From contig CBDAFS010000030.1 of the NCBI GenBank assembly GCA_965195285.1, positions 1 through 64,000 of the forward strand: DNA of 64,000 nt, written 5' to 3'. Below the pieces are notes generated by a model, which saw only the letters and a list, made by a program, of their open reading frames with translations, was not told where the DNA came from and ran no database searches. The stretch comes from an uncultured Aminicenantes bacterium. GTDB lineage: Bacteria > Acidobacteriota > Aminicenantia > UBA2199. A program made the translations under genes and the position numbers. Positions 1 to 64,000 of the stretch are shown here, in pieces; the first letter of the stretch is position 1; every line of letters begins with the position of its first letter.

Positions 1-29
1 TGGAGTTCAGACGTGTGCTCTTCCGATCT
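1..29 (+). other. Illumina TruSeq adapter remnant (assembly artefact)
   Basis: TGGAGTTCAGACGTGTGCTCTTCCGATCT matches the 3' part of the TruSeq Read 2 adapter; it lies at the contig edge and interrupts a CDS. Confidence 0.97.
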
Positions 30-391
30 ATTAGAATCACATGGAAGTCATTTTTTGTTTTCAGGGCCTCGCCAATCTGACTGGCTACACTGTACACATG
101 TTTCAAGTTTAAATGGCCGGTTTCCGCCGCAGGTGTACCCACACAAATAATCGAAATATCAGATTCCATAACAGCTCTATGATGATCCATGGTTGCTGAA
201 ATTCTATTCTGAATAAAGTTGTCTTTTATTATCTGCTCAATATCTTTTTCGACCACGGTTGGTTTTCCTTTATAAATCAGGTCAACCTTATCCTGATTTA
301 TATCAACACCAATAACCCGGTGTCCGTTCTGAGCCAGACAACCCAGACTGATACAACCCACGTACCCCAATCCGAAAATTGCTATATTCAT
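30..391 (-). CDS. UDP-glucose/GDP-mannose dehydrogenase family protein (AlgD-like), N-terminal part, truncated by contig end
   Basis: Manual translation from ATG at 391: MNIAIFGLGYVGCISLGCLAQNGHRVIGVDIN...SIICVGTP. Rossmann GxGxVG and CVGTP motifs; GAGGA RBS upstream; missing from the ORF track. Confidence 0.9.
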
Positions 392-445
392 TGATACATC
401 CTCATTCTTAATTTTTCATCAATTGAACCACACTGTCTTTAATAG

Positions 446-1762
446 CTAAGTGAGTTGTACAAAATATCTGAATTTTCCACTTCTCTCCTTCCGGATATCT
501 TGAGGGAAATGGAATGAGATCTCAATATTTGAACCGATATTTTCTTTCATTTTATCTTCGATATACAGTAATTTATTTCGATCAAAATTTTTTTCTTTCT
601 CAATCTGAAAATCAAAGTGATTACCTCTTTGTTTAACCTGAAACTGTTTGACATTATTTTCAGAATCAATTAATCCAGGATCTTTAAAAATATCAAAAAA
701 TATCCTTGAACTTACTTTCAATCCATCCGGTTTAACAACCATATCTCTGGTTTTACCTTCTATGCTTTCAAGAATCCTCGATTTTCTGCCACATGGACAA
801 AATTCATTTGAAACAATTACCCGGTCTCCGACTTTATAGTTAACCATGGGCATTGCAAAATTATGCAATTCAGTGCCAACCAATTCGAAATTCGTATCCG
901 TCCATACATACTCATACTCCTCTTCAAGGTGTAAACTTCCATCAGGGCATTCATAGGCAAATTGACCTCCATCCCGGGAACCAAATTCATTTGCCACCCG
1001 CACTCCGGATATTTTTTCAATAAATTCCCGGTCATGAAGATAAAGCACTTCCGAAGTGGCGATAATGACCCTGGGTCTGAGACCGGAAATATCAATATCG
1101 TGTTCCCTGACAAGCCGGTATAGATATTTAATCGCAGACACATACCCCCGTATATAGATCGGATTATAGGCAATCATCGATTGAATAAAATCCTTAATTG
1201 TATCTTTATTTAAATCAAACACATCAATTACAAATGGAGGTTTTAATATTTTTTCTTTCACTTTTTTTTTTAATATTCTATTTTTTTCATTTTTTTTCTG
1301 ATTTCCCCATATAAGCACATGTCGATCTCCCGGTTTGACTCCCCACCAGCTATGGAATCTGAAATGACCGGCAAGGTGAATGGCCGAAGCCTCCTTTGAC
1401 CTGAAAATCGTTACCGGGCTGCCCGTACTCCCGCTGGTTACCGCTTCGATCACTTCATGGTTGTCTTGTTCAGGTCTCAATTCCCTGGTTTTTGCCCTCA
1501 GGATTTCTTTGGTAAGCACAGGAAGGGATTTAATATCTTTTAATGTAAACATATCCGGATTCAGATCTTTCAACAAATCTTGATAATAAGGTGATTTTTC
1601 AACGGCTTTTCGAATCAATTTTTTAAAATTCTCGAGCTGAATTTTCTCAAGTCGATCCCGTTCCCACCACTGGCTCTTATCAAGGAATTTCAAATATTGA
1701 AGGGGTTTAATCGAACTCCGTCGATACTGATGGGATATCCATGATTGAAAAGGAATATTCAT
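446..1762 (-). CDS. Phenylacetate-CoA ligase-like / CapK-family adenylate-forming enzyme
   Basis: TSGSTGSP P-loop, NEFGSRD, MPMVNYKVGD, CPCGR, SGKFR C-terminus; polysaccharide context. Confidence 0.85.
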   Translation of the reverse strand: MNIPFQSWISHQYRRSSIKPLQYLKFLDKSQWWERDRLEKIQLENFKKLIRKAVEKSPYYQDLLKDLNPDMFTLKDIKSLPVLTKEILRAKTRELRPEQDNHEVIEAVTSGSTGSPVTIFRSKEASAIHLAGHFRFHSWWGVKPGDRHVLIWGNQKKNEKNRILKKKVKEKILKPPFVIDVFDLNKDTIKDFIQSMIAYNPIYIRGYVSAIKYLYRLVREHDIDISGLRPRVIIATSEVLYLHDREFIEKISGVRVANEFGSRDGGQFAYECPDGSLHLEEEYEYVWTDTNFELVGTELHNFAMPMVNYKVGDRVIVSNEFCPCGRKSRILESIEGKTRDMVVKPDGLKVSSRIFFDIFKDPGLIDSENNVKQFQVKQRGNHFDFQIEKEKNFDRNKLLYIEDKMKENIGSNIEISFHFPQDIRKERSGKFRYFVQLT

Positions 1763-1766
1763 TATT

Positions 1767-3092
1767 TTAATGAGTTGAGCTACGAATTAATTTATATTTG
1801 ACCCATTTGAAAAATTCTGTCATCCCGTAAACACCCAGGACAATCACAATGACATCAATGGAGATCCGGTATCTGTTCCGGGTAAAGGGAATAAAAATCA
1901 TATGAATCAATGAATGATACACCAGAATCGATCCTAGGAATATCGCAATTTTTCTTTTTTGACGGTAAAGACCAACAAATCCCCAGAACATGAAAGGAAG
2001 GAGCAGCCCATAGGTCAATCCAACCGAAATATTATGCCGCCATGACCACACACCATCATAGCGGTATCCAGTGGTCGAATAACTGCGATTAAAATCCACG
2101 GGCTTCCACAAAATCTGGAATACAGACCAGTAACCTTCCAGTCTCGAAAACCGGTGAGGAATAATCCCATCTTTCATGGCATCTAATTGATTTTTACGTA
2201 TGGATTTATCATTTTTCATTTTAACCTTCTCACCAGAAATTGCTTTTTGAATCTGCTCATCATCAAGATACCACTTTTGCTCAACAGGCACAAAATACTG
2301 TTCCTCCTTATAACCCAGTATTTTATCAGTGAAGCGAGCAGTTCTTAGGGATAGTAGAACCGGTTTTTGGTACACAATATAATTTCGTATAAACCAAGGT
2401 ACCATAAGCAGAAGCACAAGGAAAACAAAAATAAAACCTTTGGTCAAGCCTTTTTTCCAGCCATTATTATTTAAAAAAATTAAAAAAAATAACACCAATG
2501 GAAAATACATGAAATAACGCTCATCCATATGGATAAGCAAGGAAAATATTCCGGACATAACAAACACATTTAAATATTTAAACCTTGTTTCATAATCCTT
2601 TTTCTCATTTTTTATAACAAACAGTACAACAAGTGTAAAGAGGAAAGTCATCCAGATTTCTTTACCTGCAGTGGGGATATATTTTAAAAAAAGAACATAA
2701 ATAACTGACCAAAGTGATGCCCATAACCCAACTGTATAATCAAATATTATTCTTGCCAATAAAAAGATAAGTATACAGATAACACTACTGATTATGGCGT
2801 TAACCAAAAAAATCATCAACCATCCATCCCCAAATATTTTCTTAAACATAGCCATTAACCAGGGCAATCCAGGTCCTACAACCTGAGCAGTTATATCAAG
2901 CTTGTGAGTATCAAGCACCATTGGTCCCTGCTCCAAAATATTTTCAGCAAAATTCATATATGCCAGATCATCTTCAAAATAGGTCATCACATTTTTCTGA
3001 TAAGCTACCCACCCAATAAGAGATCTGATTAATATTGCTAAAAGGATTAGAAACAAAAGACGGTGACGATTTATTAAGTTAATTATTGTCAT
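1767..3092 (-). CDS. GT-C fold membrane glycosyltransferase (GT39/ArnT-like)
   Basis: Many TM segments, acidic EDD..Y first loop, PWFIRNY motif, RYR near the C-terminus. Confidence 0.7.
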   Translation of the reverse strand: MTIINLINRHRLLFLILLAILIRSLIGWVAYQKNVMTYFEDDLAYMNFAENILEQGPMVLDTHKLDITAQVVGPGLPWLMAMFKKIFGDGWLMIFLVNAIISSVICILIFLLARIIFDYTVGLWASLWSVIYVLFLKYIPTAGKEIWMTFLFTLVVLFVIKNEKKDYETRFKYLNVFVMSGIFSLLIHMDERYFMYFPLVLFFLIFLNNNGWKKGLTKGFIFVFLVLLLMVPWFIRNYIVYQKPVLLSLRTARFTDKILGYKEEQYFVPVEQKWYLDDEQIQKAISGEKVKMKNDKSIRKNQLDAMKDGIIPHRFSRLEGYWSVFQILWKPVDFNRSYSTTGYRYDGVWSWRHNISVGLTYGLLLPFMFWGFVGLYRQKRKIAIFLGSILVYHSLIHMIFIPFTRNRYRISIDVIVIVLGVYGMTEFFKWVKYKLIRSSTH

Positions 3093-4061
3093 TTAAACAG
3101 AGTTATTACTGTTTTTATATTTTTTATAAAATAATCTCAACAGGAGCCCTATAAAAAAGAATACGGTCACATTAAGCAAAGCAAAAATATGGGTGACAAA
3201 TCCAGCTTTAATCGCAATCTCCTTAGAAAAACCAAGTAGCATCAAACCTATCGCCCAACTACCCTCTGTAGTACCAAATCCCCCAAAGCTCTTTATAGGC
3301 AATATCATAAAAGTGATTCCAATTGAGGAAACAAAAATTATCTGAAAAATGTTTATCGAAAGCCCCATTCCTATTAAAATTACCAGGTAAAACAATATAA
3401 TAGCAGCAATACTTAGAAAAACGCAAAAAACATTTTTAATAAAAAATTCAATACTCTTTAATTTAGAAAATTCACTTTTTGTTTTCTTCAGAATCGACTG
3501 GATACTATTATTCAATTTTTTAAATATATGTACACGATTAAATACAAATAAAAATTTTTTTCGTAACCTATAAATAAGATAAATAAAAAAAATCAAGAGC
3601 AGAATGAAAAGAACTCTTTTTATTTCTAGCTTAAATATAGGTAGGACTTCAAAGAGAAATAGCAGCGATATTAAAAACAATACGATGGTTAAAGCCATAA
3701 TTGTAATTCTTAATATAACTAATACAGACATACTTTTTTCTATTGTAATCCGTTTTTTCATGAATAGAGGAAAAGAGAATTCTCCTAAACTGGCCGGAAC
3801 TATATGTACATAAAAATTATGTAGGAAATGAACCAACAATAAATCCAAAAAACCAATATTATTTTTCAGAAATAAGTAAAGTGCCATAGTTCTAAATACA
3901 TAAGCACACAAGTGAACTAGAAACCCAAATAGTATAAATTTAATTGGTACCCCTTTTAAGGCAGTGACAACTTCATTAATCGAGATATTCATAAACAGTA
4001 TAACCAGAATTAGTGAAGTAAATAGAGCAGAAATTAAAAGGGATTTAAATTTTTTATTCAC
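3093..4061 (-). CDS. Lysylphosphatidylglycerol-synthase TM domain / flippase-like (UPF0104) protein
   Basis: Polytopic; VPASLGE and [13 protein letters not shown] family motifs. Confidence 0.8.
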
Positions 4062-4587
4062 GATATTTAATCACCTTAGCTGGAACTCCAACAACAATAG
4101 CTCTGTTAGGGACATTCCTGGTCACCACTGAACCGGCTGCTATTACTGCATCTTCTCCAACTGTTACTCCCTTTAATATGGTTACATTGCTTCCAATCCA
4201 AACATTTTTTTTTATGTGAATCATTCCTGCAACAATCCCTTGATCTTTGATCGGGACATCCAGTCTATCAAATTTATGATCCGATGTTATAAAGGTCGAT
4301 TTGGTCCCGATTCGCACACCCTTATCAATCTTTATTCCTCCATAACCGGACAGATAAACAAATTCATTTAATGTAACATGATTGCCAATAATAATCCGAT
4401 ATGGATACCATAGAGTTACGCCCTCTGCAATTCTACATTTTCCCATTTTCTTTATAAAAGGTTTAGTAAAAAGAAAACGAAGAACGTTTCCCAATGGGGC
4501 AGGGAAATATTTAACGAGTCCATAAAAAGAGAAAAAAAAACCATGTATTAAATAATCCTGGAGAGTAAAGTCTTTTTTAATTTTCAT
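4054..4587 (-). CDS. Hexapeptide-repeat O-acyltransferase
   Basis: Left-handed beta-helix repeats [34 protein letters not shown]. Confidence 0.9.
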
Positions 4588-4614
4588 TTAAAGTTATATT
4601 AGATATCAATATTA

Positions 4615-5487
4615 TTATTTTGTTAAATACTTACGCATTTCACTGATCTGATCTACAACAAGTCCAAAAAAAAAGACAAGAATGCTAGATAGGATTAATA
4701 AGAGAGCAGCAGGTATTAAACGTACACCTTGAGGAATAAAAATTATTCCATATAAAATTTCATAAATTATTCCAATAGTTAAAAGAAAAAAACTAACGGG
4801 TAAAAAAATTTTAAGTGGATTAAATAATACAATAAGCCTTAATATAAGGAGAATTGTACTGGAACCATGCTTTATTTGTCTGACTGAACTCTTGCCTTGT
4901 CTTTTTTTTACTGTAATCGGGTAATAGCCAACACTATATCCCATATTAAATAATGCAATTGTGGATGTAGTAGAAAATGAAAAACCATCTGGCATAAGGT
5001 GTAATAATTTTGAAAGAACCTCTCTTTTAATTACACGCAAACCTGAATTTAGATCAGGAATTTTTTTACCTGATAAAAAATTAGCTATTTTTGACAGTAT
5101 CCACTTCCCTGGTCTTCGAATCCACTCTCTATGGGAACTTTTTATCCGTTCTCCGACAATCATATCAAAGTTTCCGAAATTTTCAACAAGCTTTTTGAGA
5201 TCTTCAGGATTATGTTGTCCATCACCATCAAAAAAAGCAATTAAGTCAGTATTTGCATTTTTTATTCCAGTTTTAAGTGCCGCACCATATCCCTTATTAT
5301 ATGGATGATTAACAACTGTAATCCAATTTATTTTTTTCAATATTTTACTTGTATTGTCAGTCGACCCATCATTTACCACAATTATGTTCCATTTATTTTT
5401 ATCAGCAAAAAGTTTTAAATCGCAAATTGTATCATTAATTCCATTTTCCTCATTATATACGGGTATGATCATTGTGATATTATTCAA
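4615..5487 (-). CDS. GT2 polyprenol-phosphate glycosyltransferase (DPM-synthase-like) with C-terminal TM helices
   Basis: IIPVYNEE, VNDGSTD, NKGYGAA, DGDGQH, DLNSGLR. Confidence 0.88.
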   Translation of the reverse strand: MNNITMIIPVYNEENGINDTICDLKLFADKNKWNIIVVNDGSTDNTSKILKKINWITVVNHPYNKGYGAALKTGIKNANTDLIAFFDGDGQHNPEDLKKLVENFGNFDMIVGERIKSSHREWIRRPGKWILSKIANFLSGKKIPDLNSGLRVIKREVLSKLLHLMPDGFSFSTTSTIALFNMGYSVGYYPITVKKRQGKSSVRQIKHGSSTILLILRLIVLFNPLKIFLPVSFFLLTIGIIYEILYGIIFIPQGVRLIPAALLLILSSILVFFFGLVVDQISEMRKYLTK

Positions 5488-6322
5488 AATATTCCTCCTG
5501 ATTGTTTAGATCCTTCTTAGCAACAACAAAGATATTTGTATTAACATTTTCAAAGGGTAATATTGTTTTTAACACCCGATAATATCGAGACCAGGGATAA
5601 GTAAAGGTCTGGCTGGATTCTATTATAAATCCATAATTCTGAATTTTTTTTAACAAATTCTCATATTCATGACAATTGCAGTGACCAGGTGGATTACCCT
5701 GCCAAGTATTTAACAGGTTCTTTCCCGTAATTTTTTTATAAATCTTTGGAACCCACTTGTCTAACAGTCTTAACCACTTGTTAAAAATTGATTCAGACAA
5801 AAAAAAGAACGGCAAAAGTAACCAAATATAATTTCTCTTCGTTAGATAGGTATATCTTCCTGGTTTGGTCTGAATGATAAATATTCCACTACTTTTAAGC
5901 ATATCATGAACTTTATTGAAATATTTGTGAAGCTCTCTATCTGGTAAATGTTCCAACAGATTGTTACTCACGATAACATCAAATGAGGTTTTTTTAAAAC
6001 ATAAATCATCCGAAGTGTTGTGGAAGAACCTGATATTCTCAATTTTAAACTCTTTTGCTAACATGCGTGCATTTTTTGTTTGAATTGGATCAAAATCCAC
6101 ACCATAACAATCATAGCCATCACGGGCCAGTACAAGCAGAACAGTCCCCACACCACATCCCAGTTCTAGGACTCTACAACCTTTTTTAAACTTCCGTGCT
6201 CTATCAACAATCAATGCTATTTCATACTGCCAGTCTCTACTTCTTCCTTGAAAATATTCTCGGGTCTTTTTTACAAAATAGTCACTGTAATTTTGTTCAT
6301 GAACTGGAGCTATTTCTTTCAT
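5480..6322 (-). CDS. Class I SAM-dependent methyltransferase
   Basis: VLELGCGVG motif I, FDVIVSNNLLEHL. Confidence 0.88.
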   Translation of the reverse strand: MKEIAPVHEQNYSDYFVKKTREYFQGRSRDWQYEIALIVDRARKFKKGCRVLELGCGVGTVLLVLARDGYDCYGVDFDPIQTKNARMLAKEFKIENIRFFHNTSDDLCFKKTSFDVIVSNNLLEHLPDRELHKYFNKVHDMLKSSGIFIIQTKPGRYTYLTKRNYIWLLLPFFFLSESIFNKWLRLLDKWVPKIYKKITGKNLLNTWQGNPPGHCNCHEYENLLKKIQNYGFIIESSQTFTYPWSRYYRVLKTILPFENVNTNIFVVAKKDLNNQEEYFE

Positions 6323-7573
6323 TTAAGTACCTGCCAATTGTCTATATAAAAATAAAAATTTATTACAAATTTTTGGCCAATGAAATATTTCTTTTACTTT
6401 CTTTCTTTCAGCTACATTTACAACAATATCTCCACTCATGAAGTTTGAAATTTTGGCTTCCCAGTTCCCATAATCGGTCGGATCAAACAATATTCCCGCG
6501 GCCAAGTGCTTCAAAACATCGTCAACACCTCCCACATTCGTAACCATTACCGGTGTCTCACAGGCAATGGCTTTCACAACTGAAACCGGACCGCCTTCTG
6601 TTTTGGATGCGGAAATAAATAGATCCGACGCTTGATATAATTGCAGCATATCCGTATCGTTCAAAAATCCCAAAAACTCCAGCTTTTCTACCTTTATCAA
6701 CTCTTGTCCGACTCGCCTCAGATATTCCTCATATGGCTGTTCCCCATGTCCGGCAATAAGTAATTTAAAATCAGCGTGTTGATTCCGGTGAATATGAGTA
6801 AACATCTCAATCACCCGATCGATTTGTTTCAGTGCAAAAAACCGGGAAGCCATTGAAAACACCTCGGAAGAGGACTCAATTCCGAATTCTTTCTTGGCCT
6901 GATTTTTATTGCCAGATTTCCAAAATTCAAAATCACACCCCATGAATATGCGTTCAATTCCAATCGGCCGATATCTATAAAGCGTTGATACATATTTTGA
7001 ATTGTTATAAACAAAAAACACCGGTTTATTTCTTTTTAAAGTTTTATATGAAAAATAATAATGAATATTCCGGAAGAAATTTTTACGTATTCGTTTAAAC
7101 TCCAGATAAGGATGTGACAGGCGGGAATGAAATTGAATGAGTTTGGGCACATTTGGAAATTTTTGAATGATTTCTCTGCAGATCCTGTGCCCGGTGCCAT
7201 TGAGATGGAGAATTGTTTCAGAATTTATTTCCTGTTCCAGATTTTTTAACATAAAATCAGAATTGACATCAATTCGTTTTTTTTTTCTCCATATTGTTTT
7301 TTCTTTTGTAGCAGGAAAAATTTTATGAACCAGACCATCATCAAAAGTATGGCTATATATTCTTTCGGCCCGCGAGTCCGGCCGCCAGACTTCATAGTTG
7401 AATTCATTGGAAATCTTCAATAATTCCCTGCCAATCAAATCAGGCCAATCTCCTCTGAATAATCCCACCCAACTTCCTGATGGGGTATCCCAAAAGATAT
7501 CCGGACGATTATCATCTTGAATATACTCATATGCCGGTGGATGAGGTAGAATGTTAATGACACGGAGTTTCAT
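6323..7573 (-). CDS. Glycosyltransferase family 4
   Basis: C-terminal GT-B domain with YQASDLFISASKTEGGPVSVVKA. Confidence 0.85.
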   Translation of the reverse strand: MKLRVINILPHPPAYEYIQDDNRPDIFWDTPSGSWVGLFRGDWPDLIGRELLKISNEFNYEVWRPDSRAERIYSHTFDDGLVHKIFPATKEKTIWRKKKRIDVNSDFMLKNLEQEINSETILHLNGTGHRICREIIQKFPNVPKLIQFHSRLSHPYLEFKRIRKNFFRNIHYYFSYKTLKRNKPVFFVYNNSKYVSTLYRYRPIGIERIFMGCDFEFWKSGNKNQAKKEFGIESSSEVFSMASRFFALKQIDRVIEMFTHIHRNQHADFKLLIAGHGEQPYEEYLRRVGQELIKVEKLEFLGFLNDTDMLQLYQASDLFISASKTEGGPVSVVKAIACETPVMVTNVGGVDDVLKHLAAGILFDPTDYGNWEAKISNFMSGDIVVNVAERKKVKEIFHWPKICNKFLFLYRQLAGT

Positions 7574-8776
7574 CTAAACTCCATAATATTTGGAAAATAA
7601 ATCATTGTAAACTTTGATATTACCTTTTATGATAGATCCAAAATCATAATATTTTTTTGAAGTCTCTCGAGGTGAATATTTTCGAGGATTTCGCAAAACC
7701 TTTCGAATGCATTCCTGCACATCCTCCTCTGTCTCAGGTACTTCTCCAACCTTTTTCCAATCATCGCTGGGAAAATGAAGTAACTGTCTGCTTACCACCG
7801 GTATATCACAAGCAAGAGCTTCAATAATGGCAGTACTGATTCCACCAAATTTTACCCATGTTCCATCAAGTGCAGGTGCGCAATAAACATCAGCAGAACT
7901 AAAAAAATTATCCATTTGATCATTAGGAATCTTCCCATAAATTTTTGCGCCACTTCTTTTAGCATGTTCATAAAGAGAATCAGATTCCAGCCCTCCAACC
8001 AAAAGCAATTCCAAATCAATTTCATTTTGAAGTATATCAAATGCATTTAAGAGTATATCAACTCCTTTCAATTCATAGAATGATCCAACATATAAAATAA
8101 CATTCTTTTGAATTGGGATCCCCAATATCTGCCTCGCAATTTTTTTTTCAACCGGTTTCCAATCTTTAAAAAATTTTCGCCCAGATTCCAGTACGATTTT
8201 TTGTTTTTCTATAAATTGAGAAAGGTGGTCTCGCTCAAATCTTGATACTACAGAAAAATAATCCACCCATTTTAAAACCATTCGATCAATCGCTGCAAAT
8301 ACTTTGTTGAATACTATTTTCTTCAAAAGACTTTTTTTTTTCTGATATTCAAAAGGAACACTGCCATGATGGGATATAAATATTGGACACTTGTGGAATA
8401 AAAATATCAACCAGATACTCTGTATATAGTGAATATAATGCAGATCGATCAATATTAAATTTTTCTTTGCTTCAATCCTGAGTGCTTTTATCATCAAAAG
8501 GGGCAACTTTAATAAACTGTATTTTTTACTTTGAGGAAATAACCGACACATTACTCCTTCAACTTTTTTAACCGATATTTCTTTAACTTCCCTCTCAGGT
8601 CGCCATATTTCCTGTTCATACAGGTTTGTAAATTTCAAGATATTCACAGCCTGTAGCTGAGCCCAGCCAGCAAGATAAAAATAGGGTGAATGCTTTGTGG
8701 GAAAATTTGGAGAATAACCACGGTTGTAGATATGAATGATTTTCTTCCTTTGGGTGCTATTTATATTTTTCTTCAT
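7574..8776 (-). CDS. Glycosyltransferase family 4
   Basis: LYVGSF..KG, FSSADVY, EALACDIPVV. Confidence 0.85.
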   Translation of the reverse strand: MKKNINSTQRKKIIHIYNRGYSPNFPTKHSPYFYLAGWAQLQAVNILKFTNLYEQEIWRPEREVKEISVKKVEGVMCRLFPQSKKYSLLKLPLLMIKALRIEAKKNLILIDLHYIHYIQSIWLIFLFHKCPIFISHHGSVPFEYQKKKSLLKKIVFNKVFAAIDRMVLKWVDYFSVVSRFERDHLSQFIEKQKIVLESGRKFFKDWKPVEKKIARQILGIPIQKNVILYVGSFYELKGVDILLNAFDILQNEIDLELLLVGGLESDSLYEHAKRSGAKIYGKIPNDQMDNFFSSADVYCAPALDGTWVKFGGISTAIIEALACDIPVVSRQLLHFPSDDWKKVGEVPETEEDVQECIRKVLRNPRKYSPRETSKKYYDFGSIIKGNIKVYNDLFSKYYGV

Positions 8777-10286
8777 AGCCTTCCTTGATTTCTTTTACCG
8801 CATAATTTTTTAGTTCTAAGGGATTTAAGATTTTTAAAAAATACTTGAACTCATTTCGACTAAACTCTTTAAATAAAAATAAAACACTAAAAAATATTAA
8901 TACTCCTAACAAACCAACGACTATTAAGTGATACCAAAACACCACAGCAATCCAATTTTTTAACAAAAATAAACAACCAGCCATCACCACAGCAGCCAAT
9001 AAATGAATCAAGAGAACTGGATTTGTTTTGGCTCTGGTTATTCTGAACGCAAAAAAACGATATATAATACCTGCCATAACAGTGGCAACCAGCGTGGCAG
9101 CTGATGCCCCGATTGCCCCCATTCCCAATAGAGGAATTCCCAATAATCGAGGAGGTATAAAAATAAAATTAAGGATGATATTCAAACCCAGGGTGAATAT
9201 CGACAATTTTGCCAGCAATTTAATATTATCCGTACCACTGATCTGGGAGGCATAATTTGATGTAATGGCATTCACATAGACCACAAAAATTAAGATTATA
9301 AATATTACTGGAGCAACAGCAGAAAATTTATTCCCCAGCAATAACTGGCACACTTGCTTGGAGAACACTAGGCTGAATGCCACTACAGGAAACAGAATCA
9401 TTGACAGATATCGTTCAGCCCGGTCACTTAATTGGCGAATAGACTCGATGTCCCCTTTTGCATAATAATAAGAAACCGTTGGAAATATCAAAGCTGCACT
9501 TGAAAGCGTCACACTGGAGAAAATTAAAGTTATCTGCTTGGCTGCCGCATAATAACCGACATCTGTAGCTGACCAGAAAAACTGAATCATTACTTTATCA
9601 ATATTCGCTGCATATTTGGAAACAAATCCAATAAATATAACCGGGATGGCAAAACGGGTGTAACTTTTAAAATATTCAAGGTTCGGTTTTCTTACCGGAT
9701 AACCTTTAAAAAAATAAATTGTGAGTCCCAGTAAAATGATTGCACCGGCTACATTGGCCCCGGCCAACCAGATCACCCCAAGACCAGTAACAGCTACCAG
9801 AACTTTTCCTGCTACTGTAACCACTTTCCCAGCCAAATTGGCAATATTAACCTTGGCCACCTCTTTCCGGGCAGAGAAGGTGGCCTTGATCATGGTGGAA
9901 ATTCCGGAAAGAAAATAATAACCCAGCAAAATATACAGTACAATTTCATGTTCAGGACTTACAAATGGTTTTTTTTGAATGTACTTGGTCACCACTATGG
10001 AGCCCAATACCAAAGCCATCATCACACCAAGGAGGATCATGCGTATGGTAAAATAGATACCGTTACATGTGCCGAGATCTTTTCCTTCGGATATCCTTTT
10101 TGTATGGGCTGTACCATAGCCGAGATCCCCAAACGGCTGGAACATGGCAATATATGCCATACCGAAGGCCAGAATCCCCAATGCCTCAGGTCCCATAAAC
10201 CGTGCCACAAAAAACAATGATACATATCCCAGGACTTGTTCTGTGAAATTTATCACCAAGGAAAATGACATCTTCCGGCCAATCAT
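8757..10286 (-). CDS. wzx: Polysaccharide flippase (Wzx, MOP superfamily)
   Basis: About 14 TM segments, ARFMGPEALG, IDKVMI...VGYYAAA, NIILNFIFIP..GAIGASAAT. Confidence 0.88.
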   Translation of the reverse strand: MIGRKMSFSLVINFTEQVLGYVSLFFVARFMGPEALGILAFGMAYIAMFQPFGDLGYGTAHTKRISEGKDLGTCNGIYFTIRMILLGVMMALVLGSIVVTKYIQKKPFVSPEHEIVLYILLGYYFLSGISTMIKATFSARKEVAKVNIANLAGKVVTVAGKVLVAVTGLGVIWLAGANVAGAIILLGLTIYFFKGYPVRKPNLEYFKSYTRFAIPVIFIGFVSKYAANIDKVMIQFFWSATDVGYYAAAKQITLIFSSVTLSSAALIFPTVSYYYAKGDIESIRQLSDRAERYLSMILFPVVAFSLVFSKQVCQLLLGNKFSAVAPVIFIILIFVVYVNAITSNYASQISGTDNIKLLAKLSIFTLGLNIILNFIFIPPRLLGIPLLGMGAIGASAATLVATVMAGIIYRFFAFRITRAKTNPVLLIHLLAAVVMAGCLFLLKNWIAVVFWYHLIVVGLLGVLIFFSVLFLFKEFSRNEFKYFLKILNPLELKNYAVKEIKEGYEEKYK

Positions 10287-10290
10287 TAAT

Positions 10291-10938
10291 CTAAAACCTG
10301 TTTTTTACCTTTTTTACAAAGTGAAATGAAAAACCGAACACACGTAAATATTTGATCACAAGGATAATTTTATTCAATTGTAGTTTTTCATGAACAATCA
10401 ATGAACTTTTATTAATCGGCATAATGAATCCATATATTTTATTAAAACCTTCAAGATTTTTAAAATATTCAAGGCAATAATTCCATAATGATTTATAGAT
10501 ACCCCCCCCCCTGTATTCTTCCAAAGTAAATCCATCTATTAATGGAACAACATCATGGGTAACCCTTAATAAATATTTCACATCGGGTAAATAAACCTCG
10601 TGGAAGGATGTCCAAAGACAACTGACTATCTGACCATCAATTTCAGCAACAAAACATAAATTTCCCTGGTCAAAGAGACTCCTTGCCTGTCCTTGAAACC
10701 AGGTTTCACGCTTTTGAATAAGAGATGCAATGTCATCAATCTTTCTGGCAATTCTCACTTTGATTTTTTTATCATATGTTATTGCTCCAATATCGGACAA
10801 TAAAATTTCAAAAACATAAAGTTTATCATATTTAGGAACCGCAATAACCTTGAATTTTTTGAATATTAATGCAATATAAGGTTTTAATCCTTTTTGTTTT
10901 AGTTTTAACCAGATAGTTCGTTTACTCATCCATATCAA
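10291..10938 (-). CDS. GNAT-fold acetyltransferase-like protein
   Basis: CFVAEIDGQIV, FTLEEYRGGGI acyl-CoA-binding motif, N..S...H. Confidence 0.65.
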   Translation of the reverse strand: MIWMSKRTIWLKLKQKGLKPYIALIFKKFKVIAVPKYDKLYVFEILLSDIGAITYDKKIKVRIARKIDDIASLIQKRETWFQGQARSLFDQGNLCFVAEIDGQIVSCLWTSFHEVYLPDVKYLLRVTHDVVPLIDGFTLEEYRGGGIYKSLWNYCLEYFKNLEGFNKIYGFIMPINKSSLIVHEKLQLNKIILVIKYLRVFGFSFHFVKKVKNRF

Positions 10939-11936
10939 TGATTATGCAGATGGAAAATTTTATATAATTTGTTGAACATTCTGAATACCACAGGTTTAAT
11001 AACGAACTCAATGGTTTTTATCAACTCTCGAGAAAACCCCAATTTGAATTTTGCAATATTTGGCAACCTTTTTGGTTCGACAATGCATAAATCATAATAA
11101 CAACACTCATTGTTTTTGGCCCACCTGATCGTTTCCCATTGGAGCAATTCTCCCTGCCCGAGATTGGGCACTTCTCCTTTACTGGCTCCCTGCCAGTAGT
11201 GCATCACATTTCGATTCCCAATTAAAACTAACCCGGCAATTGCCTGACCAGATTTTTCTGCTATGAAAATCGCTGCTTTCTTTTTTTTAAAATATAGATC
11301 AAATATTCTAAAATAATAATCTTTAGGCATACTTTTGAAACCAATACGTTGATGAGTATCGACCATTAACTTATAATAAATGTCAAAACCTTCAGGGCCA
11401 AATATTTTTATTTTTAATCCTGACTTCAAGGCTTTTCGAATCATATTTCTTCTTTTTGAGTGGATCACATCATTCCATATTGTTTGTTCTCGAAGAGAAA
11501 GATCAATAACAGCTGTTTGGCGGGGTATTGAATGATAATTGCTTATATTTTTATAATCATCTCCATGAATCTGTATATTGGAACAATAGGTTAAAGATTC
11601 ATTGGGTGATAACTTCATGTTCTTTATTAGTTCTTTTATATTTGTACGATTTTTGTTAAATACCCATCCTCCATAGGGAACCTCAAATGAAGTTGGATTT
11701 GAATAAGAAAATTTTAAAAATCCTCTTTTTAATGTGTGAACTGGACAAATCCCTATCATTTCACCATAACTATCATAAGCCAACAGATAATTGAACTGGC
11801 TCCCTGAAAACTCTGATACAATTTTGTTGAAGTCAGGTTCGTGAAAAACCAGACCGCAGTTTTTTTCAATAAACTCATTGATCGACTTTTGTTTTTCTTC
11901 TGTTAGATCGCTAATGGTTGTTCTTACAATTTTCAT
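10935..11936 (-). CDS. FemAB/FemX-like GNAT (acyl/aminoacyl transferase)
   Basis: IDLS..IW..IHSKRRNMIRKA, YWQGAS, LQWETIRWA, FKLGF. Confidence 0.8.
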   Translation of the reverse strand: MKIVRTTISDLTEEKQKSINEFIEKNCGLVFHEPDFNKIVSEFSGSQFNYLLAYDSYGEMIGICPVHTLKRGFLKFSYSNPTSFEVPYGGWVFNKNRTNIKELIKNMKLSPNESLTYCSNIQIHGDDYKNISNYHSIPRQTAVIDLSLREQTIWNDVIHSKRRNMIRKALKSGLKIKIFGPEGFDIYYKLMVDTHQRIGFKSMPKDYYFRIFDLYFKKKKAAIFIAEKSGQAIAGLVLIGNRNVMHYWQGASKGEVPNLGQGELLQWETIRWAKNNECCYYDLCIVEPKRLPNIAKFKLGFSRELIKTIEFVIKPVVFRMFNKLYKIFHLHNH

Positions 11937-12865
11937 TAAAAAAAATGCTTAATTGAAAGCTTTTTATTTTTGAAACCCCACATGACCCCGGAAAAAAGTC
12001 CAGCCCAAATATAAAGTGCTTTTTTGAGATTAAAGTATTTTAAGACATTTTTTACTGATGCTTTTAAAACATTTTTTTTAAAATGGTTCCAAAAATATCT
12101 CTTAAAAAACTGGGGCGATTTATGTTTTAAAATAACCAGCATTGGATTCCGTATATTATAAAATATGATTTGAGGAGATTCCTTTCCAATGGTCATACTG
12201 TCTTTGTGCCATATTTTGGCATGAGGTGTATACATAATTCGATATTCCGCTTTTTTGGCCCGGGCCTGCCAGTCAAAATCCTCCCCCTGAAGAAAAAAGG
12301 TGGTATCATATCCCCCGGTTTTTTCATATAATTCTTTTCTCACCAATATAAAAATATCATCACAAAATATCCGTTCCTCTATTTGATCATATTGCCCAAC
12401 ATCCTTTTCTTTATGTCCAATATGACCCCCGTTCCATCGGATCGGATCCTCACTTTTCCCAACTGTTTGTAAAATTTCCGGATTGTCAAAATAATAAACT
12501 TTTCCTGAAACAAAACCATTTTTGCTACCAGTTTCGGCAACTTTTACCAACTCAGAAATCACATGCTTATCAACCTTTACATCATTATTGGTGATCAATA
12601 CATAATCAGCATTCTTCTCCTCAAAGGCATATTTTAACCCAAAATTAAATCCACCGGAGTAACCCTGATTTTTTTCCAATCGAATGACTTTAGCATCTGG
12701 AAAATTCTTATCCACATAATCTTTTGTGCCATCACCGGAGCCATTATCAATAACCACCACATCAAAATCGGGATAATCATTTTCAAGATAAGAAGATATT
12801 GAATCATCCAGTAAGTGTTTCCCGTTATAGCTTAATATCAGAACAATAACTTTAGGATTTCTCAT
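11936..12865 (-). CDS. Glycosyltransferase family 2
   Basis: ILSYN, IDNGSGDG, N.GYSGG.N.G, NND, GEDFDW. Confidence 0.9.
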   Translation of the reverse strand: MRNPKVIVLILSYNGKHLLDDSISSYLENDYPDFDVVVIDNGSGDGTKDYVDKNFPDAKVIRLEKNQGYSGGFNFGLKYAFEEKNADYVLITNNDVKVDKHVISELVKVAETGSKNGFVSGKVYYFDNPEILQTVGKSEDPIRWNGGHIGHKEKDVGQYDQIEERIFCDDIFILVRKELYEKTGGYDTTFFLQGEDFDWQARAKKAEYRIMYTPHAKIWHKDSMTIGKESPQIIFYNIRNPMLVILKHKSPQFFKRYFWNHFKKNVLKASVKNVLKYFNLKKALYIWAGLFSGVMWGFKNKKLSIKHFF

Positions 12866-12873
12866 ATTTACAT

Positions 12874-14013
12874 TTATATTTCCTTATCAAATTTTTGCAA
12901 AGCAAATAATACATAATCAACTTCTTCATCAGTCAAGCCTACATGTAATGGTAAGGTTACAAAAGTTTCCCATATGTGTTCAGCCACTTTACAATCAGAC
13001 TTATATTTAGAAAAAAACGGGTGCAAAGTCAACGGCATATAATGAACTCCGGTCGCAATTCCCTTGGATTTCAGAAAAATAATTAAATCATCCCTGTTTT
13101 GAATTCTGACACCAAAAAACCAGTAATTGTTTTTTAATGGATTATAAGGCATCAAGGATCTTATATACTTTAAACCTTTTATTCCATCCAAATATCTGGA
13201 CACACATTCTGATCTTCGTTTATTAAATAGTGGTAATTTTTTTAGCTGAGCCAGTCCTATAGCCGCCGATAGATCATTCATGTTATATTTATAACCTAAC
13301 ATGGCTATTTCATAGTACCAGTGTTTTGTATCCATATCACTGGAATCTGTATACCCAGACGCTCTTCTCCAGGTATCTTTATCAATTCCCACCCAGCGTG
13401 CCGGTTGAATATTTTTTATCAGATCAACATCATCCGAACACATCATTCCACCATCACCGGTGGTCAAGGCTTTTTTCTCTTCAAAACTGAAACAACCGAT
13501 ATCACCCCAGGTTCCCAATGTTTTACTTTTGTAATCAGATCCTGCCACATGAGCACAATCTTCAATCACTTTAAGATTTTTTAATCTGGCAAAATCCATT
13601 ATTTGATCAATTTTTGCCGGATGCCCCCCCAAATGAACCGGGATTATGGCCACGCAATCAGAAGTATATTTTCTTTCCAGATCTTCCAGAGACATTGAAA
13701 TCGTATCCTCATCCACATCTACAAAAACCGGTTCAAGCTGGTTGTAAATGGGAGCAAAAGCAGTGGAAGCAAAGGTAATGACAGGTACCAATACCTTTTT
13801 GCCGGGGGGGAACCGAAAAGCCATTAATGCTAGATGAAGGGCAGCAGTAGCTGAATTCACGGCCAATGAAGCTCCACACCCAATAAATTTTGACCATTCC
13901 TGTTCAAATTCAGCAACCTTGGGCCCCAGACCGATCCAGGAACGTTCAAAGGCATCTTTTATATTATCCAATTCCTCTTTTCCCAAAGACGGCTTGAATA
14001 ATCTAATTTTCAT
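12874..14013 (-). CDS. DegT/DnrJ/EryC1/StrS sugar aminotransferase
   Basis: NSATAALH, IEDCAH, SFEEKKALTTGDGG (PLP lysine), GYKYNMNDL. Confidence 0.92.
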   Translation of the reverse strand: MKIRLFKPSLGKEELDNIKDAFERSWIGLGPKVAEFEQEWSKFIGCGASLAVNSATAALHLALMAFRFPPGKKVLVPVITFASTAFAPIYNQLEPVFVDVDEDTISMSLEDLERKYTSDCVAIIPVHLGGHPAKIDQIMDFARLKNLKVIEDCAHVAGSDYKSKTLGTWGDIGCFSFEEKKALTTGDGGMMCSDDVDLIKNIQPARWVGIDKDTWRRASGYTDSSDMDTKHWYYEIAMLGYKYNMNDLSAAIGLAQLKKLPLFNKRRSECVSRYLDGIKGLKYIRSLMPYNPLKNNYWFFGVRIQNRDDLIIFLKSKGIATGVHYMPLTLHPFFSKYKSDCKVAEHIWETFVTLPLHVGLTDEEVDYVLFALQKFDKEI

Positions 14014-14075
14014 AAAAACTCCTTACTGAGAATAAGCGTAAATGTAAAAATAGGAAAAACATTCATATAGAAAAA

Positions 14076-14636
14076 TCAAATATCTAACCACTTATATTTC
14101 TCTTTGAACTCACTTAACGTCATGTTTTTCTTATCTTTTTCTGATAAAATCGGGTTGGAAATGAGCCATTTTATATTCAGGTCTGGATCATTCCATAAAA
14201 TTCCACCCTCTGCTTTAGGATTATAATAAGCATCCACTTTATACAACACATCACTCTCTTCGCTCAGAGTACAATACCCATGGGCAAAACCCTTTGGAAC
14301 CAGAATTATTTTTTTATTATCCTCTGAAAGTTCAATCGAATCCCCCCTGCCAAATGTGGCTGAATCCCTTCTTAAATCTACAAAAACATCATAAATAGCC
14401 CCTCTCACACAACGAACAAGCTTGGTTTCAGAATATGGAGGGAACTGAAAATGAAGCCCGCGGATGATTCCCTTTTTGGTTGACCTAGAGTGATTTTCCT
14501 GTACCCATTTATGGTTAATTCCTGATTTAATAAAAATTTTTTCATCATATATACGCAAGAAAAAACCGCGGTTATCCAGATGGGAATCCGGGTTGATTTC
14601 AAATACACCTTTCAGCCTCTTTTCAATTATTTTCAT
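14076..14636 (-). CDS. rfbC: NDP-4-keto-6-deoxyhexose 3,5-epimerase
   Basis: DNRGFF, QENHS, RGLHFQ, VPKGFAHG, LSEKD. Confidence 0.93.
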   Translation of the reverse strand: MKIIEKRLKGVFEINPDSHLDNRGFFLRIYDEKIFIKSGINHKWVQENHSRSTKKGIIRGLHFQFPPYSETKLVRCVRGAIYDVFVDLRRDSATFGRGDSIELSEDNKKIILVPKGFAHGYCTLSEESDVLYKVDAYYNPKAEGGILWNDPDLNIKWLISNPILSEKDKKNMTLSEFKEKYKWLDI

Positions 14637-15723
14637 AGAACCTATCCATTCTATTCATATAATCAGTAATTTGACTTTTACAAAAATCATATAGATTTTC
14701 ATGCTGTTTATAAAAGCGATACCACTGAATGGTGAGCCTAACAGCCTCATCAACGGATAATAATGGAAACCAGCCCAATTCATTTTTCACTTTTTCTATA
14801 TTAAGCGATAATTTGTGAGTTTCATGCATCAGGGTTCTCTCCTCGGCTGACTTCCAGGACCCTTTTCCCCATGATTTAATGACCAGGTCGACCAGTTTTT
14901 TTACCGGGATAATCGAGGATTTTTCAGGACCGAAATTCCAGGCACCGGAATATTTCTTTTGATTTTCAGCCATTTTTGCTGCCAGCAATAAATATCCTCC
15001 CAGCGGTTCCAGGACAAACTGCCAAGGACGGACAGCATCGGGATTCCGAATCAGAATTTCTTTCCCATTTTCAAGATCTCTGATACAATCCGGAATAATT
15101 CGATCTGTCCTCCAATCACCGCCACCGATCACATTACCGGCCCTGACCGATGAAAGAGCTTTTCCATGGTCAGCAAAATTTTCAGGGTTAAAAAAAGAGC
15201 GACTGTAAGCAGTGGTAATCAGTTCTGAACACCCCTTGCTGGAGCTATAGGGATCATAGCCTCCCAAAGAATCATCCTCTCGGTATCCCCTTTGTAACTC
15301 TTTGTTTTCATAACACTTGTCACTGGTTACATTAATGATCACTTTGACCGATGTGAAAAGACGGCAATTTTCGAGAACATTGACGGTACCCCCGACATTT
15401 ATATCATAGGTCTCTTTTGGGCTCCGGTAACTTTCTCTGACCAGGGGCTGGGCAGCCAGATGAAAAACAAATTCGGGAGTATATTGGTCAAATATTTGCC
15501 TTAGATGTTCAAAATCTCTGATATCACCTCTAATATCAGTCACCTTATCTGCCAATCTACATTCTACAAAGTTATCCTTTTCAGTATATGGGTCCAGCGA
15601 ATATCCCACAACTTTTGCTCCCAATTGTTTTAACCAAATAGAGAGCCAGGAACCCTTAAAACCGGTATGACCAGTCACGAGAACCGTTTCGTCTTTGAAA
15701 GTTTCAAATAAGAATTCTTTCAT
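14623..15723 (-). CDS. rfbG: CDP-glucose 4,6-dehydratase
   Basis: VTGHTGFKGSWL, HLAAQPLVR, TSDKCYEN, DPYSSSK, RAGNVIGGGDW. Confidence 0.95.
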   Translation of the reverse strand: MKEFLFETFKDETVLVTGHTGFKGSWLSIWLKQLGAKVVGYSLDPYTEKDNFVECRLADKVTDIRGDIRDFEHLRQIFDQYTPEFVFHLAAQPLVRESYRSPKETYDINVGGTVNVLENCRLFTSVKVIINVTSDKCYENKELQRGYREDDSLGGYDPYSSSKGCSELITTAYSRSFFNPENFADHGKALSSVRAGNVIGGGDWRTDRIIPDCIRDLENGKEILIRNPDAVRPWQFVLEPLGGYLLLAAKMAENQKKYSGAWNFGPEKSSIIPVKKLVDLVIKSWGKGSWKSAEERTLMHETHKLSLNIEKVKNELGWFPLLSVDEAVRLTIQWYRFYKQHENLYDFCKSQITDYMNRMDRFYENN

Positions 15724-15735
15724 TTTAAACTTTTT

Positions 15736-16512
15736 TTACTTCTCCCAGACTTTCCAGAAGGCTTTTCCCTCATTCCACAGTTTGTTTAAATGATCAATAT
15801 CCCTGACCGTATCGGTACATTCCCAGAAACCCTCATGTTTGTAGGTCATGACCTGACCTTCCCGGGCCAATTTTTCTAATGGACCAAATTCAAAATCACA
15901 ATCTTTATCCGTTGAAAGATAATCCATCATTCCTCCGTCAAACACCATGAATCCTCCACTGATCAATCCCTGGCTGGTCTGGGGTTTTTCTTCAAAAGAT
16001 ATGACTTTCCCCTTTTCTTCGATTATTTCTCCGAATAAAGATGGGGGCTTAACTCCTGAAACCGTGACCATTTTTTCATGGGATTTGTGAAATTCCACCA
16101 GCTTATTGATATCAATATCAGCCACACCGTCACCATAAGTGAGCATATTAATATCATCATCTAGGTATTTCTCAACTCGTTTTATACGTCCTCCTTTTAA
16201 TGTTTCAAGTCCGGTATCAACCAAAGTTACTTTCCAATCTTCACCAGAAGAATTATGATAACTAATATCTTTTTTCATTAAATCAACAGTGAAATCACTG
16301 GCATAGTTGTTATAATGGTAAAAATAATCTTTGATTATATTTCCCTTATAGCCCAAACAAATAATAAATTCATTGAATCCATAGTGGCTGTAAATCTTCA
16401 TGATATGCCAGAGTATAGGTTTCCCACCGATTTCAATCATGGGTTTGGGAATTAATTCTGAAAGGGAACCCAATCTGGTCCCGAGACCCCCAGCTAAAAT
16501 TAGAACTTTCAT
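15736..16512 (-). CDS. rfbF: Glucose-1-phosphate cytidylyltransferase
   Basis: LAGGLGTRL, PKPMIEIGGKPILWHIMK, TYGDGVAD, HEGFW; adjacent to rfbG. Confidence 0.95.
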   Translation of the reverse strand: MKVLILAGGLGTRLGSLSELIPKPMIEIGGKPILWHIMKIYSHYGFNEFIICLGYKGNIIKDYFYHYNNYASDFTVDLMKKDISYHNSSGEDWKVTLVDTGLETLKGGRIKRVEKYLDDDINMLTYGDGVADIDINKLVEFHKSHEKMVTVSGVKPPSLFGEIIEEKGKVISFEEKPQTSQGLISGGFMVFDGGMMDYLSTDKDCDFEFGPLEKLAREGQVMTYKHEGFWECTDTVRDIDHLNKLWNEGKAFWKVWEK

Positions 16513-16522
16513 TTAGTCCTCT

Positions 16523-18280
16523 TTAATTTTTATTAATTTTGTATATTTCATAATAATTTTTCTTATACACTAATTCCGCATTATTGTTTAAATACCTCAT
16601 TAAATCATCACCAACATGGTCATTTTTATAAGCAATATAGGTGATAATCACATAAGAACCTTTTGGTAATAATATTTTTCTTTTTTGATTGACTGTCAGA
16701 AATTTTTTATCTGTAAAAACAGATTCATAATAACCGGTTGATATACTAAATATTTTTTCATTTTGAGGGATATTCTTATTGATGAATCTAAAGAAATCTT
16801 CTTGCTCACTTTTTAAGTCTTTTTTCGAGAACGTTTCATACCCATTAATAGAAAAAATAAATTCATCACTAATTCCTTTTATAGTAAGTCTATAAATAAA
16901 AACAGTAGTATTTAAAAAATTTATAATTAAAAAAAATACTACAAATCCTGAAAAATACATTTTCTTATTTATTCTCTTCTCTTTTTTGATAATATTCGTA
17001 ATAATAATTGATAATAAAATATAATTTATAATAATTGAATAAGTCAAATTTCTTGTACTTATAGCAAAATAAGAAAATATCCACCATGAAGTAACAATAC
17101 AAGAAAAAATAAATATTGTTTTTTCAAATAAAGTAACCTTTTTATAATTTATCAAGTAATAAAAAATTATTATTGAGAAAATTACTAAGTTGAAAGTAGA
17201 AAAAAAACTATTTATATGAGCTAATCTATTTGACAATGGTATATTATGCAGCATTTGACTTGATGAACTACTTAATCTCCAGAAAGTTCTCCCAATATCA
17301 TCTATTTGGTATCCTTGGATAATCCCCCAGAAAAACACAACAAAAAACCATAAAAGAATTGTATAAAAAAGTAGGTTAACATTTCTTTTAATATCTTTAT
17401 TTCTGAAAAGAATACTTCCAATAATAAGAATAAGAATAAAAAACAATAGTTGCAGTTTTGTGCTTGCTGCTAATGCAAATAATAATGCAATAAAAAAAGT
17501 ATATTTTTTTTCTTGCTTTTTAGTCCACAAAAATATCGCAATTACAAAAGGCAAAAAAGCCGGAATTTCACCAAAACCACTGGATGCAACAAAAATAATT
17601 GATCGATCTGATATAAATAGAATTAAAAATATCAGAAAGCATTCTAAAGAATATTTATTATTGATTAAATACATTAAAAACAATAGTAATATCAAAGAAT
17701 AAATAAGGACAACAATTCTTAATGAATATATTGAGAAACTTGTAAATGGTTTGATTAATAAAAAAGGATAATAAATCAGTTGTAAGAATAATGAAGGACT
17801 TTCACGAGATGGAAAACTAAACTTACCTTCTGTATAAAAACTTTTTACTGAAGATATATAATATCCTTCATCGGCTCCCACATCATTGTTAAATGTAAGA
17901 AAAAGGCACGTTCCAATAAAAATAATTAAACATAACCCAATTAGAAATATTATAAATTTTTTCTTTTTTAATAAATTATAAATCCTTTCCCAATTTAGTA
18001 ATTGTAATTGCGCATAAAACTTGGAAACAATTAATTCAATACTTCTTTTAAATTTTAATATTAAAATTAAGCTTATATTTACAAAAAATAATAAAATTAA
18101 AATTTTTTTAATTTTAGATCTAACAAAGTCAATAGTAGTTGGCTTTATCACCTTATCTTTTGAAAAATATAATGCACTCTCAAGAATAAAATCTTTTTCT
18201 ATTGAAATCGATAATATTAATAAAATAATAATCAGAATAAAAAAGCAAAAAAGAATTTTAATAATATTATTTTTTTTCAT
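16523..18280 (-). CDS. Polytopic membrane protein, probable GT-C glycosyltransferase
   Basis: DE motif in first loop (GADEGYY), GE..A, ASTK, soluble C-terminal tail; very AT-rich. Confidence 0.6.
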   Translation of the reverse strand: MKKNNIIKILFCFFILIIILLILSISIEKDFILESALYFSKDKVIKPTTIDFVRSKIKKILILLFFVNISLILILKFKRSIELIVSKFYAQLQLLNWERIYNLLKKKKFIIFLIGLCLIIFIGTCLFLTFNNDVGADEGYYISSVKSFYTEGKFSFPSRESPSLFLQLIYYPFLLIKPFTSFSIYSLRIVVLIYSLILLLFLMYLINNKYSLECFLIFLILFISDRSIIFVASSGFGEIPAFLPFVIAIFLWTKKQEKKYTFFIALLFALAASTKLQLLFFILILIIGSILFRNKDIKRNVNLLFYTILLWFFVVFFWGIIQGYQIDDIGRTFWRLSSSSSQMLHNIPLSNRLAHINSFFSTFNLVIFSIIIFYYLINYKKVTLFEKTIFIFSCIVTSWWIFSYFAISTRNLTYSIIINYILLSIIITNIIKKEKRINKKMYFSGFVVFFLIINFLNTTVFIYRLTIKGISDEFIFSINGYETFSKKDLKSEQEDFFRFINKNIPQNEKIFSISTGYYESVFTDKKFLTVNQKRKILLPKGSYVIITYIAYKNDHVGDDLMRYLNNNAELVYKKNYYEIYKINKN

Positions 18281-18328
18281 AATATAATTTTGTTGATTTT
18301 AACAGAATATTTAAAAAGAAAAATTATT

Positions 18329-19792
18329 TTACCTATAATTTAAATTATTCTGACTATTTACTTCAAAGTTTATTGCCTCTTTTACCATAGCTTCAGATAT
18401 AAAAATAAAAATAATAATAAAATAAATGTTAGAAGCTACTCCACCATATGAAAAAAATTGATAGCTTGTAAAATGTAGTAAAAGCATTCCTCCAAAAGCA
18501 AAAGAAAGAACCAGAAGCGGCTTTTTAAAATGATTGTTATTGGATAGTCTTCTTTTTGTTGATAAAATCATTCTTAAATAGCTTATCCAAAAAAACAAAA
18601 ATATTATAAAACCAACTATCCCGCCTTGTAATAATAAGTTAAAATTCCCAACATGACCATCGGCATACTTTCGATAAGTATCAGAAAAACCCCATCCGAA
18701 AATTGGATTTTTAGTAAAACCCTCGAGTACCTTTGGCAGACGGACATCAATTCTGCGTAGTGTACCTCCTGCGGTAACATCCCCTTCAAGAAGCATTTCA
18801 ACGGTAGCCAAACGTTTTGTTGAATACTCTATTCTATAATCCAAACGTGGGACAAATTTATACAGTAGGATTGCGATAAAAAACATCAATCCTATCAGAG
18901 TTATCACATGCCGAATATCTTTCCTAAAAAAGATCAGATAGAATACAAAAATTGAAAGAAACATAATAATCCAAGATCTTGTTGCAGAAAGGTAGGCCAA
19001 TAATAAGCAGATCGTTATTATCAAATAAAGATATATCTTACTGCCTTTATAATCTTTTTTTATACTAAAAAATAGTGAAAATATATAACAGAAAAAAACC
19101 AACATTGGAGCAACTGTTAGTCTAATGAAATCATAATATCCTTCTGAAGCTGATAATTCTGCTAACGAGAATTCACTTACACCTGATAACCAGTTCCCAA
19201 ATTTACTCCCTGTAAAAAGTTGGAACATCTGACTGAAGAAAAGAAAGAAAATGATCGGGAGAATTAAATGAATAAATGTATATATTTCTTCCTTACGATA
19301 CACTAGTAAAGGAAATGATATGAAAATTAGAAAAACAAAAAATATTTTTACATAATAATTTAAATTTTTATAATCGATTCCAAAGCTGAAGGTCAACAAC
19401 CATAAAAATAAAAAATAAAATAAAATAAATAATAAGGGATTTCTAAGTAATACTCTTGTACGCCTTCCCTTAATTAAAGATTTAAAGAACGAAAATATGA
19501 AGAAAAAATGAAAAAAAGTAAAAGTTAATCCTGGTACTATAGTATAATTAGGTATACCTTTAATTCCTCTTGAATATTCGCCATGAAAAAGAGCTCCGGG
19601 TTCATTTATTATTAGAAATACCAATGCAAACCAGAAATAATCTTTCTTGGATTTCCAAAACAAAAACAACAATACTAAAAAATATAAACGTGAGATCGTA
19701 ACAGGTACAAAGTAAACAAAAAGAACCGAAGCAAAAAATATAAAATAAAATTCTAATAATTCATTTTTAAAATGTCTATTTTCTAATTTCAT
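18329..19792 (-). CDS. O-antigen ligase/polymerase family (Wzy_C) protein
   Basis: SATRSW, R....F.KNPIFGWG, GHVGNFNLLLQGGIVG. Confidence 0.78.
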   Translation of the reverse strand: MKLENRHFKNELLEFYFIFFASVLFVYFVPVTISRLYFLVLLFLFWKSKKDYFWFALVFLIINEPGALFHGEYSRGIKGIPNYTIVPGLTFTFFHFFFIFSFFKSLIKGRRTRVLLRNPLLFILFYFLFLWLLTFSFGIDYKNLNYYVKIFFVFLIFISFPLLVYRKEEIYTFIHLILPIIFFLFFSQMFQLFTGSKFGNWLSGVSEFSLAELSASEGYYDFIRLTVAPMLVFFCYIFSLFFSIKKDYKGSKIYLYLIITICLLLAYLSATRSWIIMFLSIFVFYLIFFRKDIRHVITLIGLMFFIAILLYKFVPRLDYRIEYSTKRLATVEMLLEGDVTAGGTLRRIDVRLPKVLEGFTKNPIFGWGFSDTYRKYADGHVGNFNLLLQGGIVGFIIFLFFWISYLRMILSTKRRLSNNNHFKKPLLVLSFAFGGMLLLHFTSYQFFSYGGVASNIYFIIIFIFISEAMVKEAINFEVNSQNNLNYR

Positions 19793-19910
19793 TTAATAGT
19801 ATGACTAAATTTACTAAAAAAAGTGAATTATTTGATTTCCTATATGCTTATAATAGTCTAGCTTATAAAGACCAAAAAAACTACTGTTTATTCATCTAAA
19901 TTTGAAATCT

Positions 19911-21050
19911 TTAACATCCATAAAATTCTTTTATTTTATTGCAGATATAAACTACCTCATCCGGGGAGAGATCATAATAGAAAGGCAATCTGATCAGATG
20001 GGAACTGTAAAATTCACTCATGGGCAGATCCCGTTTATCATGTTTATTCTTAAAATAGGATGCTTTATGTAAGGGAAGATAATGAAAAATGGCCCAAACT
20101 CCATTATCTTTTAAATAGGTTAATAAGTCACTCCATTCATTTTCATTTTTACAAAGAATGTAAAATAAATGGGCATTATTGGTGGCGTAAGCATGGATAT
20201 GAGGAAGTTTTATTGTTTTTTTATCCTCAAGAGCTTTCAGTTCTTCGTAATATTGTTTCCATATTTTTTTTCTTTTGGCCTGGATATCTTCGATATTTTC
20301 CAGCTGGGCATAGAGAAAAGCCGCTAAAATATCTGAGGGAAGATAGGAAGAACCGATATCCATCCAGCCGTATTTATCCACTTCGCCCCTGACAAAAGCG
20401 GCCCGGTTGGTCCCTTTTTCCCATAATATTTCGGCACGCTTTATGAATTTATCTTCATTAATGGCTAACATACCGCCTTCACCGGACATGATATTTTTGG
20501 TTTCGTGAAATGAAAAAGCACCCAGATGACCGATCGAACCCAGAGGTTTGCCTTTATGATAAGAATCAATGGCTTGTGCAGCATCTTCAACCACGAAAAT
20601 GTCATATTCATCGGCAATCTTCATGATTTTGTCCATGTCGCAGGCCACACCGGCATAATGGACCGGAACAATGGCCCTGGTTTTGGATGTTATGAGCGAT
20701 TCTATTTTGTCTGCATCAATGTTGGGAGTGAGTCTTTCACTATCGGCAAATACAATTTTAGCACCTCTCAATATGAAGGCATTGGCAGTGGATGTAAACG
20801 TATATGAGGGAACAATCACTTCATCACCTGGTTGAATATCAATCAGAATGGCAGCCATTTCCAGGGCATCGGTACAGGAAGTGGTCAATAAAACTTTTTT
20901 AAAGCCATAGCGTTTTTCAAAGAACTCATGGCATTTCCTGGTAAACATCCCATTGCCGGAAATTTTGCCCGATTTTACCGCCTGTTTAATGTATTGGGTT
21001 TCCTTTCCTGTAAAATATGGTTTATTAAAAGGAATTTTTTCTATATGCAT
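19911..21050 (-). CDS. wecE: dTDP-4-amino-4,6-dideoxygalactose transaminase
   Basis: IPFNKP, SCTDALEMAA, SFHETKN..GEGG, EKGTNR, GSSYLPS. Confidence 0.93.
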   Translation of the reverse strand: MHIEKIPFNKPYFTGKETQYIKQAVKSGKISGNGMFTRKCHEFFEKRYGFKKVLLTTSCTDALEMAAILIDIQPGDEVIVPSYTFTSTANAFILRGAKIVFADSERLTPNIDADKIESLITSKTRAIVPVHYAGVACDMDKIMKIADEYDIFVVEDAAQAIDSYHKGKPLGSIGHLGAFSFHETKNIMSGEGGMLAINEDKFIKRAEILWEKGTNRAAFVRGEVDKYGWMDIGSSYLPSDILAAFLYAQLENIEDIQAKRKKIWKQYYEELKALEDKKTIKLPHIHAYATNNAHLFYILCKNENEWSDLLTYLKDNGVWAIFHYLPLHKASYFKNKHDKRDLPMSEFYSSHLIRLPFYYDLSPDEVVYICNKIKEFYGC

Positions 21051-21709
21051 TAAATTACTTTTTTAAGAAGTTGAGCTGGATTACCAATATAAATAGAGTA
21101 GTCTTCCACATTTTTTGTCACTACTGATCCTATGCCAACAATTGAATATTTTCCAATTCTTAAATCTTCACGGATTGTGGAATTCAACCCGACATGAGCA
21201 CCCTCATCAATTGTAACTCTGCCTCCGATTACTGAATGAGCAGTAATAGTTGAAAAATCCTTTATAATTGAGTCATGACCAATGAAGCCATTGGTATAAA
21301 TATGAACAAAATTGCCGATAACTGAGCCGAAAGAGGTACATGCATGGGCACAAATTAAAGTTCCATATCCGATTTTTGTTGAAGGATCCAAGTAGGCACT
21401 AGGATGAATAGCAGATGCATTCGCTTCCATTGGAATCTCAATTTCATTGAATTTTTTTACTCTATGTTCCTTATCCTTTGCATTAAAGTGCAAAGCATAA
21501 TGAATAAAATATCCTCTACAAACATAATCTTTTACTGCCTCACTTGGTCCGAGCACTTTAAATTTACCTAAATCACCTCCAGGTTCAATAATGTCATTTA
21601 AAAAGCCTTCAATATCCCATTCGTTTGTAACCTTATTGGCTTCTTGAAATACTGACATGGCAATTTCACCGCTGCCATGCCCTCCAACAATTAACAAGCG
21701 CTTTTTCAT
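21050..21709 (-). CDS. Sugar N/O-acyltransferase, NeuD/PglD family
   Basis: N-terminal LLIVGGHG domain, IHPSA, IGHD, hexapeptide repeats, GNPA. Confidence 0.82.
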   Translation of the reverse strand: MKKRLLIVGGHGSGEIAMSVFQEANKVTNEWDIEGFLNDIIEPGGDLGKFKVLGPSEAVKDYVCRGYFIHYALHFNAKDKEHRVKKFNEIEIPMEANASAIHPSAYLDPSTKIGYGTLICAHACTSFGSVIGNFVHIYTNGFIGHDSIIKDFSTITAHSVIGGRVTIDEGAHVGLNSTIREDLRIGKYSIVGIGSVVTKNVEDYSIYIGNPAQLLKKVI

Positions 21710-22641
21710 TTCAAAATTCTCCTTATTGAATACTGCTTGGCATTTGATGATTCTTTAAGCAACCTTGATATATATTCTCCAAGGACAAAAAAAATTATCA
21801 GAATCAAGGTGTTATAAAAAGATATCAATACAATCAAACTTGTCCAGCCGGTAGGTGCCTGTCCGGAAATAACTTTTCTGATTATAAATATTGTACCAAT
21901 GAAAAAAGAAAAAAATGAAACTATTAATCCTATATAACCGAAAAACCGTAAGGGTATTGTCGAATGATTTATCAGAAGGTTGAATGAAATTTTTAGCAAT
22001 TTTTTAACTGTATAATTTGATTTTCCATATTTCCTTTTTTTATGCATCAGGGTAACATTCGAAATATTCTTAGTTGTCCTTAAAAGCATTCCGGAAATAT
22101 ATGGAAAATTTGTTCTATCATCTTTGATCTGATCTATTATCTCTTTTTTTATGATACGAAAACTGGAAAATTTCATATTGTTTTTAGCATTAAATATTTT
22201 ATGATTTAGCATTCTGATAACTGCGCTTCCAAAATTTTTATATAATTTATCCTGTTTATCAGCATAAGAACCAAATACTGCATCATAACCCTCATTAATC
22301 TTTTCAACCAATTTCGGAATTTCTTCCGGTGGATTTTGCAAATCATCATCTAGGGTAATCACATAATTGCCATTACAATAATTAAAGCCACACATTAAAG
22401 CATTTTGCTGCCCAAAATTGGAGTAAAGGTCTATCAATGTTACATTTTCATGTTGATCATGGATTTCCTTCAATATGCTCAAGCTATCGTCTTTACTGCA
22501 ATCGTTTACAAATATTATTTCAAATGTCTTGCTCATTTTGACAAAGATAGAGTTTATTCTTTCATATAACTCCTTTAAGGATGGGGCGCTATTATAAACA
22601 GGAACCACAATCGAAAATTCTTTTGTTTCCATGTTCTTCAT
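21706..22641 (-). CDS. GT2 polyprenyl-phosphate glycosyltransferase (ArnC/GtrB-like)
   Basis: VVPVYN, NFGQQNA, DDDLQNPPEEIP, two C-terminal TM helices, LGEYI. Confidence 0.9.
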   Translation of the reverse strand: MKNMETKEFSIVVPVYNSAPSLKELYERINSIFVKMSKTFEIIFVNDCSKDDSLSILKEIHDQHENVTLIDLYSNFGQQNALMCGFNYCNGNYVITLDDDLQNPPEEIPKLVEKINEGYDAVFGSYADKQDKLYKNFGSAVIRMLNHKIFNAKNNMKFSSFRIIKKEIIDQIKDDRTNFPYISGMLLRTTKNISNVTLMHKKRKYGKSNYTVKKLLKISFNLLINHSTIPLRFFGYIGLIVSFFSFFIGTIFIIRKVISGQAPTGWTSLIVLISFYNTLILIIFFVLGEYISRLLKESSNAKQYSIRRILK

Positions 22642-22647
22642 CCGTTG

Positions 22648-23424
22648 TTAAAATCCAAAATTTTCATTTACCAAAATCAAATGTATTCTATCTTTGAATG
22701 CTTCCATAGCGCCATCTATAATTACAGTATTCAGACATCCTCGCCTCTCTGATCTGCAATCTGTACAGTATCCAAATTTTAAACATGGATTATCAAAACG
22801 ATTATGATGTTTAAGATTATGTCTGATATAATTAAGAGGTGCTGCAATATTCCGATTTCTTTTAATCGCCGCCTCTACATCTTCAACAATCTTGTTCTTA
22901 CCGACTATAATAATTACTTTTTTAGGTCCGAATATCATGCCACTTACCCGGTTCCCTGTTCCATCTGTAGATACAATCTGTCCTTTCATTGTAATTGCAT
23001 TGGCCCCGATTATGAATATATCGCTTCTTAAACTTTCTCTCATCTTATCAAACAGTTTTTCCATTAAAATATAATATTCTTCTTTCGGCAAATTCATTTT
23101 CCCTGGTGGGAGCGTCCCATATACTTCATATTTCCCATCTGGATAGCGTTTCATTGGATTAATAATTTCTAATCCAGAAATTTTTTCTATAAGATTAAAA
23201 ATATCTAATTGATGCAAGGTTACACTGTCAGCGAAACCAACTTTTGTAATCTCTTCTTTATTCTTAAATTTTTTTACAAACTCCAAAACCTTTTCTTGTG
23301 CTTTTGTTTTATTATTACAAGTATAAAAATTAATTCTTCTGGAAATGAACTTTTTCGCTAATGTACTTGCTTGTGTGTTAAAGAAATCTAATAACTCATT
23401 ACTTACATTGTTTTCATTAATCAT
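22648..23424 (-). CDS. LUD-domain (lactate-utilisation-like) protein with Cys-rich C-terminus
   Basis: DSVTL, GANAIT..G..V..DGTGNRV...FGPKKVIIIVGKNKIV, PC...GYCTDC....R.C. Confidence 0.8.
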   Translation of the reverse strand: MINENNVSNELLDFFNTQASTLAKKFISRRINFYTCNNKTKAQEKVLEFVKKFKNKEEITKVGFADSVTLHQLDIFNLIEKISGLEIINPMKRYPDGKYEVYGTLPPGKMNLPKEEYYILMEKLFDKMRESLRSDIFIIGANAITMKGQIVSTDGTGNRVSGMIFGPKKVIIIVGKNKIVEDVEAAIKRNRNIAAPLNYIRHNLKHHNRFDNPCLKFGYCTDCRSERRGCLNTVIIDGAMEAFKDRIHLILVNENFGF

Positions 23425-23567
23425 TTTTCAATATCCTTTATGTTAAATGATACACCAATATAGAAAAACCCGCCAAATGCTCCAACTAATATGAATGGGG
23501 GAAAAGACAATAGCGACAATAAGGTTGTTTGCTGTAAAGAAAAACCAAATGGAAGCAAAAAATTTGC
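23421..23567 (-). pseudogene. 3' remnant of a third UPF0104/flippase-like gene
   Basis: Frame without a start: ANFLLPFGFSLQQTTLLSLLSFPPFILVGAFGGFFYIGVSFNIKDIEK*. It resembles the C-terminus of 24317..25255, and its TGA overlaps the LUD start (ATGA). Confidence 0.55.
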
Positions 23568-23920
23568 AATTCACCTCCTGCTATACGACCAACCCCAGCT
23601 GATAATTGAATTGAAATTTTTGTTCCATAATCAGGAACTGATTCTGCAAGTTCATTTAACCATTTTATATGTAATCTATCATCAACAAATAAATGACGTG
23701 TTCTGATTGTATTAGGAATTTGCTCAAATTCCCTTGTTGTTCTGGTAAACCCTACTCTAATAAGACCTACACCACCTTTAGCTCTTTCCACAAAGTAGTC
23801 AATACCTCTTTGGGATAAACTGCCATCAGAATTGACTAAACCACCAATACCCATTGGAGCCATTGTAATACGGTTTTTTATTTTAAGATTCCCTATTTCC
23901 CCTGGTTCAAATAATTTCAT
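23486..23920 (-). pseudogene. Truncated NADH:flavin oxidoreductase (old yellow enzyme family)
   Basis: KLFEPGEIGNLKIKNRITMAPM, YFVERAKGGVGLI, G.KI.IQL; only about 120 aa of the TIM barrel, then unrelated sequence. Confidence 0.85.
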
Positions 23921-24316
23921 AAAAAAATATCTCCAAAATATCTATTTTTAGATTTCTTCTAAGTAGATTCAAAGGTATTCCACTTATAGTAGTTAATTCT
24001 TCAAGAACTGAATTTCTTGAATAAAGTTTCTGATTGCACATGAATTTTTTTTTGCTCCTCTTTTATATTTATTTCTGATATTACCTGATTAATCATCGTG
24101 ATTTCCTATTTAGTATATTTATAAGAATACAGTTTAATTAAAACATCTTGTTTTTGAATTTTATTAAGCCTTTGTAATATATTCCAAAAATAAAGATGCA
24201 CTAAAACTAACACAATATCCAATTTCATACAAAGATTATCAATCTATTATAAAAACTTCTTAATCATTAGAAACGAAAACAGGAATAGCAATTCTAATCA
24301 TAATACGACAATTATA

Positions 24317-25255
24317 TTAAAAAATGTTATCTTTTTTAATCTTCCTTGATATAAAAATCGCTGCTCCTATAATCCCATTCGCGACTAAAGTTAAATATGT
24401 TCCTAATGAGATAATTAACGACTCCTCTTTTGATAAACCAACAAACGAAAATAGGTATGCAAATGAAATTTCTCTAACCCCAACCCCTCCAAAACTAATA
24501 GGAACCATTGTAAAAAACCACACAAGAGGAACTAAAGTTAAAAAAGGCAAAATTGAAGTTTCAACATTAATAATCTTGGCAACAAAAAAACTAATGTAAA
24601 TAGAAATAATTTGGTAAATAATCGAAAGGGAAAAAACTTTATATATCACAATTTTCCTTAGTTGCATAATATTAAATATATTACAAACTTTATTTAGAAA
24701 AATATTCTTTGTTTTAATCTGAATTTTTAAAAATAAAAAAAGTATGATTACAATCGAATATACCAACATCATGGATGAGATTAGCAAAAAAAATTTTAAG
24801 GGTAAATCCCAAAAAAAAGAGCTGAAAAATGAAATAAAAATTAAGGCATAAAAACCTATTAAACGTTCCGTAAAAATCATTACACCCGATTCAGTTTTAG
24901 AAATTCCACATTTTGCTACCATCAAAAGACGAACGCCATCTCCACCTAAGGCTGTCGGAAGAAAGTTATTAAATAATGAAGCAATAAAATACTGCCCCAT
25001 AATTTCAAAGATAGATATTTTTTTTTTTATAGCAACTAATGATTTAAATCGAATAGCGCCTAAATAATTCCTGAAAACAGTTAATAAAAGCAATACAATT
25101 AAAGAAATAACACTTATATAAGATGCAAATTGTTGCAGTTCTCTAATATTTACTGACTTGAAAAATAAGATTAAAATAATTGAACTTATTATAATCTTAA
25201 TAATTATCCCGAATTTAGAATTATAAATATTTTTTAATATCCCTAACAAACGCAT
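24317..25255 (-). CDS. Lysylphosphatidylglycerol-synthase TM domain / flippase-like (UPF0104) protein
   Basis: FNNFLPTALGGD, ERL.G, VPISFGGVGVRE. Confidence 0.88.
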   Translation of the reverse strand: MRLLGILKNIYNSKFGIIIKIIISSIILILFFKSVNIRELQQFASYISVISLIVLLLLTVFRNYLGAIRFKSLVAIKKKISIFEIMGQYFIASLFNNFLPTALGGDGVRLLMVAKCGISKTESGVMIFTERLIGFYALIFISFFSSFFWDLPLKFFLLISSMMLVYSIVIILFLFLKIQIKTKNIFLNKVCNIFNIMQLRKIVIYKVFSLSIIYQIISIYISFFVAKIINVETSILPFLTLVPLVWFFTMVPISFGGVGVREISFAYLFSFVGLSKEESLIISLGTYLTLVANGIIGAAIFISRKIKKDNIF

Positions 25256-25267
25256 ATTATTATGTAA

Positions 25268-26152
25268 TTAATTTTTTCGTTGGATTAACTCGTGTTTCTT
25301 TAATATTTTCTTAGCAGTAATCACCATTGGAGGTCCGATAAATTTTCCATTAAGAACGGCAACACCTTTATCCATTTTTTCAGCTTCTTCAGAAAGGTGA
25401 AGCATCTCTTCTGCGTCTTTCACTTCTTTTTCTGTTGGGCTAAAATATTCATGCACAAGGGGTAGTTCTTTGGGGTGCAAAACCAGCATGCCTTCAAAAC
25501 CAAGGTTTTTAGCAATTTTTAAATTTTTTTCCAAATCCTCTAAATTATGAACATATATGTGAACAGTATCTATTGGCACTACATTATTCGCCCGAGCAGC
25601 CATAGCAATCATTGCCCTTGGGACAAAAAGACTTTGCCCATTAGGGTCATGAATTCCTTCCAGATCAGCAATAAAATCTTCACATCCATAGGCAATAGCA
25701 ACAATTCTTGTGGAAGCTTGACAAATTTCCTGAGCATTCATTACCGCTGCTGCCGTTTCAATCAATGGAATTATTTTAAATTTACCAACAGGTAATCCTT
25801 TTTCATATTCGATTGTTTCAAGTAGTTTGTCAAAAAAGTAAACATCTTCACCTTTTTGAGATTTTGGATACATAAAGCCATGAATACCCTCAATAGTCAA
25901 TTGATGAACATCCTTTAAAAGTTGTCCGCTTTCTCGATCATTCACTCTGGGAAATACAAGATGTTTATTAAATGCTCCTGTTTTTACCCATTGTTCTATT
26001 TTATCTCGTGCAATTTGCTTATTTTTAACAGGTAATACTGAATCTTCTAAATCCAAAAGTAATATATCGGTATTTGATTTTGAGGCACTTTTTAGCAACT
26101 TAGCGTTATGTCCCGGCACAAACATCAAACTTCTCATTAAATATTCCGACAT
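25268..26152 (-). CDS. CitE/HpcH-family acyl-CoA lyase
   Basis: RSLMFVPG, LDLEDSV, PRVN, PLIET, G.EDF, GFEG...HP; start moved to ATG 26152 (GGAG RBS, directly after the MaoC stop). Confidence 0.9.
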   Translation of the reverse strand: MSEYLMRSLMFVPGHNAKLLKSASKSNTDILLLDLEDSVLPVKNKQIARDKIEQWVKTGAFNKHLVFPRVNDRESGQLLKDVHQLTIEGIHGFMYPKSQKGEDVYFFDKLLETIEYEKGLPVGKFKIIPLIETAAAVMNAQEICQASTRIVAIAYGCEDFIADLEGIHDPNGQSLFVPRAMIAMAARANNVVPIDTVHIYVHNLEDLEKNLKIAKNLGFEGMLVLHPKELPLVHEYFSPTEKEVKDAEEMLHLSEEAEKMDKGVAVLNGKFIGPPMVITAKKILKKHELIQRKN

Positions 26153-26153
26153 T

Positions 26154-26627
26154 TTATGCTCCTCTTTTGGGTATAAGTACATGACGTCTAAGTGTTAAAA
26201 CTTTATCATTTTTCTGATTATATGCTCTTGTTTCTACATAAACAATGCCACGATCAAGTTTGCTTTTTGATTCTCTTATAGACAGAATTTCTGTTTCTGT
26301 ATAAATTGTATCACCTACAAATACAGGACCATCATGGGTTACTTTTTCATAATCTAAATTAGCAATTGCCTTACCACTAATATCTCTAACAGTTAACCCA
26401 ACAACAAGGCTGAAAACCAATGTACCGACAACAAGAATTTTTCCATATTGTTGACTTTTACAATATTCTTTATCAAGGTGTAGTGGATGATGATTCATGG
26501 TTATTAATGAAAAAAGATTATTATCACTTTCAGTTATCGTTTTACCGGGCCAGTGTTTGTATAAATCACCTACTTTGAATTCATCAAGATATTGCCCAAA
26601 GTTTTTTTTCATATCATTTATGTTCAT
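26154..26627 (-). CDS. MaoC-family (R)-specific enoyl-CoA hydratase/dehydratase
   Basis: GKTITESDN..F...TMNHHPLHLD, PVFVGDTI, RGIV. Confidence 0.9.
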   Translation of the reverse strand: MNINDMKKNFGQYLDEFKVGDLYKHWPGKTITESDNNLFSLITMNHHPLHLDKEYCKSQQYGKILVVGTLVFSLVVGLTVRDISGKAIANLDYEKVTHDGPVFVGDTIYTETEILSIRESKSKLDRGIVYVETRAYNQKNDKVLTLRRHVLIPKRGA

Positions 26628-26773
26628 CTATCCTCCAAGAATAGATATTAAAAAAATAATATTTTTTAAAATGTAATAACATTATCCCAAGGAATCAATA
26701 AAAAAATTAAGCAGTGGGTGTTCAACATAAAAAGATCCATAACAAATTGTATAATGACCACTGTTAAAGAAAA

Positions 26774-27187
26774 TCAGGATTTCATTTTTTTATTAATAAG
26801 TCTAATGTTTATTAAATGAAAAATAATAAAGGCAAAAAGAACTCCAATAATATTGAATATGGAATCTATTATATTAAATCGTCTACCGGGAATAATTTGA
26901 TGATAAAACTCGATAAAAAAGGCAAAACCGATACCAATGATAAGAAATAAAATCAAGGACTGTAAATTTTGTTTGGGTTTGTCGTTTATAATCCATAATA
27001 AAAATAATATCGACAGGATAAAAAATTCAAGAAAGTGGATGAGATAGTCGAGACGGATGGTAGTACCTCCTGAAGTTTTGATCTTTGGAGTAGGAAGCTG
27101 GGGAAGAGAAGAAGCGATGAAGATGAGAATGAGCCAGGTGAAGAAGAGAAGTTTTGAGTTTTGTTTAATAAATTTGAGTAAGATCAT
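26774..27187 (-). CDS. VanZ-family membrane protein
   Basis: IFIASSLP, DYLIHFLEFFIL, E..Q..IPGR, D...N..G; start taken at ATG 27187 because the upstream codons are repeat-derived. Confidence 0.8.
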   Translation of the reverse strand: MILLKFIKQNSKLLFFTWLILIFIASSLPQLPTPKIKTSGGTTIRLDYLIHFLEFFILSILFLLWIINDKPKQNLQSLILFLIIGIGFAFFIEFYHQIIPGRRFNIIDSIFNIIGVLFAFIIFHLINIRLINKKMKS

Positions 27188-27196
27188 TTTATTAAC

Positions 27197-27420
27197 ATTG
27201 AATAATGAATATCGAATAACGAACACCGAATATCGAAGGAAAGAAATATCTTACAAACCTTGAAATTTAAACATCGAACAAAGAATAATAAATGTTGAAG
27301 GAAAAGAATCATCTTGAAAACATTGAATAATGAATATCGAATAACGAACACCGAATGTTGAAGGGAAAAAACATATTATTCATAGTGAATCATGAATATC
27401 GAATATCGAATAGCGAAGTG
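27197..27420 (+). repeat. Left arm: degenerate heptamer arrays (GAATATC/GAATAAC/GAACACC family) in about 60-nt blocks
   Basis: Visible tandem 7-mers; exact 38-nt direct repeat at 27194-27231 and 27319-27356. Confidence 0.9.
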
Positions 27421-27427
27421 AAAAGGC

Positions 27428-27799
27428 TCATTTTATATTATCATGTGCTGTTTTTATACTGGAAACAAAAATTGAAATCAGTTCATTGCATTCGAGTATA
27501 AGATCATCTACTTTATCGGAATGTTTAACAAGCGGTTTCCTTTTAATAATTTTCAGTGCAATGTATGTTTCTCTCAATTCCTTGAGTGCGATTTTCATTT
27601 TATGGATAAAATCTTTTCCGGACTCTGCACTCTGGGCCTCACCATATATTAAAGCAGGAGCAGTTCCGGACCTGATTATTTGACCTCCGATATAATTTCC
27701 ATTTCTTGTATTTGGCAACTGTTCAGCTAAACTTAATATATTAACAGAAAAAGAAATCAATCTTTCTTCCAAATCATATTTTTTTTTCTCATCAATCAT
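27428..27799 (-). CDS. Four-helix-bundle protein (TIGR02436 / 23S-IVP / Avd-like)
   Basis: DLEERL..F, QIIRSGTAPAL.YGEAQSAES.KDFIHK.KIALKELRET, E.NELISIF. Confidence 0.93.
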   Translation of the reverse strand: MIDEKKKYDLEERLISFSVNILSLAEQLPNTRNGNYIGGQIIRSGTAPALIYGEAQSAESGKDFIHKMKIALKELRETYIALKIIKRKPLVKHSDKVDDLILECNELISIFVSSIKTAHDNIK

Positions 27800-27932
27800 G
27801 CTTCAAAATTCATTATTCAATTTTTATCTTTTTACATTTCGTCATTCATTATTCATCATTCGATATTCGATATTCATTGGTTGATAATACTTCATCATTC
27901 CTTGTTCGACATTCGTTATTCGATATTCAAAA
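27800..27932 (-). repeat. Right arm: reverse-complement heptamer arrays (GATATTC/ATTATTC/GTTATTC)
   Basis: Inverted relative to 27197-27420. Confidence 0.9.
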
Positions 27933-27936
27933 CTTC

Positions 27937-30060
27937 TTATCTCTTGATTGAATCTTGCACGGCAAAAGTAGCCAGAGATGAAGCATAGAGTTCGTCGAAA
28001 GGAATGGGAGAGTGAGAACCGGTTTGGATGGCATTGAAGAAAGCCAATAATTCCTGTTGATGACCCCGATCCGGTCGTCTCAGCCTGAAAGAAGAGATTT
28101 TATTACCGTAAATCTTCATGGATTTGAAATCATTGATGGTCACCGATTGTCCGCTGCAGAAAATTTCCAAGTATTCGGCCGGCAACCGTCTATGTCCGTT
28201 GGAATAGTAGCTGATGGTGGCGATGCTGCCATTGTCAAAACCCAGGCTGATCACCAAGGTATCCTGAAGGTGAGCCGGATCTCTCAGGCTCTTGGCCGAA
28301 ATGGATGAGACCTCGCCACCGGACAGGAAGATGACCAGATCCACAAACTGACACACTTCACTGATGATTACCCCGCCACCGGTTTCGGGATCATGCACCC
28401 AATGGTCTTTGGGAAATTTTTCGCCATTGATCCGGTAATTGATAGCCTTTGGTTTTTCCGGAGGAAACAGTTCTTTTGCCTTTTGAATAAAGGGAGCAAA
28501 GCGGCGGTTAAAACCTGCCATCAGAACAGGAAGCGGCTGGCTGCGGTTGACCAATAGCCGGTGGGTTTCCCAGATGCGTTTCAGGTCATCCTTGGTCATG
28601 GCCAAAGGCTTTTCTACAAATACATGCTTGCTCATGGTCAGGGCCTTGACAACAAATTCCGCATGGAGATCGTTTCGGGTGGTGATAAATACCGTGTTGA
28701 TACGGTCATCGGCAATGATCTCATCGGCATTGCCGGTACTGTAGGCAAAGCCGTATTTGTCAGCTACCTGGCGGGCATTGTGGCTTCGGGCCGTAATCAC
28801 CCCCACCAGATTGCAGTGTTTCCGGATAAACGGTAAAATCGTTTTGCGGGCAAATCCTCCGGCACCGACAAATCCCACGGCCGGATCGACCGGGTCGGTT
28901 GGTTTTTCCTTTAAGGTTACTTTTTTGGAAAGTTCCTTTTCGCTGTCATAATCAATCACCACGCCGCAAAAAGGCTCGGACCGGCTGAGGATCATGGTGT
29001 AGATCTCCGGGGTATCCACCAGGGGAACCGTATGGGAAATCAATTGATCCACCTGTAATTTCTTATTATTCAACAATTCAATATAAGATTGCAGATTGCG
29101 GTTTTCGGTCCAGCGCACATAGCCGATGGGATAATCCTTTCCCCTTATTTCATAAAAGGGATCTTGGCTGCCGGGTCCGTAGCCGCAGGACATACGCAAA
29201 TCCAACTCTTTACGGAAATAGGGTTTACGGTCAAAACCGGTGGCTACTTTTCCGATCACCACCACTTTTCCTCGCTGGCGACACAATAGCCCGGCCAGAT
29301 TCACCGGATCGGTGGTGGTGGAATCCGCAGCGATAATGACCGCATCCACCCCGTTTCCCTGAGAAATTTCGGAAACGATGTTTTCCAATTCCGGATCAAG
29401 GAAATTCAGGGCAGTTATGGTTTTCAAGCCGGCCAACCCATTTACCCGGGCTTTATCACTGTCAACTCCTATCACATCCACGCCGGCTGCCTGCAATACC
29501 TGGATGACCAGCCGGCCGATCAACCCCAGTCCGATCACCACCGCCTTCTCGCTCAGGCGCAGATCAGCCTGGCGCACCCCCTGAATGGCAATAGCGGCAA
29601 TCCCCGCAAAGGCAGCCTGTTTCAAATCGTTTTTCCCGGGGATCTTCACACAGAGGTTCCGGTTGACTGCCACCACATCGGCATGCCATGCCCCTTTTCC
29701 TGCACAGGCCACTTGATCACCGATTTTGATGTCATTGACCTCGTTGCTGACCGCAATGACTTCTCCGGAGCAGCTGTTGCCCAGGGTGGAAGATGCTTCA
29801 AGCTTGTTCATGACCATACGGTAGGTATCGGCCAAACCGCTCTTCTTGATCTGTTCAATAACCTGACTGACCTCGTTTTTTCGGGATATGGCCCGGGCAA
29901 TATATCCCCCCCGGGCCGCCTTGACCATGTTGCCCTCTTCTCCGCCGCTGATTACCGAATAGTGGTTTCTCACCAACACCTGGCCCCGGCCTAATACCGG
30001 AAAGGGAACTTCCAGAATCCGTATGACACCCTTCATTTTTGTGTAAGTTAGTTGTTGCAC
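27937..30060 (-). CDS. Bi-domain oxidoreductase (Zn-ADH-like + Gfo/Idh/MocA)
   Basis: VIGLGLIG, S.GYGPG..D..YE..G.DYPIGYVRWTENRN, VGAGGF, HVFVEKPL, GFNRRFAP. Confidence 0.9.
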   Translation of the reverse strand: MQQLTYTKMKGVIRILEVPFPVLGRGQVLVRNHYSVISGGEEGNMVKAARGGYIARAISRKNEVSQVIEQIKKSGLADTYRMVMNKLEASSTLGNSCSGEVIAVSNEVNDIKIGDQVACAGKGAWHADVVAVNRNLCVKIPGKNDLKQAAFAGIAAIAIQGVRQADLRLSEKAVVIGLGLIGRLVIQVLQAAGVDVIGVDSDKARVNGLAGLKTITALNFLDPELENIVSEISQGNGVDAVIIAADSTTTDPVNLAGLLCRQRGKVVVIGKVATGFDRKPYFRKELDLRMSCGYGPGSQDPFYEIRGKDYPIGYVRWTENRNLQSYIELLNNKKLQVDQLISHTVPLVDTPEIYTMILSRSEPFCGVVIDYDSEKELSKKVTLKEKPTDPVDPAVGFVGAGGFARKTILPFIRKHCNLVGVITARSHNARQVADKYGFAYSTGNADEIIADDRINTVFITTRNDLHAEFVVKALTMSKHVFVEKPLAMTKDDLKRIWETHRLLVNRSQPLPVLMAGFNRRFAPFIQKAKELFPPEKPKAINYRINGEKFPKDHWVHDPETGGGVIISEVCQFVDLVIFLSGGEVSSISAKSLRDPAHLQDTLVISLGFDNGSIATISYYSNGHRRLPAEYLEIFCSGQSVTINDFKSMKIYGNKISSFRLRRPDRGHQQELLAFFNAIQTGSHSPIPFDELYASSLATFAVQDSIKR

Positions 30061-30080
30061 AGGTAATCTCTCATTTCTTT

Positions 30081-30150
30081 AGTAAGTAGTAGGTAGTAAA
30101 AAGTAGGTAGTAAGAAGTAGGTAGTAAGAAGTAAGTAGTAAGAAGTAAAA
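30081..30150 (+). repeat. Heptamer array (AGTAAGA/AGTAGGT) x10
   Basis: Ten consecutive AGTA-NNN units. Confidence 0.95.
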
Positions 30151-30177
30151 AAATAAACGATTTTCTGAAGACAATAT

Positions 30178-30567
30178 TTACTCCGTAATAATGCAAAACT
30201 TTTCAGGCTTATTTATCATTCCAAAAAGAATTCTTCCGAGTTCCTGATATTTTTCATACAATTTCGTATGCTTTTCTTCCTGAAGATATCCATGTTTGAA
30301 AGCAAAATCCAGCCATACTTCTGTCTCACTTGCTTCTCCGATCGAATCGGTTAATTTTAAAACAAAAGATTTCGGATATCTTCGCTTCGCCCATGCTTCA
30401 GTAATGTTAGCGGAAACAGATCGTGATGATCTTCTGATCTGATCAATTAAAGAATATTTTTCTTCTTTTGGAAAAGTTTTACTGATGTTGAAGATTTCAA
30501 CCGCTAGATCAAAACTCAACTGATATGCAATCAGATCTCTGTAACCCCGATACATAGTTTTTTCCAT
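30178..30567 (-). CDS. Four-helix-bundle protein (TIGR02436)
   Basis: YRDL.AYQ, FPKEEKYSLIDQIRRSSRSVSANI.EAW.KRRY, GEASETEVWL. Confidence 0.95.
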   Translation of the reverse strand: MEKTMYRGYRDLIAYQLSFDLAVEIFNISKTFPKEEKYSLIDQIRRSSRSVSANITEAWAKRRYPKSFVLKLTDSIGEASETEVWLDFAFKHGYLQEEKHTKLYEKYQELGRILFGMINKPEKFCIITE

Positions 30568-30571
30568 TATG

Positions 30572-30668
30572 TACTTCTCACTCCCTACTCCTTACTTCTT
30601 ACTTCTTACTTCTTACTTCTTACTCCTTACTTCTTATTGTTTTTTTTCTACTTACTATATACTACATA
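30572..30668 (-). repeat. Heptamer array (TACTTCT) x9 plus TACATAC-type units, inverted to 30081-30150
   Basis: Nine units at 30572-30634; further units run up to the epimerase stop codon. Confidence 0.95.
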
Positions 30669-31823
30669 CTAGATTTTATAAAATTCTTTATACCATTCCA
30701 CAAATTTTCGAATTCCCTCTTCCACCGGGGTATCCGGCCTGTATCCGGTATCCTTTTCAAGACTGGTGGTGTCAGCCCAGGTTTCCAACACATCGCCTTT
30801 TTGCAGGGGAAGGAAGTTTTTTTTGGCTTCTTTATTCATGGCCTTTTCAATAGCGGTGATGAATTCCATCAAGTTTACTGGTTTTCCTCTGCCAATGTTA
30901 TAGATTTTATACGGGGTGAGGAGCGAGAGGTCGGAGGTGAGGGGCTGGGAGTCTTCGAATGTCGAATGATGAATATCGAACGCCGAATTTCGAGTTTTTG
31001 ATTTTTGATTTACTTCTGAATTCGATATTCGGGATTCGTGATTCGGTGTTCGAAGATTGGGAGTTGGTGGTCTGTCCATAACCCGGGTGATGCCTTCGAT
31101 GATGTCATCGATATAGGTGAAATCCCGGCTCATCCGGCCCTGGTTGTAGACATCAATAGGCCGGTTTTTAATAATGGCCCTGACAAATTTAAAAGCCGCC
31201 ATGTCCGGCCGACCCCAGGGACCGTATACGGTAAAAAAACGAAGCCCGGTGGTGGGAATTTGGTAGAGGTGGCTGTAGGCATGGGCCATGAGCTCGCAGC
31301 TCTTCTTGCTAGCCGCATACAGAGACATGGGCTGGTCTACCATATCGGCCGTGGTAAAGGGCATTTTTTGGTTTAGGCCGTATACCGAAGAACTGGAAGC
31401 ATAGACCAGATGGTTGATCTCATGGTGGCGGCAGGCCTCCAGGATGTTCAGAAAACCTTGGATGTTGGAGTCCATATAAGCCTGGGGATTTTGCAAAGAA
31501 TAGCGCACCCCGGCCTGGGCTGCCAGGTGGCAGACCCGGTCGAATGGTTCTTGTTCGAACAGTTCGGTTATTTTTTCCCGATCCTCCAGGTTTAATTGGA
31601 TAAACCGGTAATTGTCAAGAGTCTGGCTTTCCACGGGGATTCCATACTGAATTTTCTCCGAATCGATTCCGGTGTCCTTCAGCCGGCCGTATTTCAGGTT
31701 GACATCATAGTAGTCATTGATATTGTCCAGGCCTATCAGCGTATGACCACTGTTTGCCATCTGTTTGACCAGGGAATGGCCGATGAATCCGGCGGTTCCA
31801 GTTATTAAGATCTTCAAGGTCAA
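30669..31823 (-). CDS. NAD-dependent epimerase (UDP-glucuronate 4-epimerase-like) with an in-frame repeat-derived insertion
   Basis: ITGTAGFIG, HLAAQAGVRYS, YAASKK, FFTVYGPWGRPDMA, RDFTYIDDI; TTG start with AGGAG RBS. Confidence 0.93.
   Translation of the reverse strand: MTLKILITGTAGFIGHSLVKQMANSGHTLIGLDNINDYYDVNLKYGRLKDTGIDSEKIQYGIPVESQTLDNYRFIQLNLEDREKITELFEQEPFDRVCHLAAQAGVRYSLQNPQAYMDSNIQGFLNILEACRHHEINHLVYASSSSVYGLNQKMPFTTADMVDQPMSLYAASKKSCELMAHAYSHLYQIPTTGLRFFTVYGPWGRPDMAAFKFVRAIIKNRPIDVYNQGRMSRDFTYIDDIIEGITRVMDRPPTPNLRTPNHESRISNSEVNQKSKTRNSAFDIHHSTFEDSQPLTSDLSLLTPYKIYNIGRGKPVNLMEFITAIEKAMNKEAKKNFLPLQKGDVLETWADTTSLEKDTGYRPDTPVEEGIRKFVEWYKEFYKI
30952..31056. mobile_element. 105-bp palindromic heptamer-repeat insertion inside the epimerase CDS
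   Basis: Ends TCTTCGAA...TTCGAAGA; arms of GAA-N4 7-mers; removal restores a GGAGTTG heptamer and keeps the frame. Confidence 0.8.
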
Positions 31824-31839
31824 GGTCTCCTTATATCAT

Positions 31840-31925
31840 AGGTTAAGGTTGAGGTTAAGGTAAAGAAAAAAACAGAAAATTTTTCCTGATTATCTCTCTT
31901 ATTCTTTTCCTTTATCTTTACCTCA
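31840..31925. repeat. Hexamer (AGGTTA/AGGTAA) array with inverted partner
   Basis: 31840-31865 versus 31909-31925. Confidence 0.7.
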
Positions 31926-32068
31926 GTCATCCAATCTTTCCTGCGGCCTTCGGCCGCCTGGGCTTCCGCCGGTACCCTTTTTCGGGGTTTACCGGGCCAA
32001 CCAAAAACAGGCTCAAACTCATCAATCTGGCTCATACTGATGATTTTCATTTATGGCTCAAGTCAGGA

Positions 32069-32077
32069 ATTATACCA
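32069..32077 (-). promoter_or_regulatory. Extended -10 promoter (TGGTATAAT) upstream of the polysaccharide operon
   Basis: Perfect TGnTATAAT, with TTTCAA 16 nt upstream of the -10 hexamer. Confidence 0.6.
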
Positions 32078-32106
32078 GAAAACAGTAAAATTGAAAGTGA
32101 ATTCTT

Positions 32107-33075
32107 CTATCTTCTGAATTTTTTTAATTCCCGCTCAAATCCATCAATCATCAGTTTTATTTCATGGTTCTCAATGGATTCCAGCATAAAACGCCTTACC
32201 ATCTGGGAAACCGCCACATAATCCATTTCCACCAGTTCCCCGATCTCCCGCAGCCGCAGGTCACTGTATTTCTTCAAACCATACAGGAACAGCTTTCGGA
32301 AGTGGTTGTTTTTGCGCTTTTTGTACAGCAGCTCTCTTTTAACCCTGAAGCGCCGGCATATGATGCGGGAGATATCTTCGGGTTGGAGCCGCCTCAGACT
32401 CTTCAGGGCCGGTTTTTCCCGGATCTCTCCCATTCTCAGGTCAGCCTCTATCTTGCGGGCAATCTTTCGGCGAAATTTTTCACCGCCTACGATCGACTGC
32501 ACCCCGTAGAAATCTTCTTTTTTTATCCCCTCATCCTGATTCAGCAGGTCATAGACATACTTGCGGTAAAATTTCTTTTTGTTATTAAATTCGCTCAGGA
32601 GTTCGGCGGTGACCAGCCATAGCGGCCGTTTTTCTCTGCCGATGTAGCGGGCAAAACTGCTCCAGGGGTAATCTTCGGGTTTTTTAACCTTACCCTCCCG
32701 CAACGGGGTCAGGTGGATGTAAGCGCTCAACCTCATCAAATAACCGTTTTTTTCCACCAGAACGGCCCGGTAGCGGCCCTGGAAAACCGAGCCCTTGACC
32801 CCGTACTTGAGCTTGAACCAGTTTGAGTAGCTGGAGTTTAAATGGTGCATACAGCGGGAGAGATTGCCCTCCGGGGTTTCGATGAGCATGTGGAAACGAT
32901 CGTCCAGAAGGGTATAGCAGTGGACCTTGAGGTTGAACTTATCCACCACCTCGCCGGTTTTTTCCAGGAATTTCAGCCGGTCAACCTTTTCATGAAAAAT
33001 CTTCTCATGCTTGTCTCCCTGGGACATCACATGGTAACAGGCGCCCTTGTACTCTATACGGGGTTGTCGAGCCAT
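32107..33075 (-). CDS. REP-associated tyrosine transposase (RAYT, Y1_Tnp) with C-terminal DnaA_C-like HTH; HUH motif degenerate
   Basis: MARQPRI, YHV, G.VFQGRY, YIHL.P, YPWSS; C-terminal LREIGE...DYVAVS; RFH replaces HxH. Confidence 0.88.
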   Translation of the reverse strand: MARQPRIEYKGACYHVMSQGDKHEKIFHEKVDRLKFLEKTGEVVDKFNLKVHCYTLLDDRFHMLIETPEGNLSRCMHHLNSSYSNWFKLKYGVKGSVFQGRYRAVLVEKNGYLMRLSAYIHLTPLREGKVKKPEDYPWSSFARYIGREKRPLWLVTAELLSEFNNKKKFYRKYVYDLLNQDEGIKKEDFYGVQSIVGGEKFRRKIARKIEADLRMGEIREKPALKSLRRLQPEDISRIICRRFRVKRELLYKKRKNNHFRKLFLYGLKKYSDLRLREIGELVEMDYVAVSQMVRRFMLESIENHEIKLMIDGFERELKKFRR

Positions 33076-33081
33076 TTGAGA

Positions 33082-33110
33082 AATGTATCACAGTAGATTT
33101 TAAATGTCAA
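33082..33110 (-). promoter_or_regulatory. Sigma70 promoter of the RAYT gene, probably leaderless
   Basis: TTGACA-17 nt-TACATT with TGn extension; ATG 6 nt after the -10 and no RBS. Confidence 0.7.
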
Positions 33111-33153
33111 ATGTTAAGACACGTCCCCAAGAGATTTAAAAGAAAAAGTACTC

Positions 33154-33479
33154 AGGTTGAGGTTAAGAAAGAAGGTTAAGGTTGAGGTTGAGGAAAAGAA
33201 AAAAACCACTGGTCATTAGAACTCTCTGGGGACTTGTCATTATATCTATCAAGTTCTTGTCATTGAAACCCTCTGATTTTGGTCATTAAGAACTATCATA
33301 ACATATCATTACAGTTCTCCAGGGTTCTTTATGACGCACGCATTATGTGCTAATGACAAGCTCTCTATAGATCTTAATGACACGAGCGAAGCGAGTAAAT
33401 GACCAGATTAGTGATATTCATCTTCAAAACTTCTTATCTTCTGAACTTCTGTCTCCTTAATTCTAAGGTTAAGGTTAAG
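33154..33479. repeat. Composite element A, copy 1: hexamer array + GTCATT/ATGAC 22-24 nt periodic array + CTTCT octamers
   Basis: GTCAT at 33212, 33236, 33259, 33282 (variant at 33305); ATGAC at 33331, 33353, 33377, 33399; homologous to 47336-47666. Confidence 0.85.
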
Positions 33480-33510
33480 AAAAAACTCTGTTTGTTTTTT
33501 TTTATCCTGT

Positions 33511-34842
33511 ATGTTACATTTATTTACGAAAAAGAGGAAACTTTCAGTGGAAGCGGAAAAGGAACTATATCAACTCAAACAGGAAAACCAGCGGCTGATG
33601 CGGGCCCTGGAAGAAGTGTCTATTTTAAACGAGATTGCCATTGCCATCAGCTCCACCCTGTCCCTGGACCGGATTCTGGACCTGGTGGTGCAGAAGAGCC
33701 TTAAACACATGAAGGCCGAACAGGGGGCGGTGCTGTTGCTGGATGAGAACAAAGAGGAAAAACCCTTCCAGACCATGATCCGGGGCTGGGATACCACCAC
33801 CGATACCCTGCCCTTCCGTCTGGACACCCAGCTCACCGGCTGGATGCTGAAAAACCGTCAACCCCTGCGCATCAATGACTTGAAAAAGGATGAGCGCTTC
33901 CACCTGGCCGACCCGGAGACCATTCCCATCCGTTCGCTGCTGTGTACGCCCCTAATGTTGAAAGGCCGCATGATCGGGTTGGTGACCCTGTTTAACAAAA
34001 AATCAGAAGAGGAATTCAGCAGTGAAGACCAGCGCATGATCTCTATCATCGCCGCCCAGTCAGCCCAGATCATTGAAAATGCCCGGCTGCTCAAAGAGGA
34101 ACAGGAACTGATCAAGATGCAGGAAGAGCTGAGGCTGGCCTTTGAGATTCAGACCAATCTGCTGCCGGAAAATCCCCCGGCCATAGAGGGATATGACATA
34201 TTCGGCAAAAGCATCCCGGCCAAGGAAGTGGGGGGGGATTATTTTGATTTTATCCCGGACCGTGAAACCCAGCTGGTTTTCTGCCTGGGAGACGTGTCGG
34301 GCAAGGGCATGGGAGCGGCCCTGCTCATGGCCAATCTGCAGGCCACCATCCGGGGCCAGTCCCAACTTGACCTGTCCATACCCGAATGCATGGGAAACGC
34401 CAACCGGCTGCTGTTCCGCAACACCAGCCCTGAGAAATTTGCCACCCTGTTTTACGGCTGGCTGGATTACCGGAATCATGAACTCCGTTACTGCAATGCC
34501 GGCCATAACCTGCCCATCCTTATGACGGAAAAAAAAGATTTCCAGCTGCTCAGTGAAGGGGGAATCATCCTGGGCTGCCTGGAAGCCGTGAGCTTCGAGG
34601 AACAGAAAATCCCCATCCGGACCGGAGATATCCTGCTAATCTATTCGGATGGCATCACCGAGGCCCTGGATGACCATGATCAGGAATTCGGCGAGGCCAG
34701 GCTGATGGAGTTGCTGAAGGAAAATATTGCTAAATCCGCCGTAGAGATGATCGACACCATCATTGACGGGGTCACCCGTTTCAGCCGGGATGCGCCCCAG
34801 ACCGATGACATGACCCTGATGATCATCAAACGTATCGGTTAA
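33511..34842 (+). CDS. GAF + PP2C/SpoIIE phosphatase (RsbU-like)
   Basis: GAF domain, then EVGGDYFD, GDVSGKG, NAGH, YSDGITEA, DDMT. Confidence 0.93.
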   Translation: MLHLFTKKRKLSVEAEKELYQLKQENQRLMRALEEVSILNEIAIAISSTLSLDRILDLVVQKSLKHMKAEQGAVLLLDENKEEKPFQTMIRGWDTTTDTLPFRLDTQLTGWMLKNRQPLRINDLKKDERFHLADPETIPIRSLLCTPLMLKGRMIGLVTLFNKKSEEEFSSEDQRMISIIAAQSAQIIENARLLKEEQELIKMQEELRLAFEIQTNLLPENPPAIEGYDIFGKSIPAKEVGGDYFDFIPDRETQLVFCLGDVSGKGMGAALLMANLQATIRGQSQLDLSIPECMGNANRLLFRNTSPEKFATLFYGWLDYRNHELRYCNAGHNLPILMTEKKDFQLLSEGGIILGCLEAVSFEEQKIPIRTGDILLIYSDGITEALDDHDQEFGEARLMELLKENIAKSAVEMIDTIIDGVTRFSRDAPQTDDMTLMIIKRIG

Positions 34843-34878
34843 ACCAAAGATATTTTTGATATAAATGGGGAGGATATC

Positions 34879-35661
34879 ATGTATATGCGTTTGCTTCAAT
34901 TAAAAATTAAACCCGAAGGCCTTGAACTGGCCCAACATTATTACAAAGACACGGTGGTGCCCCGGTTACGCACCATGCCGGGATGCCGGTTTGCCCGGCT
35001 GATCCAGAACCACTCCGAGCCCAGTGATTTGATATCCATGACCCTGTGGGAACGCCGGCAAGATGCCGAGGCCTTCCAGCAGAGTCCGGTCTTCAAGCAG
35101 ATGATGGCCGAGTTTTCCGTATTTTTAGCCGATAGTTCGGTCTGGAAGATACAGTTGAGCCAGAAGCTGGAACTGGAATACCGGCCCAAAACCCAGGAAC
35201 CGGTGACCCAGGCCTTCCCGGTATCCACCCAGAAAATCCTGGTCAAGCCGGAAAATTGCGTATCTTCACCTCTGTTTGTGCGCATTGTCCAGCATAAGAT
35301 CCAGCCGGGTAAAATGGAAGAATTCCGGAAACTGTACCGGGAAAGCATTATTCCCGTTCTGGAAAAAACCCGGGGCTGCTGTTCGGCCTATCTGATGGAA
35401 AACATGCAGAACGGCGAAGAAGTGGTGTCCATCACCGTCTGGGAAAACCAGCGGGCTGCGGAAGATTATGAACAGAGTGGACAGTTTCAGGTATTGATCG
35501 ACCGGGTCAAACACTGCTACACACGGCTCTTTCAGTGGAAAATGTCTTTGGCCCAAAATGGGGAAAAGCAGGCCAAGACCAGCGATGATATGCAGGTGGA
35601 TCATTACACCGTGGTTTCAGGGGAGGAGTTTGGGGATTCACCAACAAAAAACAGGACTTAG
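34879..35661 (+). CDS. Tandem antibiotic-biosynthesis-monooxygenase (ABM) domain protein
   Basis: Two repeats of R....KI.P...Y....P.L....GC..A.L....SxT.WE....AE.(Y/F); GGGAGG RBS. Confidence 0.8.
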   Translation: MYMRLLQLKIKPEGLELAQHYYKDTVVPRLRTMPGCRFARLIQNHSEPSDLISMTLWERRQDAEAFQQSPVFKQMMAEFSVFLADSSVWKIQLSQKLELEYRPKTQEPVTQAFPVSTQKILVKPENCVSSPLFVRIVQHKIQPGKMEEFRKLYRESIIPVLEKTRGCCSAYLMENMQNGEEVVSITVWENQRAAEDYEQSGQFQVLIDRVKHCYTRLFQWKMSLAQNGEKQAKTSDDMQVDHYTVVSGEEFGDSPTKNRT

Positions 35662-36172
35662 GTTAAGGTAAAGGTAAAGGTTGAGGTTAAGGTTAAGAAA
35701 AAAAATAAAACTATTAAAACCTCCTTAATTTTCATATCTCTTTACCTTTACCTTTGCCTCAACCTTAGAATTAAGAAGTCAGGAGATAGAAATCCGAAAT
35801 CCCAAATTCTAAATCCGAAACAAAGAGATTATTAATAAACATTGAATGATGAACACCAAATATTGAATGATGAATATCGAATAACGAACACCGAATATCG
35901 AAGGAAAGAAATATCTTACAAACCTTGAAATTTGAACATTGAACAAAGAATATCGAATGTCGAAGGAAAATAATCATCTTAATTAACAGTGAATGATGAT
36001 CACCGAATGTCGAATCATGAATGTCAAAGTGAAAGATTCATTTTTTTTTACACTTCATCATTCCTTGTTCGTTATTCATTATTCGAAATTCAAAATTAAA
36101 TACTATTTTCCTTTACCTTAACTTTTGCCTTTACCTTTACCTTTACCTTTACCTCTACCTTTACCTTTGCCT
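35660..36172. repeat. Intergenic repeat mosaic: hexamer hairpin, AAATCCG heptamers, gene-less four-helix-bundle cassette, hexamer array
   Basis: Modules at 35660-35767, 35790-35824, 35841-36095 and 36110-36172 fill almost the whole space between two convergent stop codons. Confidence 0.88.
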
Positions 36173-39100
36173 TTATTTTACCTTTAGTTCAAAGCTCTGT
36201 GAATGGCTGTTAAACTCCGGGGCATACATGCATTCGATGTGGGCCATGCCGCTCTGAAACCGGCCCCGGTGTACCACCCGAAGGGAATATTCAAACACAT
36301 AGGTCCCCTTGGGCAGGTAATCAATGAAAAAATGGGTGGCTGTATCCAGGGTGGATTCGTAATAAGCCAGTCCGTCCTGGAACTTATATCGGGATAGCAC
36401 ATTCACCGGTTCCAGGCCGCTGCCCCGATGGTCTTTCATATGGACATACTCCATATCCCGGTCGGTTCGCAGCTCGATCCGGACCACTAACAGATCACCC
36501 ACCCCCAGGCTCCCTTGATAGGGTTCGATCATCGGTCCTTTGTCGGTGAAGCGGCGCACAAACAGGCGCTTCTTCAGTTTCAGGGGATTTCCGGTATGGG
36601 GGGTGATTTTTGAGATATCTTCCAGGTACTGCCAGTGAACCCCGCCCCAGGCAATGCCCTTGTCCTTTTTGGAAACCGTAATCCGGCCCATATCCGCAAT
36701 AATATCCCGGGGCTGATAGACCTTTTCATAGTAACCGGTCCCGGCTTCCGGTTTTTCGATTTCCACCTTTTGGCCACCCAGGGTGACCTCTACCGGTAAA
36801 TCCGAAGCCAGCAAGTCGTCTCCCCGCAGCAGCACCGCATACACCGCATCGGCAGTGGCCTTGGTGGTTTTCCAGTCCCGGGCCTGCTTTTGTTTCAGCA
36901 GCCACACCTTACATTCCTCAACAGCCTGGTGGTCTCCCATTACTTCATCAAAGGCCTCGATCATCACGGCCTGGGTTTCGATGGGAGCCCGGAACCACCA
37001 CCAGGACAGTTCCGTTTCCCGCCAGTAACGGCCTAATTCCTCATTGAACCGGCTCCTTTCCTTGATGGAATGCATGATTTTACGGGCAGTTACCGAATCC
37101 CCGAAGCGGTTCAGGGCCAGGGCCAGCTGGGCCTGATTCTGGCGATGGCTCAGCTTCAGCCAGTACTCACGGGCCTGTTGGAGAAAATAATCCACGGCTT
37201 TCTGGTATTTTGAAGAAAGCGGATGCTTTTTCAGATAATAACTGCGGCCGTACAGGTACAGGGCAACCCGGGAACCCAGATTATTGGATTTCAGATGTCC
37301 CCTGGACACAATACGGTTGTAGACTTCCAGGATCCGGTTATCCAGGAACCGGATGGCTTTTCCGGTCAGGTCAAGGGGAATGTCATCCACGCCCAGGTGT
37401 CGGAGCCGGCCGAAACCGGTAACAATATAGAGAGTAATATAATGGTTACCCGGTCCCCCCGGAAACCAGGGCCAGGAGCCATCACTCAGCTGCATGTCTT
37501 CTAATTTCAGGTAGGCGCGTTTCAATTCCCGGTCCAGTCGGTTTTCATCGAAGAGCAGGCCGACCCGGTGTTTGGCCTGGGTTTCATTTTGGGCCTGCCT
37601 CACCCAGGGGCTTTCCCGCAACAACACACTTTTCAGATCCGGGTTTTTTTCCAGGTTGGACTTCAGAGCCCCGCTTGCCTTCCAGCGGTTAAAAATCCGG
37701 TGGATTCGGGGATCGGAATGGGCGATGTGGCGGGCCAGGCCATTGGCATAGAGCCGGTTGAATACCTGCTCGGAACACTCATGGGGAAATTCCATCAAGT
37801 AAGGCAGGGCCTGGACCGCATACCAGGCCGGATTGGAGGTCATCTGAACGGTCAGTCCTTTGTGAACCAGGGTTTTAGAGCCGGAGGAAAGGGACAGTTT
37901 TCTGAACTCGAACCGTTTTTCCCCCTGCTTGCTGATCCACAGGGGTATGGATTCCCGCACCAACAGCCGGCGGCTCAAAACCGGCAGAACTCCCTCTTCG
38001 CCGTCAGAATATTCTTCAGTGGCACCCACGGCCCGGAAAGCCACCATATCCAACCCATCCGGGACCTTAATCCGGAATCTCAGGGTCCGGGACTGTTTGG
38101 AGGGGATGGAGAAGGTCTGGTCTTTATCCCGGTTGTTCAGGGAATCATCCAGGGAGGTTTCATTCTGTGGATTAAAAAATTGGAGCCTCAATGACCCGCT
38201 TTCCGGTTTATCCGACATATTGGTTACCTTTACGGTGAATTCGAGCTCATCACCCTCCCTTAAAAACCGGGGCGGGTTGGGCTGGACCATGAGGTCCTTG
38301 CGGGTTATGGAGCGGCCTTCGATGCTGCCGTATTTCATATCAATGGTATGCGCAAAACCGATAAACCGCCATTCGGTCAGGGCTTCGGGCATTTTAAATT
38401 CAATGGTCACGGACCCGTCCCCGGCGGTCTTCAGATGGGGATAAAAGAAGGCGGTTTCATTTAAATTCTTTCTGGCCTGGACTTTGGAAAGATCAATTTT
38501 TTTTCCACCCTTATCCCTGTCTCCATTTCGTTTTGTCTCCTTTATGGTGGCATCCTTTCCTCCGGAAACTCCGTTAATATCTTCGTATGACAGCACCAGG
38601 GCCTCCCCAAGCGCTTTACTGAACATTTCTTCGGGCCTTAACACCTTCTGTTTGCTGACATGTCGTCTGGACCCGTACTGGTAACCGAAGAGGCTCTGGA
38701 TCACCTCTTGGGGAAAGTGCGCATAATTGGCTGCTGAATATGAATAGCGGACATTCAGGCGGTTGATAAAATTTGAGAAATCAATCCCTTGGTTGGAAAA
38801 CCGCAAACGCAGGGAAGTACTGTCCGCATCGAAAAGGTTTGAAAAACCCTGAAAAAAATGGGGATAGTACTGGTCCAGTGACACATCATAGAGGGTGGCC
38901 ACCATTTCCGCGGCCCTGATTTCAGAACCCGGACCCTTGATCTTAAGAGACCAGGTTTCCTTCTGGCCCGGTTCCAGGGTGGAGCGGAAGGTCTGCCACT
39001 GGAGTTGCAGTTGTTTGTTATACCAGGGCACATAGACCCGGGTGGTGGTTTGATACTGGCGATTCTGCTTGACCAGGGTGGCTACCAGGGTAAATCCACC

Positions 39101-42100
39101 CCGCAATTTTTCATCGATGGGAATCCTGATCAATCCCTGGGTCTGGCCCGGAGAAGTCCAGGATTTTTTCAGCCATTGGTTATCCTTGAATATTTCAATC
39201 AGCACCGGTCCCTGTTCATAACCGGTCCCCCACAGGGCTTCGAAGGTCTCACCTACCGGCAGCACCGCCTGTTTAACGGTAAAATAAAAAGGCAGTTTTA
39301 CTGGAAAATGTTTTTTATCCTTCTGGTGAACTAAAAAATGCAAATAGGCCCGTACCGGGTTTCCATACCGGTCCTGGCTGGTCAGACAGGCCCGGTATAC
39401 CCCCGGTTTTAGTTTGGCTTTCACTTCACAGGCATGACCGGAATTTTCTGAAGTCCGGAAAGCCTGTTTGAATACCCGGCGGCCCGAGGGCCATTTTTTC
39501 CAGTCCGGGGAATCTCTGAAGTTTCCCGGCTGGTCCGGAGAAGCGATTTCCATCTCCCGAATACCCACTTCACCAATCAGGTCGCGGGGAACAGGTTGTG
39601 AAGGCCCTTGCAAGGCGAAAATCTCAACGTTTCCCACAGCCCCTGTTCGCTGACCATTGAGATTGATGGTATTGACAGTAATGCATACCGGGCGGTCCTG
39701 TTCCTGCCAGTTCTGGCAATTCAGGGAGGCTTCCATTGAGGTATAACCCAAGCGTACCCGGGTTTCATCCCCCCTGGTCTCCCCTGCCCCATCGGTCACT
39801 TCAGCCTGGAGTTTAAATGAAAAAACCGGTTGGCTGGAACGAGGTAGGCTGAGATCAGGCCGGGCCCTGAAGGTAATACAGAACTTACCGCTTTTATCGG
39901 TTTTCAGGGTACCGTGGATGATTTCCCGGGCTTCAGCCCGTTGTGGCCCCCTGTGCCAGTAATACCACCAGTTGGGGAAGCGGACTTCACGCACCACCCG
40001 GTAACTGACCCGGGCATGGTCGATGGGGGCCCCGGTGTAGCTGCGAGCCTCACCGCAGACCGTTACCCGGTCATTCAGGCGGAACTCACGGTCGGGCAGC
40101 TTCAGATCGACCTGAAACTTGGGCCGTTTATAGGCTTCCACCCGGATGGCAGTAACACCCCGGGGAGAATCGGCAACCAGGGTCATCCGGCCGGTCAGAC
40201 GGTCCCGGGGAGCCATGAAGGTTCCACTGAAACTGCCAAAATCATTGGAAACCAGTTTCTGCCGGGCAACTTCCTGGTTGTTGACATCCCGAATACTGAC
40301 TCCAACCCTCTGGTTGGGAAAAACCCGGTAATTATGAGTCCGGGGATCCAGCTCCAGGCAGATGCCCTTGAAGCTGATCATTTGACCCGGGCGGTAGAGT
40401 GAACGATCGGTGAAGAAAACGGTTTTAAAGCTCCGTTTTTTATGAATTGAATGACCGGGGGAAAGCCCGGTATCGCAATATAATCCGAGCCGGTCGGAGG
40501 TTATTGTCACCAGGCGGTTGTAATTGGTTTCAGACCCGCTTTTTTGTTCCCTGAAATATCCCCTCGTATCGGTATGCAGGAGCTGTTGTTCATGATATGC
40601 CCGGGACTGATAGTCGTAACGGTAAATCCTGACCGCTGCCCCGGAAGCGGGCGTACCGGAAACCGCATCCAGGACATAACCTTCAAAAATTCGATTTCGA
40701 CCCCGCAGTACCAGGGCCACCCGGCTGACCCAGAGCGGGCTGCTCTGGATTTTATTGGAAGTATCGTTAAAATCCTCTTTATAACTGGCCAAAATCCGGT
40801 AAAAACCCGGGCTCATGGCCGGGACCTCAACAGACTGCTTCCGGCTCTGGTAATCCTCGGTAGGCTTCAATGAAACCGACCATTCTGCCATTGGTTTTTC
40901 AGTCAGCATCTGCCGGAGTACTGATTCGGGTAATCGGTTAAACTGTTTTTTATTTTTCCCCTGGAGATAGTCTTGCAAGTTGTCCCGGACAATTCTGAAG
41001 TTCACTGTCCGGATATTTTTATATTCCACTGTGAACCAATAAGGTTGATCCGGTATGATGACTTTTTCAGTCTTCAGATGAAACTGCTTTTCCTTGATCC
41101 GGGACAGCAGGGCCAGACAATTCTGTCCACCGCGGGATTTGGAAAAATTTTCATGGCCACGGCTGGCAATCTTAACAGCCTTTATTAACTTTCCCTGTTT
41201 TTTCAACTCATGAGCCCGGTAATAAGCGGCCAGACTTGACAATCGGGAATCGGGATAGCTCGACATGATTTCCTGTAACCGCTTGCTATAACGATCGGCT
41301 ACCGCCTCTCCAACGGCTTCATTTCGGACATACCTGAGGCGGTGAATATCAATATCGATGAAGGCATCCCGGGTTTTATCATGCCGGTGAAAAAGCATGA
41401 GCTTCTGATAGAGCCGCAGGGCTAAATAACGGGGAGAATCGGTATCAATGGTTTTGATGTTCCAGGCCATGAATTGGGGGGCCGGGGCCAGGGCCGGGCT
41501 ATCGGACCGGATATCAAAGGCCTGTTCGGGTCTCGCCGCAACCTGTTCACCGGAACTGTAAAAACGGAGAGCCTCCTGGGCCACAAAATCATACAGGGTC
41601 GGACGCAGGCCAATGGGAAGGCTTCCCTTGACTAAGAAATCGTAATAACGATCAACGGGAATTTTTTTCAAGCGGTTCTCGTCCTTTAAAACAGCCTTGA
41701 AGAGTGAGGAAATCTCATCAAACAATTTTGGCAGGTCCCAGGTGGTAAAATCCTTTTCATTCAGCCCGGCTGTACGGGAACGGTTCAGAAAACGCCAGCG
41801 ATTGCGGGAAAAATAATGCCAGTACCACTGGGCCTGCACCACCTGCATCAGGGGTCTCATTTCCGGCCGGACCTGTTCAATCTCCGCTTTCAGCCGGTTA
41901 ATTTTTTCCTCGGGCCGGTTGCCCTCGATCACCGATTCCAGAACGATTCGCTGGACAAGGGCCTTCAGGGCCTCCGCCTGTCGGTTCTGATCCAGAGCCA
42001 GATTGTATATGCGGTTCAGGTATTTTATCGCTGTTTTGGGCAGTCCGTCTTTTTCGGCCTGGTTGACTTTTTTCCATAACACCCGGGGGTCGGTTTCCCT

Positions 42101-42184
42101 GATATCTCCCTGCTGGCCGATTCCCTGGGACAGCATCAGGACGATTAAAAAAATACAGATAGTAATAAACCTGAATTTGGTCAT
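36173..42184 (-). CDS. Bacterial alpha-2-macroglobulin family protein
   Basis: Signal peptide, FTDRSLYRPGQ (MG2), YKRPKF, R.NLNETAFF, PRFLREGD, thioester motif CSEQ, YAPEF; GAGGAG RBS. Confidence 0.95.
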   Translation of the reverse strand: MTKFRFITICIFLIVLMLSQGIGQQGDIRETDPRVLWKKVNQAEKDGLPKTAIKYLNRIYNLALDQNRQAEALKALVQRIVLESVIEGNRPEEKINRLKAEIEQVRPEMRPLMQVVQAQWYWHYFSRNRWRFLNRSRTAGLNEKDFTTWDLPKLFDEISSLFKAVLKDENRLKKIPVDRYYDFLVKGSLPIGLRPTLYDFVAQEALRFYSSGEQVAARPEQAFDIRSDSPALAPAPQFMAWNIKTIDTDSPRYLALRLYQKLMLFHRHDKTRDAFIDIDIHRLRYVRNEAVGEAVADRYSKRLQEIMSSYPDSRLSSLAAYYRAHELKKQGKLIKAVKIASRGHENFSKSRGGQNCLALLSRIKEKQFHLKTEKVIIPDQPYWFTVEYKNIRTVNFRIVRDNLQDYLQGKNKKQFNRLPESVLRQMLTEKPMAEWSVSLKPTEDYQSRKQSVEVPAMSPGFYRILASYKEDFNDTSNKIQSSPLWVSRVALVLRGRNRIFEGYVLDAVSGTPASGAAVRIYRYDYQSRAYHEQQLLHTDTRGYFREQKSGSETNYNRLVTITSDRLGLYCDTGLSPGHSIHKKRSFKTVFFTDRSLYRPGQMISFKGICLELDPRTHNYRVFPNQRVGVSIRDVNNQEVARQKLVSNDFGSFSGTFMAPRDRLTGRMTLVADSPRGVTAIRVEAYKRPKFQVDLKLPDREFRLNDRVTVCGEARSYTGAPIDHARVSYRVVREVRFPNWWYYWHRGPQRAEAREIIHGTLKTDKSGKFCITFRARPDLSLPRSSQPVFSFKLQAEVTDGAGETRGDETRVRLGYTSMEASLNCQNWQEQDRPVCITVNTINLNGQRTGAVGNVEIFALQGPSQPVPRDLIGEVGIREMEIASPDQPGNFRDSPDWKKWPSGRRVFKQAFRTSENSGHACEVKAKLKPGVYRACLTSQDRYGNPVRAYLHFLVHQKDKKHFPVKLPFYFTVKQAVLPVGETFEALWGTGYEQGPVLIEIFKDNQWLKKSWTSPGQTQGLIRIPIDEKLRGGFTLVATLVKQNRQYQTTTRVYVPWYNKQLQLQWQTFRSTLEPGQKETWSLKIKGPGSEIRAAEMVATLYDVSLDQYYPHFFQGFSNLFDADSTSLRLRFSNQGIDFSNFINRLNVRYSYSAANYAHFPQEVIQSLFGYQYGSRRHVSKQKVLRPEEMFSKALGEALVLSYEDINGVSGGKDATIKETKRNGDRDKGGKKIDLSKVQARKNLNETAFFYPHLKTAGDGSVTIEFKMPEALTEWRFIGFAHTIDMKYGSIEGRSITRKDLMVQPNPPRFLREGDELEFTVKVTNMSDKPESGSLRLQFFNPQNETSLDDSLNNRDKDQTFSIPSKQSRTLRFRIKVPDGLDMVAFRAVGATEEYSDGEEGVLPVLSRRLLVRESIPLWISKQGEKRFEFRKLSLSSGSKTLVHKGLTVQMTSNPAWYAVQALPYLMEFPHECSEQVFNRLYANGLARHIAHSDPRIHRIFNRWKASGALKSNLEKNPDLKSVLLRESPWVRQAQNETQAKHRVGLLFDENRLDRELKRAYLKLEDMQLSDGSWPWFPGGPGNHYITLYIVTGFGRLRHLGVDDIPLDLTGKAIRFLDNRILEVYNRIVSRGHLKSNNLGSRVALYLYGRSYYLKKHPLSSKYQKAVDYFLQQAREYWLKLSHRQNQAQLALALNRFGDSVTARKIMHSIKERSRFNEELGRYWRETELSWWWFRAPIETQAVMIEAFDEVMGDHQAVEECKVWLLKQKQARDWKTTKATADAVYAVLLRGDDLLASDLPVEVTLGGQKVEIEKPEAGTGYYEKVYQPRDIIADMGRITVSKKDKGIAWGGVHWQYLEDISKITPHTGNPLKLKKRLFVRRFTDKGPMIEPYQGSLGVGDLLVVRIELRTDRDMEYVHMKDHRGSGLEPVNVLSRYKFQDGLAYYESTLDTATHFFIDYLPKGTYVFEYSLRVVHRGRFQSGMAHIECMYAPEFNSHSQSFELKVK

Positions 42185-42310
42185 CTCGATTCTCCTCGTT
42201 TGACTTGGTTATACCACATTTCTCTCAACAAAAAAAAGTCTGTCATTCATGGTTTGACATCTCCGGGAGTTTGGTCGGACAAGGAGTCCGGATTGGACAG
42301 AGGGAAATGA

Positions 42311-42695
42311 AGGTTTAGGTTAAGGTAAAGGTAAAGGTAGAGGTAAAGGTAAAGGTAAAGACGTGAAACGTAAAGAGTAAAAGGTGAAGACGTAAGGCGT
42401 AATACGTAAAGCGTAAAATGTGATTGGTAATTGGTTAACTGTAGGGGCGAATGGAAATTCGCCCAATTGTTTATATCGATTTTTCATATTGGTTGTAATA
42501 ATCATCTCTTTCAGGGCAAACCGCCGTTTGCCCCTACAACAATTTTTCTCCTAATCTAAATTTGTTTTTGTTTTGAATTTTGGACATTTGAGTTTTGAAT
42601 TTGTTTCGGATTTAGAATTTGGGATTTCGGATTTGTTTCTTCTGGATTCTTACTTCTGAGTTAAAGGCAAAGGTAAAGGTAGAGGTAAAGGTAAA
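42311..42695. repeat. Intergenic repeat mosaic with GTAG REP doublet
   Basis: Hexamers 42311-42360, CGTAA heptamers 42361-42417, REPs 42441-42464 and 42514-42537, heptamers 42600-42634, hexamers 42664-42695. Confidence 0.88.
42441..42537. mobile_element. REPIN-like doublet of GTAG-family REPs
   Basis: GTAGGGGCGAATGGAAATTCGCCC ... GGGCAAACCGCCGTTTGCCCCTAC. Confidence 0.85.
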
Positions 42696-42872
42696 AAGAA
42701 AAAATTGGCGGGCGTAGCAAACTATCTCCGGAACGGCTTGTGAAACCATTTTCTCGAATATCGAAAAATGGTGGAACGCTCACAAAAATGAGAACATTTT
42801 TGTGTAAAGTGAAGGAGATGTTTGTGAAAGCCCGGAGGAGTTCTATAGCTGACTCAAAGGTTGAGAATGTTC

Positions 42873-44090
42873 CTATTCAACCTGGATACAAACAATGGTG
42901 ATGTCATCGTGCTGCTGGGCCGGGGCGGAAAACTCCAGGATGCGATCCTTGATGCCCATGATCATATCGGTGGAGCTGAGCCGTTGTTTGCCCAGGAGCT
43001 TCAGGTGATCCTCCAACCGCTGATTGCCATACATTTCCAGGTCACTGTTCATGGCCTCGTTCACCCCGTCGGTATACAGCAGCAAAATATCACCGGACTG
43101 CAACTTCAGTGAAACGGATTCATAGCGGGGCGAGGCCATGACCCCCAGGGGGAAACGGTCTCCGGGATTTTTCAGCACCTCAATCCGGTCAGCGCGCAGC
43201 AGCAGGGGCCGGGTCTGACCGGCATTGACAAAATCCATCCGCCGGGAATCCACTTCCAGAGCCAACATGAAGGCGGTCACAAAGCGGTTTCGGTCCGGAC
43301 GGGAGTACAGGGCCGAGTTGATGTTTTCCAAAACCGTTACCACATCGTTCTGGTGCTGAATTTCGGAGATGAAGGCCCCGCTGGTATACACAGCGGTAAA
43401 AGCCGCATCCATGCCCTTTCCCGAGACATCCACGATGGTGATGCCTAATTTTTGCTTCTGCTTCTGAAACCAGGCATAGTCAAAAAGGTCTCCTCCCACT
43501 TCAAAGGCCGGGATGCAGCATCCTGAGATATCAAACCCCCTGACCTCCGGGTCCTGTTCGGGCATCAGGCTCATCTGCATGTTACGGGCGGTTTCCATCT
43601 CGATCTGAATACGGTTGCGCTCTTCCCGCTCACTGGCCACCGCCCAGATCAACAGGTTAACCCCGGCCAGCACCAGGGTGGCAATCAGCAGGATGGTCAG
43701 CGGGCTCCCGAACTGCAAATAGGCAATACCCATGGCAATGGCAATCAACACAAAGGCATTCTGGACCAGCGGTTTGCGGTCCTGGGGAATGCGCTTGTAA
43801 ATCTCCTTGCTCCAGGTCAGGGAAAACATGGCAGCATCCTTCAATCCCACATTTTCCTTTTGCTTCTCGAACCGCTGCCGGTAGGATTCGCGTCCGTGAC
43901 GGATTGATTCCCAGGAACGATAGGCAATGAATCCGAAAATCACCAGCGACAGCAATTTTTCCACTAATGAATTCCACTGCCCGGTCTTGATCACGATGTA
44001 AATGCCCTCGGCCAGGTTCAGGACATAGATCAGCAGTATCACAAAGGCAAGTGTCTGAAGGGTGGATACTTTCCTGTTTTTGGCCGCCAT
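42873..44090 (-). CDS. Membrane-anchored PP2C/SpoIIE phosphatase
   Basis: About four N-terminal TM helices, EVGGDLFD, DVSGKG, YTDGVNEA, DDIT. Confidence 0.9.
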   Translation of the reverse strand: MAAKNRKVSTLQTLAFVILLIYVLNLAEGIYIVIKTGQWNSLVEKLLSLVIFGFIAYRSWESIRHGRESYRQRFEKQKENVGLKDAAMFSLTWSKEIYKRIPQDRKPLVQNAFVLIAIAMGIAYLQFGSPLTILLIATLVLAGVNLLIWAVASEREERNRIQIEMETARNMQMSLMPEQDPEVRGFDISGCCIPAFEVGGDLFDYAWFQKQKQKLGITIVDVSGKGMDAAFTAVYTSGAFISEIQHQNDVVTVLENINSALYSRPDRNRFVTAFMLALEVDSRRMDFVNAGQTRPLLLRADRIEVLKNPGDRFPLGVMASPRYESVSLKLQSGDILLLYTDGVNEAMNSDLEMYGNQRLEDHLKLLGKQRLSSTDMIMGIKDRILEFSAPAQQHDDITIVCIQVE

Positions 44091-44100
44091 TTATAAAATT

Positions 44101-44166
44101 ATGCTAACGATTTACTCCGGCAATGTCAAGTTTGGGGATGACAAAGTAAATCGGAAATGATATATT
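44101..44166. promoter_or_regulatory. Divergent sigma70 promoters
   Basis: Minus strand: TTGACA(44129-44124)-17-TAGCAT. Plus strand: ATGACA(44138)-17-TATATT with TGn. Confidence 0.55.
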
Positions 44167-44205
44167 ATCGGATAACCAATTAACCGCTAATAACGTAGAA
44201 ATCAT

Positions 44206-46413
44206 ATGAAAAAGACTATTCTTGTTTATATATTCATCTTATTTTTAGCAACATATTTACCCCTGTCAGCCAAAAAAAGACAGAAAGCCGAAAACACGAC
44301 TCTGCTGATTACCGGGGTGATCCAGGACATTCACCAGAATCCCCTGGAAGATATCCGGGTATTCCTGAAGAACCTGGATCCCATCTGTTTTTCCAATTCC
44401 CGGGGTGAATTTGTCCTCAAGGTTTCAGGGGCTACCAGCACCCTGACCCTGGTTTTTGAGCATGCCAAATTTCACCCCTACAAGCTCCGTATTTCCGCTG
44501 CCAGAACCCGGAAGCCGCTCTCGGTGGTGCTTATTCCAAAGGAATACCTTCAAGAGGAGATATCGGTCACCGCCCTGAACCGGGAAGAAAAATCAGTGGA
44601 TGTACCGGCTGCCGAAAGTGTGGTATCCGAACTGGAGATCAAGGAAAAAATCCCCGAAAATATTGTCAGCACCATGCTGAACACTCCGGGAATTCATTTT
44701 ATCGGCAGCGGGGGATTTTCCATCACGCCCAGCATCCGGGGAATTGCCCGGCGCCGGGTACTGGTCCTGGTGGACGGCATGCGGGTCATCGGAGACCGTC
44801 GGGCCGGGGTTTCCGCCACTTTTCTGTCGCCGGAAATCGTGGAGAAAATTGAAGTGGTCAGATCGGCCTCATCGGTTCTCTACGGATCGGATGCTATCGG
44901 CGGTGTTATCCAGCTTCTCACCCAGAGTCCCCGCCCTGATCCGACCCTGCGCAACAGTCTGAACCTTTCTCTCGGTTCCTCGAGCCAGCGCATGAACAGC
45001 GGTTTGTTGACCCGGCAGAACCTTTTCGGTTTGAATTTAATCGGGGGATTTCAGCTGGCCCGGGCGGATAATTATTCAACCCCGGTCCAGGAAATCTATC
45101 ATTCCGGCTATACTACCTACTCGGGCCTGTTGTCCCTGCACAGCAATAATGAAAAACGGAAGTTCAGCCTGAGCTATATCGGCGGATATGGTACTAACCT
45201 GGGTAAGCCCAACCGGGACAATGACCCGGATAACTACACCCGGGTTTCTGAAGAAGGGGAACATTTCATCCGGTTTCACTATAGTGAAAAACAGTTGGCT
45301 GGAAACGGCAAACTCGACGTGCTGCTGTATCTGAACCCCAGTCTGTATGCCCTGGAAAAGTACCGGGCAGACACATTATCTCACGAATATACCCGGAGCA
45401 GCGGCTATAACCTGGGTGGAAAAGCAACCTTTAAAAAATCCCTCAACCGGCATTTTTCTTTTCAGACCGGTGTGGAATGGTTCGGCCGGCGGGATTTTGA
45501 TTTTGAAAACTCCCTGGAAGACCAACAAGGCCGTGAGACAACCTTTCCCCTGAAAGACGGTAAACGGGATGACACCAGCCTCTTTCTGACCGCCGATTAC
45601 AGCGGCATTCCCGGTATGGATATCATGGGCGGGATCCGTTACACCTGGTTTTCGCTGCAGGCCTTAGTGGATGACCAGGAAAAGGTCAAAAACTCGAATG
45701 CCCCGTCTTTTTTTTTAGGAGCAACCAAGAAATTCGGAAAGTCGGTTTCCCTGTTCTTCAACATGGGACGGGCCTTTCGCCTGCCCGGCCTTAGCGAATC
45801 CTTTTACACCGGGCTCACCGGCCGGAAGTATGTGATCGGAAACCCGGACCTGATCCCGGAGAGCAGTTTCAACCTGGATACGGGAATCAAGGTGTTTTTG
45901 AAACAGTTTTTCTTAGGGATTTACCTGTTCTCCTACCGGATCGATGACATGATCGAGCGCTACAAGAATGAGGACAACATCTATACATATGACAATATCA
46001 CCCGGGGCCATATCCGGGGCGGGGAAGTGGAGTTTCAGTATTTCCCTTTCAGAAACCTGGAAATTTTCGGACACTATTTCCTTTACCATGGGCGGGATTC
46101 AGATCGGGATGAGCCGCTGAATGATATCCCCTCACCTAAATTGCTGTTAGGAGGTAAAATTTTAGTGGACCGTTTCTGGGTGGAGATCAACTATTTGCAC
46201 AGTTTTGAAAAATCAGACCCTGGACCGGCCGAGGTCAAAAATGAAGCCTATCAACTGGTCAGTCTAAAAACCGGTTGTTACTTTTCCACTCGTTTCAGCC
46301 TGAACCTGAGAATCTCCAACTTTTTCAACGCCCTGTACTATCCCAACCCGGATCCGGACATCCCCCCGGCCAAGGGCATAGACATCTCCCTGGGCCTTCA
46401 TTACAATTTTTAA
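44206..46413 (+). CDS. TonB-dependent receptor with N-terminal carboxypeptidase-regulatory-like domain
   Basis: Signal peptide, plug motifs SIRG..VLVLVDG and IEVVRSASSVLYGSDAIGGVI, NPDL.PE, terminal YNF. Confidence 0.93.
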   Translation: MKKTILVYIFILFLATYLPLSAKKRQKAENTTLLITGVIQDIHQNPLEDIRVFLKNLDPICFSNSRGEFVLKVSGATSTLTLVFEHAKFHPYKLRISAARTRKPLSVVLIPKEYLQEEISVTALNREEKSVDVPAAESVVSELEIKEKIPENIVSTMLNTPGIHFIGSGGFSITPSIRGIARRRVLVLVDGMRVIGDRRAGVSATFLSPEIVEKIEVVRSASSVLYGSDAIGGVIQLLTQSPRPDPTLRNSLNLSLGSSSQRMNSGLLTRQNLFGLNLIGGFQLARADNYSTPVQEIYHSGYTTYSGLLSLHSNNEKRKFSLSYIGGYGTNLGKPNRDNDPDNYTRVSEEGEHFIRFHYSEKQLAGNGKLDVLLYLNPSLYALEKYRADTLSHEYTRSSGYNLGGKATFKKSLNRHFSFQTGVEWFGRRDFDFENSLEDQQGRETTFPLKDGKRDDTSLFLTADYSGIPGMDIMGGIRYTWFSLQALVDDQEKVKNSNAPSFFLGATKKFGKSVSLFFNMGRAFRLPGLSESFYTGLTGRKYVIGNPDLIPESSFNLDTGIKVFLKQFFLGIYLFSYRIDDMIERYKNEDNIYTYDNITRGHIRGGEVEFQYFPFRNLEIFGHYFLYHGRDSDRDEPLNDIPSPKLLLGGKILVDRFWVEINYLHSFEKSDPGPAEVKNEAYQLVSLKTGCYFSTRFSLNLRISNFFNALYYPNPDPDIPPAKGIDISLGLHYNF

Positions 46414-46479
46414 TCTTAAGATTAACTGAGGAGTTAGAAGACAGAAGAAATAAATCCGAAATTTAAATCATTTTAGCTC

Positions 46480-46699
46480 AGGTTAAGGTAGAGGTTAAGG
46501 TTAAGAAAAAAATTGTTGTAGGGGCAAACGGTGGTTTGCCCGAATCAGAAATCTATTACAAATTGATCAAAAAAGAATAGGGCGAATTTCCATTCGCCCC
46601 TACAGTTAACCAATTACTAATCACATTTTACGCTTTACGTATTACGCCTTACGTCTTTTCCTTTACCTCTACCTTTAACTTTACCTTCACCTTAACCTC
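46480..46699. mobile_element. REPIN-like doublet (46518-46603) nested between inverted hexamer arrays; inverted copy of 42387-42545
   Basis: 46580-46657 is the reverse complement of 42387-42464 with one mismatch. Confidence 0.88.
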
Positions 46700-46710
46700 A
46701 GTTTATTTTC

Positions 46711-47271
46711 TTAATCGATTCCCAGGAGGTCATCCTTGAATCCCTGGCCCGGACCCGGTTTGGGACCGATCCAGCAGGCAAAGAGCGCATCGGCAAATGC
46801 CTTGCCTTTAATGATGCCTTTGAAGGATTTCTTAACGGTGACCTTGGTGCCCTTTCCCGGGATATAGGTGAAGGCAATCCGGTCTCCGTCCTTGACATCT
46901 TCCATCCAGCTACAGAGTTTTTCGAATTGTTTTTTCAATTCAGGTGAATGATTCGGAGTATTGGCTTCCAGGCCATCCATCCATGCTCCATTGAGCTTCT
47001 TTTTTCCCACACTGCGCAAAAAATGCATGAGGTTCCGGCGCATTTTATCCGCTTTTAATATCTTGTCGGCGTCTTTCTCCTTTTCGGGAAGGTAGAGGCC
47101 GTCCACATAAACTTTGAATACCACTTTTTTTCTCAATGCCATGCCGTTGAGAACCAGCTTGGTCCCCTCCACGGTCACGGTGTTGGGCATTTCCACTCCT
47201 TTAAAGGTCGCTGAATAAACCGGCAGGACCATAGTCAGGATAAGCAAAAGCAGCCATAATTTTTTCATCAT
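46711..47271 (-). CDS. Chalcone-isomerase-like exported protein
   Basis: Signal peptide, LVLNG.ALRKK..FKVYV.GLYL, WIG.KP; start at 47271 after AAGGAGG. Confidence 0.88.
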   Translation of the reverse strand: MMKKLWLLLLILTMVLPVYSATFKGVEMPNTVTVEGTKLVLNGMALRKKVVFKVYVDGLYLPEKEKDADKILKADKMRRNLMHFLRSVGKKKLNGAWMDGLEANTPNHSPELKKQFEKLCSWMEDVKDGDRIAFTYIPGKGTKVTVKKSFKGIIKGKAFADALFACWIGPKPGPGQGFKDDLLGID

Positions 47272-47335
47272 TTTTCCTCCTTTCAAATCGTACTGGTTGT
47301 TCAGAAGAATGGTAGTATGGAGAAAAATAAAAGTC

Positions 47336-47666
47336 AAGGCTGAGATTGAGGTAAAGGTAAAGGCAAAGGTAGAGGTAAAGGCAAAGAAGGAAAACCGCTG
47401 GTCATTAGAACTCTCTGACTTTTGTCATTTAGAACTATCATAACTTGTCATTGAAACTCTAAAGAACTTGTCATTAAAAAACTATTATAACTTGTCATTA
47501 TAGTTCTACAGAGCTCTTAATGACGTGAACGCAGTGAACTCATGACGCATGTTTTACATGCTAATGACGCACGCATCGCGTGCTAATGACACGAGCGAAG
47601 CGAGTAAATGACAAGTTGATTTGTTCTTAACTTCAGAACTTCTTATCTTCTGAATTCTAAGGTTAA
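47336..47666. repeat. Composite element A, copy 2
   Basis: GTCATT at 47401, 47424, 47447, 47470, 47494; ATGAC at 47520, 47542, 47564, 47586, 47608; 29-mer identical to 33375-33403. Confidence 0.88.
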
Positions 47667-47702
47667 GAGAGCACAAATTATGATGCCAATCATCCCAATG
47701 AA

Positions 47703-47711
47703 TGCTATAAT
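47703..47711 (+). promoter_or_regulatory. Extended -10 promoter TGCTATAAT
   Basis: Perfect TGnTATAAT; implies the next CDS starts at GTG 47719 or ATG 47731 rather than 47680. Confidence 0.6.
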
Positions 47712-47730
47712 GGGTGGTGTGAAAACGGTC

Positions 47731-50562
47731 ATGCAGGAAACACACTTTCCCCAATGGATTGAAGCCGGATTCCGGACTTATGGTGATGATCCCTGGTTTT
47801 TTCTAAGGGAATTAGCCCAGAACAGCCGGGATGCCGGAGCCAGAACGGTCCGGATATCCGTGGCCTCATCCGACCGGGAGCAGGAGATTTTAGCCTTCCT
47901 GGATGACGGCAGCGGGATGTCCTTTGCCCATGCCCGGAATTTTTTGTTTCGCCTGTATGCCTCCAGCAAAGCCCATGACAAATATTCGGCCGGCATGTAT
48001 GGCATCGGTTTCTGGACCGTTCTGCGATTCCAGCCTGAGTTGATTGTCATCGAATCCAAAACCGGAGATCAATCCTGGTCCATTGAGATCGATTCCCGAT
48101 TCCGGGTCAAAACCACCACCTGCCAATTAAGCCGGAAGGGTACCCGGATCACCCTGATCCGGAAATCCATAAACCAAAACCCGGAACCGTTTACGAAAGT
48201 CGTGAAAGATCGGGCCATTCATTATTGCGGTTATCTGCGTCGCAACAACCATCAGGCCAGCCCCCTGCCCGTATTCTTTGAAGACCGGTGCATTTCCCGC
48301 GAATTCGAATTGCCCCTGGTTATCGGATCTCCTTTCAAAAGGGGACCGGTAGAAGGCCTGGTCGGGTTTGATCATCAACCCCGGGTGATCCTGTACGCCC
48401 GGGGATTGCCGGTATGGGAGGGTACCCGTCTGGATGAGCTCTTTCACCTCCCCCCTGATAAGGAACCGGAATCGGAAATCGGCCCGGGGCTGGCCCCGGT
48501 GTTCTTAATCAACGGAAACCACCTGGATGTAAATATTTCCCGGAAAACCATCATGGAAAACCGGGCCCTGGAGAAAGTTAAAAAAATCGCGGAAAGGGAA
48601 ATGTCCCATTTAATCGACAATTATTCCAACCGGATATTTCACCACAGCTGGCTTCAAAAACTGCGGCTCCGGATTATAAAAATAGGTCAAAAATGGAAAC
48701 CCCGCTTCTGGGTATCCCTGTTCATTTTACTGTTGATCCTGATTCCCCTGGAAATTGTCCTGCTCAAGACCCTGTTGCCATCCAGGGCCGGAACCAACAA
48801 CAGCTCCAGACCGGGGGCCAATGCCTTTCTGAAACCGGAAATCCAATCCTATCCGGGGGCCACTGTATTACCGTTTTCCCGGCCCCAGCCCCTGAACATG
48901 TCCTATTCTCCCCAAACAGATATCTGGTTCAAGGTTTTCACCGCCGGCACCTACCGCCCCAGACAGGGTTTCATCCGCTCTTCAACGCAACCGGTCTTCC
49001 CCCTGGCAACCAACCGGTCCTGTGCGGATAAAAAAATATTGGTTCGCCTGAAAATACCGGGAAGCGGCAGCCTGTTCCTGCCCCGGCCAATCGGCCATGA
49101 CATTCAGCCCGACAGCCTGGTCGTCAACAGGATTCCGGTCCAAGGGGCTAAGATGACTTCCGGAGGTGAAACAATCATCAATCTGTCATTCTCAGACGGG
49201 GAAATCCGCTATTTATGCTGCCCGACAACCGAGAGGGAAGACACATTGCCATCAAGTTCGGGACAATGGACCCGGCTCCCCGTACGGCTGAAGATCCCGG
49301 CCCGGCTCGAAAGGATTCTGGAATCCGCTGCTGAATTAAATCCCGGTCAGAAAATCCAATTAGCCATTAAACTCAGCATCGACAACCTGTCATACGACAC
49401 CTCTCCGGAAACCGCCCGGGCTTATCAGCAAGCCGGGAATGGTTCCGACTGGGTTGAAAAGGTCCTGAACATCGGCAGGGGAGACTGTGATATCATCAAT
49501 GGCCTCACCGTATTGTGGCTGAGGAAGATGGGTATCCCGGCCCGGCTGGTTATCGGGCTGGTCGGCGTTCAGGGCACCATCCAAACCAGCCTGCACGCCT
49601 GGACCGAATACAAACTTCAGGGCTGGCAAATCTTAGATACCTCCCGGCTGACTGCCAGGGCAACCCCGTTGGCAGCGAATCAGTTCCTCCAGGAACCTCC
49701 CGGGCCAAGCACACCGGAAAAATCCCGTTTATGGCTATATCTGCTGCTCTCCATCCTGATCTGCCTGATCCCGGTCTTGTTTTTTGTATTCAAAAAAAAT
49801 CAAAAACCATCAATTCCTCAAGGCCAACAGATGGATGAAATAAAACAGAACCTGGCCAGGATGGCCATCGGCGCCCTGGTCCAGCCCCGGTTATGGGATG
49901 ACCACGCCAGCTTCCGGGAATACCGGATCATTCCCACCGTAAACAATAAGGCCATTTCCCTGAAAAGGGCACTGACCCTGGCTGACCAGGGAAAACTGTT
50001 AGCCGGTGGACCGACCAACCCGCTTTCAACAGAATTCAGTCAACAGGGGCACCCGGTTCTGGACCTGGATGACCGGGCCTTTTCAGGACTGATTCGCTTA
50101 ATCCCCGGCGTGGTTGATCTGAACCTGATCCGGGATTTGAAAGCCAGGGTATTGCCAATACCCGAAGATCCGTCCCTGTCCGGCTTCCTGGAACAGGTCA
50201 ATCAAACCCTGAAAACCATAAAAAGCTCATTGCCGCCCTGCCTGCCCGGCCCCGGGTTGAACCACCAGGAAATGCTTCGGGTCAACTTTCCCGGGCCACC
50301 GGTATCAGCGGGCGGAATCCTGCGGTCATACTGGCCGGGAAACCGAAACCATGTGTCCGGGCTTCCCCGGCAATTCTTAGCCATCAATCCCCAAAGCCAA
50401 CGGATCCGGGACCTGGTCTACCTGTATGCTAAAAACCCTTCCCTGGCCAGGTTCCGGATGATTAAAATGGTCATCAACCAGGCCGGATTGTTAGGGGAGC
50501 AAAAAAAGAAGTTGTTAAGAAAAACCTCGCGCATTCTGCTTCAAGAGGACCTGATCCCATGA
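47731..50562 (+). CDS. GHKL (Hsp90/MutL-like) ATPase fused to a membrane-flanked transglutaminase-like domain
   Basis: RELAQNSRDAG, DDGSGM, GMYGIGF, GT.I; TM helix; GDCD, HAWTEY, WQILD triad; second TM helix; start uncertain. Confidence 0.78.
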   Translation: MQETHFPQWIEAGFRTYGDDPWFFLRELAQNSRDAGARTVRISVASSDREQEILAFLDDGSGMSFAHARNFLFRLYASSKAHDKYSAGMYGIGFWTVLRFQPELIVIESKTGDQSWSIEIDSRFRVKTTTCQLSRKGTRITLIRKSINQNPEPFTKVVKDRAIHYCGYLRRNNHQASPLPVFFEDRCISREFELPLVIGSPFKRGPVEGLVGFDHQPRVILYARGLPVWEGTRLDELFHLPPDKEPESEIGPGLAPVFLINGNHLDVNISRKTIMENRALEKVKKIAEREMSHLIDNYSNRIFHHSWLQKLRLRIIKIGQKWKPRFWVSLFILLLILIPLEIVLLKTLLPSRAGTNNSSRPGANAFLKPEIQSYPGATVLPFSRPQPLNMSYSPQTDIWFKVFTAGTYRPRQGFIRSSTQPVFPLATNRSCADKKILVRLKIPGSGSLFLPRPIGHDIQPDSLVVNRIPVQGAKMTSGGETIINLSFSDGEIRYLCCPTTEREDTLPSSSGQWTRLPVRLKIPARLERILESAAELNPGQKIQLAIKLSIDNLSYDTSPETARAYQQAGNGSDWVEKVLNIGRGDCDIINGLTVLWLRKMGIPARLVIGLVGVQGTIQTSLHAWTEYKLQGWQILDTSRLTARATPLAANQFLQEPPGPSTPEKSRLWLYLLLSILICLIPVLFFVFKKNQKPSIPQGQQMDEIKQNLARMAIGALVQPRLWDDHASFREYRIIPTVNNKAISLKRALTLADQGKLLAGGPTNPLSTEFSQQGHPVLDLDDRAFSGLIRLIPGVVDLNLIRDLKARVLPIPEDPSLSGFLEQVNQTLKTIKSSLPPCLPGPGLNHQEMLRVNFPGPPVSAGGILRSYWPGNRNHVSGLPRQFLAINPQSQRIRDLVYLYAKNPSLARFRMIKMVINQAGLLGEQKKKLLRKTSRILLQEDLIP

Positions 50563-52064
50563 ATCCTGAGAATCTCTTTTCCATAGATGTGGATGCCCAT
50601 TTGGAAAAATTGACCCGCCATACCTATCGCTCCCGCTCCCATTACCCGGTGGAATTGGTTCGTCTGGCCCTGATGAGGGGAGCCTCTCAGATCTCTGTCA
50701 ACCTGAATGACAGCCAGGTAGAAATCCGGGACAATGGAACCGGCATCGAAGACACCCTTATCCATGAATTGAAATCCCTGATGCAAGCCTCTCATGCCGA
50801 TGATATCAGGGAACAAGCCATGCTCGACCTGCAAAACTCCGAAGGCATCGGTTTATTGGCCATGTTTTCGCCCTCTCCCTTCCGGATTATCATAAAAAAT
50901 TCAACTCCGAACCATGGGCATTACTTAGATTTTCAGGAAGGCAAGCTCCGAGAATTTTCCAGACACAACTCCGGAGCCGGCACCGAGCCTTTTGTTCCGG
51001 GTACCCGCATCCTTCTGTACCGAAAGGGCCAATCCAGGGAACTGGAAATCAAAATCCTGAAGGAATACTGCCGGGGAGTTGTACGGAGCATTCTGCTGAA
51101 CGGACAACCCATCAGTCAACAGGCCATCATCCGCAACCAGCTGGCCTGGTTGAGATTCGATCACTATATCAATGAAGGAATGGGAGAAGTCGGAATCCCC
51201 AAACGGGGAGATGTCTGCAGAATCTGGATGTTAAGCCAGGGAATTCCCCTGACCAGAAAAATCATTGCCCCCTGGCGAGGATTCGTATTTGATGCGGCCA
51301 TCGAGTACAGCGATGACCTGACCACAGAACTGCTGGACCGCCTATTAACCGAAGTCAGGAGCCTTTACCAACATTTAATAACCAAATACCCGAAACTCCC
51401 TGCACTGACCGGGCAACGGATTGAGGAATTGATATTCAAGCACCACCGGCTGAGCGGAGATTCAACCCTGGTGGAAAAATTAGCTGTGTTCCCGGCCTTG
51501 AATTCACCCTGCCTGTTGACCCTGCCCCAATTAAGAGAATTAGCCATTGATAGCAGATTATTGGCCATTCCGCCCGATGCCCCGGCATCCGAATATCAGG
51601 ACATTGAAAAAACCATACTCCGACTGAGTCAGCAGCAAGCCGATTATCTGGTTAACCATGTCAGTATCCCCATTCGTTTTCTGCCAATGACCAGCCGGCA
51701 TTCCCGGATGAGAAGCTGGATCTCAAGGATGATGGCCAAATGGAAATCAACATACAGGCGAATTACCCGGGGAAAAAATAAAATCCTCCCCCCGGATCAA
51801 CTGTCAGACCGGGAGAAAAATTTCAGCATGGCCTTATCCCAATACCTGAACCGGAAGACCTCTGATTTTAACACACCGCTGATCCAAGAATCCGGTTTTA
51901 TCAATGGATGGGGCCGGGTACCCGGGTGGCTGTTGATCGATGAGACCGGGTTGGAACCATCACGGCTGGTCATCCGGCGAAAACATGCATTAGTCAGAAA
52001 AGCAGTGGAGTCGGTTTTCCAAAACCCGAACAATATTGAATATATCGGCCCCTTATTCCAGTGA
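50559..52064 (+). CDS. Degenerate GHKL ATPase-domain protein
   Basis: ELVRLAL..GA, IRDNGTGI, GIGLL, GT.I; ATGA overlap with the upstream gene. Confidence 0.65.
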   Translation: MNPENLFSIDVDAHLEKLTRHTYRSRSHYPVELVRLALMRGASQISVNLNDSQVEIRDNGTGIEDTLIHELKSLMQASHADDIREQAMLDLQNSEGIGLLAMFSPSPFRIIIKNSTPNHGHYLDFQEGKLREFSRHNSGAGTEPFVPGTRILLYRKGQSRELEIKILKEYCRGVVRSILLNGQPISQQAIIRNQLAWLRFDHYINEGMGEVGIPKRGDVCRIWMLSQGIPLTRKIIAPWRGFVFDAAIEYSDDLTTELLDRLLTEVRSLYQHLITKYPKLPALTGQRIEELIFKHHRLSGDSTLVEKLAVFPALNSPCLLTLPQLRELAIDSRLLAIPPDAPASEYQDIEKTILRLSQQQADYLVNHVSIPIRFLPMTSRHSRMRSWISRMMAKWKSTYRRITRGKNKILPPDQLSDREKNFSMALSQYLNRKTSDFNTPLIQESGFINGWGRVPGWLLIDETGLEPSRLVIRRKHALVRKAVESVFQNPNNIEYIGPLFQ

Positions 52065-53606
52065 ACGCACCGGCCGGATAAAATTTTCCAGATCAAACGG
52101 ACAGCCTAACATATAGCCCTCATCAAACCGCACCACCCAGGCCCCGTTTATGCCGTATTGATTACTGGTCCAGATATTTTTCTGTGTTCTGGAAAATATA
52201 TTATCAATATGAAGTGAATCCTCTCGATTGGCACTGGTGAGCAACGAGGCTGCCTCTTTGAGGGTGGGCAGGCGCCAGTCTCCAAAACCGGCAAATTTTT
52301 GCCGGTTAAACCATTCCACCCAGCCTTTGACCCGCTCATGTTTCATGGGCCGGATGGAACCGGAATAATACCACATTAATCCGGTGGTCGTATCCACAAT
52401 AACCATTCGTTTTCCGATGATTTTTTTCTCGAACTGATTGTTGAAACGCCCGTATCTGTTCCAGATCCGGTCATAGAAATTATTCCTTTTGATCATGGAT
52501 TTAACCGAATCCGAATCCAGTATCCGAGGATCAGAACCAACCCGTATATATTTAAGGGCAATTACCACGGCCAGGGCCAGCACCATGAAAAAAAATATGG
52601 TTTTTACCATCAATCTTATTTTCTGTCCCCTGGACTTTTTTTTATTCGATTTCAGACTGGAATCGACTTTCCTGGGAATGGATTTTGAAGACCGGGTTAA
52701 CGTTGATGGGGTCAATGGGAGTGAAATCTCCTTGGTTTGATCGGAAATCTTAATTGCTTTCCGCATTTTGGATTTTCCGGGACGGGTTTCCGAAACCATC
52801 CGGGCATCCAGCAGTGGCTTCAACAATCCGTTCAGGGCTTCTTCGGTGCGAACCCGTTTGCGCCGGTCCTTTTCCATGAGCCGGTTGATCAGGGGCTGAT
52901 ACTTTTTTAAATTCGAGGGCAAGCGGGGAATGGGTTGTTCGATATGCTTGAGAATGACCCCCAGGGTATTTTCCGCATCATAGGGGACCTTTCCGGTCAG
53001 CAACTCATAAAGGACAACCCCCAGACTGTAAATATCGCTGCGGCCATCAACCCTTTCTCCTTTTGCCTGCTCGGGACTGATATAACTGGGGGTCCCGATG
53101 GACATGCCGGTTTTGGTCAATTTGGTCGAGGCATTGATGGGGCTGGCAATGCCAAAATCCAGAACCACCGGAGTGCCGTCTTTACGAAACATGATGTTAT
53201 CCGGCTTTATATCCCGATGAATAAAACCCATGCGGTGGGCATAAAACAGGGACCCGGCAATTTGCTTGATGAGTAACAGCGATTCTTCGGGTTTGCCACG
53301 GCGATAAGCCTTTAACCGTTCCTTCAAACTCTCCTGAAGGTATTCCATGACAATGTAGTAACTATCCCCGGTTTTGCCCACATCATAGACCGTAATGATA
53401 TTGGGATGCACCAGTTTGGAAAGGGTATGGGCCTCGCGTTTGAACCGCTTTAGAAAAAGTGAGTCCCGGAAAATCGAGGGGATCAGAATCTTGATGGCCA
53501 CCATCCGGTTCAGATTTTTTTGAACCGCCAGGTACACATCGGCCATGCCTCCGCGCCCTAATAATTTCATAAATTTATATCCGGGAATTTCAGGAAATTT
53601 CGGCAT
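52053..53606 (-). CDS. Hanks-type Ser/Thr protein kinase with TM helix and C-terminal DUF1566 domain
   Basis: LGRGGMA.V, VAIK, HRDIKPDN, DFG, GTP.Y.SPEQ; D..TGLMW, DWRLPT..E, RPVR; start likely ATG 53606. Confidence 0.93.
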   Translation of the reverse strand: MPKFPEIPGYKFMKLLGRGGMADVYLAVQKNLNRMVAIKILIPSIFRDSLFLKRFKREAHTLSKLVHPNIITVYDVGKTGDSYYIVMEYLQESLKERLKAYRRGKPEESLLLIKQIAGSLFYAHRMGFIHRDIKPDNIMFRKDGTPVVLDFGIASPINASTKLTKTGMSIGTPSYISPEQAKGERVDGRSDIYSLGVVLYELLTGKVPYDAENTLGVILKHIEQPIPRLPSNLKKYQPLINRLMEKDRRKRVRTEEALNGLLKPLLDARMVSETRPGKSKMRKAIKISDQTKEISLPLTPSTLTRSSKSIPRKVDSSLKSNKKKSRGQKIRLMVKTIFFFMVLALAVVIALKYIRVGSDPRILDSDSVKSMIKRNNFYDRIWNRYGRFNNQFEKKIIGKRMVIVDTTTGLMWYYSGSIRPMKHERVKGWVEWFNRQKFAGFGDWRLPTLKEAASLLTSANREDSLHIDNIFSRTQKNIWTSNQYGINGAWVVRFDEGYMLGCPFDLENFIRPVRSLE

Positions 53607-53900
53607 TTTATTGCTCTTGAACAACGATTGTATAATCAATACTATATATTTTTCAAGAAAAAGTCAACCTGAAGGAAACGCTATAATCAATTATTAAAAT
53701 GCCGGGAGATGTTATTCGTTCACCATTGCGGGTATGACCATCAACATATTCTTATTCTATAAATGCGTCGCAATGACGGCCGCCTCACCAGTAGTGCACG
53801 TCAACAGCTCCACATTTATTGACGCAGAAGAATATGCGATGGTGCCCATCCCCTCCATTTGCGTTCCTTCACAACATCTGCCGGCATTCTCAAATTTGAA

Positions 53901-54091
53901 TAACAACCGTTCATGATCGAGCGAACCTCAGGGAGGTAATTGGGCACCGGCGAGAACGAGTCGAATGGTCCTCTCTTCAGTGGAAAAAATGTCTCTGTCT
54001 GAGGCCGAAGGCCGAGTTGGACATTTTTAATGAGACGAGTTCGTATTCCGGTCAATTATCGGACGGGTGAGCGAGACATGAACTGTTGTTA
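53901..54091. other. 191-bp long imperfect palindrome (MITE-like element or structured RNA)
   Basis: Terminal 15-bp inverted repeat with one mismatch, nested stems, apical GGCC-GAA-GGCC. Confidence 0.7.
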
Positions 54092-54194
54092 CTATGGTAC
54101 GTGTGGTGATCGAACCACACCACCTGGTATTAATGCATCACAAGAGTAGAAAAAATCACCTGTTTTATTGTATAATGAATTCTTTAAAAAACCG

Positions 54195-55697
54195 ATGTCT
54201 ATCCTGAGCTTCGAATTTATTTTTTTCTTTGCCCTTGTAATCATTAGCTATTATCTTGTTCCTATTCGTTGGAGATGGGTGCATCTCCTCTTATCCAGCA
54301 TATTTTTTTATGGATTAATCAGCCTGCCTTACCTTTTTCTGGTTATCATTTTAACCGTCATTGATTTTTTCATAGCCAAAGGTTTTGTTCTGGAAAAATT
54401 CAAAAACAGAAAAAAAATACTTCTTATCTCCGGGCTTGGTGCCAACATACTGATTCTATTCTTTTTCAAGGCTCTGAACCCGATTTACACCGGGCTGGTC
54501 CGGCTTTTGCACAGTCCGGACCTGAAAACCGTCTCCCCTCTGTTCAACCTGATCTTGCCCCTGGGAATCTCCTACTATATTTTCAAGAAACTGAGCTATT
54601 TAATAGATACTTACCGGGGAAAACACTCCCCGGAAAGAAATTACGCCAAACTGCTGCTCTATGTGATCTTTTTTCCCGAAATCACAGCCGGGCCCATTGA
54701 TCGGGCCGGCACCCTGATTCCCCAGTTCGGCAGTACCCGGGATTTTGATCGCCAGCAGATTCTCCGGGGCATTCAGCTCATCTTATGGGGGATGTTTAAA
54801 AAACTGATTATTGCCGACCGGCTGGCCGGCCTGGTCAACCCGATTTTCAACCAGCCGGATCATTTCGGCGCCGGATACCTGGCCCTGGCCACCCTGGGTT
54901 TTTCCATTCAGATTTACTGTGATTTTTCCGGATACACCGATATGGCCATCGGTATCGGCCATACCCTGGGCTACTCGCTCACGGATAATTTTGACCGCCC
55001 CTATTTCTCCCGATCCATAGTTGAATTCTGGAAACGCTGGCATATATCACTGTCCAAATGGCTGCAGGATTACCTTTTTTTACCACTAGCCTATTATGCC
55101 TCCCGGAAGTTAAAAAGTGAAACGGTTTTTAAAATCAAATCCGACCTGCTGGCCTATGGCTTCGGGGTGATAGTAACCATGTCTTTGTGCGGATTGTGGC
55201 ACGGGTTTAGTTTTACTTTCTTATTCTGGGGTTTTCTTCACGGGTTTTTTCTGGCCCTGTCCTTCTTTACCCGAAAACCCAGAAGAAAAATCCGGAAATT
55301 TCTGAAATTAAAACAATTCCCCGTGCTGGACCGTTTCATTCAAACCTCACTGACCTTTTCCCTGGTCTCCTTTGCCTGGATTTTCTTCCGGGCCAATTCC
55401 CTGTCCGAGGGGTTTGAAATTGTGGGCCGTATTTTTCTGGGTAGCGGAGCCGGGAGAGACAGCAGCCGTCTTTTAACCCTTTCATCAACCGGATTCTCTC
55501 CCATAGATTTTTTGATCGCAACAGTAGCCATCCTGTTCTTGCTGCTGATCGAATGGTTTCTCCCTATAGTGAAATTCGGGAAACGGATCCGAACCGCTCC
55601 CATCTGGCAGCGCTGGCTCATCTATTATGCAGTCATATTCATTATCCTGTTTTTTGGGGTATTCGAATCTGATATTTTCATATACGAGGGTTTTTAA
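54195..55697 (+). CDS. MBOAT O-acyltransferase (AlgI/PatA-like)
   Basis: LPLGISYY.F, AGPI.R, IYCDFSGYTDMAIG, EFWKRWHISLS.W, GLWHG; start likely ATG 54195. Confidence 0.93.
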   Translation: MSILSFEFIFFFALVIISYYLVPIRWRWVHLLLSSIFFYGLISLPYLFLVIILTVIDFFIAKGFVLEKFKNRKKILLISGLGANILILFFFKALNPIYTGLVRLLHSPDLKTVSPLFNLILPLGISYYIFKKLSYLIDTYRGKHSPERNYAKLLLYVIFFPEITAGPIDRAGTLIPQFGSTRDFDRQQILRGIQLILWGMFKKLIIADRLAGLVNPIFNQPDHFGAGYLALATLGFSIQIYCDFSGYTDMAIGIGHTLGYSLTDNFDRPYFSRSIVEFWKRWHISLSKWLQDYLFLPLAYYASRKLKSETVFKIKSDLLAYGFGVIVTMSLCGLWHGFSFTFLFWGFLHGFFLALSFFTRKPRRKIRKFLKLKQFPVLDRFIQTSLTFSLVSFAWIFFRANSLSEGFEIVGRIFLGSGAGRDSSRLLTLSSTGFSPIDFLIATVAILFLLLIEWFLPIVKFGKRIRTAPIWQRWLIYYAVIFIILFFGVFESDIFIYEGF

Positions 55698-56642
55698 ATG
55701 AAATACCGCCAGAAGGTCATGTCCCTTTTACTATTGGTATTATTCCTGATTCCCCTGTTAGGAATATCCCTGTACCTGACTCACCTGAACATCCGCATAC
55801 AATATCCGGACAGGGCAACCATTCCCGAAGACACGGAAATACTGATCCTGGGCGATTCCCACACGGTCTTTGCCCTGGATCCAGTTCTTATCGGTAAAGT
55901 CTTCAACTTCGGCAGTTCCGGGGAAAGTTATATCCACAATTACTACAAACTGAAATTTGCCCTGAAGCGAAACCACTCACTGAAAGCGGTCATCCTGCCC
56001 CTGGATCTTCACTCTTTCAGTGATTTCAGAAAAGACCGCATCCATTTCAACTTGAATTGGCTCCGCACCCTCGATTACCCGGAATTGGGACGGATAAAAA
56101 AACAGACGCTGTCCTATCTGATCAAATATCTGAATTTGAGGTTTTTTAGCTTCAAGGGCCGCTACCGGCAATTCGGGGATGCGCTGCTAAATCGCGGCCT
56201 CACCCGGAAAATCAATCAGGAGGAACCGGGTTTTGTGGCCCGGGAGGGTTATTTCTTTCACAACCGGGAGGAAAAGGCTAAAAAAAGGGCCAGCCGGCAA
56301 CTCAAGGGTTTTGATCCTTTCAGCCCGGAAATGGTCTTGTTTTTCAAACGTATCCTGAAGGAATGTCAGGATCGGCAACTCCGGGTGATCCTGCTCAAGT
56401 TACCCATCACCGAGGACTATTACAAACAGGCCGGGAAGCTGATCGATATTCCCCGGCTTGATACCCGGGTACAACAGCTGGTCCGGAATTTAATCCGCGT
56501 ATGTATCTTTGATTTCCAAAAAATCTACTTTAAAAATGAAGCCGGTTTATTCTGGGATCCCCAGCACCTCAATAAAATCGGAGCCCGGGATATATCCGTT
56601 CGCATTCATAACCGCCTGATCAGACAGGGCATCATCGACTGA
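55698..56642 (+). CDS. SGNH-like membrane-anchored protein, MBOAT partner
   Basis: N-terminal TM, ILGDSH, D..HLN..GA. Confidence 0.72.
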   Translation: MKYRQKVMSLLLLVLFLIPLLGISLYLTHLNIRIQYPDRATIPEDTEILILGDSHTVFALDPVLIGKVFNFGSSGESYIHNYYKLKFALKRNHSLKAVILPLDLHSFSDFRKDRIHFNLNWLRTLDYPELGRIKKQTLSYLIKYLNLRFFSFKGRYRQFGDALLNRGLTRKINQEEPGFVAREGYFFHNREEKAKKRASRQLKGFDPFSPEMVLFFKRILKECQDRQLRVILLKLPITEDYYKQAGKLIDIPRLDTRVQQLVRNLIRVCIFDFQKIYFKNEAGLFWDPQHLNKIGARDISVRIHNRLIRQGIID

Positions 56643-56689
56643 ATTGCAAAAAATTCCGGTAAATATCCCAGTTTAGTCGATTTACAGTA

Positions 56690-56718
56690 TTGACAAAACG
56701 GATTATTTTTCTTAGTAT
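56690..56718 (+). promoter_or_regulatory. Sigma70 promoter of the acyl-CoA operon
   Basis: TTGACA-17 nt-TAGTAT. Confidence 0.65.
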
Positions 56719-56786
56719 ATAAAATAATGAGTATTGCTTTTTACTTCCGCCAAAAATAATCATCAAAGATAAGTGAGGTAAACCAT

Positions 56787-58220
56787 ATGATCAAATTTAC
56801 AGAGAATCAGTTGAAGACACCGCAATTTATGAGACCGGTATATCTGGTTACTGCCGGTCAATCCAAATTCGACCGGGCCATTCCCGAAAAAAAGACCGAA
56901 GAGCTCTGTGTGGATGCCCTGACCATGGCGGCCGAGCTGGTCAACCTGACACCGGCCGAATTGAAGGGTTATATTCATTCCTGTTATTACGGGCATTTTG
57001 CCGATCATTTCGGAGATCAACTGCTCGGAGAAGCGGTCATACATGACCGTCTGGGCCTGGATCCCTTAGGCAATGTGGGGATCAAGACCGGCGGGGCCAC
57101 CGGTGGTTCCACCCTGTGGGAAGCCGCCAAAACCGTGGCCTCCGGTTACTCGGATTGCGTACTGGCCATGGGCTGGGAACGCATGGATGAAGTTCCCACC
57201 GATGAAGGCAATTTTCTTATTTCCTGTGCTGCCGACAAAGACTGGGAATCCCCGTTGGGTTATATCTATACCGGATACTATGCTGTCATGGCCCAGCGCT
57301 ACTGGCAGGTATTCGGCAAGGAAGAGGAATCCTTCCGCAAAACCCTAGCCGAAATTTCAGTGAAGCACCACGGCTATGCCCGCATGAACCCCTTTGCTCA
57401 ATCCCCCATGAAAATCACAGTCGATGATGTTCTCAATTCACCGGTGGTGGCCGATCCCCTGCGGGCTCTGGACTGCTGCCTGATGAGTGTCGGGGCGGCC
57501 TGCGCGATTATTGCCGATGAAAAGACCGCCATGGAAATTGCCCGGAATTCCGATATCAAACCGCTGCGTATCTGGGTAACGGCCGGTTCCCATACCCTGC
57601 GACCGGCAGACCGGCGACCCATGGACATTCCCCTGCTTCCCAACGAAACCCCGGATTTATATGAAGATCTGGAAGATCGCTTCCCGGGCGCCGGACGTTA
57701 TCCCGGATTCTCGGCTTTCCTGGGAGCCCGGATGTGCGCCTACTACGGCTATCGCATGGCCGGTGTGAAGGATCCCTGCGAAGACCTCGATGTGATCGAA
57801 CTTCACGATGCTTTTACCATCAGTGATATTCAGACCTATGAAGATATCGGAATCCGGCCCTATGGTCAGGGCAGGACCTATGTGGAATCCGGTGATTGTT
57901 ACCATACCAATCCCAAAACCGGCCAGCCGGGAAAACTTCCTTCCAATCTGTCCGGAGGCCTGATCGGCTGTATGCACGCTGTGGGTGCCACCGGAATCAT
58001 GCAGACTTTCGAAATCGCCAACCACATCTGGGGAATCTGGGAGAAAATTCACGGTGATGAAAATCGCTGGAAAGCCTTCCGGCGGGAAAAACCCGCTGAC
58101 TGGACCAACCTGCAGGTCAATGGAGCCAAACGGGGCCTGGCCATCAGCCATGCCGGGGTGGGATCCCATGTCACCTGCACCATCCTGATGGATCCCGATC
58201 ACCTGTTGAAGCAGGATTAG
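56787..58220 (+). CDS. Thiolase-fold protein (SCP2/archaeal type) lacking the N-terminal catalytic Cys
   Basis: GGATGG, G.E.M, NP.AQ, GA.A, ELHDAFT, N.SGG, HAVGATG. Confidence 0.88.
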   Translation: MIKFTENQLKTPQFMRPVYLVTAGQSKFDRAIPEKKTEELCVDALTMAAELVNLTPAELKGYIHSCYYGHFADHFGDQLLGEAVIHDRLGLDPLGNVGIKTGGATGGSTLWEAAKTVASGYSDCVLAMGWERMDEVPTDEGNFLISCAADKDWESPLGYIYTGYYAVMAQRYWQVFGKEEESFRKTLAEISVKHHGYARMNPFAQSPMKITVDDVLNSPVVADPLRALDCCLMSVGAACAIIADEKTAMEIARNSDIKPLRIWVTAGSHTLRPADRRPMDIPLLPNETPDLYEDLEDRFPGAGRYPGFSAFLGARMCAYYGYRMAGVKDPCEDLDVIELHDAFTISDIQTYEDIGIRPYGQGRTYVESGDCYHTNPKTGQPGKLPSNLSGGLIGCMHAVGATGIMQTFEIANHIWGIWEKIHGDENRWKAFRREKPADWTNLQVNGAKRGLAISHAGVGSHVTCTILMDPDHLLKQD

Positions 58221-58242
58221 TAATTTTAATAAGGAGATAACC

Positions 58243-58833
58243 ATGAGTCTATATGGAAACGCCAAGGTAAAAAATTGGAGATACAAAATAAAAGGAAATT
58301 TTCATTTCAACCATAGCCCATCCCCCATTCGAAATGTCGATGATAACGACCACCTGCTGGGAATCACCAAACCCCGCCACATGATCTATTTGCACAGCTA
58401 CGGCGGAGAAGCCCCGTTTTTCGAGGGGTTAAGCCAGGGCAAGCTCCTGGGAACCCGCTGCGACAATCCGGGCTGTGAATTCAAGGGCACCATATACCAG
58501 CCTTACCGCATACACTGTCCTGACTGTCTGGCACGCTGCACCGAGCTGGATATGACCGATACAGCCAAGAACGAGGGCTATATTCACACCTTCATGATCT
58601 GCGAACGGTCAGGCGCTTTCAATACCCTTGACAAGCCAATTAAATTCATCAATATCGAATTCAAAGGGGTGTCTACCATATTGATGAGCTACCTGTCGGT
58701 CGGCGAGCCCAAAATCGGAACCCGGGTCATCCCCATTTTCAAAAAGGTCGACCCCAGCTATACCATCATCGATCTCTCCTGGGTGGTAGAGGGCACCCAA
58801 GCGGATCAGCTGCCTGACGGCTTCAGCTTTTAA
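58243..58833 (+). CDS. Zn-ribbon/OB-fold protein (DUF35)
   Basis: FFEGL..GKLLGTRC...C, P.RIHCPDC, IG.RV.P.F; follows the thiolase-fold gene. Confidence 0.85.
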   Translation: MSLYGNAKVKNWRYKIKGNFHFNHSPSPIRNVDDNDHLLGITKPRHMIYLHSYGGEAPFFEGLSQGKLLGTRCDNPGCEFKGTIYQPYRIHCPDCLARCTELDMTDTAKNEGYIHTFMICERSGAFNTLDKPIKFINIEFKGVSTILMSYLSVGEPKIGTRVIPIFKKVDPSYTIIDLSWVVEGTQADQLPDGFSF

Positions 58834-58897
58834 TAGCCATCCAATCTTCTCGAAAGCAGCCGCACCAAATTCAGGCCAAATTTAACCGGGGGTAATT

Positions 58898-60055
58898 GTG
58901 GAAGATTTTGAACTAAGCGAAGAACAAAAAATGATACGTGCGTCAATTCGAGATTTTGCCGAGGGCGAGATCGCCCCGGTTGCCGAAGCGCTCGATGAAC
59001 ACGAGAAATTTTCGGTTGAATTGACCAAGAAAATGGGAGACATCGGTCTATTCGGAATCTTTGTGAACCCGGAATACGGAGGCTCGGGATTGGATTACCT
59101 CTCCTATATTATTGCCGTGGAAGAGGTAGCCAGAATCGATGGTTCCCAGGCTGCCACCGTGGCTGCCGGCAACTCGCTGGGCATTGGCCCCCTCTATTAT
59201 TTCGGCAATCAGAAGCAGAAGGAAAAATGGCTTCCGGAACTCTGCCGGGGTGAAAAATTGGCCTCCTTCGGTCTGACCGAACCCGAGGCCGGATCCGATG
59301 CCAGCGCCACCAAGACCACGGCCAAACTGGAAAACCAGCAGTGGACCATCAATGGCAGCAAGATTTTTATTACCAATTCCAGTTCTCCGATTTCATCGGT
59401 TTGCATGGCGTTGGCCAAGACCGGTAAGCGGGCCGACGGCAAAGACGAGCTCTCCTCAATCCTGGTTCCCAACGGAACCCCGGGTTTTGAAACCCGGACA
59501 ATGAAAAAGAAATTGATGTGGCGGAGTTCGGACACCGGGGAATTGTATTTTGATGACTGCCAGGTCCCGGAAGAAAACCTGCTGGGAAAACGCGGAGAGG
59601 GATTCCATCAGATGATGAAAACCCTGGACAATGGCCGCCTGGCCATTGCCGCCATGGGATTGGGAGGTGCCCAGGGCGCTTACGAGCTGGCCATGAAATA
59701 TTCCAAGGAACGGCACCAGTTCGGGGTTCCGATCTCCACCTTCCAGGTCAATGCCTTCAAACTGGCCGATATGGCCACTGAAATCGAGACTGCCCGGGCT
59801 CTGCTCTACAAGGCCTGCCGGATGAAAAACGCAGGATTGCCCTTTTCAAAAATTGCCGCCATGTCCAAACTCTATTGCTCTGAAGTAATGGGCCGGGTGG
59901 TGGATCAGGCTGTCCAGTTGCACGGTGGCTACGGGCTCATGAAAGAATACCCGGTAGAACGGTTTTACCGTGACCAGAAATTGCTCACCATCGGTGAAGG
60001 AACTTCTGAAATCCAACGGCTGGTCATCTCACGCCTGATCGGGTGCCCTTCATAA
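58898..60055 (+). CDS. Acyl-CoA dehydrogenase
   Basis: FGLTEPEAGSD, NGSKIFITN, R.QFG.PI, QLHGGYG, IGEGTSEIQR. Confidence 0.95.
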   Translation: MEDFELSEEQKMIRASIRDFAEGEIAPVAEALDEHEKFSVELTKKMGDIGLFGIFVNPEYGGSGLDYLSYIIAVEEVARIDGSQAATVAAGNSLGIGPLYYFGNQKQKEKWLPELCRGEKLASFGLTEPEAGSDASATKTTAKLENQQWTINGSKIFITNSSSPISSVCMALAKTGKRADGKDELSSILVPNGTPGFETRTMKKKLMWRSSDTGELYFDDCQVPEENLLGKRGEGFHQMMKTLDNGRLAIAAMGLGGAQGAYELAMKYSKERHQFGVPISTFQVNAFKLADMATEIETARALLYKACRMKNAGLPFSKIAAMSKLYCSEVMGRVVDQAVQLHGGYGLMKEYPVERFYRDQKLLTIGEGTSEIQRLVISRLIGCPS

Positions 60056-60094
60056 ATCCATTGAATTTAAAAATTCGATATAAGGAGTAAACAA

Positions 60095-60877
60095 ATGGAT
60101 AATACGGTCGTCATGATGGAAAACCATGAGGGGATCGGTATCATTACCATTAACCGTCCCGATAAATTGAATGCCCTGAACGGGGAAGTCATCGAACAGC
60201 TGGATGAAATCATCCAAACCCTGAAGACCGACCCGAAAGTCCAGGCGGTTATTTTCAGGGGAGCCGGAGAAAAATCTTTCGTGGCTGGGGCGGACATATC
60301 CCAGTTTCCCGAATACGGGCCTATGGAGGCCAAGCAAATGTCGCTCAAAGGCCAGGATATCATGAACCGAATCGAACACCTGCCCAAACCGGTAATTGCC
60401 GCCCTGAACGGGCTGGCCCTGGGGGGCGGGCTGGAACTGGCCATGGCCTGTCATATCCGGATTGCCGCCTCCAACGCACGGATGGGACAGCCGGAAGTCA
60501 AATTGGGTATCATTCCCGGATACGGCGGTACCCAGCGGTTGGCCCGGCTGGTGGGAAAAGGAAAGGCCATGGAACTCATCATGAGGGGAAACATGATCAC
60601 CGCCCAGGAAGCACTGGAGATCGGGCTGGTTAACCAGGTGGTCCCGTTGGAACAGCTGATGGAGGTATCTATTCAGATGCAGAGAGAAATTTTGACCAAT
60701 GGCCCGATTGCGGTAAAAACCGCCATCGAAGCGATTAATCACGGGCTCAACCTCGGATTTGAGGAAGGCTGCACCCTGGAGGCCAACTTGTTTGCCACCC
60801 TGTTTTCAACCGCTGATCAAAAAGAGGGGGCCCTGGCCTTTCTGGGAAAGAGATCTCCCGAATTCAAGAATTCCTGA
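60095..60877 (+). CDS. Enoyl-CoA hydratase (crotonase)
   Basis: NRPDKLNAL, FVAGADI, GGGLELA, QPEVKLG.IPG.GGTQRL. Confidence 0.95.
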   Translation: MDNTVVMMENHEGIGIITINRPDKLNALNGEVIEQLDEIIQTLKTDPKVQAVIFRGAGEKSFVAGADISQFPEYGPMEAKQMSLKGQDIMNRIEHLPKPVIAALNGLALGGGLELAMACHIRIAASNARMGQPEVKLGIIPGYGGTQRLARLVGKGKAMELIMRGNMITAQEALEIGLVNQVVPLEQLMEVSIQMQREILTNGPIAVKTAIEAINHGLNLGFEEGCTLEANLFATLFSTADQKEGALAFLGKRSPEFKNS

Positions 60878-60897
60878 TCAAGTCCATACCGGTTCAT

Positions 60898-62883
60898 ATG
60901 ACCAAAGACAAACCCTCCGATTCACCCCAATCCAGGTTGCTATGGAGCCCGGACCGAATCCGGATCGAGAATTCCAATATGTTCCGGTTCATGAAGGTTA
61001 TCAACCAAAAATTCAACCGGAATTTTAACGACTATGCAGACCTCTATCAGTGGTCCATTGACCATATCCCCGATTTCTGGGCTTGTCTGTGGGATTTTCT
61101 GCAAATCAAGGCCAGCCAGCCCTATGACCGGGTGATCGACAGCCCGGATAAAATGCCCGGGGCCAAATGGTTCTCCAATGCCCGGTTGAATTTTGCCGAG
61201 AATCTCCTGCAGTTTCGGGACCAGCAGGTTGCCCTGATTTTCAAGGGTGAAAATCAGGATTGCCTGAAGATGACCTATGCCCAGCTGTACACTGAAGTGG
61301 CCGGAGTGGCCCGGTCCATGAAAGCAATGGGCATACAGCCCAATGACCGGGTGGTGGGATTCATGCCCAATATGCCCCAGACCATTGTGGCCATGCTGGC
61401 GGCGGTGAGCCTGGGGGCAACCTGGTCATCCTGCTCCCCGGATTTCGGGATCAAGGGAGTACTGGACCGGTTCGGTCAGATCCAGCCCAGCCTGCTGTTT
61501 ACCGCTGACGGTTACTGGTTTAAAGGCCGGAAAATAGACAGCCTGGATCGGATATCCGAAATACTGAAATCACTGCCCAGCCTGAAAAAAGTAGTGGTGG
61601 TCCCCTATGTCGATGAAAATCCCGGTATCGATCACCTGCCCAATGCAGTCCATTACCGGGATTTCGTAGCGTCCCAACCCGATCCGACCATCGAGTTTGC
61701 CCAGCTTCCCTTTGACCATCCCCTGTACATCATGTATTCATCCGGCACCACCGGTCTGCCCAAATGTATGGTCCAGAGTGCCGGGGGAATCCTGATCCAT
61801 CACCTGAAGGAACTGGTTCTTCACACCGACCTGAAGCGGGAAGACACAATATTCTATTTTACCACCTGCGGTTGGATGATGTGGAACTGGCTGGTCACTT
61901 CGCTGGCTACAGGGGCCACCCTGGTACTGTTTGATGGCAATCCCTTCCATCCCCATCCCGGCGCCCTCTGGGAATTAGCCGAACAGGAAAAGATTTCGGT
62001 TTTTGGGACCAGTGCCGGCTACCTTGCCGCCCTGCAGAATACAGGACTGAAACCCGGGCGGGAATATGACCTGGCTTCGCTCAAAACACTGCTCTCCACG
62101 GGTTCTCCCCTGTCCATCGAGGGTTTTGACTATGTCTACCGTGAAATCAAGGATGATCTTCAGCTGGCCTCCATTTGCGGTGGTACGGATATCAACGGCT
62201 GCTTTGCCCTGGGAAACCCCATGGGACCTGTTTATGCCGGGGAATTGCAGTGCAGGGGCCTGGCCATGAAGGTTTTTTCCTTTGATGAATCCGGACAACC
62301 GGTAACCAATCAGCAGGGAGAACTGGTATGCACCGCCCCTTTTCCTTCAATGCCCATTTATTTCTGGGATGATCCGGACAGCCAGAAGTATCTCCAGGCA
62401 TATTTTAATGTCTACCCCGGTGTCTGGCGTCACGGCGATTTTATCGAAATCACCGACCATGGCGGGGTCATTATTTACGGCCGCAGCGACACCACCCTGA
62501 ATCCCGGGGGAGTGCGGATCGGAACCGCCGAGATCTACCGCCTGGTTGAACTGATGGAGGAAATTGCCGATTGTGTAGTGGTCGGACAGGACTGGAAAAA
62601 CGATGTCCGTGTCATACTCTTCGTGGTCATGACCGAAGGCGTGGCCCTGAGTCCGGAGTTAAAAGACCGCATCAAAAAAACCCTCCGGCTGAATGCCTCT
62701 CCCCGCCACGTTCCGGCCAAGATCATCGAGGTACCGGACATCCCCTATACCCTGAACATGAAAAAAGTGGAGCTGGCGGTTAAAAAAGTCATCGAAGGCA
62801 GGCCGGTCCTGAATAAAGATGCACTCCGAAATCCCCAATCCCTGGATTACTTTGCCAGCCTGAAAGAACTGAAGGAAGAGTAG
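60898..62883 (+). CDS. Acetoacetate-CoA ligase
   Basis: LNFAENLL, SCSPDFG, YSSGTTGLPKC, GWMMWNW, GGTD, HGDF, GRSD.TLNPGGVRIGTAEIY. Confidence 0.95.
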   Translation: MTKDKPSDSPQSRLLWSPDRIRIENSNMFRFMKVINQKFNRNFNDYADLYQWSIDHIPDFWACLWDFLQIKASQPYDRVIDSPDKMPGAKWFSNARLNFAENLLQFRDQQVALIFKGENQDCLKMTYAQLYTEVAGVARSMKAMGIQPNDRVVGFMPNMPQTIVAMLAAVSLGATWSSCSPDFGIKGVLDRFGQIQPSLLFTADGYWFKGRKIDSLDRISEILKSLPSLKKVVVVPYVDENPGIDHLPNAVHYRDFVASQPDPTIEFAQLPFDHPLYIMYSSGTTGLPKCMVQSAGGILIHHLKELVLHTDLKREDTIFYFTTCGWMMWNWLVTSLATGATLVLFDGNPFHPHPGALWELAEQEKISVFGTSAGYLAALQNTGLKPGREYDLASLKTLLSTGSPLSIEGFDYVYREIKDDLQLASICGGTDINGCFALGNPMGPVYAGELQCRGLAMKVFSFDESGQPVTNQQGELVCTAPFPSMPIYFWDDPDSQKYLQAYFNVYPGVWRHGDFIEITDHGGVIIYGRSDTTLNPGGVRIGTAEIYRLVELMEEIADCVVVGQDWKNDVRVILFVVMTEGVALSPELKDRIKKTLRLNASPRHVPAKIIEVPDIPYTLNMKKVELAVKKVIEGRPVLNKDALRNPQSLDYFASLKELKEE

Positions 62884-62893
62884 ATCCTTTCGA

Positions 62894-64000
62894 TTAATCC
62901 GGGGTATCAATCAACTCCTGTGGATTGGACAACTTTCGCCTGTATAAAAAGTGTTCGGCAATCACATCAATGAGAATTTTCGGTTTTTCATGTTCTATCA
63001 CTTTTACCCAGAATCGAAAATTCCAGTCTCTCAGAAATAAGATACGTGAAAAATGATTTGATAAAAATGGTCTCAATGCCATTCCACTGGAATCATGAAA
63101 CATCACAGTCCCTGGAAAAGCCGGCAAGGGCCTCTCAATAATCATAGGTCTGAGAGTCCCGGACACTTCCAGTTCAGATGGAATGGGAACCTTTTCCCCG
63201 GCTCCGGAAATAACTGGTTTTAATTTTACCTTCCTCTCCCAGAACCGTTTGTCCTGAAATGCGAGCATCCTGGCTAAATTTCCATCCCTCATCATTGGTC
63301 TTTTTATTCTGAAATCGGAAATATCCAGAGGAGTGATATCCACATGCATGGGAAATGTTGAGGATAGACAGGTGATGATCCGGCAATAGGCCAGATAGGC
63401 CCCAAAATCATTCCAGTGAGAGTCGGTTTTATAATACAACACAGAATCCCGCTTACGGGACCGGAATAAATCTGTTAAGTTCAAAACATCTATATCAGAA
63501 TATCGTTGTAAATGGGTTATCAGCTGTTCTAATCGTGAATGGGCATAAAATTGCTTTATGAAATCCGGAAGGAATTCCGGGTATATTACACTCTTATCAG
63601 GAACAGGAATAAAAAGATAGAAAATATTCCTCTTTTTAAGCCACTGGTATCTTTGCTCCAGGACGATTCGCCATTGCTCCAGTTCATTGAAGGTGAAGGG
63701 TTGAATGGAGGAAAAATAGCCGGGGTGTTCAGGTGGAAGGTTCTGTTTGGCCTGAAACAACCAGTTATCTTTTCCCAGTATCACCTTTGAGACGGGTGAT
63801 TTATTGAAAATCTTAAACCTCATCCGGTTTTGAGTACGAATCAGGAATGATCTTAAAAAAAAGTGATTATTAAACCAGGTCTGGTAATTTTTTACAAAAT
63901 CATGGGGAGAACGGATATCGAAATGAATCCTGGATTTTGACGATCTTTTCTCCAGAAAAATCTCTTCGGAAGAAAATCGAACAATCTGAAACAGAAAAAC
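62894..64000 (-). CDS. AlgJ/AlgX-like SGNH O-acetyltransferase, 5'-truncated by window end
   Basis: GKDNWLF, P.K..IYPE.LP, YYKTDSHWN..GA, DS; frame stays open for 59 codons upstream of 63823 to the window edge. Confidence 0.82.
   Translation of the reverse strand, partial: VFLFQIVRFSSEEIFLEKRSSKSRIHFDIRSPHDFVKNYQTWFNNHFFLRSFLIRTQNRMRFKIFNKSPVSKVILGKDNWLFQAKQNLPPEHPGYFSSIQPFTFNELEQWRIVLEQRYQWLKKRNIFYLFIPVPDKSVIYPEFLPDFIKQFYAHSRLEQLITHLQRYSDIDVLNLTDLFRSRKRDSVLYYKTDSHWNDFGAYLAYCRIITCLSSTFPMHVDITPLDISDFRIKRPMMRDGNLARMLAFQDKRFWERKVKLKPVISGAGEKVPIPSELEVSGTLRPMIIERPLPAFPGTVMFHDSSGMALRPFLSNHFSRILFLRDWNFRFWVKVIEHEKPKILIDVIAEHFLYRRKLSNPQELIDTPD

Follow-up and report, generated by a model that had tools for sequence, protein, structure and literature searches.

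The spacer between the converging genes for an ABM-domain protein and an alpha-2-macroglobulin in the 64-kb window analysed here (contig C30 of the Aminicenantes genome G000, which comprises 3.28 Mb in 62 contigs and is 94.9% complete) contains a stretch at 35858–36097 that resembles the two ends of a small gene cassette standing 8.6 kb away. The question raised by this locus is whether the stretch derives from such a cassette, and how it came to be there without the gene. An earlier note had described it as a gene-less copy of four-helix-bundle cassette 1, either a non-autonomous derivative or the empty state of a dispersed, bounded element. To our knowledge, the PF05635 proteins of rRNA intervening sequences (IVSs), the family concerned here, have been without a known function since 1993. 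The origin of heptamer arrays in bacteria is likewise unexplained. Because a single genome contains a filled copy as well as gene-less ones, and because the arms are conserved among relatives of the cassette-1 protein, it becomes testable whether the protein binds its arms, whether the stem is cut and whether hairpins jump.

Cassette 1 is on the minus strand. Its gene (27428–27799) encodes a 123-aa four-helix-bundle protein of the 23S-rRNA-IVS/Avd family, which scored 41.7 bits against PF05635 (cut-off 33.8) and 73.4 bits against TIGR02436 (cut-off 24), placing it in both families, and which matched PDB entry 2rld with an E-value of 1e-11. No nuclease, recombinase or transposase domain was found in this protein with Pfam and NCBIfam. 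The gene is bracketed by two arms. The arm downstream of the stop codon (27194–27427; repeat family D4) consists of four units of ~62 nt spaced 62, 63 and 62 nt apart, whereas the arm upstream of the start codon (27800–27935) has two or three units, the outermost of which (27889–27932) is common to the gene-less copy. The upstream arm is built of GAAnnnn words with a 7-nt period and the downstream arm of their complement (nnnnTTC), and the predicted duplex of the two has an energy of −95.5 kcal/mol. The orthologous cassette of the related genome G003, which stands beside the same right-hand neighbour and encodes a protein that is 88% identical, carries only one short unit per side. All six PF05635 genes of G000 are bracketed by complementary 7-nt-periodic arms, the word differing from cassette to cassette. 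Four of the six lie on the same strand within ~10.6 kb (G000:C42:16140-26775), each with its own heptamer arms, among membrane and polysaccharide-type genes.

The Avd proteins of diversity-generating retroelements share this fold family; here, however, neither a reverse transcriptase nor a template/variable repeat pair accompanies the gene. The cassette-1 protein had no match to the Avd model, and the window's cassette-2 protein matched it weakly (29 bits, cut-off 80). PF00078 reverse transcriptase was not found in the 94.9%-complete G000, which speaks against a retro-type route or origin of the hairpins.

We searched the cassette arms against the whole genome with blastn. Positions 35859–35980 matched 27194–27315 with 92.6% identity over 122 nt (E 2e-46), and 36052–36095 matched 27889–27932 with 90.9% identity over 44 nt (E 5e-11), in good agreement with the matches that the earlier note had counted by hand from 35862–35980 and 36052–36095. 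In a pairwise MAFFT alignment of the filled cassette with the gene-less copy, ORF 27428–27799 formed a single large gap; its absence from the copy was thus also borne out. The two arm matches are separated by 71 nt (35981–36051), comprising a third GAA-type unit (~35991–36030), a stop-codon-like string and a T-run. The 18-nt stop-codon-like string that had been reported between the arms is present, but it is not the only sequence there. The core of the copy (35985–36097; E 5e-30 in an nhmmer search with a profile of seven copies) consists of a GAA-type arm extending to ~36039, a T-run loop at ~36040–36051 and a TTC-type arm at 36052–36095; in this gene-less form the arms close into a hairpin of ~113 nt. 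To its left lie two extra GAA-type units of ~62 nt each (35858–35980; repeat families D4 and D5), which have no partner arm and whose nearest match is the filled-cassette arm at 27194–27315.

Two assembled contigs from Logan cross the join. One from run X1 (261 nt, 0 differences) spans 35904–36164, and one from run X3 of a separate study (370 nt, 4 differences, 12 gaps) spans 35873–36230; none of the contigs listed bridged 35820–35869. As independent contigs of two studies cross the join, it is not a misassembly, a possibility that the earlier note had raised against its own reading. From its homology to the filled cassette and the missing ORF we conclude that the stretch at 35858–36097 is genuine and derives, minus the gene, from a four-helix-bundle hairpin cassette.

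A genome-wide census was carried out with the nhmmer profile built from seven hairpin copies. G000 contained four full gene-less hairpins (C39:117657-117770, C30:35985-36097, C42:668-780 and C30:30954-31053), one partial copy (C15:132273-132351) and one filled cassette, the PF05635/TIGR02436 gene being the only gene in the filled form. Self-blastn and exact 8-mer seeding were too strict for the imperfect arms and mainly yielded a different IS/MITE family, one with GGGG-type inverted repeats. Tandem Repeats Finder (TRF) detected 49 AAAGGT/AACCTT hexamer arrays and several heptamer arrays in G000; because periods of 6–12 nt are all common at a loose threshold, we draw no claim of enrichment from these counts. 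Among 41 related genomes, G000 included, core hairpin matches longer than 100 nt were confined to the genus. The best matches were two in G003 (87% and 84% identical over ~119 nt) and one in G002 (92% over 77 nt), all at sites other than those of G000. The description of the arms as dispersed therefore applies both within G000 and across the genus.

Alignment of the gene-less copies with filled cassettes showed that the ORF is missing almost exactly, and that the join is identical in every copy: it retains the bases just before the start codon on one side and, on the other, the final two or three codons together with the stop codon. A common join fits spread as a gene-less unit. A rival account holds that the copy is an inert local scar, left when the cassette 8.6 kb away was duplicated once or served as donor in a gene conversion and the ORF was then lost, that the other copies are decayed cassettes, that slippage changes the number of units and that nothing moves. 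It is in keeping with this account that the 122-nt segment matches the filled cassette nearby more closely (92.6%) than the core at 35985–36097 matches the other gene-less copies (82–88%), that arm-unit number varies between the orthologous cassettes of G000 and G003, and that half-hairpins exist. Independent decay, however, would not be expected to produce the identical ORF-sized join at unrelated sites in three species, or gene-less copies that outnumber the filled one. The left arms of different copies differ, and no compensating changes were seen in the right arms.

The second gene-less hairpin in the window also bears on this point. It lies at 30954–31060 on the minus strand (nhmmer E 5e-19), is of the GAATATC type and is in frame inside the ORF of an NAD-dependent epimerase (30669–31823, minus strand), which stays open. 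A copy within a coding gene is unlikely ever to have held a whole cassette, which again argues against decay. The hairpin makes the gene 32 codons longer here than its orthologue in G020, which has no array there; in G001, the orthologue carries at this position 25 codons of another heptamer array, also in frame. Such arrays can thus add dozens of codons to enzymes. Rickettsia palindromic elements are known for in-frame insertion in coding genes, and the epimerase copy resembles them in leaving the frame unbroken.

Comparison of orthologous sites between congeners revealed rapid turnover. At one site in G002 (C34), ~250 nt of arrays plus a hairpin separate two genes, whereas the same genes in G000 (C50) meet in a bare TGATG stop/start overlap; this difference is a further argument against the inert scar, which we consider rather unlikely as an account of the hairpins. 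The site of the G003:C348 hairpin is occupied by other heptamer modules in G000 (C20), with flanks that are 95% identical and a CTTAACC array kept in both. At the site of the G000 C39 copy, a single arm is present in G003, its fusion with the upstream gene falling precisely at the loop, and the modules found in G001 are of quite another kind. Target-site duplications were not legible at these sites, where orthologous flanks are 80–95% identical, the ends lie within other repeat arrays and contigs break. From these comparisons we conclude that the hairpins, like the arms of other lineages, gather at gene junctions and turn over fast in DNA: they appear, are swapped for other modules and are halved at the loop, and arm units are duplicated. 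The description of the copy as a bounded element is consequently only partly right. There is a hairpin with a fixed join, but because arms also stand singly, as in G003 at the C39 site, or in unequal number, as with the two extra left units here, the independent occurrence of arms that the earlier note had named as counterevidence is found in part.

The hairpin is itself one module in a larger mosaic of short-period arrays. To its left, at 35660–35840, a small AGGTAA/CTTTACC hairpin is followed by CAGGAG and AAATCCG arrays (repeat families D1–D3, inverted pairs I2 and I11), and this order of modules is repeated beside the C42 copy. To its right, a CTTTACC hexamer array at 36099–36190 (repeat family D2, inverted pairs I8 and I11) overlaps the stop codon (36173) of the alpha-2-macroglobulin gene, and a T-run plus a CTTTACC-type array follows the TTC side in every gene-less copy with a recorded downstream flank. 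Hexamer arrays of this kind, with AGGTTAAGG / CCTTAACC units, form the arms of filled four-helix-bundle cassettes in G001 (L243, G001:C265:1540-1854; L256, G001:C262:1686-2000); in G000 the AGGTTAAGG / CCTTAACC arrays, 49 by TRF, are gene-less only.

Location and folding could also suggest that the hairpin is kept as an RNA useful to the host, for instance because it stabilises 3' ends, is processed by RNase III or insulates the ABM-domain gene from the alpha-2-macroglobulin gene that converges on it, comparable to the REP/BIME elements of E. coli; its likeness to the cassette would then reflect a common sequence source. The copies at C39 and G003:C348 also lie between convergent genes, and arm complementarity is kept within cassettes. 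The whole 551-nt spacer, which has no other terminator-like site, folds far better than shuffled sequences (−145.5 kcal/mol, z −5.1). The core hairpin alone, however, folds as one hairpin on the plus strand with only a modest advantage over shuffles (z −2.05, and −0.89 on the minus strand), which is weak folding. It also differs from an intrinsic terminator, having neither the G+C-rich stem nor the U-tract (T-run) of one, and no terminator-like site was found in 35500–36300. No Rfam family matched at threshold; sub-threshold matches were miRNA-precursor-like only. Moreover, copies also occur in frame in a coding gene and at an operon junction, and orthologous sites of congeners lack the hairpin or hold other modules, so that no single site depends on it. 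A role of this kind is conceivable, but we do not think it probable.

We chose 80 metagenome loci by protein similarity to the cassette-1 protein alone (55–88% identity; hereafter the c1 lineage). Flanks of 100 nt or more were available for 74 of them, and 72 of the 74 shared at least 10 heptamer positions with the G000 arm lexicon, with a median of 46. The corresponding control value was 9 for the wrong strand, 7 for distal flanks (n = 47) and 13.5 for the surroundings of 40 other PF05635 genes from relatives. Third codon positions in the same genes are saturated, with an identity of 0.317 at a mean amino-acid identity of 62%. The arm alignments nevertheless beat shuffles (13.7 and 16.1 versus 8.7 and 8.5). 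The median distance from the upstream arm to the start codon is 5 nt, and that from the stop codon to the downstream arm is 8 nt. The c1 protein lineage keeps its arm sequence across MAGs whose labels cover six phyla or candidate phyla, and what is new here is that relatives selected by protein alone carry the same arm words despite saturated synonymous sites. As gene and arms go together in 72 of these 74 loci, the filled form is the older unit, and the suggestion that the copy represents an empty state, a landing site awaiting its gene, is the less likely half of the earlier reading.

The arms of one cassette also pair better with each other than with those of other cassettes. Duplexes of 90-nt arms were compared with those formed with 12 random partners each. 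Cognate c1 arm pairs gave −40.3 kcal/mol versus −31.7 kcal/mol for mismatched c1 arms; the cognate pair exceeded the mean of its 12 mismatched pairs in 56 of 72 cassettes and was the best of 13 in 21 of 72 (5.5 expected by chance), an advantage that may come in part from correlated arm lengths. Gene-less copies folded slightly better on the plus strand, but folding of c1 cassettes showed no strand asymmetry, the sense strand being better in 40 of 72.

This tie between arms and protein is not general. Among 22 Bacteroidota relatives of the cassette-2 protein (44–59% identity), the 7-nt period is kept (lag-7 identity 0.39) but the arm sequence is not, the lexicon median being 4.5 and the top core trinucleotide, AGT, occurring in only 6 of the 22. 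Arm–protein specificity as a general rule was therefore rejected, since the arms of the cassette-2 relatives have many different sequences. One phage and 27 plasmid records matched the c1 protein, all at less than 60% identity (46% for the best listed); they represent other four-helix-bundle lineages and were rejected as c1 carriers.

An 18-nt arm word was found in at least 122 stretches of species-representative genomes, against a chance expectation of 35–73. In 80 of these at least 122 loci, the match extended to at least 30 nt in 44 and did not extend beyond 21 nt in 21. Six of the 80 had a four-helix-bundle gene within 1.5 kb, and in five of the six this gene and the cassette-1 protein shared 56–60% identity; the titles of their records assign the five to Armatimonadota, Ignavibacteria, two Chitinophagaceae and Calditrichia. 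Where a genome contained an arm-word locus with no gene, a c1-type gene (E 1e-25 or better) was present elsewhere in that genome in 22 of 37 cases. In an even sample of 150 Bacteroidota genomes, 21 held a c1-type gene. Scanning with one mismatch allowed (the reversed control pattern gave one match in 151 genomes) revealed arm words at a distance from the gene in 9 of the 21 gene-holders and in 7 of the 129 others (Fisher p 2e-5), although these counts ignore kinship and could reflect common descent alone. Enrichment of arm words in genomes that hold the gene and better pairing within the arms of one cassette are, like the arm conservation, new here. Gene-less copies also occur where a c1 gene was not found, namely in the 70%-complete G002, and 7 of the 16 arm-word-holding Bacteroidota likewise gave no c1 gene.

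Repeat families tied to a gene lineage are known from REPIN/RAYT systems, in which inverted copies of one repeat flank a single-copy Y1 HUH gene, numerous hairpins with no gene stand in intergenic spacers, and the repeat sequence and the gene lineage co-occur in one genome. HUH enzymes such as those of IS200/IS605 and RAYTs act on single-stranded DNA hairpins. The c1 cassettes are similar in that their arm lexicon is tied to the protein lineage (72 of 74) and arm words are enriched in gene-holders (9 of 21 versus 7 of 129). They differ in that the flanked gene encodes a four-helix bundle with no HUH/Y1 domain and that the tie fails for the cassette-2 relatives. A miniature inverted-repeat transposable element (MITE) is a short non-coding hairpin derivative of a longer gene-bearing unit, its parent encoding a transposase. 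The hairpins resemble MITEs in their terminal inverted repeats and multiple dispersed copies (G000, G002 and G003). Unlike MITEs, they have no transposase-encoding parent, only a PF05635/TIGR02436 gene, and the arms are internally periodic; no target-site duplication could be read at ends that lie within other repeat arrays. The behaviour of the hairpins is thus REPIN/RAYT- and MITE-like, but they lack what defines those systems, a parent gene of transposase type.

A parent of that type could be sought elsewhere in the genome, with Y1 (HUH, IS200-like) transposase-type genes moving the hairpins as RAYTs move REPs and the four-helix-bundle gene as mere cargo. G000 has 17 PF01797 matches, most of them in open frames of ~300–330 aa, and the window gene at 32107–33075 stands between AGGTTAAGG arrays. 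Seven such genes, however, are bracketed by their own 24–32-nt inverted repeats starting with GGGG rather than by heptamer arms, and arm words that track the c1 protein lineage across phyla would not be expected for mere cargo. We regard movement by these genes as very unlikely. The product of the gene at 32107–33075 (minus strand), 322 aa long, combines a Y1 (IS200-like) transposase domain with a DnaA C-terminal helix-turn-helix. Y1 genes are present on G000 contigs C8, C14, C61, C47, C31, C46, C50, C15, C26, C9, C27, C49, C21 and C12. The GGGG repeats around the seven genes are spaced ~890–1010 nt apart, and repeat pairs only ~155 nt apart (C15:122687, C53:37423 and C53:42600) look like miniature derivatives.

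The closest described thing is the ORF-bearing 23S rRNA IVS. As described in PMC4990558, such IVSs in Coxiella burnetii and Leptospira carry an S23p (PF05635) ORF in a loop, with terminal inverted repeats forming the stem; in Coxiella, tandem heptamer repeats whose copy number varies between strains lie just upstream of the ORF, ORF-less counterparts exist, and a sporadic distribution has led to suspicion of horizontal transfer. The cassettes are alike in the PF05635 protein, the complementary ends that form a stem around an ORF or a short loop, the heptamers and the ORF-less forms. They are unlike it in location, the copy here lying between ABM-domain and alpha-2-macroglobulin genes with no rRNA match in 26900–36400, and in their long 7-nt-periodic arms, their multi-copy gene-less form and their mosaic arrangement with the arms of other lineages. 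PF05635 genes have been seen in rRNA insertions of CPR bacteria as well (PMC11270868).

Heptamer repeats themselves have been described. According to PMC4679880, TAACTGA-type heptamer direct repeats occur in Beggiatoaceae, Cyanobacteria and Bacteroidetes, with several kinds of unit per spacer, a cross-phylum distribution, an unexplained mechanism and contigs that break; the terms 'intervening sequence', 'four helix' and 'S23' are absent from its text. The repeats described there are direct repeats upstream of genes with no link to PF05635, whereas those described here are inverted pairs around, or derived from, a PF05635 gene. Judged by layout, the cassettes also differ from integron attC sites, in that their arms pair across the gene whereas a whole attC site lies downstream of its ORF. 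PF05635 genes wedged in cas operons were noted in 2013 and read as functional partners (PMC3936711); heptamer arrays have led PF05635 genes to be taken for members of their host operons, cas loci among them. Within a partial literature, supplements excluded, no paper was found in which PF05635 genes are connected with hairpins that have heptamer arms, lack a gene and lie outside rRNA. The hairpins form a little-described family, dispersed and modular, that lies between and even inside genes.

The most probable explanation for these results, in our judgement, is that 35858–36097 is a gene-less, MITE-like derivative of the c1 four-helix-bundle cassette lineage, of which 27194–27935 is the filled copy. 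The cassette consists of a small TIGR02436/PF05635 gene with complementary 7-nt-periodic arms that abut its start and stop codons. The arms would act as a pair, annealing to form a long stem in an operon transcript, comparable to the rRNA IVSs that are cut by RNase III, or annealing as single-stranded DNA. Gene-less copies may then arise by copying or recombination at the hairpin rather than by repeated independent loss of the gene. By analogy with REPIN/RAYT systems, the cognate four-helix-bundle protein would be the first candidate for a factor acting in trans, host enzymes or plain template switching being alternative agents. Against this explanation count the lack of any observed step of movement, the absence of a nuclease, recombinase or transposase domain from the protein, the gene-less copies in genomes in which no c1 gene was found, the modest folding advantage of the core, and left arms that vary between copies with no matching change in the right arms. 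A broader and much more speculative proposal, which we consider possible but doubtful, is that PF05635 proteins and heptamer-periodic hairpins form a mobile or self-maintaining system without a classical transposase, in which the trans-acting protein would recognise hairpins that bear its own arm words, much as a RAYT works on its REPINs. If this were true, one such system would explain rRNA IVSs, operon-wedged four-helix-bundle genes and the excess of heptamer repeats in bacteria.

Several other repeats were observed in and around the window. Contigs L013 (the end of G003:C48) and L014 (the start of G001:C315) stop no more than ~30 nt past the stop codon of the ABM gene, inside short-period arrays, and it seems that metagenome assemblies break where such repeats stand at gene junctions. 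The 2003-aa alpha-2-macroglobulin gene (36173–42184) is flanked by inverted copies of one short-period composite, 35729–35824 with 42600–42695 (96 nt, 83% complementary) and 36124–36178 with 42305–42359 (55 nt, 85%). Beyond it, a 99-nt inverted repeat (42374–42472 and 46572–46670; 93% complementary) surrounds 4.1 kb containing divergent ORFs at 42873–44090 (minus strand) and 44206–46413 (plus strand), with an adjoining inverted pair at 42514–42560 and 46495–46541. A GTCATT/AATGAC module with a word spacing of ~11–14 nt forms hairpin-like blocks of its own at 33200–33445 and 47392–47654, and is also found at G000:C15:131507-131561 and 132530-132584, beside the partial GAATATC hairpin.
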